A stretch of DNA of 23,472 nucleotides from Zygophlyctis sp. KS116. Its lineage: Eukaryota; Fungi; Chytridiomycota. Within the stretch, counting starts at the first letter, position 1. Every line of letters begins with the position of its first letter. The DNA lies in the NCBI GenBank assembly GCA_054661495.1, contig BAAFSQ010000155.1, positions 1 through 23,472 on the forward strand, given 5' to 3'. The translations under genes were made by a program, and so were the position numbers. This document shows, one piece after another, positions 1-23,472 of the stretch. The notes beneath the pieces are model-generated. The model was given only the letters and a program-made list of their open reading frames with translations, searched no databases and had not been told where the DNA came from.

Positions 1-1430
1 CAAAAAAAATATTACCAGCTTCAGCCGACATTTCTGATGATTCAGGAACATGTTCATCCTTTGATTCTTGCAGAACAACAGCATCTTCTATCACATGCGC
101 ATCCGAGATCGATGCTTCTGAAACTATAAATTTAGCAACATTATTATTACCAGCTTCAGCCGACATTTCTGATGTTTCAAGGAAATGCTCATCCTGTAGT
201 GTTTGCAAAACAACAACATCTTCTTTAACATGCGCATCCGAGATCGACGTTTCTAAAACTTAAAAATTAGGAAAACTTCAAGTACCAGTATTAGTCAACA
301 TTTCTGATTGTTCAATGACATTTACATCCTCTGATGTTTTCAGGTCATCTTTTATAACACCCTCCTCTAGAGAATGGGATTGTGCATCCATAATGGATGT
401 TTCTAAAACTTCAAATTTAGCAAAACTCTTCGCAGCAGTTTCAGCTGATATTTCTGACATTTCAAGGACATTTTCATCCTGTGATTTTTGAAGTACAACA
501 GCATCTTCTCTAACATCATTTTCTAGAGATTGCACTGGTGCGTTCGTGATAGAAGTATCCATGACCTTATTACTAGCAGTCTCAGGCACATCCTTCAATT
601 CCGAAGATTCGTGTTCATCTCCTTTCCCTGAAACAACCATAATCTGCTGATCATTAGAATCCATTTGGTTCTCTTGTAATTCTTCTGCATTAATTAGAGC
701 AAGTAGTAGTACCTTTCAATACAGTCTCTTGAACTGATTCATCCGTATCATTTTTTTTAGACTCTACATTTATACCAATTAATTCAACAGATTCCATTAT
801 AGTGGTTGTCTCTTGAAATACTGCTATTTCCTCTTCTGTACTTGTAATACTAGTGTGAACCTCCTTAACCTCTAAAAAATCATTTCGCTGTACGAAAGTT
901 GAAGAATTATTTTCCATTGATGACACAGATGTCACTTCATTTTCTATCAGCTCTGAACTATCCGCTTCATCCAAATCTTTAGCATTAGAAAGATGATTGC
1001 CCTGATTAGATTGTACATTCAAAGTATCCGATGATTTCATGAACTGAGCATTTAAAAAAACTGATCCAGTTTCAAAATCCTTCTTTGAGATTCTAGATCT
1101 CTCAAATTCAACTAATTTCTGATACTGCTGATACATGATCTTATCTCTTAATTTCTCTGCCTCCTGCTTTTCCCGAGCCATGGCTTCCATTCTCGACTTT
1201 TCTTCTTCTGAAAGAATCTTTTTTGCCAATTCAAGTTTACTAAATGCTTCCTTTTCTGCTTGAGCGATCGCCTGTTGCCGCATTTCCTTCATCTTCTCAT
1301 CAGTGCATTCCTTACTCTTCTCAAAGGCCGCAATGGACATGGGATCAGGGACATGCAACGATGCATTAGATTTTCGGGAAATCGTTTTAGATTCAATTAT
1401 GCTATCAGTGGCATCTACTTCTGCAGGCAT
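1..1430 (-). CDS. Gene I (3' end outside window): acidic Glu/Ser-rich protein with an N-terminal coiled-coil stretch and C-terminal ~36-aa tandem repeats; function unknown
   Basis: ORFs 690..1436 and 278..664 join in frame through a 28-nt phase-1 GT-AG intron (gtactact...aatgcag). Further 108-nt exons at 151-258 and 16-123 are separated by 27-nt introns at 259-285 and 124-150. First in-frame ATG is at 1430 (track start is TTG); the true start could be a later ATG such as 1340. Confidence 0.7.
16..520 (-). repeat. Tandem exon+intron repeat in gene I (135-bp period: 108-nt exon + 27-nt intron) plus a diverged copy at ~400-520
   Basis: Exons 16-123 and 151-258 encode VSEASISDAHVIEDAVVLQESKDEHVPESSEMSAEA and VLETSISDAHVKEDVVVLQTLQDEHFLETSEMSAEA. 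A related segment DVREDAVVLQKSQDENVLEMSEISAET..VLETSIMDA lies in the upstream exon. Confidence 0.9.
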
Positions 1431-1450
1431 TTTCAAAATATTGAAAATTT

Positions 1451-3398
1451 TTACGTTCGTGGTTCAATAGCCAACGAAACAGCGTATCCGTGTTCTTCTG
1501 ATAATGGACAGTAATTTGAAATGTAATCAGTCAGCTCAAAATTGATTGTGAAATAGTAGGGTGTATCCTGATAAATCTAATAAATCTAATGAATTTCTTA
1601 ATCTTACCTTTAGTCCAATTACATGTGATGCCATCCTATAAACTTTTTGATAGTTTATAATGCCATTATCTAGAATTGTAGGGCCAGTAGAGTCTAGAAA
1701 TACTATATCACCCTGATATATTCCAAGAAATGGAATTAAAGGAGGTTGAGATACACTGATCTTTTGTCGAAATATTTTATAATTTAAGCTTGTACAAGTG
1801 ATTTCTTCTAAAGATTCTTGAATTTTTATACATTTTGAAGATAATGCCTAATTAAATTAATTAAAAAATTGAAATTACAGCTTTTGTTTTCTTTAATCTA
1901 AAAACAGGGCTCATGTTAAGTCCAGATAAGACATTTGACATCCCTTGAAAATTATTCAATTTCTCTAAATTCTAATCTTAATGTTTTTATAAAGTACCAG
2001 AGATAAATAAATCATAAATTCCATAACTTCAACTCGTTCTTTGAGAGTTTTTCTTGTCAAGATCTCTGATGAGACCCAATAAGAAACATGATTACTCCAT
2101 TGTATAAACTGTGTCATTCCAAGGGATGAGTACTTTTTATCTTTTTTCATCCAATTTAATTCTAAAAATTCACGAAGATTAATTGAAGAAAAGAATTTGA
2201 AATCTAACAATGTTAATTGCTTTGCAATTTCTTCTGGGCTAGAGTCTAAAAGTACATCATTTTTCTTCTTTTTTAAAGAGACTACTCTCTTTAAAAGATC
2301 TAATTTTGTAGATTCAAGAGGTGCTGAAATTGACATTGATCGAGAATCTCGTTTTGAGCCTGTCATCTATTCGATAAAAAGAAAACACTTTTACCCTTTT
2401 TTTAATTAGCCGAAGAATCATTTGTGACATTCCTGAAACTGAACCTGTTGTGTTAGTGTTTAAATTCTCTAATTGTGCACATAATTTCCCAATTAAACTA
2501 GAATCCGTTTCAAAATCTATGAAATAGTTATCAATCCAATACTTTAAAATATTAATAAGCCGTGAAATCTTTAAAATATCATTAGAATCCTTTTCTTGAT
2601 TTAGCCTAGAAAGAATCAACTTCAAAAATATTTTTGACTCCATAAACATACGAAAACTAAATACAAATATTTGTAAAAATCTTGTATCTGATGATGTGGG
2701 ATCTACTAAATAATCTACTAATTTCTGAATACTCCCAGTTTTGACAAATTTTTCTGATCCATCAATTACAAAACTTAACTCTTCCTCTGTCCCAGTATGT
2801 AAACTTTCAAAAGAAACTGGAAGAACCGATTTCTTCTCTAATAAGTCTTGATAATAATGCTTTTGAGTTTCTAATTCCAACTCTAAATTTCGTATTTTTT
2901 CATTAGAATTAGCTAAATTATCTCTTGTATCTTTCAATTCTAGATTTAGACTATCGATAACTTCTTGTTCTTTTTTGAATGATGCAGATTGTATACTTGT
3001 CTTGAGATTTTGATTATATAAATCTAAAAGTTTATGATATTTCTTTGATAGATCATCATATTTAGATTTCAGTTCCTATTATTCAACAAGAATCCTCTTA
3101 CAGCATAATCCTTTTTTATCGGGTCTTGTTGATCATTATTCAAAACTAAATTTCGTAGAGCATCATTCATCCTTTTCTGCAATGAGAAATCTAGTTTTTC
3201 TAATTCGATGTTCCTCTGTTTTAAAATTCCATATTTCTGTTGCAGATCAAACAATTCCCCAGCCAATGTAAATATCTGTTCCTGCCAGTTATTGACTCTT
3301 TCTTCCAATTCTTCTAGCGGTGCTTGCGATATTTCATACATTGAAGGGAATGATTCCAGGCCTAGCAGGCACTTGAGCGCATGGTCAGGATTCGACAT
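1451..3398 (-). CDS. Gene H: RasGEF (N-terminal coiled coil + REM + CDC25 domain); the most canonical copy in the array
   Basis: Hand-spliced through 5 short introns from ATG 3398 (MSNPDHALK) to TAA 1451. REM motifs VKTGSIQKLVDYL, FLQIFVFSFRMF, RLINILKYWIDNYFIDFE. CDC25 motifs PEEIAKQLTLLDF, WVSSEIL, LNNFQG..VLSGLNMSPVFRLKKT, NYKIFR, PPLIPFLGIYQGDIVFLD, INYQK and C-terminal SLAIEPRT*. Confidence 0.92.
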
Positions 3399-3474
3399 TT
3401 TGGACTTAACAAGCGCCCAGTACTTAAACGCAAACAATACTAGACACTCTCGACAGTCTGAAAGAGAATCATTT

Positions 3475-5810
3475 TTATTTCTGAATGCAATACGATGTTA
3501 CTTCAGCAGACATATGATCTATCATGCGAGGATATTTTATGATATGATCTTGGATTTTGGTGTCTGGATTGAAATTGTATCCAATGGATTGCCATTTATG
3601 AAGGTTTTGTATAATGAATGAGACTTTAATCATTCTTTCAACGTTTATCCAGATATGATCATTTCTAATTGATAGTAGATTTAAAGGATCCAATTGATCA
3701 GAGTTATGAGCGTATTTAATTCCAATTTGATCTAATTTTACAAATACAGGAATCAAGGGAGGAGGAGAAGATGATATTCTTTGATTTAAAAAGGATTGAT
3801 TATCTCTATATAAAAGATCTCGAAGTTGATATAAAGTGGATTTTGATTCTCTAGAGAGTTTCTATAATTAGTAAAATTTAATTACATCAAAGGTTTTAGT
3901 GAGTCGATATATGGGTTTGTAAAAAAGTGCGTCAATAATAGATTTAAGTCCGCAAAAGTTATTTAGATTCATCAACTCCTAAATATAAGTAAGATTTTAG
4001 AATTTACTTTTCCAGTTTGAATGAGATGTTTTATAGTAGATGCACGTAACTTGTCATCTTTAATGTTTAAAATTTCTGATATAATCCACCAGCTTAACCG
4101 ATCCGACCATTTGATGATTTTAGGTATTTCAGAGTTTAGAAAATCTCTAGGAGAAGTTTGCTTGAAATATTTAAAATCTAACAAGGATATTTGTCTGGCT
4201 AATTCTTTTGCATCAAAGTCTATAATTCTCAAGATTTTAGATTTTGTATTTTGAGGATCTGGAAGACCAATAGAGGGATTGGATAGGTTTTTAGGTTCGG
4301 TTTGAATCTAAGATATTTAGAGTGTTCAAGTTACTTTTTCAAGACGTTTGGTCAATGTCTTTAATATCAACTGATTTTTACTTGTTGAAATATGATGAGA
4401 GTAAACAAAATCTGTAATCTTTTGTATGTCGTCTTGAAAGTCCGTTGGGAAATAATCAATCCAAAAATCCAAAATATTGACTAAGCAAAAGACTCCAGAG
4501 TCTGGGGCATCAATACCATTTAATTTATGCTTTAGAGTTTCTAGAGTTATATCTAACAAGTCTGATGTTGGTAAAAATAACTGATGATTCAACAAAAATC
4601 CGTATAACAGTCCTAGATCGGTAAACTTGGGCTCAAAAATATGATGAAGCAGTCCTGCTAAAGTTGCAATCTTTAAGGCTTTTTTTCCTTGAATCATGGT
4701 AGATTCGATTTCTTCTGCTCCAAACGCAATTTTCTTTAGATGCGACTCCACTTTCGAATAGATTCGACTCACTGGATTAATCTGCTCGTCATTTTTTGAA
4801 TTGAAAGAAGATTCTTGCTGATTATCTAAATGCACAAATCCGATTGCTAGATTATCATCGCTTTTGTTAGTTTTTTCAGATTTGGTTTCAAATGCTGAAA
4901 CGACAGCATCATAAACTTGACCAGCCCAGGTTGTCCCAATTTTTTCAGTTTGTGAAAACGTCGTTTTTCTTCAGCCAAAGAGCTGATAAAATCACCAGAC
5001 CCACGTGTTTCGTCTTTAGAATTGACATAATTTTCCAAAGCTTCTATATATTCTGGATAAAATCCCAATTCAGCGGGAATATTATTCGCACTTTCGGCTT
5101 TATCTAATGAATCTTTGAGAATTTCTTGAAACTTATAGATCAGCAGAATTAAGAATATCAGTGTTATTTCTTCCAGTAGCATGCTCACTAGATATTACCT
5201 GATCAGATATTTCAGATTGATCATATATGACCGCATTGGAAGACTCATGCGGTTGAAGAGTTTCATGCTGTGATTGCACCATTTGAGAATCATAAGGTCC
5301 CAGAAAATTGTCAGGGCCAATTAGCTGGACAATTCCACTGCCATCATCTGTTAGAAAACTCTGATTTCTTGGCGGAGCTTTGGTCTGGTTTGAATTGATG
5401 TACAATCTATTGTCAAACGTATCCATAATAGGCATGATTCTATTATTATCGAATGGCTTTGATAAAGAGCTTCTCAAGGTTTCCCTGAGTTTTGATTTTC
5501 TCTGTCTGTTTTTGGGATTATCGTTTCCAGTGTCCGAATTACCCGAATCGAGCATGTTATACTTGAACAAAAATGGAGTCTTTTCAGTTATATTATCAGC
5601 TTGCTTTTGTTGCCTTTGGGAACTTCCCCTATTATGGGGGAGCTGAAGTAAGCTGGACCGCTCTAGATCCAATTCATAGTTCTTATCGATAGTTCTTGGT
5701 ATATCTTGATCATTGAACTTTGCATCAATGATTGTTTCTTTGCCTACCAAGGCATTCACTTGATTAAAATCTGCATGAACCATCTGATCGAAAGATGTTG
5801 ATTTCCTCAT
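3475..5810 (-). CDS. Gene G: divergent RasGEF (long low-complexity N-terminus + REM + degenerate CDC25 domain); the 5' part has two unresolved frame breaks
   Basis: 4835->3475 splices cleanly through 3 short introns, with motifs LKIATLAGLLHHI, LVNILDFWIDYFPTDF, DAKELARQISLLDF, LNNFCG...PIYRLTKTF, PPLIPVF, WINVERM. Joining upstream ORFs 5133..5882 and 4847..5188 needs longer (44-67 nt) introns or frameshifts. Start is ATG 5810 or 5882. Confidence 0.7.
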
Positions 5811-5878
5811 GTAATTATTTAATTTCTTTTGTTTACTTGTTAAAAGTGGCACATCGCCACTAAAATCGCATCGAAGAA

Positions 5879-6874
5879 TCATATTTTATTGTGTGTAAAT
5901 ATCTTTTCTCTTTGCATTATTTTAGCTTGCATTAGCTTTCTTAGAGCATCTCTTTTCTCTCTTAATATGCTTTCCTGGAGTTCTAATTTAGAATTATCTT
6001 CATCCCAAACATTCTTGATAGCTTTAAGCTCACTTTCTACATTCTTTAATCGATGATTTAGATTTAGATTTTCCCGTTTTTCAGCTTCTAATTGTAATGC
6101 AGAAGTTGACCGAAATTCTTTAAACTCTTTCTTCGAGTTATGGAGCTCTAAAGATAGAGCTTTAACTTGATTATCAAGAAATACAATCTGGGAAAGTTTG
6201 GAATCATAGTTTTGATTGTGTGTTTGAAGAATATCTGATGTTGGATCATGATGGCGTTTCTTCTGATCTTGCATGTTCTTCATACATTGCAAACAAGGAC
6301 TTGAAATTTGACATTTCAATTCGATCTCCTTTTGATGTAACTCTGTAATTTCAAGTTTAAGATTATTGATAACTTGTTCAAGATCCTTCCTTTCTTGTGA
6401 AATTGGTATTTTCTCTGGTTGTTTTGTAGTGTATTCATTTCCAGCTTTTGTAGTGACTTGTTCTGTTTGTAATTCTTTTTTTCCTCCATGATCGTTTACT
6501 TTGCAGTCTTTGAGTCTTTCATCTGTAAAGTCCGAACCCCGTTCAATATAAGAGGGAAATTCTTCAGTTGAATCTCCAATAAGCATATTAGCAGTAGCCT
6601 TTATGATTGATTTCTTTTTAATATTGGGGATATCCTTCAAGTCCGATTGATCAAATGCATAATTTATGGCATTGTATACTTCCTGGTATATATTCTCTTT
6701 TCTTAGTTCCTGAGATCCGCCTAGGAACTTTATGATTCCTCTATATTCTTCTAGATTTAGATTATAGTTGTCATCAACTAGAGAGCTAGAACTCTGAGAT
6801 TTCTCTGCTTTGGATGCGCTTGCAGATCTGTAATGTGATTTGTCTTGTTGTTTGAAATCGTTATGATTCTTCAT
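5879..6874 (-). CDS. Gene F: apparently intronless ~331-aa protein with C-terminal coiled coil; function unknown
   Basis: Single long ORF, first ATG at 6874 (track starts at an upstream TTG). Heptad-like E/K/L-rich C-terminal half (DLEQVINNLKLEITELHQKEIEL; QVKALSLELHNSKKEF). No recognisable domain. Confidence 0.75.
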   Translation of the reverse strand: MKNHNDFKQQDKSHYRSASASKAEKSQSSSSLVDDNYNLNLEEYRGIIKFLGGSQELRKENIYQEVYNAINYAFDQSDLKDIPNIKKKSIIKATANMLIGDSTEEFPSYIERGSDFTDERLKDCKVNDHGGKKELQTEQVTTKAGNEYTTKQPEKIPISQERKDLEQVINNLKLEITELHQKEIELKCQISSPCLQCMKNMQDQKKRHHDPTSDILQTHNQNYDSKLSQIVFLDNQVKALSLELHNSKKEFKEFRSTSALQLEAEKRENLNLNHRLKNVESELKAIKNVWDEDNSKLELQESILREKRDALRKLMQAKIMQREKIFTHNKI

Positions 6875-6880
6875 CGTAGT

Positions 6881-6900
6881 CAAACGACGCAAACAAACAA
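6881..6900 (-). promoter_or_regulatory. Putative start-proximal motif TTGTTTGTTTGCGTCGTTTG upstream of gene F
   Basis: Ends 6 nt before ATG 6874 and matches the gene E upstream motif, although E and F are not visibly homologous. Confidence 0.5.
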
Positions 6901-6987
6901 ATCATTTCCCACTGGCAGGATTCAAATCAATCAAAGTCTAACAAAAATTCTAACTTATTTTAATCTGATGATGATATATTATTCATA

Positions 6988-8456
6988 TTAAGGCTCCAAT
7001 ATAGCAGAAGCCTCATCGGCCTCTTTTGAAGTGAGCCGTGGATATGTCTTTATGTGATCTTGTATTTCATCAACAGCTTCAAAATGAAATCTTGCTTTCT
7101 GGTAATTTTGTATCCCCTTGATAACAAATGCAACTCCAACCATCTTCTCCACATTTATCCATGTTTCACCTTTTCTTTCTGCTACTAAAGCTCCTGATTT
7201 ATCGTGCGATGCCAAATCCTTGTAATATAATTCAGGATATGGAATTAGAGGTGGATTTAAAGTTTTGATTTTTTCCCTTAATTTTTGATAATCGTCTTTA
7301 TCCGCTACTAGTGATTTGAGTTCATCTAAAGTATCCCTTGATTTTTTAGATAAAAGATTAAATGTTTTTCGTAGTCTAGTGATGCAAGGAGCGAATATCA
7401 CACCCAAAATCATTCTCATAGAATTAAAATTCTTGATTTTGACTAATTCCTTTGATTTAAATTGAAAATTTAAATTACATTTGCTGCAGAAATTATTCGC
7501 TCTATGGTTGCTACTCGAAATTTAACATCATTCACAGTAAGAATTTCAGATATGAGCCAATTTGAGACTGAAGTAGACCATAAAGCCAACTTACAAATGT
7601 TGGGACACAGACTCAATTTTTCCTTCTTTTTCCAATTAGAATCCAAGTATTCTCTCGCTTCAATAGCTTGAAAATATTGAAAATCCATTAGTGATAACTG
7701 CCTAGCTAATTCTATATCATCAAAATCCAATAAAACAAAACGAGATCCCCCTGGAGCTGTTGCAAATGCTTCAGGTTGTGAAGATTTGATAGTAGCTGTT
7801 GGTTTCCAAGATTTTGGAGGATTAATGACAATCATTTTTTTAACTAGAGTATCCGATTTAAGCTGTAATGTAAAAAAAATAGGATTACCTTCTGTTTAAC
7901 TGAATCCGCTAATACCACAAACAAGCCATTAGCTCTAAAATCTTGCGATTGTAAGTTAAAGAATTCTGTAATGAAATCAACACTTTTCGAATCACTTTTA
8001 ATATCCCCAAAGAAGTTATCGATCCAGAATTTTAGGACATTTGCAACTCTTTCATTAATCAGACTAATGTTACCTAAATACTTCTGCTTTAGCATGCTCA
8101 GTATGATCTTCAGCTCTCTCTTTCCATTTTTCCAATAATATCTCTAACAAGTTCCAGCTTTTAATGAATGCCACATGATGAAGCAAAAAGGCATAAATAA
8201 ATCCCAAATCATTCATTTTCACATCGATCAAATAATTTAATATTGCATGTACAGATCCACATTTGAGAGTTTTATTAGGCCCAGTTATAACAAATAAAAG
8301 TCCATTGTCTTCTATTTCTGTTGAAATCTCCTTCTTGGCTGATGCCGGTTGTTTTACTTGTGATCCTGGGACTGCACTCACTGCAGATTCAGTCTTTTTT
8401 CCAGAAATGATTCTCTTAAAGATCTTTAGAGCACTGCTGATTTTCGGCAATTTCAT
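6988..8456 (-). CDS. Gene E: compact RasGEF (REM + CDC25 domain)
   Basis: Four exons joined in frame by 3 short GT-AG introns. Motifs LKCGSVHAILNYL, RVANVLKFWIDNFFGD, DDIELARQLSLMDF, WLISEIL, KNFNSM...ITRLRKTF, YQKLRE..PPLIPY, WINVEKM, ending SAILEP*. Confidence 0.92.
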
Positions 8457-8467
8457 TATAATCTATA

Positions 8468-8489
8468 AACAAACGCCGCAAACAAACAA
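8468..8489 (-). promoter_or_regulatory. Putative start-proximal motif TTGTTTGTTTGCGGCGTTTG upstream of gene E
   Basis: 19/20 identical to the sequence upstream of gene F and fills most of a 34-bp intergenic gap. Function is inferred only. Confidence 0.5.
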
Positions 8490-8490
8490 T

Positions 8491-11400
8491 TTATTGATTT
8501 AACATTTCTAATCGGACAGCAGTATCTTCGGCCTCCTTGGGCATTAGCACAGGATATTTAAGAATATGTTCTTGGATCGATTGCACTTGCTGGAATTGAT
8601 AATCGCAAGCTTGGAATTTTTGGATATCCAGTACCGTTTTAGCAACGCCCACCAGTTTTTCTATATTGATCCATTTAGTTTGACTATCCTCTTCAGCAGT
8701 GATCAGATCGCCGAGTGAATCGAAAAATCCAAGGTCAGAATAATATAAAGGTAATAGTGGCATGAGTGGGACTGACGAAGAAGAGAGACGGTTGCGTAGA
8801 TTTGAATATCCAAAATCTTGAGACATGAGCTTCTTTAAATCTTCAAGATATAATTTAGAGCCATCTGAAAGACCCTGTTTGTAAGATCAATCGTACTTAC
8901 ATTTTTGGTCTTTTGGAGATAATTTGCTGCATTATTATTCAAAACAGCCTTTAAAATATGTCTAATACCATTAAAATTATTCATGGAATCAAGATGCTAT
9001 AATTTAAGAGATAAAATATTACTCTAGCAGTTGCGATGATATGTTCAACGGTTGCTATTCTAAACGCCAAGTCAGAAACAAGAACAATCTCTGAAACCAG
9101 CCACTGAACAATATGATTAGCCAATTGTACAAGTTTGCAAACGTTAGGAGCATTAAAAAGTTTCTCAGTCTTTGACCAGTTACCATCAATCAATTCTCTG
9201 GGATTGATTTGTTGAAAAAATGCAAAATCCATCAATGTTAACTGTCTAGCTAATTCTTCTGGCTCAAAATCTAACAGAACAAACTTTGAAGGGGACCTTT
9301 CTATAAACGCCCCTTTGTGTTTTTTCTTGAAAGTTGCGACAGGAAGAAACGGTGACGGACAATTTACTAGTGTTTGAATTTTAACTGTTTCGTCATTAAC
9401 CAAAATCTGCTGATTATTTTTGATAAACATTACCTTTTCTTTGATGATTCCTGTTATGTTATTGACTTTTGTTGGATCGGAGGATGTTGATTCCCGATTA
9501 ACATAATTTGTTATAAGACTCAAAACTTTTGGTTCATCTCTAAAGTCGAAGAAAAAATTTTGAAGCCATATTTCCAATACTTTAGACACCCTTTTAATCA
9601 TTCTGTTACTAAAATACCGTTCGCTCTCTTTGACAGCCTCTTCGCCATCTTCTCCATTTTTATCTCTCCATCTCATTAATAGAGCTTCAAGTAATTCATC
9701 ACTAGGTATAAACAAGCGGTGATGAAGAAATAACCCAAATGCTATTGAAGAATACTCGGTGTTCTGTAAATCAACAATGTGTTTTAAAAGAAATGGAATA
9801 GTTGATGATATCAGTGTATTTCGACCATTTTTGACAAAGAATTTCATTGATTTGGATATTTTTTGCAATATTACTCCTTCTGGAATATTAAGACGCTTTA
9901 CAGACTCCTTTTTTAAATGTACTATGATTTTTAGGAGGTCCTTTTTTTCAGCTTTTAATTTTTCGTCGAAATCTGATTGCTTTTCCTTTAATTTGGTTCT
10001 TAGAAAATCATTATCTCTTTTAGAGATAGCCAGTTCCTCTTCCACCACATTGAGCTTCTGCTTAAGTTCCTAAAAATTACAAAATATTCAAATACATCAA
10101 TTTTTCCATGGAACTTAACTTTAATATCATCCATTCTTTCCGAAGCTTGCTGATAAAACTGCTCCTTTATATAAATAAACACTCAATTTATACCTGTGCT
10201 TTAGATTCTGGATGAAAGTTCGATTCTGATAACGTCTTTGTCAATTTTTTTTCATCAGCAAATGAGCTCAAATCAACAATACTTCGACTGTTTTGATTCA
10301 AAAATAATCCCTTTGGCATAAAGAATGCCGCTTTATAAGGAATCCCTTCATCTTTGGCTACTTGAGTCTTTAATTTCTTGATATAGTTCCGAATGATGGG
10401 AACGATGTTAAAAACATATGACACTTTTTGATAATTCTATTGGTGAGTATCCTTAGTTTCCGTACCTTAATTTCTAAAATGGGAACTGCAGATAGCTGAA
10501 GGGCGTAAAACTGAATTATTCCTTCTTTTTGCTGAAGACTAGCGCAGGAATTCAAATACAAAAGCTGACCCTGATACATTTCTATTGGTGGAATCAGTGG
10601 CCCCTTTGATTGTGCTATCCTATCACGCAAGTACTTATAATCTTCCTCTGGGGAAAGAAGATTTTTCATATTTTCCAGTACTTTCAAGTGATGTTTTTCT
10701 TTTTTTATCTTTGAGACCAAATGAGAATCAAAAATTAACGAAAAAATGTACATTGATGAAAAATTATTTAACTGCTCTAGATTCTAACTATTAAAATTTG
10801 CCAACTCACCTCTACTATACCAAGCATCAGCTCAAAAGCTTGAAGCCGTAGTTTATCATCTTTAAATGATGATAATTCAGAAATGAGAAAATTAGAAAGA
10901 CTTTTTTTCCATTTTTCGTATGCAGAAATACTTGGGGAAGCATTTTCGTCATCGACACGCCAATATTGATTAAGAAGCTCTCTAGCTGAAATAGCACCAA
11001 ATAACTCGAATTCGATTAATGTCAGTTGTCGGGCGAATTCCAGAGGGTTGAATGATAAGAGCACATTTGTCGTAACAGGTTTTGGAATGATTGCATTTGG
11101 AGGCTTTGGAGGAATTTCATCTAATGATTCTTGTGATTTGTTTAGCTAAAATAAATTTAAGACAAGCAAATACCTTATTTTCCAGCAATTTTTTTAAAGT
11201 TTGTAGGATGTTATTAAATCCCTTTGTTTTAGCATGCTCTGATAAAAATGCATCTAGTGTAGCGAGTAGCATATCATTTTTATCAAAATCATCAAAATGA
11301 TTATCTAACCAGTATTTTAGAGAATTCCCAATGCTTCAAATTAAAATATTTCAAATTACCGTAATACATTATGATCGCCCCCTTCAAACCTATTTTTGAT

Positions 11401-12497
11401 TCCTTCCTGCATATTCTTAATCAATATTTTCAATAAATCTAGCGAATCAACGAATAAATGATGACTAAGGAAAAACGTCTGTAAAAATCCCAAGTCGAAT
11501 GCAGCAGGATCAAGCAAGCGATCAACAAGATCCTTAGCTGTTCCAGACTTAACTAACTTTTTACCATCATCGTTTTCCACAATCACAAGAGTCGGGAGTT
11601 CTGGTTCTTCTTCATAAGTTTGCCCTGAAGACTAATTCTTAGTTAGTTTTTTAAATTTACATTCAATAAGGCTTTAAATGCATCTCGCTCTTCTTTTAAT
11701 TTTTCTATTTGTTTTAAATACTCTGCTGAATCTTCCGATATCTCTGATTTTTTTCCAGAATCAGATATAGCCCTGTTCAAATTCGTAGTCAACTCGTGAA
11801 TTTTGAATTTATTGAAACTGATAATTTCTTCCTTTTCAATAACTTTCTCGAGGCTATCAGAAATTACAGTTTCAAATTCAGCCAGAAGAATATTAAATTT
11901 TTCTTCCTCAGAAATATTAGAGCCTTCCTATCAGTTATTGATTGAGTTTTAGTTACAAGCATATGCTTGATTCCGACAAGATTCTTTGGTGCCGTTTTCT
12001 TTAGAAGATCTGTCATTAATTTTGTTCTATCTTTTAAAACAGAGTCCGAATCTTTTGTTTCACAGTGCTCATCAGTGACCTTCCCAAACTCGAACCTCTT
12101 TAATAATTGGTTTTTTTCCTTTATCAATGCCATCAGTTGTACATCCTTTTCTGGAGCAGTTTTGATAATTTCCTGGAGTAAATTATTATTGAATTATTAC
12201 TTGATACTTTGGCATTAATTTTTCCATTGTCTGCAAAATAGAAACATATCTAGATTCATTTCTTTCTAGCAATATGTCTTTACTTTCAGATCTTAAAAGG
12301 AGCTTTTTTAATTCTTTGTTGCTTTTATTAAGATTTGGCATGGAATCGGACGACATGGTTTTTCCTGGATTGTCTGAAATGCCGGGCCTTTCTTTCTCAA
12401 ACAGTATTCCTAAGCTTTCTTTTAGCTGCTGGTTGTGCAGATTCTCAATGGATCGCTGCCATTTCTCCTTATTGTTTGATAGATTTAAATCGGACAT
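8491..12497 (-). CDS. Gene D: protein with two tandem REM+CDC25 RasGEF modules (D1 ~11590-10370, D2 ~9850-8491) joined by a coiled-coil linker
   Basis: Spliced from ATG 12497 to TAA 8491. The frame continues past D1 through short exons (..ESKAQ|EQFYQ..GKID|ELKQKLNVVEEEL) into ORF 8981..10048. Both modules have [EF]xARQLTL, LNNF/MNNF and P-x-P motifs. Confidence 0.85.
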
Positions 12498-12509
12498 GAT
12501 ACGGAAGTT

Positions 12510-12516
12510 ACGACGC
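12510..12516 (-). promoter_or_regulatory. Putative GCGTCGT core motif upstream of gene D
   Basis: 12 nt before ATG 12497 in a locally CpG-rich patch; same core as upstream of E and F. Confidence 0.4.
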
Positions 12517-12738
12517 GAGAGCCGTCTTAAACAGATTTATAGCGGAGATTTACGATATCAGGCATACGTCACCCTCTTCGATTGGTTCTTTTCAGCTATT
12601 TAAAATGCACTGCATACTACAAACTACATCATTCTTAATAAAATGATCGAATAAACTGATTTAAATTACATCCCCAATATTTAAAACTTCCGAAAGTTGG
12701 GACATGAATTGTGATTTCAAGTAGCGTTCCAATGATTG

Positions 12739-15734
12739 TCAATGATTGTCATCATTTTCAATAGGGCATTTTATTCTGGTATCTATATATTTTTGGATGA
12801 TTGGGATCGTTTGCAAAATATACGGTACAGATTGAAATGCCTACCAATATGAAAAATGAAGTATATACCTGTAATTCAAGAATCTTTTCTGATGTTTGAT
12901 AGATTTTTTGAAAGTTAACTTTTCCATCTTCGAATAGAGTCTGTCCACAAGTATCAATAAAAGCCAAATCTGAAAGATATATGTCGATTTGCGGGGTGAT
13001 TGGAGCAGTAGACTCTGATATTCTATTTCTAAGCTTTTTATAATTAAGCTCATTAGAGCAAAGCAATTTAATCGATGAAAGGATATTTTGATATTTCTGA
13101 TTGAGCGTCTGGTATTTTTAGTAATAGAGTAAAAATACATCTTTGACTTTTTTTAATGCATAAACAGCTGGAGATTTTATGACTTTTATGACCATTTTCA
13201 CACCTGAAAAATTATTGAGTTTTTCCATGTGCTTTTGTATTAACAACCAAAAAATGTACCTGTGCAATTGAGATAATCTTTTCAAGAATTTGCAATTGGA
13301 TTTTGGGATTTCCATTTGACACAATTTCTGTCACAAGCCAATTCACTACCAGCCTTTCCCAACTCAAATAAGTTAACAGATTAGCAGCCTTGATTTCTTT
13401 TCCTTCCTTGAGCCAGTTAACTCCAATAAATTCCCGTGGCTTGATTTTACAGAAAAGTTCATGGTCAATTAGTGTGATTTGGCGAGCTAGCTCCAAAGCG
13501 TCAAAGTCTAGAAACACATAATCCAGCGACTCTTTTGGATAAATGGGCCGTGGTGCATTGATCAAGTTTAGTTTAGTTTGATTATTTTCTTTTGTGAGCT
13601 ATTATTTATATGAACAAAATAGTTGGATACCTTTCTTTTAATATTTCCAATTAGCATTGTAAATATTGATTCATATCCAGGCTTCTGAGAATTATCTAAC
13701 AGAAAGCAGTTTAATCTTTGAAGTAATGCTTCTTGAGTTTCAAAATCTTCAAAAAAGTTCTTTATCCAAGTTTTAAGAATATTAGACATTCTTTTGATTA
13801 CTAAATATATTGCTACCTCAAAAGTGTTGGTTTTCCTTCCGCCTCAACCATGGACTTCTCCATGATCTTTAGTATGTTTTCTAGTACTGTCATACTGGTT
13901 GTGAATAATTCATGATTCATTAGTAATGAGTTGGTTAAATCCAGATTGCCTGAATCAGAAGTTAGAAAATCAATTAAATCCAGAACATAAGCAGATTTAA
14001 TTGATTTTCGACCATCTGCTCGTTCTGAATAAAGTATATCCCCACGTAAATCAGTTTGATTTTTATTTTCCTCTAACTCCTTTATTAGGATGCTATTTTT
14101 CCGACTTGGTGATTGTATGGTGTAAAGAATCTAAGATGAATATTAAAACCCTGTTTTACATCTTCAATATTATCTTGGGGTTGTTCATATTTGTCAGCTT
14201 TCATTGATTCGACTTCAGATGAAAGTGATTCAATCTGCATTTTCAGAGACTTGTTCTCTGTTTTAAGTGCTTCAGCGTCGATGTTAAGAGTGTCGATTTT
14301 AATAAAATTCAGCTGGTTTTGCTCTTGTAGAAAGGCCCGCTCGATTTCCAAATCCTCAATTTGTTTAAGATTTTGATAATATAACTTATAATCAGATATT
14401 AACAACTACCGGCTCGAAGTTTGGGGTTTCCTGCAATAATATAAGTTGTTCGTTGACTAGCTGGGCTGCCTATTATTAAATTGAAAATTTTGATACGTTT
14501 TTCTCTATTTCATAATCGATCAACCGATTTTCAGCCTGCTGTAACTTTGACAAAAGTTCATCATATTGCTTCATCAAGCTCTAATTTTTAGTTAATTTGT
14601 CTACCGAAAATCTATCCTTCATTTCTATTTCGAATTTTAATAAATTAGCCTTTTCCTGATCATCTGCTTGACTCTTAGTTTCATATTTCTGAGAAATAAA
14701 CTTGATCTTAAATATACCATGATCTTTTCACTCAGATACGCATTTTGAGATTGTATTTTTTCAATAATATCACGACTCTCCAATTTTTTCAATTCTCTCT
14801 GTTATAAGTAAATAAAGATATACAGTTTCCATGCCTTGATTAAAATCACTACATATTTTAGTGGCAAACGATGAAATGTCTAGATTTCCAGGTGAAACTG
14901 GAGATTCTTGAATAAGTTTTTTATCCTTATCATTCAGCTTGGAAAACACCCATTCAATTTCATTAATAATTGAATCTAAAACATCTTTTCTGGATAGTGA
15001 GGCATCCATGGACTAGAAATTATGAAAATATAAGCTACTTTTTGCGTATTACTAGTTTTTGTTTTATCAGATTGAGCTAGACTATTAGCTTTATTCGTAA
15101 CAATAAACGAATAAATGCCCCTTATTTGATCCTCAAAATCCTTTTCATTCTGAACTAGTATTGAATTTACTTGCTTTAAATTAATGAATTTGAATTTACA
15201 TCTAACGACTGCTGAATCATTTGGAATTTCAATTCCATAGATTCGACCTCATCTTGCCAAGATATTCCAAAACTCTCCATATCATCAGTGTATTTTTCGT
15301 CTTTTTCTACATATTTACTCTGTAGATTCTATAGTGAGAAAATAAAAGAGTACATTTATTTCTGACTTGAGGCCGTCAATTTGCTCATCTTTGCGAGAAA
15401 TATTATCGTAAACTTGAAAGATATGGGTCACTAGTAGATCAATATCACTCCTGGCAAATCGCAAAATATTCAAAATTTCATCCGATAAATCATCCATAGG
15501 CGGTAAATTGGTAACTTTTAGAGATTCTGGGATCGGTAACTTGTTTATACTGTTCTGAACAAACTGACTTAATTCCTTTACATAAATTATGATATCCTTT
15601 GCTCTTGTTTCAACTATAGAATTTCTTGATTTTCTCATTCTTGAAAGTTCTGCTTCCAGTTTATAATTTAATGTTTTCAGAATTACAATCTCTTCTTCAG
15701 GTTTGGAATCTTTTAGAATACTTTTCATTGACAT
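12739..15734 (-). CDS. Gene C: coiled-coil N-terminus + REM + CDC25 RasGEF
   Basis: Multi-exon model from ATG 15734 to TGA 12739. Motifs IKSAYVLDLIDFL, RMSNILKTWIKNFFEDFE, DALELARQITLIDHELF, WLVTEIV, LNNFSG..SPAVYALKK, NYKKLR..APITPQIDIYLSDLAFID, GKVNFQK. Start codon is uncertain. Confidence 0.85.
13122..13761. repeat. 640-bp near-identical direct repeat, copy 1 (in gene C)
   Basis: Matches 18516-19155 at offset 5394. Track ORFs 13212..13565 and 18606..18959 are identical. I found one mismatch by eye (a13721 vs g19115, synonymous CTT/CTC). Confidence 0.95.
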
Positions 15735-15946
15735 TTCATCATGAATGACGTTTCATCATTTATGTCCGAACATTAAAAAATTAGAGTTGTAATCAGCATG
15801 GACTAGAGTTTGTTTTCTTCATATTTTGGTGTGGAATGATGGGATTTTACATGTTTTTTTGGCTCTTTCAAGTTTACAAAAATTGCGCGTTTTCTTTAGT
15901 TTTCGAAGAAATTTTTCTTTGGATTTTATGTACTCGTACCAAAAAA

Positions 15947-18092
15947 TCAAAAATTAGAATTCAAACTCATATCAGATCGAGATAATATAGTTTCCATGTT
16001 TGAATACTTTCTTTCCAAGTACTGCATGTTTAATAATTGTTTTTTAATCTTACAAAAAATTGTTCCTTTAAGCATTCTTTTTCCGAGCGTAAGATACTGA
16101 TTTCCGTCTCATAATGAAGAAAAGAATCCTGACTCTAAAGATATCAAATAATACAATAGACATACATGCTGGGAATGTTGTATAGATAATTTTTTCATTG
16201 CCTTTACAGATTTTTCTTGGGTTTTCTTAGATTCTTCCAGTACATGATCATAAAGCTGTTCTATTCTCTATTTATAAGCCTGATAAATATACTTCTAATT
16301 GTTCCATTAAACATCGCTTTTCTGATATCTGGCATAAAATTTGATTTTTAAGTCGATCTATTTCCTCCAAATACTGATCAATATAAGTATTTTCAGCATT
16401 ATTTTGCAGCTGATTTCCCACTATTTTAAGTTGAAATACTGATTCTTTATATTTCTAAACTATTATAGAATTTTTAATACCTCTAGCTCTTCTTCGGCAT
16501 TCATTGCACGATCCAAGAGTAAATCCAATCTAACCTCGTATTCCATCCTGCTCACTTGGTCTGCATTTTCAGTTCTTATTTTTTCCTCATAATTTGCTAT
16601 TATTTTTTTCAAATTTGAGTTTGTCGCCATTGATTCATCAAGCCTCTTCTTCAAATAAATATTATCATCCTGAATTTGAAGTAAACTCTCGTCTTCGTCC
16701 TCGAACTTTCATGAGTTTTTGCGAATTTACCTTTTTGTTATACATATTTTCACATAGAAATCGAATCCGCTGTTTGATTTCCTCTATTATCGCGGTACGA
16801 TCTCCATTAGCATCATTCGTTTTACTGTCCTGATAATTGCGCGAGTCATTATTTGGGACATTTTCTAAAATACAGCTTAAAATTTCTTCTATTTGCAAAG
16901 AAAACTCATTTTCTTTCTTCAAATACGTTGTATTCATGCTCTATCTTTCAGAAATTAAAATCGTACATGTAATTTCTCATTGAGAGAATTGATCTCTTTT
17001 TGGAAGCCTTTTTTATCTTCTGCATATTTCGAAGAAAGCAACTTGAAATATGCCTCAACGTCTTGCGCTTTTTTTGAAATTTGAGATTTAAGTTCCTAAA
17101 TATCAGGTTCAAAAGATACCTCTAATTGAGCCTGTTTTGATAATTTTTCTCGAGATACTCTATTTAATTCTTCTTCCTTTTGGGATAACATACTAGAAAA
17201 ATCCTATAATTTTAAAAAAAAACATAATACTTGTAATGCATTCTGACTAATGACAACCTTTTCTTTAAGCGATTCAATATCATCCTCATATCCTATAACC
17301 AAACTATCAATATCTTCTTCATATCCTTGATGAATTTCTTGAATTTCCTTTTCTTTGATCTATCTTTAATTTTATAAACCATACCTCTAGTCTTTCTTTT
17401 AAAGACTTGATTTCGTTTACGAATGTTTCTTCTTTCTCTGCTAACTTAGATTCAAGAGTTTGATAGCATCCTCTAAGACGAATTATTTCCTGATTTGTAT
17501 GCATCGAAGAATCATCCTGGTTATTTCGTGATTTAAGATCTGTATTTAAATACAATTCCTAAAATCAAAACAAGCATTCTAACCTGTTGAAATGGTATCA
17601 TTTGAATCATTGATGAGTTTTTTACATTCAACTTCTTCTAAGTTTATAAAACAATTATCGGATTACTGAATTGTTCCTATTTCCAGCGACTCCCCCAGCG
17701 TTTTCTCCTTCTTGCCCAAGATCTTTTTCTTTCAATGTTTCAGGAGTATCCTATTCCATGAGACTCTAAAAACATACGTTTTTCTGTCTTTCCAATAAAC
17801 TATACATTCTTGAGATCCTTTCTTCTAATATACTGTCCAAATCAGATCCTTTGTCTGGTTGATTATCATGATCAGACTTGCTTTTGACGGATTCATGTGT
17901 TGAGCTCATTCTACTATGATTTGGCTCTTTATCAGCAATATCGGACTTTTGGGACTCCTTCTCTTTGATTCCTTTTGGGCTATCTGTTGAATCTTTCTGA
18001 TGACTAAAGCTCTTGAATCTATTCAGCACAGATCCCCATGAATCCGATGACATGAGATTATTGGACGATAGGTGACGTCGCCCCATGGCCAT
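15947..18092 (-). CDS. Gene B: coiled-coil protein without a GEF domain; its C-terminal part is paralogous to gene A
   Basis: Exons join in frame through 24-31 nt GT-AG introns from ATG 18092 (or 18053) to about TGA 15947; the 3' end is uncertain. Contains LLDRAMNAEEELE and QYLEEIDRLKNQ...SEKRCLMEQLE, shared with gene A. Confidence 0.7.
16083..16545. repeat. Diverged duplicated segment (gene B) paralogous to ~21290-21755 (gene A)
   Basis: Shared blocks ctagctcttcttc, tttcctccaaatactgatc, gataatttttt and tactgatttccgtctcata at an offset of ~5205, with three introns at the same positions. Confidence 0.9.
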
Positions 18093-18121
18093 AGCACTAG
18101 TAAAAATATATTTATTATATT

Positions 18122-21100
18122 TTAATGCTTCAAAGTAGCTGCTACAGATTGATCTTCATTCATGATCTTTCTCTTTCCGATGTAATTTTTAATTGCCTGA
18201 ACCGGTTCTAGGCTATAACATGTAGTTTGATAAGACTAATGTTAATAAAATATCAAATTTTTACAATGATTTGACTTATACAAGACATTATTCTATGGAA
18301 CTTTTGGAAATTGATTGATCCGTCTGATAATTTGTCCGGACCACAAGTATCAAGAAACATTAAATCACTTTGATAAACATCATGAGGGATAATAAGTGGA
18401 ACAGCAACCTCTTGTGCCTTATTTCGCAGCGTTTTATAATTTAATTCAGGATTTACCAAGATCTCCAATGATTCCAAAGTTTTCTTAGCCTTGGAAGTGA
18501 TTTGCTAATGTTAAATAATAGAGTAAAAATACATCTTTGACTTTTTTTAATGCATAAACAGCTGGAGATTTTATGACTTTTATGACCATTTTCACACCTG
18601 AAAAATTATTGAGTTTTTCCATGTGCTTTTGTATTAACAACCAAAAAATGTACCTGTGCAATTGAGATAATCTTTTCAAGAATTTGCAATTGGATTTTGG
18701 GATTTCCATTTGACACAATTTCTGTCACAAGCCAATTCACTACCAGCCTTTCCCAACTCAAATAAGTTAACAGATTAGCAGCCTTGATTTCTTTTCCTTC
18801 CTTGAGCCAGTTAACTCCAATAAATTCCCGTGGCTTGATTTTACAGAAAAGTTCATGGTCAATTAGTGTGATTTGGCGAGCTAGCTCCAAAGCGTCAAAG
18901 TCTAGAAACACATAATCCAGCGACTCTTTTGGATAAATGGGCCGTGGTGCATTGATCAAGTTTAGTTTAGTTTGATTATTTTCTTTTGTGAGCTATTATT
19001 TATATGAACAAAATAGTTGGATACCTTTCTTTTAATATTTCCAATTAGCATTGTAAATATTGATTCATATCCAGGCTTCTGAGAATTATCTAACAGAAAG
19101 CAGTTTAATCTTTGGAGTAATGCTTCTTGAGTTTCAAAATCTTCAAAAAAGTTCTCTGTCCAATACTTTAGAATGTTTATTATCCTATTTTTAGTGAATA
19201 CGATAGTACCGTAAAGTTATTAGTTTTGAATTGTCAGAAGGTTCTTGCACGTATTTACTAAACTGATTGATAAACGTATCCATCAAATTCATACTTCCCA
19301 TAAATATCGTATGCGTCATAATAAAAGCCCTAAGGTAATCCAAATCAAATTCTTTGGGGTCAAACAGCCGTTCAATTAATTCCTTTAAATGGCCAGATTG
19401 AATTATTTTTTTCCCGTTCACACCCTCACTTATCACTATAATACCCTTTTGCTGACTCGATGTTTTAGATGCATTGGGTACGTCTTCTTTTTTTAATGAC
19501 ATATACTCCAAGTCAGATTTTAGTTTCAGATTTTCATTCATTGTAAGATTGTGCATTGCTTCAGCGATCTTAAAATTACCAGACGATAAAGTGTACCTGA
19601 ATTTTGTCCGCCAATTCAGTATTCTCTTTCAAAATACGCTTATCAGCCTCTAAGAGATCATTTTCCAGGTTGGTTATCTATATTAATAAGAAACCGGAAT
19701 ATACATCTACTTGTAGCTGTATATTTTTTTCTTCCAAAGTAACTAGTTTCAAAGACAAATTTTCAAATTTCCGACGCCATTCCTAATTTCAGTTAAAATG
19801 TTTTACATTGACCTCTTCCCTTAGGTTATAGTTAACTTGGCCTGATTCACGATTTTCTGTTTTTGAATTTTCTAAAAGCAGATCTTTTAAATCCTTTAAT
19901 AGGTTAAAGAACTAAAGTACTTTTAATTGTTCAAGTAAGTAGCTATTTTCAGTTGTCACAATAATATTTTCAGTCGCGAAATCAGATATATTCTTCTGAT
20001 GCTAATTTTAGAGATTAGAAATTATACATCCTCACATTTTCGTTCCAAATCTGAGACTCTGGGCCGATCACGCTGAGACTTTGTTATGGCTTTATTATAC
20101 TTGGTTTCTAGAGTCTGTGCAAGTTAGATAAATTTAAAAATACTGCAAACTGCTCTAATATGCACTTTTTTTCATTGTTTAGACAATTGATGGTAAGCAT
20201 GGATGCTTCAAGTTCTTCGCCCATTTTATTCGATTCATTCCTATTTTTATGAGCTTCTATTCCTACATCTTAAAAGTCAACTCTTCTTCAATTTTAGCCA
20301 TTTGACTTATAAGGCTCTGCAGTTTGAGTTCATAGCCGTCGTTTATTCCTGCATGAGTCGCATGTTCTATTTTAAGTTGCTGAGCATCGATCTCCTTCTT
20401 TAGTGAACGTATTTCTAAATTCAATTTACTGATGCAAATCTATAATTTAATTTTCTTGCAAATCATACTTCCTTCTCTTGAAGTAATTTTTCATTCGTTT
20501 GATTTGTTCTTTGAGCCTCATTCAAGCTTTCCGACAAGAGCTAAATTATTTAATGATACTGAGTTTACTTGTGATTCTTTTTCTAAGTTTAAGCATGTAT
20601 AATTCAAATTTTCGACCTAACTTTAGTTAACACATTTACTTTTAACTGTAATTCTGAAATGATCTGCGTCTTATTACCCAAGGCTAACAAATCAGGTTGC
20701 GTTTTTTCAAGAATTTCTTTATTCACCTAGTAATTTGAATTGTCTGATCTTACCTGTAATTCTTTCTCTAAGTTTGATCGTTTGGTATCTATATCAGATA
20801 AACAAACAATTTTTTGGTCCTAAAAATATTTAATTTCATTAGTAAATATTTACTAAATTTTCTTTCTTTTCACAGTATGATTCCTCTAATTTTTTCATCT
20901 TCTCCTTTAAATTTATAATCTTGCAGTTAGTATTCGAAAATTTTAATACTATTTCCTCAAGCTCCAGAACTCTATAAGTTTCTTGCGCTAATTTATCCTT
21001 CAAATTTCTGATATACTTTTGTGAATTTTTTATTACCTGTTCAGTTAAACCTTTAACAACTTACTTCATTCGGCTGCATTACATCACTGGAAAATTCCAC

Positions 21101-23472
21101 TTTCAAGCAATCAATGTCGTGCAAAAGACTTTGTTCAAGTTTAGAATCTATAACTTTGCTGGCTAATGATGCCGATATTGATTTATTCTGTTTATTTATT
21201 GCTGTTTCATATTCCACTTTCAATTTCTATCATTTAATGGGGGATTTCGATAATTACATTATACTCAACTTCTAAAATATCCTTTTCTGAGCTTAATATA
21301 CTGATTTCCGTCTCATACTGAAGATAAGAATCTTGCCTCTAAAAATATTAATGATTAAGATAGAATATACATTTTGGGAATGTTTTATAGATAATTTTTT
21401 CATGGTGTTCGTAGATTGTTCTTGAGTTTTCTTATTTTCCTCTAAAACATAACCATACACTTGTTCCATTCTCTAGTTCTAAGCATAAAAAAAATACATC
21501 TAATTGTTCCATTAAACACCGCTTTTCTGATAACTGACAGGTCATTTGATTTTTAAGTCGATCAATTTCCTCCAAATACTGATCCATATCAGTAGTGGAA
21601 GTCATATTTGGTTGCTGATTTCTGACTTTTTCAAGATTTAATACCAAATTTTTATTTTTCTAAAGTATTAGTAGATAAATGCTCCTACTTCTAGCTCTTC
21701 TTCAGCATTCAAAGCACGATCGAGTAGTTCGTCTAGCTGACGTTCATAATCTTCTCTTTCAACCAATGGCGCCTCTTCTGTTTTATGATCGTCTATTATG
21801 GTTTCATATTCCAATATTAGTTCATTGAGCTGATTTATCTGCTTCTCTTGCAGCAAGAGTTTTGTTTCTAGCTCTTTATTTTGAAGATTTAATGGAGTGG
21901 CAGAGTTTTGTATATAGTCCTTTCTGCTTAAAAATCTATGTTACCTGCAGTGCCATTTCGGCCGACTTCGTCCTTAGGTTAGAAGAAGCTGTCTCCTGCT
22001 CAAACTTCAGTATCAATGCCTGTAGAACTTCGCTTTTTTCTAAAATAGATTGCTTTTCATTCGTGATATTTCTGATAATCAGGGAATATCCTTCAATGTC
22101 TTCATTTAATCGCTGAATCGTCTTTTTATGTTCTTCTAAAGTATTTTCGTTTTCTTTCAGACTTTTTTGAAGTTCCTTTAAATGAATAAATTGTTAATTA
22201 CGGCAATAAATAAAGTAGAATTTGATAGAATTTCCTCTAAATCATTTTTCAATTTGCTGAGATCGCACTCATCAGCAGTTTTTTGCGTCTAAAAGCAATC
22301 AAAATAAGGAAAACGTACCATGACCGACAGAAAGCCGAATATAGTTGTTCTACCAGCCATATCACTCCTATCCTGAATTTTTTTAAGGGCGTCAAGATTT
22401 TTTTTGCGGTATGTAGCTAAACTATTTCTCATAAATTTGATTTGATCATTTGAATCTTTCTCCTTTAAACTTTTCTCATGAAGAATTTTCTTAATATTAA
22501 ATAAAATATATACCTCGTTTTCCTCTTTTATTACCTTTAACTGATTGGATGCATTTTTGAGTTCATCCTCCAAAATTTTGATTTTTTTTATATCTGCAGC
22601 CGTATTACCCTCAGTAATGCTGCTCCTTAAATTGCTTACGATATCTCCATCAAGGCTTTCTACTTTTTTCTTCAGAGCTAAAAGTTCGGTAGTTAATTCA
22701 TTAATTTTCGTATCCTTATTGATAATTATAGATTCAAGTTTCTTGAGATTTTCTTGATCATTTTTAACGGCGTTTATTTGATCCGAGAGTTCTTTTTCCA
22801 TTAACTGATTATGAGGTTAAAATATAAGTACATTAATACGCATCGAAGCTTGTACTAATATCTCCTCCAATTCTTTCTTGGTACTACTTGAATGATTAGA
22901 TTTCCTGGAAGTCTAACAAGTTAATATCCTGATTTTTACAATTGAAGATAAAAATCCAAGAATTGATGTCTTTCCAGATTCTGTTGTCATCGACTCATTC
23001 GGGATAAAAGCTCTTCGGTATTTGTTGGCAAGCTGATTAATTTCACTTAATTCGCGTAAAACATCTCTCTCTTTTTTCTCAAATTCTTCTCTCATTTTCT
23101 ATTTCTTAATAAAAACTACAATTACCTGTATCTCATCTTCGGCAGATTTAGCTCTTTCACTTTCCAAACGCAGTTGCTCCTGAAGATCATTTTCCTTTTG
23201 AAGATAGTCAGTAGGAATTTGAGAACCAGAAGCATTGTTGGCTTCAGATTCATCCCTCATTTTCTATTTCTTAATAAAAAATACAAACTACCTGGATCTT
23301 CTCTTCTGCAAATTTAGCTCTATCACTTGCCAAACGCAGTTGTTCTTGAAGCTCATTTTCCTTTTGCAGATACTCTGCATGCATAGTGGAAGCAGTTAAA
23401 TTAGTGGCTTCAAATTCATCTCTCATTTTCTATTGCTTAATATAAAATACAAATTACCTGAATCTTCTCTTC
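18122..23472 (-). CDS. Gene A (5' end outside window): very long multi-exon coiled-coil protein with C-terminal REM + CDC25 RasGEF
   Basis: Many short E/K/L-rich exons with 24-32 nt introns. REM motifs IIQSGHLKELIERLFD, YLRAFIMTH, INILKYWTENFFEDFE. CDC25 core is the same as gene C, then NYKTLR..VPLIIPHDVYQSDLMFLD, GSINFQK, ending ATLKH* at 18122. Not every junction in 19.6-21.0 kb was verified codon by codon. Confidence 0.82.
18516..19155. repeat. 640-bp near-identical direct repeat, copy 2 (in gene A)
   Basis: Matches 13122-13761 including the intron sequences. Confidence 0.95.
23080..23472 (-). repeat. Tandem exon+intron repeat in gene A (~166-bp period: 138-nt/46-aa exon + 27-28 nt intron)
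   Basis: Exons 23292-23429 and 23126-23263 both encode KMRDE.EA....YLQKEN.LQEQLRL.S.RAK.AE..IQ. Homologous introns lie at 23430-23457, 23264-23291 and 23099-23125. Confidence 0.93.

Follow-up and report, generated by a model that had tools for sequence, protein, structure and literature searches.

The window, by which we mean the whole stretch of 23,472 nucleotides analysed here, belongs to a metagenome-assembled genome (12.7 Mb, fragmented into 1175 contigs) whose source is an uncultured, chytrid-like fungus from freshwater. We searched the whole genome in six frames with the Pfam profiles RasGEF (PF00617, CDC25 domain) and RasGEF_N (PF00618, REM domain) and could confirm the claim of the initial annotation that seven REM+CDC25 modules, here U1 to U7, lie between 1451 and 19560, all on the minus strand. 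Splice-aware gene models also reproduced their distribution over six genes, one of which carries two modules. The features are as follows, with domain coordinates from Pfam matches unless marked as approximate.

18122 to 23472, minus strand: gene U7, long coiled-coil N-terminus, REM (about 19100 to 19403; Pfam match 19100 to 19403) and CDC25 (about 18236 to 18887; Pfam match 18295 to 18887)
18516 to 19155, minus strand: U7 copy of a near-identical tract, partner of 13122 to 13759
15948 to 18092, minus strand: gene B, coiled-coil protein lacking any GEF module
12739 to 15734, minus strand: gene U6, coiled-coil N-terminus, REM (13706 to 14001) and CDC25 (12902 to 13493), 14 introns
13122 to 13759, minus strand: U6 copy of the tract, near-identical to 18516 to 19155
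8491 to 12497, minus strand: gene U5-U4, single predicted polypeptide with two REM+CDC25 modules and a coiled-coil linker; module U5 at 11553 to 10373 (REM 11380 to 11553, CDC25 10505 to 11040), module U4 at 9808 to 8494 (REM 9509 to 9808, CDC25 8653 to 9256)
6988 to 8456, minus strand: gene U3, short N-terminus, REM (8049 to 8267) and CDC25 (7141 to 7712), 3 introns
5879 to 6874, minus strand: gene X, open frame of 331 amino acids, dN/dS 0.60
3475 to 5810, minus strand: gene U2, intact REM+CDC25 part 4697 to 3475 (REM 4413 to 4676, CDC25 3739 to 4205) and N-terminal frame 5810 to 4698
1451 to 3398, minus strand: gene U1, the last array unit, coiled-coil N-terminus, REM (2482 to 2745) and CDC25 (1641 to 2231), 5 introns

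All seven units gave exon-wise PF00617 matches of 30–76 bits against a curated cut-off of 23.1, and the exon sums lie between about 75 bits for U2 and about 147 bits for U1. PF00618 was found N-terminal to CDC25 in every unit with 33.7–63.5 bits in the exon scans, the REM domain of U6 falling under the cut-off because a phase-2 intron splits it (26.1 + 23.8 bits). As the six-frame search revealed only seven further CDC25 loci in the 12.7-Mb assembly, the array holds about half of the CDC25 domains of this genome (roughly 15 in all), and simple arithmetic from the genome count gives about 0.02 loci expected by chance in 18 kb. The modules are mostly strongly diverged, as had been noticed before, with pairwise identities of 22–38% except for U6 and U7 (66%). 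The coiled-coil genes described as interleaved with them, on the other hand, are only in part what they seemed: most of the coiled-coil sequence belongs to the N-terminal portions of the GEF genes, and B is the one gene consisting of coiled coil only. Between the GEF genes nothing else was found than B (18092–15948) and X (6874–5879), a Pfam scan recognising no domain in X and matching no family to the first exon of B.

Since prokaryote-style open reading frames were useless for modelling these genes, we wrote a splice-aware Viterbi gene finder for the purpose and curated gene ends and doubtful junctions by eye, as genes fell apart under strict settings and were fused under lenient ones. Searches were run with individual exons, and the joined models served for alignment, dN/dS and trees. 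The resulting models contain 78 canonical GTA..AG introns of 23–34 nt and no internal stops, and all GT/AG sites are conserved in L008, an independent lake-metagenome scaffold that is colinear with the window from 13183 to 1 at 93.1% nucleotide identity over 13.3 kb. From RNA runs we obtained only three or four short contigs (e.g. 5411–5808 and 8235–8448), which contain no splice joints. The phase-0 intron directly before the LNNF helix, reported as shared by all modules, is indeed present in seven of seven units, and the one at the end of REM is frame-breaking in six of them, its counterpart in U4 being an in-frame, stop-free segment of 24 nt (9433–9410). In a close relative a 1-nt deletion falls within precisely this segment, and the orthologues of U4 carry introns of 26–28 nt at the site. 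With 9617–9591, U4 has a second in-frame, stop-free intron, and the genome may serve as a worked example of gene finding in which introns of 23–34 nt can hide within open reading frames. As an argument for a common local origin, however, the shared introns turned out to be weak, because 73 of the 78 introns in the window are in phase 0 anyway and because the distant paralogues C113, C19 and C277 carry both the intron before LNNF and one near Pfam position 110, so that the former is not diagnostic of a common origin of the array.

Several genes deserve a comment of their own. U7 has about 30 tiny introns, canonical ones of 27/28 nt joining its coiled coil to the REM exon, and its splice-aware model is free of internal stops; its last exon was located by hand, its 5' end runs off the contig, and its 5' extent is that of the model only. 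The C-terminal third of B is 56% identical to residues 476–658 of U7, and the N-terminal 478 residues of U6 show no significant similarity to the middle part of U7, so that a segmental duplication relating B+U6 to U7 would be only partial. The two tract copies in U6 and U7 differ by one mismatch in about 640 nt (638 nt), two introns included, with flanks that are about 55–60% identical. This tract, which accounts for the 66% identity between the U6 and U7 modules, probably reflects gene conversion. U5-U4 is predicted to encode one double-module polypeptide, on the grounds of canonical introns and of a linking exon that is conserved, together with the fused structure, in three deeper relatives (L011, L012 and L013), the linking exon of L011 lacking a Met. 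Compared with the close relative, in which the upstream region is one uninterrupted frame of 519 amino acids, the N-terminal frame of U2 has a 7-nt deletion near 4973 that breaks it in this assembly. A 44-nt GTT intron proposed for U2 in the lenient run was rejected, as the relative reads through it as conserved coding sequence and the 7-nt deletion explains the window, and a 64-nt intron from the same run was given up for a likely 67-nt GTA..AG intron at 5198–5132, which explains the region better. Two seeming frame-breaking indels between U3 and L008 proved to be runs of N in the L008 scaffold.

To place the modules among their relatives we used an exhaustive protein search, since a word-index search with the 362-amino-acid frame of U4 returned only fragments of the organism itself, and we kept the best 150 hits, which comprise representatives of clusters at 50% identity only. 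In a careful maximum-likelihood tree of the REM+CDC25 columns the seven units, an eighth paralogue on contig C229 (here C229) and metagenomic orthologues form one clade with UFBoot 97 / SH-aLRT 96, a support that rests on long branches. This clade leaves out the six other RasGEFs of the genome as well as those of named chytrids, and it lies within a wider clade of 20 sequences (100/100) that unites the array units with ankyrin-REM-CDC25 proteins of named Chytridiomycota, including those of Phlyctochytrium, Podochytrium, Fimicolochytrium, Lobulomyces/Clydaea and Polychytrium. A lineage-specific expansion from a single ancestor is therefore supported, in line with the earlier proposal of duplication from one gene. 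Strict monophyly of the seven, in contrast, does not hold, as C229 nests among them and its exclusion is rejected (AU p=0.0007). Two subtypes can be told apart: subtype A (U1, U5, U6 and U7), whose hairpin loop is short and whose YQ motif is preceded by an extra intron, and subtype B (U2, U3, U4 and C229) with a ‘WINVEK’ hairpin. Other metagenomes contain orthologues of U5, U4, U3 and a U1-like gene at roughly 40–60% amino-acid identity, which makes the expansion an old rather than a recent one.

We therefore regard the window, with good though not full confidence, as the product of an old tandem expansion, specific to this lineage, of a single chytrid RasGEF gene. The starting point would have been a REM+CDC25 gene, the orthologues of which have N-terminal ankyrin repeats in named chytrids; it would have been duplicated repeatedly in place, with an early split into the subtypes A and B. 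A neighbouring A copy and B copy would then have fused to give the double-module gene U5-U4, one copy, C229, would have come to lie on what is now another contig, and U6 and U7 would later have swapped about 640 nt by gene conversion.

That the copies are kept by purifying selection is seen in the comparison with L008, in which the modules show dN/dS values of 0.12–0.25 (0.12 for U3, 0.19 for U1 and 0.25 for U2) against 0.4–0.7 for the N-terminal and non-GEF parts, which marks the modules as constrained genes. The motifs ELARQLTL, NNF(N) and PLIP are retained in the array units. Of 51 positions with a conservation of 80% or more in relatives, however, the array units keep only 32–40, compared with 46–48 in single chytrid orthologues, so that their catalytic competence is uncertain, U5 and U2 being the most doubtful cases. 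U1, U4, U6 and U7 preserve the D-L-x-F hairpin pattern, U3 and U5 show a weakened form of it and U2 has lost it, and the faster-evolving modules of U5 and U2 may have altered or lost catalysis. One could imagine that one or two units still work as GEFs, the rest being pseudo-GEFs or decaying, duplication-derived pseudogenes, as every unit evolves faster than the single-copy orthologues and as the two most degenerate modules are visibly affected: U2 misses about 12 residues around a conserved Trp, its hairpin begins with an insertion and its N-terminal frame is broken, and U5 shows Q/Y/N at the positions of the D-L-x-F-x-D/E hairpin pattern. We consider this unlikely, since every comparable module, including U2 and U5, shows the low dN/dS given above together with conserved splice sites, since U5, U4 and U3 orthologues have been retained across lineages that are roughly 50% diverged, and since the differing hairpin residues also vary among active GEFs; Glu942 of SOS, for example, is conserved neither in yeast Cdc25 nor in Epac. 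Constraint of this kind rules out plain pseudogenes, not non-catalytic roles.

Such a role is the core of a more speculative reading, to which we give a rather small chance: the array would consist of paired modules in which a non-catalytic CDC25 domain of subtype A (U5) regulates a catalytic one of subtype B (U4), unfused neighbours would act as A/B partners via their coiled coils, and the double proteins of Amoebozoa and Anaeramoeba discussed below would have come to this arrangement on their own. It is suggested by the early A/B split and by the conserved fusion of the degenerate, fast-evolving U5 with the well-kept U4. Under the expansion reading itself, each product would act as a predicted GEF for the few Ras-family GTPases of the genome, which encodes at least two Ras-like GTPases (contigs C14 and C43) and one Ral-like GTPase (contig C4) as candidate substrates, and each copy would owe partners or a location of its own to its diverged coiled-coil N-terminus.

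The timing of the split leaves room for an improbable alternative, namely an ancient multigene family in which the A/B subtypes or more units predate the chytrid radiation and were lost elsewhere. A quick tree of CDC25 only places the named chytrid proteins among the A-type units with weak support (70–74), and the restriction to the best 150 hits and to 50%-identity representatives may have missed paralogues in other chytrids, but the careful tree search on the REM+CDC25 columns separates the units as a single clade (97/96) from the named chytrids, each of which occurs once among these hits. Both observations favour the lineage-specific expansion.

The copies are real and arranged as assembled. 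L008 shows the order U1–U5 plus the end of U6, L045 covers the window from 16278 to 14283 with the junction between the end of B and the start of U6, and in the deeper relatives L011, L012 and L013 a B-type unit is likewise followed by fused U5-U4, U3 and X, with orthologues of U3 and, following it, of X in L011. In the region 13.2–23.5 kb (5' part of U6, B and U7) this independent support covers 14283–16278 only, and DNA reads gave no bridging contigs. That the array or its repeated part is mis-joined or collapsed paralogous sequence, the danger pointed out in the initial annotation, is highly improbable: the genome is fragmented, the 638-nt tract exceeds the span of short reads, the scaffold of the relative, L008, also breaks inside the U6 tract copy and the contig terminates in tandem coding repeats, but assemblies of other samples repeat the order, units that differ by about 60–75% in sequence cannot be collapsed copies, and the two tract copies are one base apart with different flanks.

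Fungi are usually described as having a small, static Ras module with minimal gene numbers (PMC3141262), and the chytrid-like lineage studied here has about 15 CDC25 domains in its genome, of which eight stem from one gene multiplied in place. The array also offers a compact natural series for the divergence of exchange factors after duplication, holding paralogues of graded divergence, a double-GEF fusion of neighbours and a fresh gene-conversion tract.

Compared with known systems, the array units have the same two-domain catalytic unit as the structurally solved REM+CDC25 factors RasGRF1 (2IJE), SOS1 (1BKD), SOS2, RalGPS1, Cdc25 and Epac2. The last exon of U3, the only unit compared in this way, matches RasGRF1 with E=7.5e-13, SOS1 with 4e-10, SOS1/2 with about 1e-10, RalGPS1 with 3.5e-9 and Cdc25 with 2.8e-7. 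Identity to the solved factors is only about 25–30%, several family-conserved positions are changed, and unlike RasGRF1, SOS, RalGPS1, Cdc25 and Epac2 the array proteins are without DH-PH, SH3, cNMP or C1 domains and have coiled-coil N-termini. Their nearest named relatives are the chytrid ankyrin-REM-CDC25 proteins (KAJ3107545.1 from Phlyctochytrium planicorne, XP_052923594.1 from Fimicolochytrium, XP_052963205.1 from Polychytrium and KAJ3074393.1 from Podochytrium), with which they share the REM-linker-CDC25 layout. These relatives (P0007, P0026) have N-terminal ankyrin repeats, in contrast to the coiled coils here, and no ankyrin was found in the tested N-terminal exons of U1, U2, U3, U5-U4, U6 and U7. 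They also occur once per species among the best 150 hits, whereas eight faster-evolving paralogues are present here. Two modules per polypeptide, as predicted for U5-U4, are known from double REM-CDC25 proteins of Planoprotostelium (PRP77743.1), Anaeramoeba flamelloides (KAJ6234207.1) and a Filamoeba transcript. In these Amoebozoa/Anaeramoeba proteins, too, one domain of the pair is the diverged one, and the first domains (d1) and the second domains (d2) each make up an old clade of their own. Both U5 and U4 belong to the chytrid expansion clade instead, which points to an origin independent of the protist doubles, and U5-U4 looks like a fusion of neighbouring duplicates. No relevant paper turned up in literature searches on RasGEF domains in double or tandem form or on RasGEFs of chytrids. 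The closest parallel in scale is Dictyostelium discoideum, an amoebozoan and not a fungus, with at least 25 RasGEF genes (PMC1273635): there, too, REM+CDC25 genes have risen strongly and lineage-specifically relative to the Ras GTPases and many members are without another recognisable domain, but the paper describes no tandem array, the words ‘cluster’ and ‘adjacent’ being absent from its text. Tandem expansion of signalling families is common and large RasGEF families are known from Dictyostelium, so the array does not represent a system of a new kind; the expansion is unusual for a fungus, yet it follows an ordinary way of gene multiplication.

The locus is a lineage-specific tandem expansion within a known enzyme family. 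Six-frame Pfam searches of the whole genome for RasGEF and RasGEF_N found seven CDC25 domains, each with an upstream REM domain, on the minus strand between 1641 and 19403, bearing out the initial annotation, which had seen seven such modules within ~18 kb. As the assembly (12.7 Mb in 1175 contigs, contig C155 in full being the window) holds just seven other CDC25 loci (C20, C353, C229, C19, C107, C113 and C277), seven within 18 kb are far from chance. The window has a GC content of 29–36% and its sequence is found in freshwater, lake and estuary metagenomes, so the source is a metagenome-assembled eukaryote; in the tree, Chytridiomycota are the closest named relatives of the array genes. Using a splice-aware dynamic-programming gene model trained on the window, followed by manual curation, we obtained nine genes with zero internal stops in translation, all on the minus strand and separated, from stop codon to next ATG, by only 20–241 nt:

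23472 (at least) to 18122, minus strand, gene U7
18092–15948, minus strand, gene B, coiled coil only
15734–12739, minus strand, gene U6
12497–8491, minus strand, gene U5-U4 with two modules
8456–6988, minus strand, gene U3
6874–5879, minus strand, gene X, no domain
4697–3475 plus a broken upstream frame, minus strand, gene U2
3398–1451, minus strand, gene U1
1430–2, minus strand, repeat-protein gene

These models reproduce the six genes proposed for the seven modules. Of the coiled-coil genes said to be interleaved with them, most turned out to be N-termini of the GEF genes themselves, gene B being coiled coil only. The N-terminal exons matched no Pfam family apart from a weak coiled-coil match. 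In two metatranscriptome runs only short RNA contigs were present, at 5411–5808 and 8235–8448, none of them crossing an intron. Two separate studies each gave an RNA contig with its end at 5808, adjoining the point (5810) where U2 is proposed to start.

When the 362-aa U4 frame was used for a word search, just two fragments matched, and these led to independent metagenome scaffolds. L008 (15.5 kb, a close relative from another sample) is colinear with window 13183–1 at 93.1% identity over 13.3 kb, and L045, also from a close relative, spans 16278–14283 at 93.7% identity. Contigs of more distant relatives (L011, L012 and L013), whose U4 modules are at most 53% identical to that of the window, show the same arrangement, with the fused U5-U4 gene followed by U3 and then X, all oriented as in the window. 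The agreement of these scaffolds shows that the array is real for U1–U5, as is the junction between B and U6, independent coverage extending over 1–13183 and 14283–16278 of the 23472 nt; the mis-assembly that the initial annotation had considered is contradicted over these parts. Preceding U5-U4 in L011–L013 is another B-type unit (the subtype of U2, U3 and U4) instead of an A-type one (U1, U5, U6 and U7), and hence the array content differs between lineages. In L011 (2–337) the U5-U4 orthologue has as its upstream neighbour a gene that ends in a U4/U3-like B-type module and not in an A-type U6. Both contig ends consist of tandem coding repeats, with 135-nt units at 1–555 and 166-nt units at 23111–23442, and these are probably why the assembly stops there; L008 runs ~600 nt beyond the window end through further repeats of the 135-nt type.

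An exhaustive profile search, the U4 frame serving as query, returned 3068 matches, the best full-length ones being just 27–30% identical. In a CDC25 tree of 96 rows the array units, the C229 gene and the metagenomic orthologues lie near the named-chytrid group, and the six other RasGEFs of the genome are far from the array. A more careful tree (37 rows, 426 REM+CDC25 columns, LG+C20+F+G4) united chytrid proteins and array in a clade at 100/100, within which a 97/96 clade comprises U1–U7, C229, the units of L011 and L013, and P0060 (on the metagenome contig L014, U1-like and lacking introns). Inside the latter, U5 groups with its orthologue from L011 and U6 with U7, and the B-type units U2, U3, U4 and C229 come together at 100/100. 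The expansion is thus monophyletic with an eighth member elsewhere, and several duplications predate the split from the L011 lineage. Common descent of the seven modules therefore stands, but not their exclusive monophyly: excluding C229 from the seven units and their orthologues, a group named after the tree had been seen, lowers the log-likelihood by 58 units (AU p=0.0007). The eighth member (L003, G000 contig C229:11000–15891; gene 4892..2883, minus strand) encodes a coiled coil, REM and CDC25 of B-type and is cut off where its contig (15.9 kb) ends.

At the junction before the LNNF helix the introns measure only 26–29 nt. The curated models contain 78 introns in the window, 23–34 nt long (median 27), nearly all GTA...AG and 73 of them in phase 0; elsewhere in the genome, seven loci show a mixture of phases (17 introns in phase 0, 11 in phase 1 and 6 in phase 2). 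All GT/AG splice sites are conserved in L008. Nearly all intron 3' ends read (T/A/C)AG, often with a CTAA/TTAA-like element, in the window as well as in L001–L007 and L011–L013, and equally tiny introns occur in more distant relatives. To compare intron positions, we aligned all 14 of the genome's CDC25 domains. The intron before LNNF is present in all seven units and C229, as had been noted for the seven, but also in C19 and in C113, a Cdc25-like SH3-REM-CDC25 gene with a canonical hairpin motif (23 residues). Array units also have an intron near Pfam position 110 in common with C113 and C277. The one array-specific intron precedes the YQ motif and is limited to U1, U5, U6 and U7. The shared introns therefore show common RasGEF ancestry and not, as first proposed, local duplication. 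The REM-end intron does occur in all seven units, as the initial annotation had stated, its U4 copy being hidden as the in-frame, stop-free segment 9433–9410 (24 nt). A second such segment in U4, 9617–9591 (27 nt), coincides with the site of a phase-2 intron in the REM of U3, U5, U6, U7 and C229. That U4 hides two stop-free introns follows from these positions, from introns of 24–29 nt at both places in U4 orthologues and from a single-base deletion in L008 within 9433–9410, which makes sense only if the segment is spliced out. The 362-aa U4 "open frame" reads directly through both, and such introns will inflate ORF-based protein predictions in the Zygophlyctis sp. KS116 genome.

U6 and U7 are ~55–60% identical in DNA outside a shared tract of 638 nt (13122–13759 and 18516–19155) that includes two introns and has one mismatch. 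Judged from the sequence, this tract is probably a product of recent gene conversion; the L008 scaffold breaks within it. Gene B, in its C-terminal third, shares 56% identity with U7 residues 476–658, which indicates that partial segmental duplication underlies the U6–U7 end of the array.

Pairwise identity between modules is 22–38%. Of 51 positions conserved to 80% or more in 24 relatives, they keep 32–40 (chytrid orthologues keep 46–48), U5 and U2 being the most changed. Along the whole of its catalytic half, U3 can be aligned with RasGRF1 and SOS. Compared with L008, the GEF genes have dN/dS of 0.12–0.25 (modules of U1, U4 and U5: 0.17–0.19), as against 0.4–0.7 in coiled-coil N-termini, X and the repeat protein. 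The U2 N-terminal part, a single 519-aa frame in L008, has a 7-nt deletion near 4973 in the window and is thus either broken in this strain or mis-assembled. An 11-nt difference from L008 sits inside a likely U2 intron (5198–5132), which at 67 nt is unusually long for this genome. Among roughly two dozen small GTPases of the genome, YDPTIEDA(F/Y), the Ras effector motif, is present in two and a Ral-like DYDPTKADSYRK motif in one. Going by what is known of the family, the array products are putative exchange factors for these GTPases, and each would have a coiled-coil targeting region of its own. For Fungi, minimal Ras-module gene numbers have been reported from three Dikarya-type species (PMC3141262), and for Dictyostelium at least 25 RasGEFs, with clustering unmentioned (PMC1273635).

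Side features of moderate interest are the gene-conversion tract, the tiny introns hidden in U4 and the independent double GEF. U5 and U4 may be two separate genes, as spacers go down to 20–34 nt elsewhere in the window. Their junction, with two canonical introns and a short exon (10164–10096) whose peptide can still be recognised in L011 and L013, in L011 with no Met, favours a single predicted U5-U4 polypeptide. In the literature collection searched, no paper on a double REM+CDC25 GEF architecture turned up. Two REM+CDC25 modules are present in many database matches, including Planoprotostelium, Anaeramoeba, Filamoeba and an MMETSP transcript (P0016, P0023, P0157, P0152 and ~30 others, metagenome proteins among them). 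In these proteins the first domains form one old clade and the second, more diverged ones another, whereas U5 and U4 both arise inside the chytrid clade, showing that the U5-U4 fusion is independent of these double GEFs.
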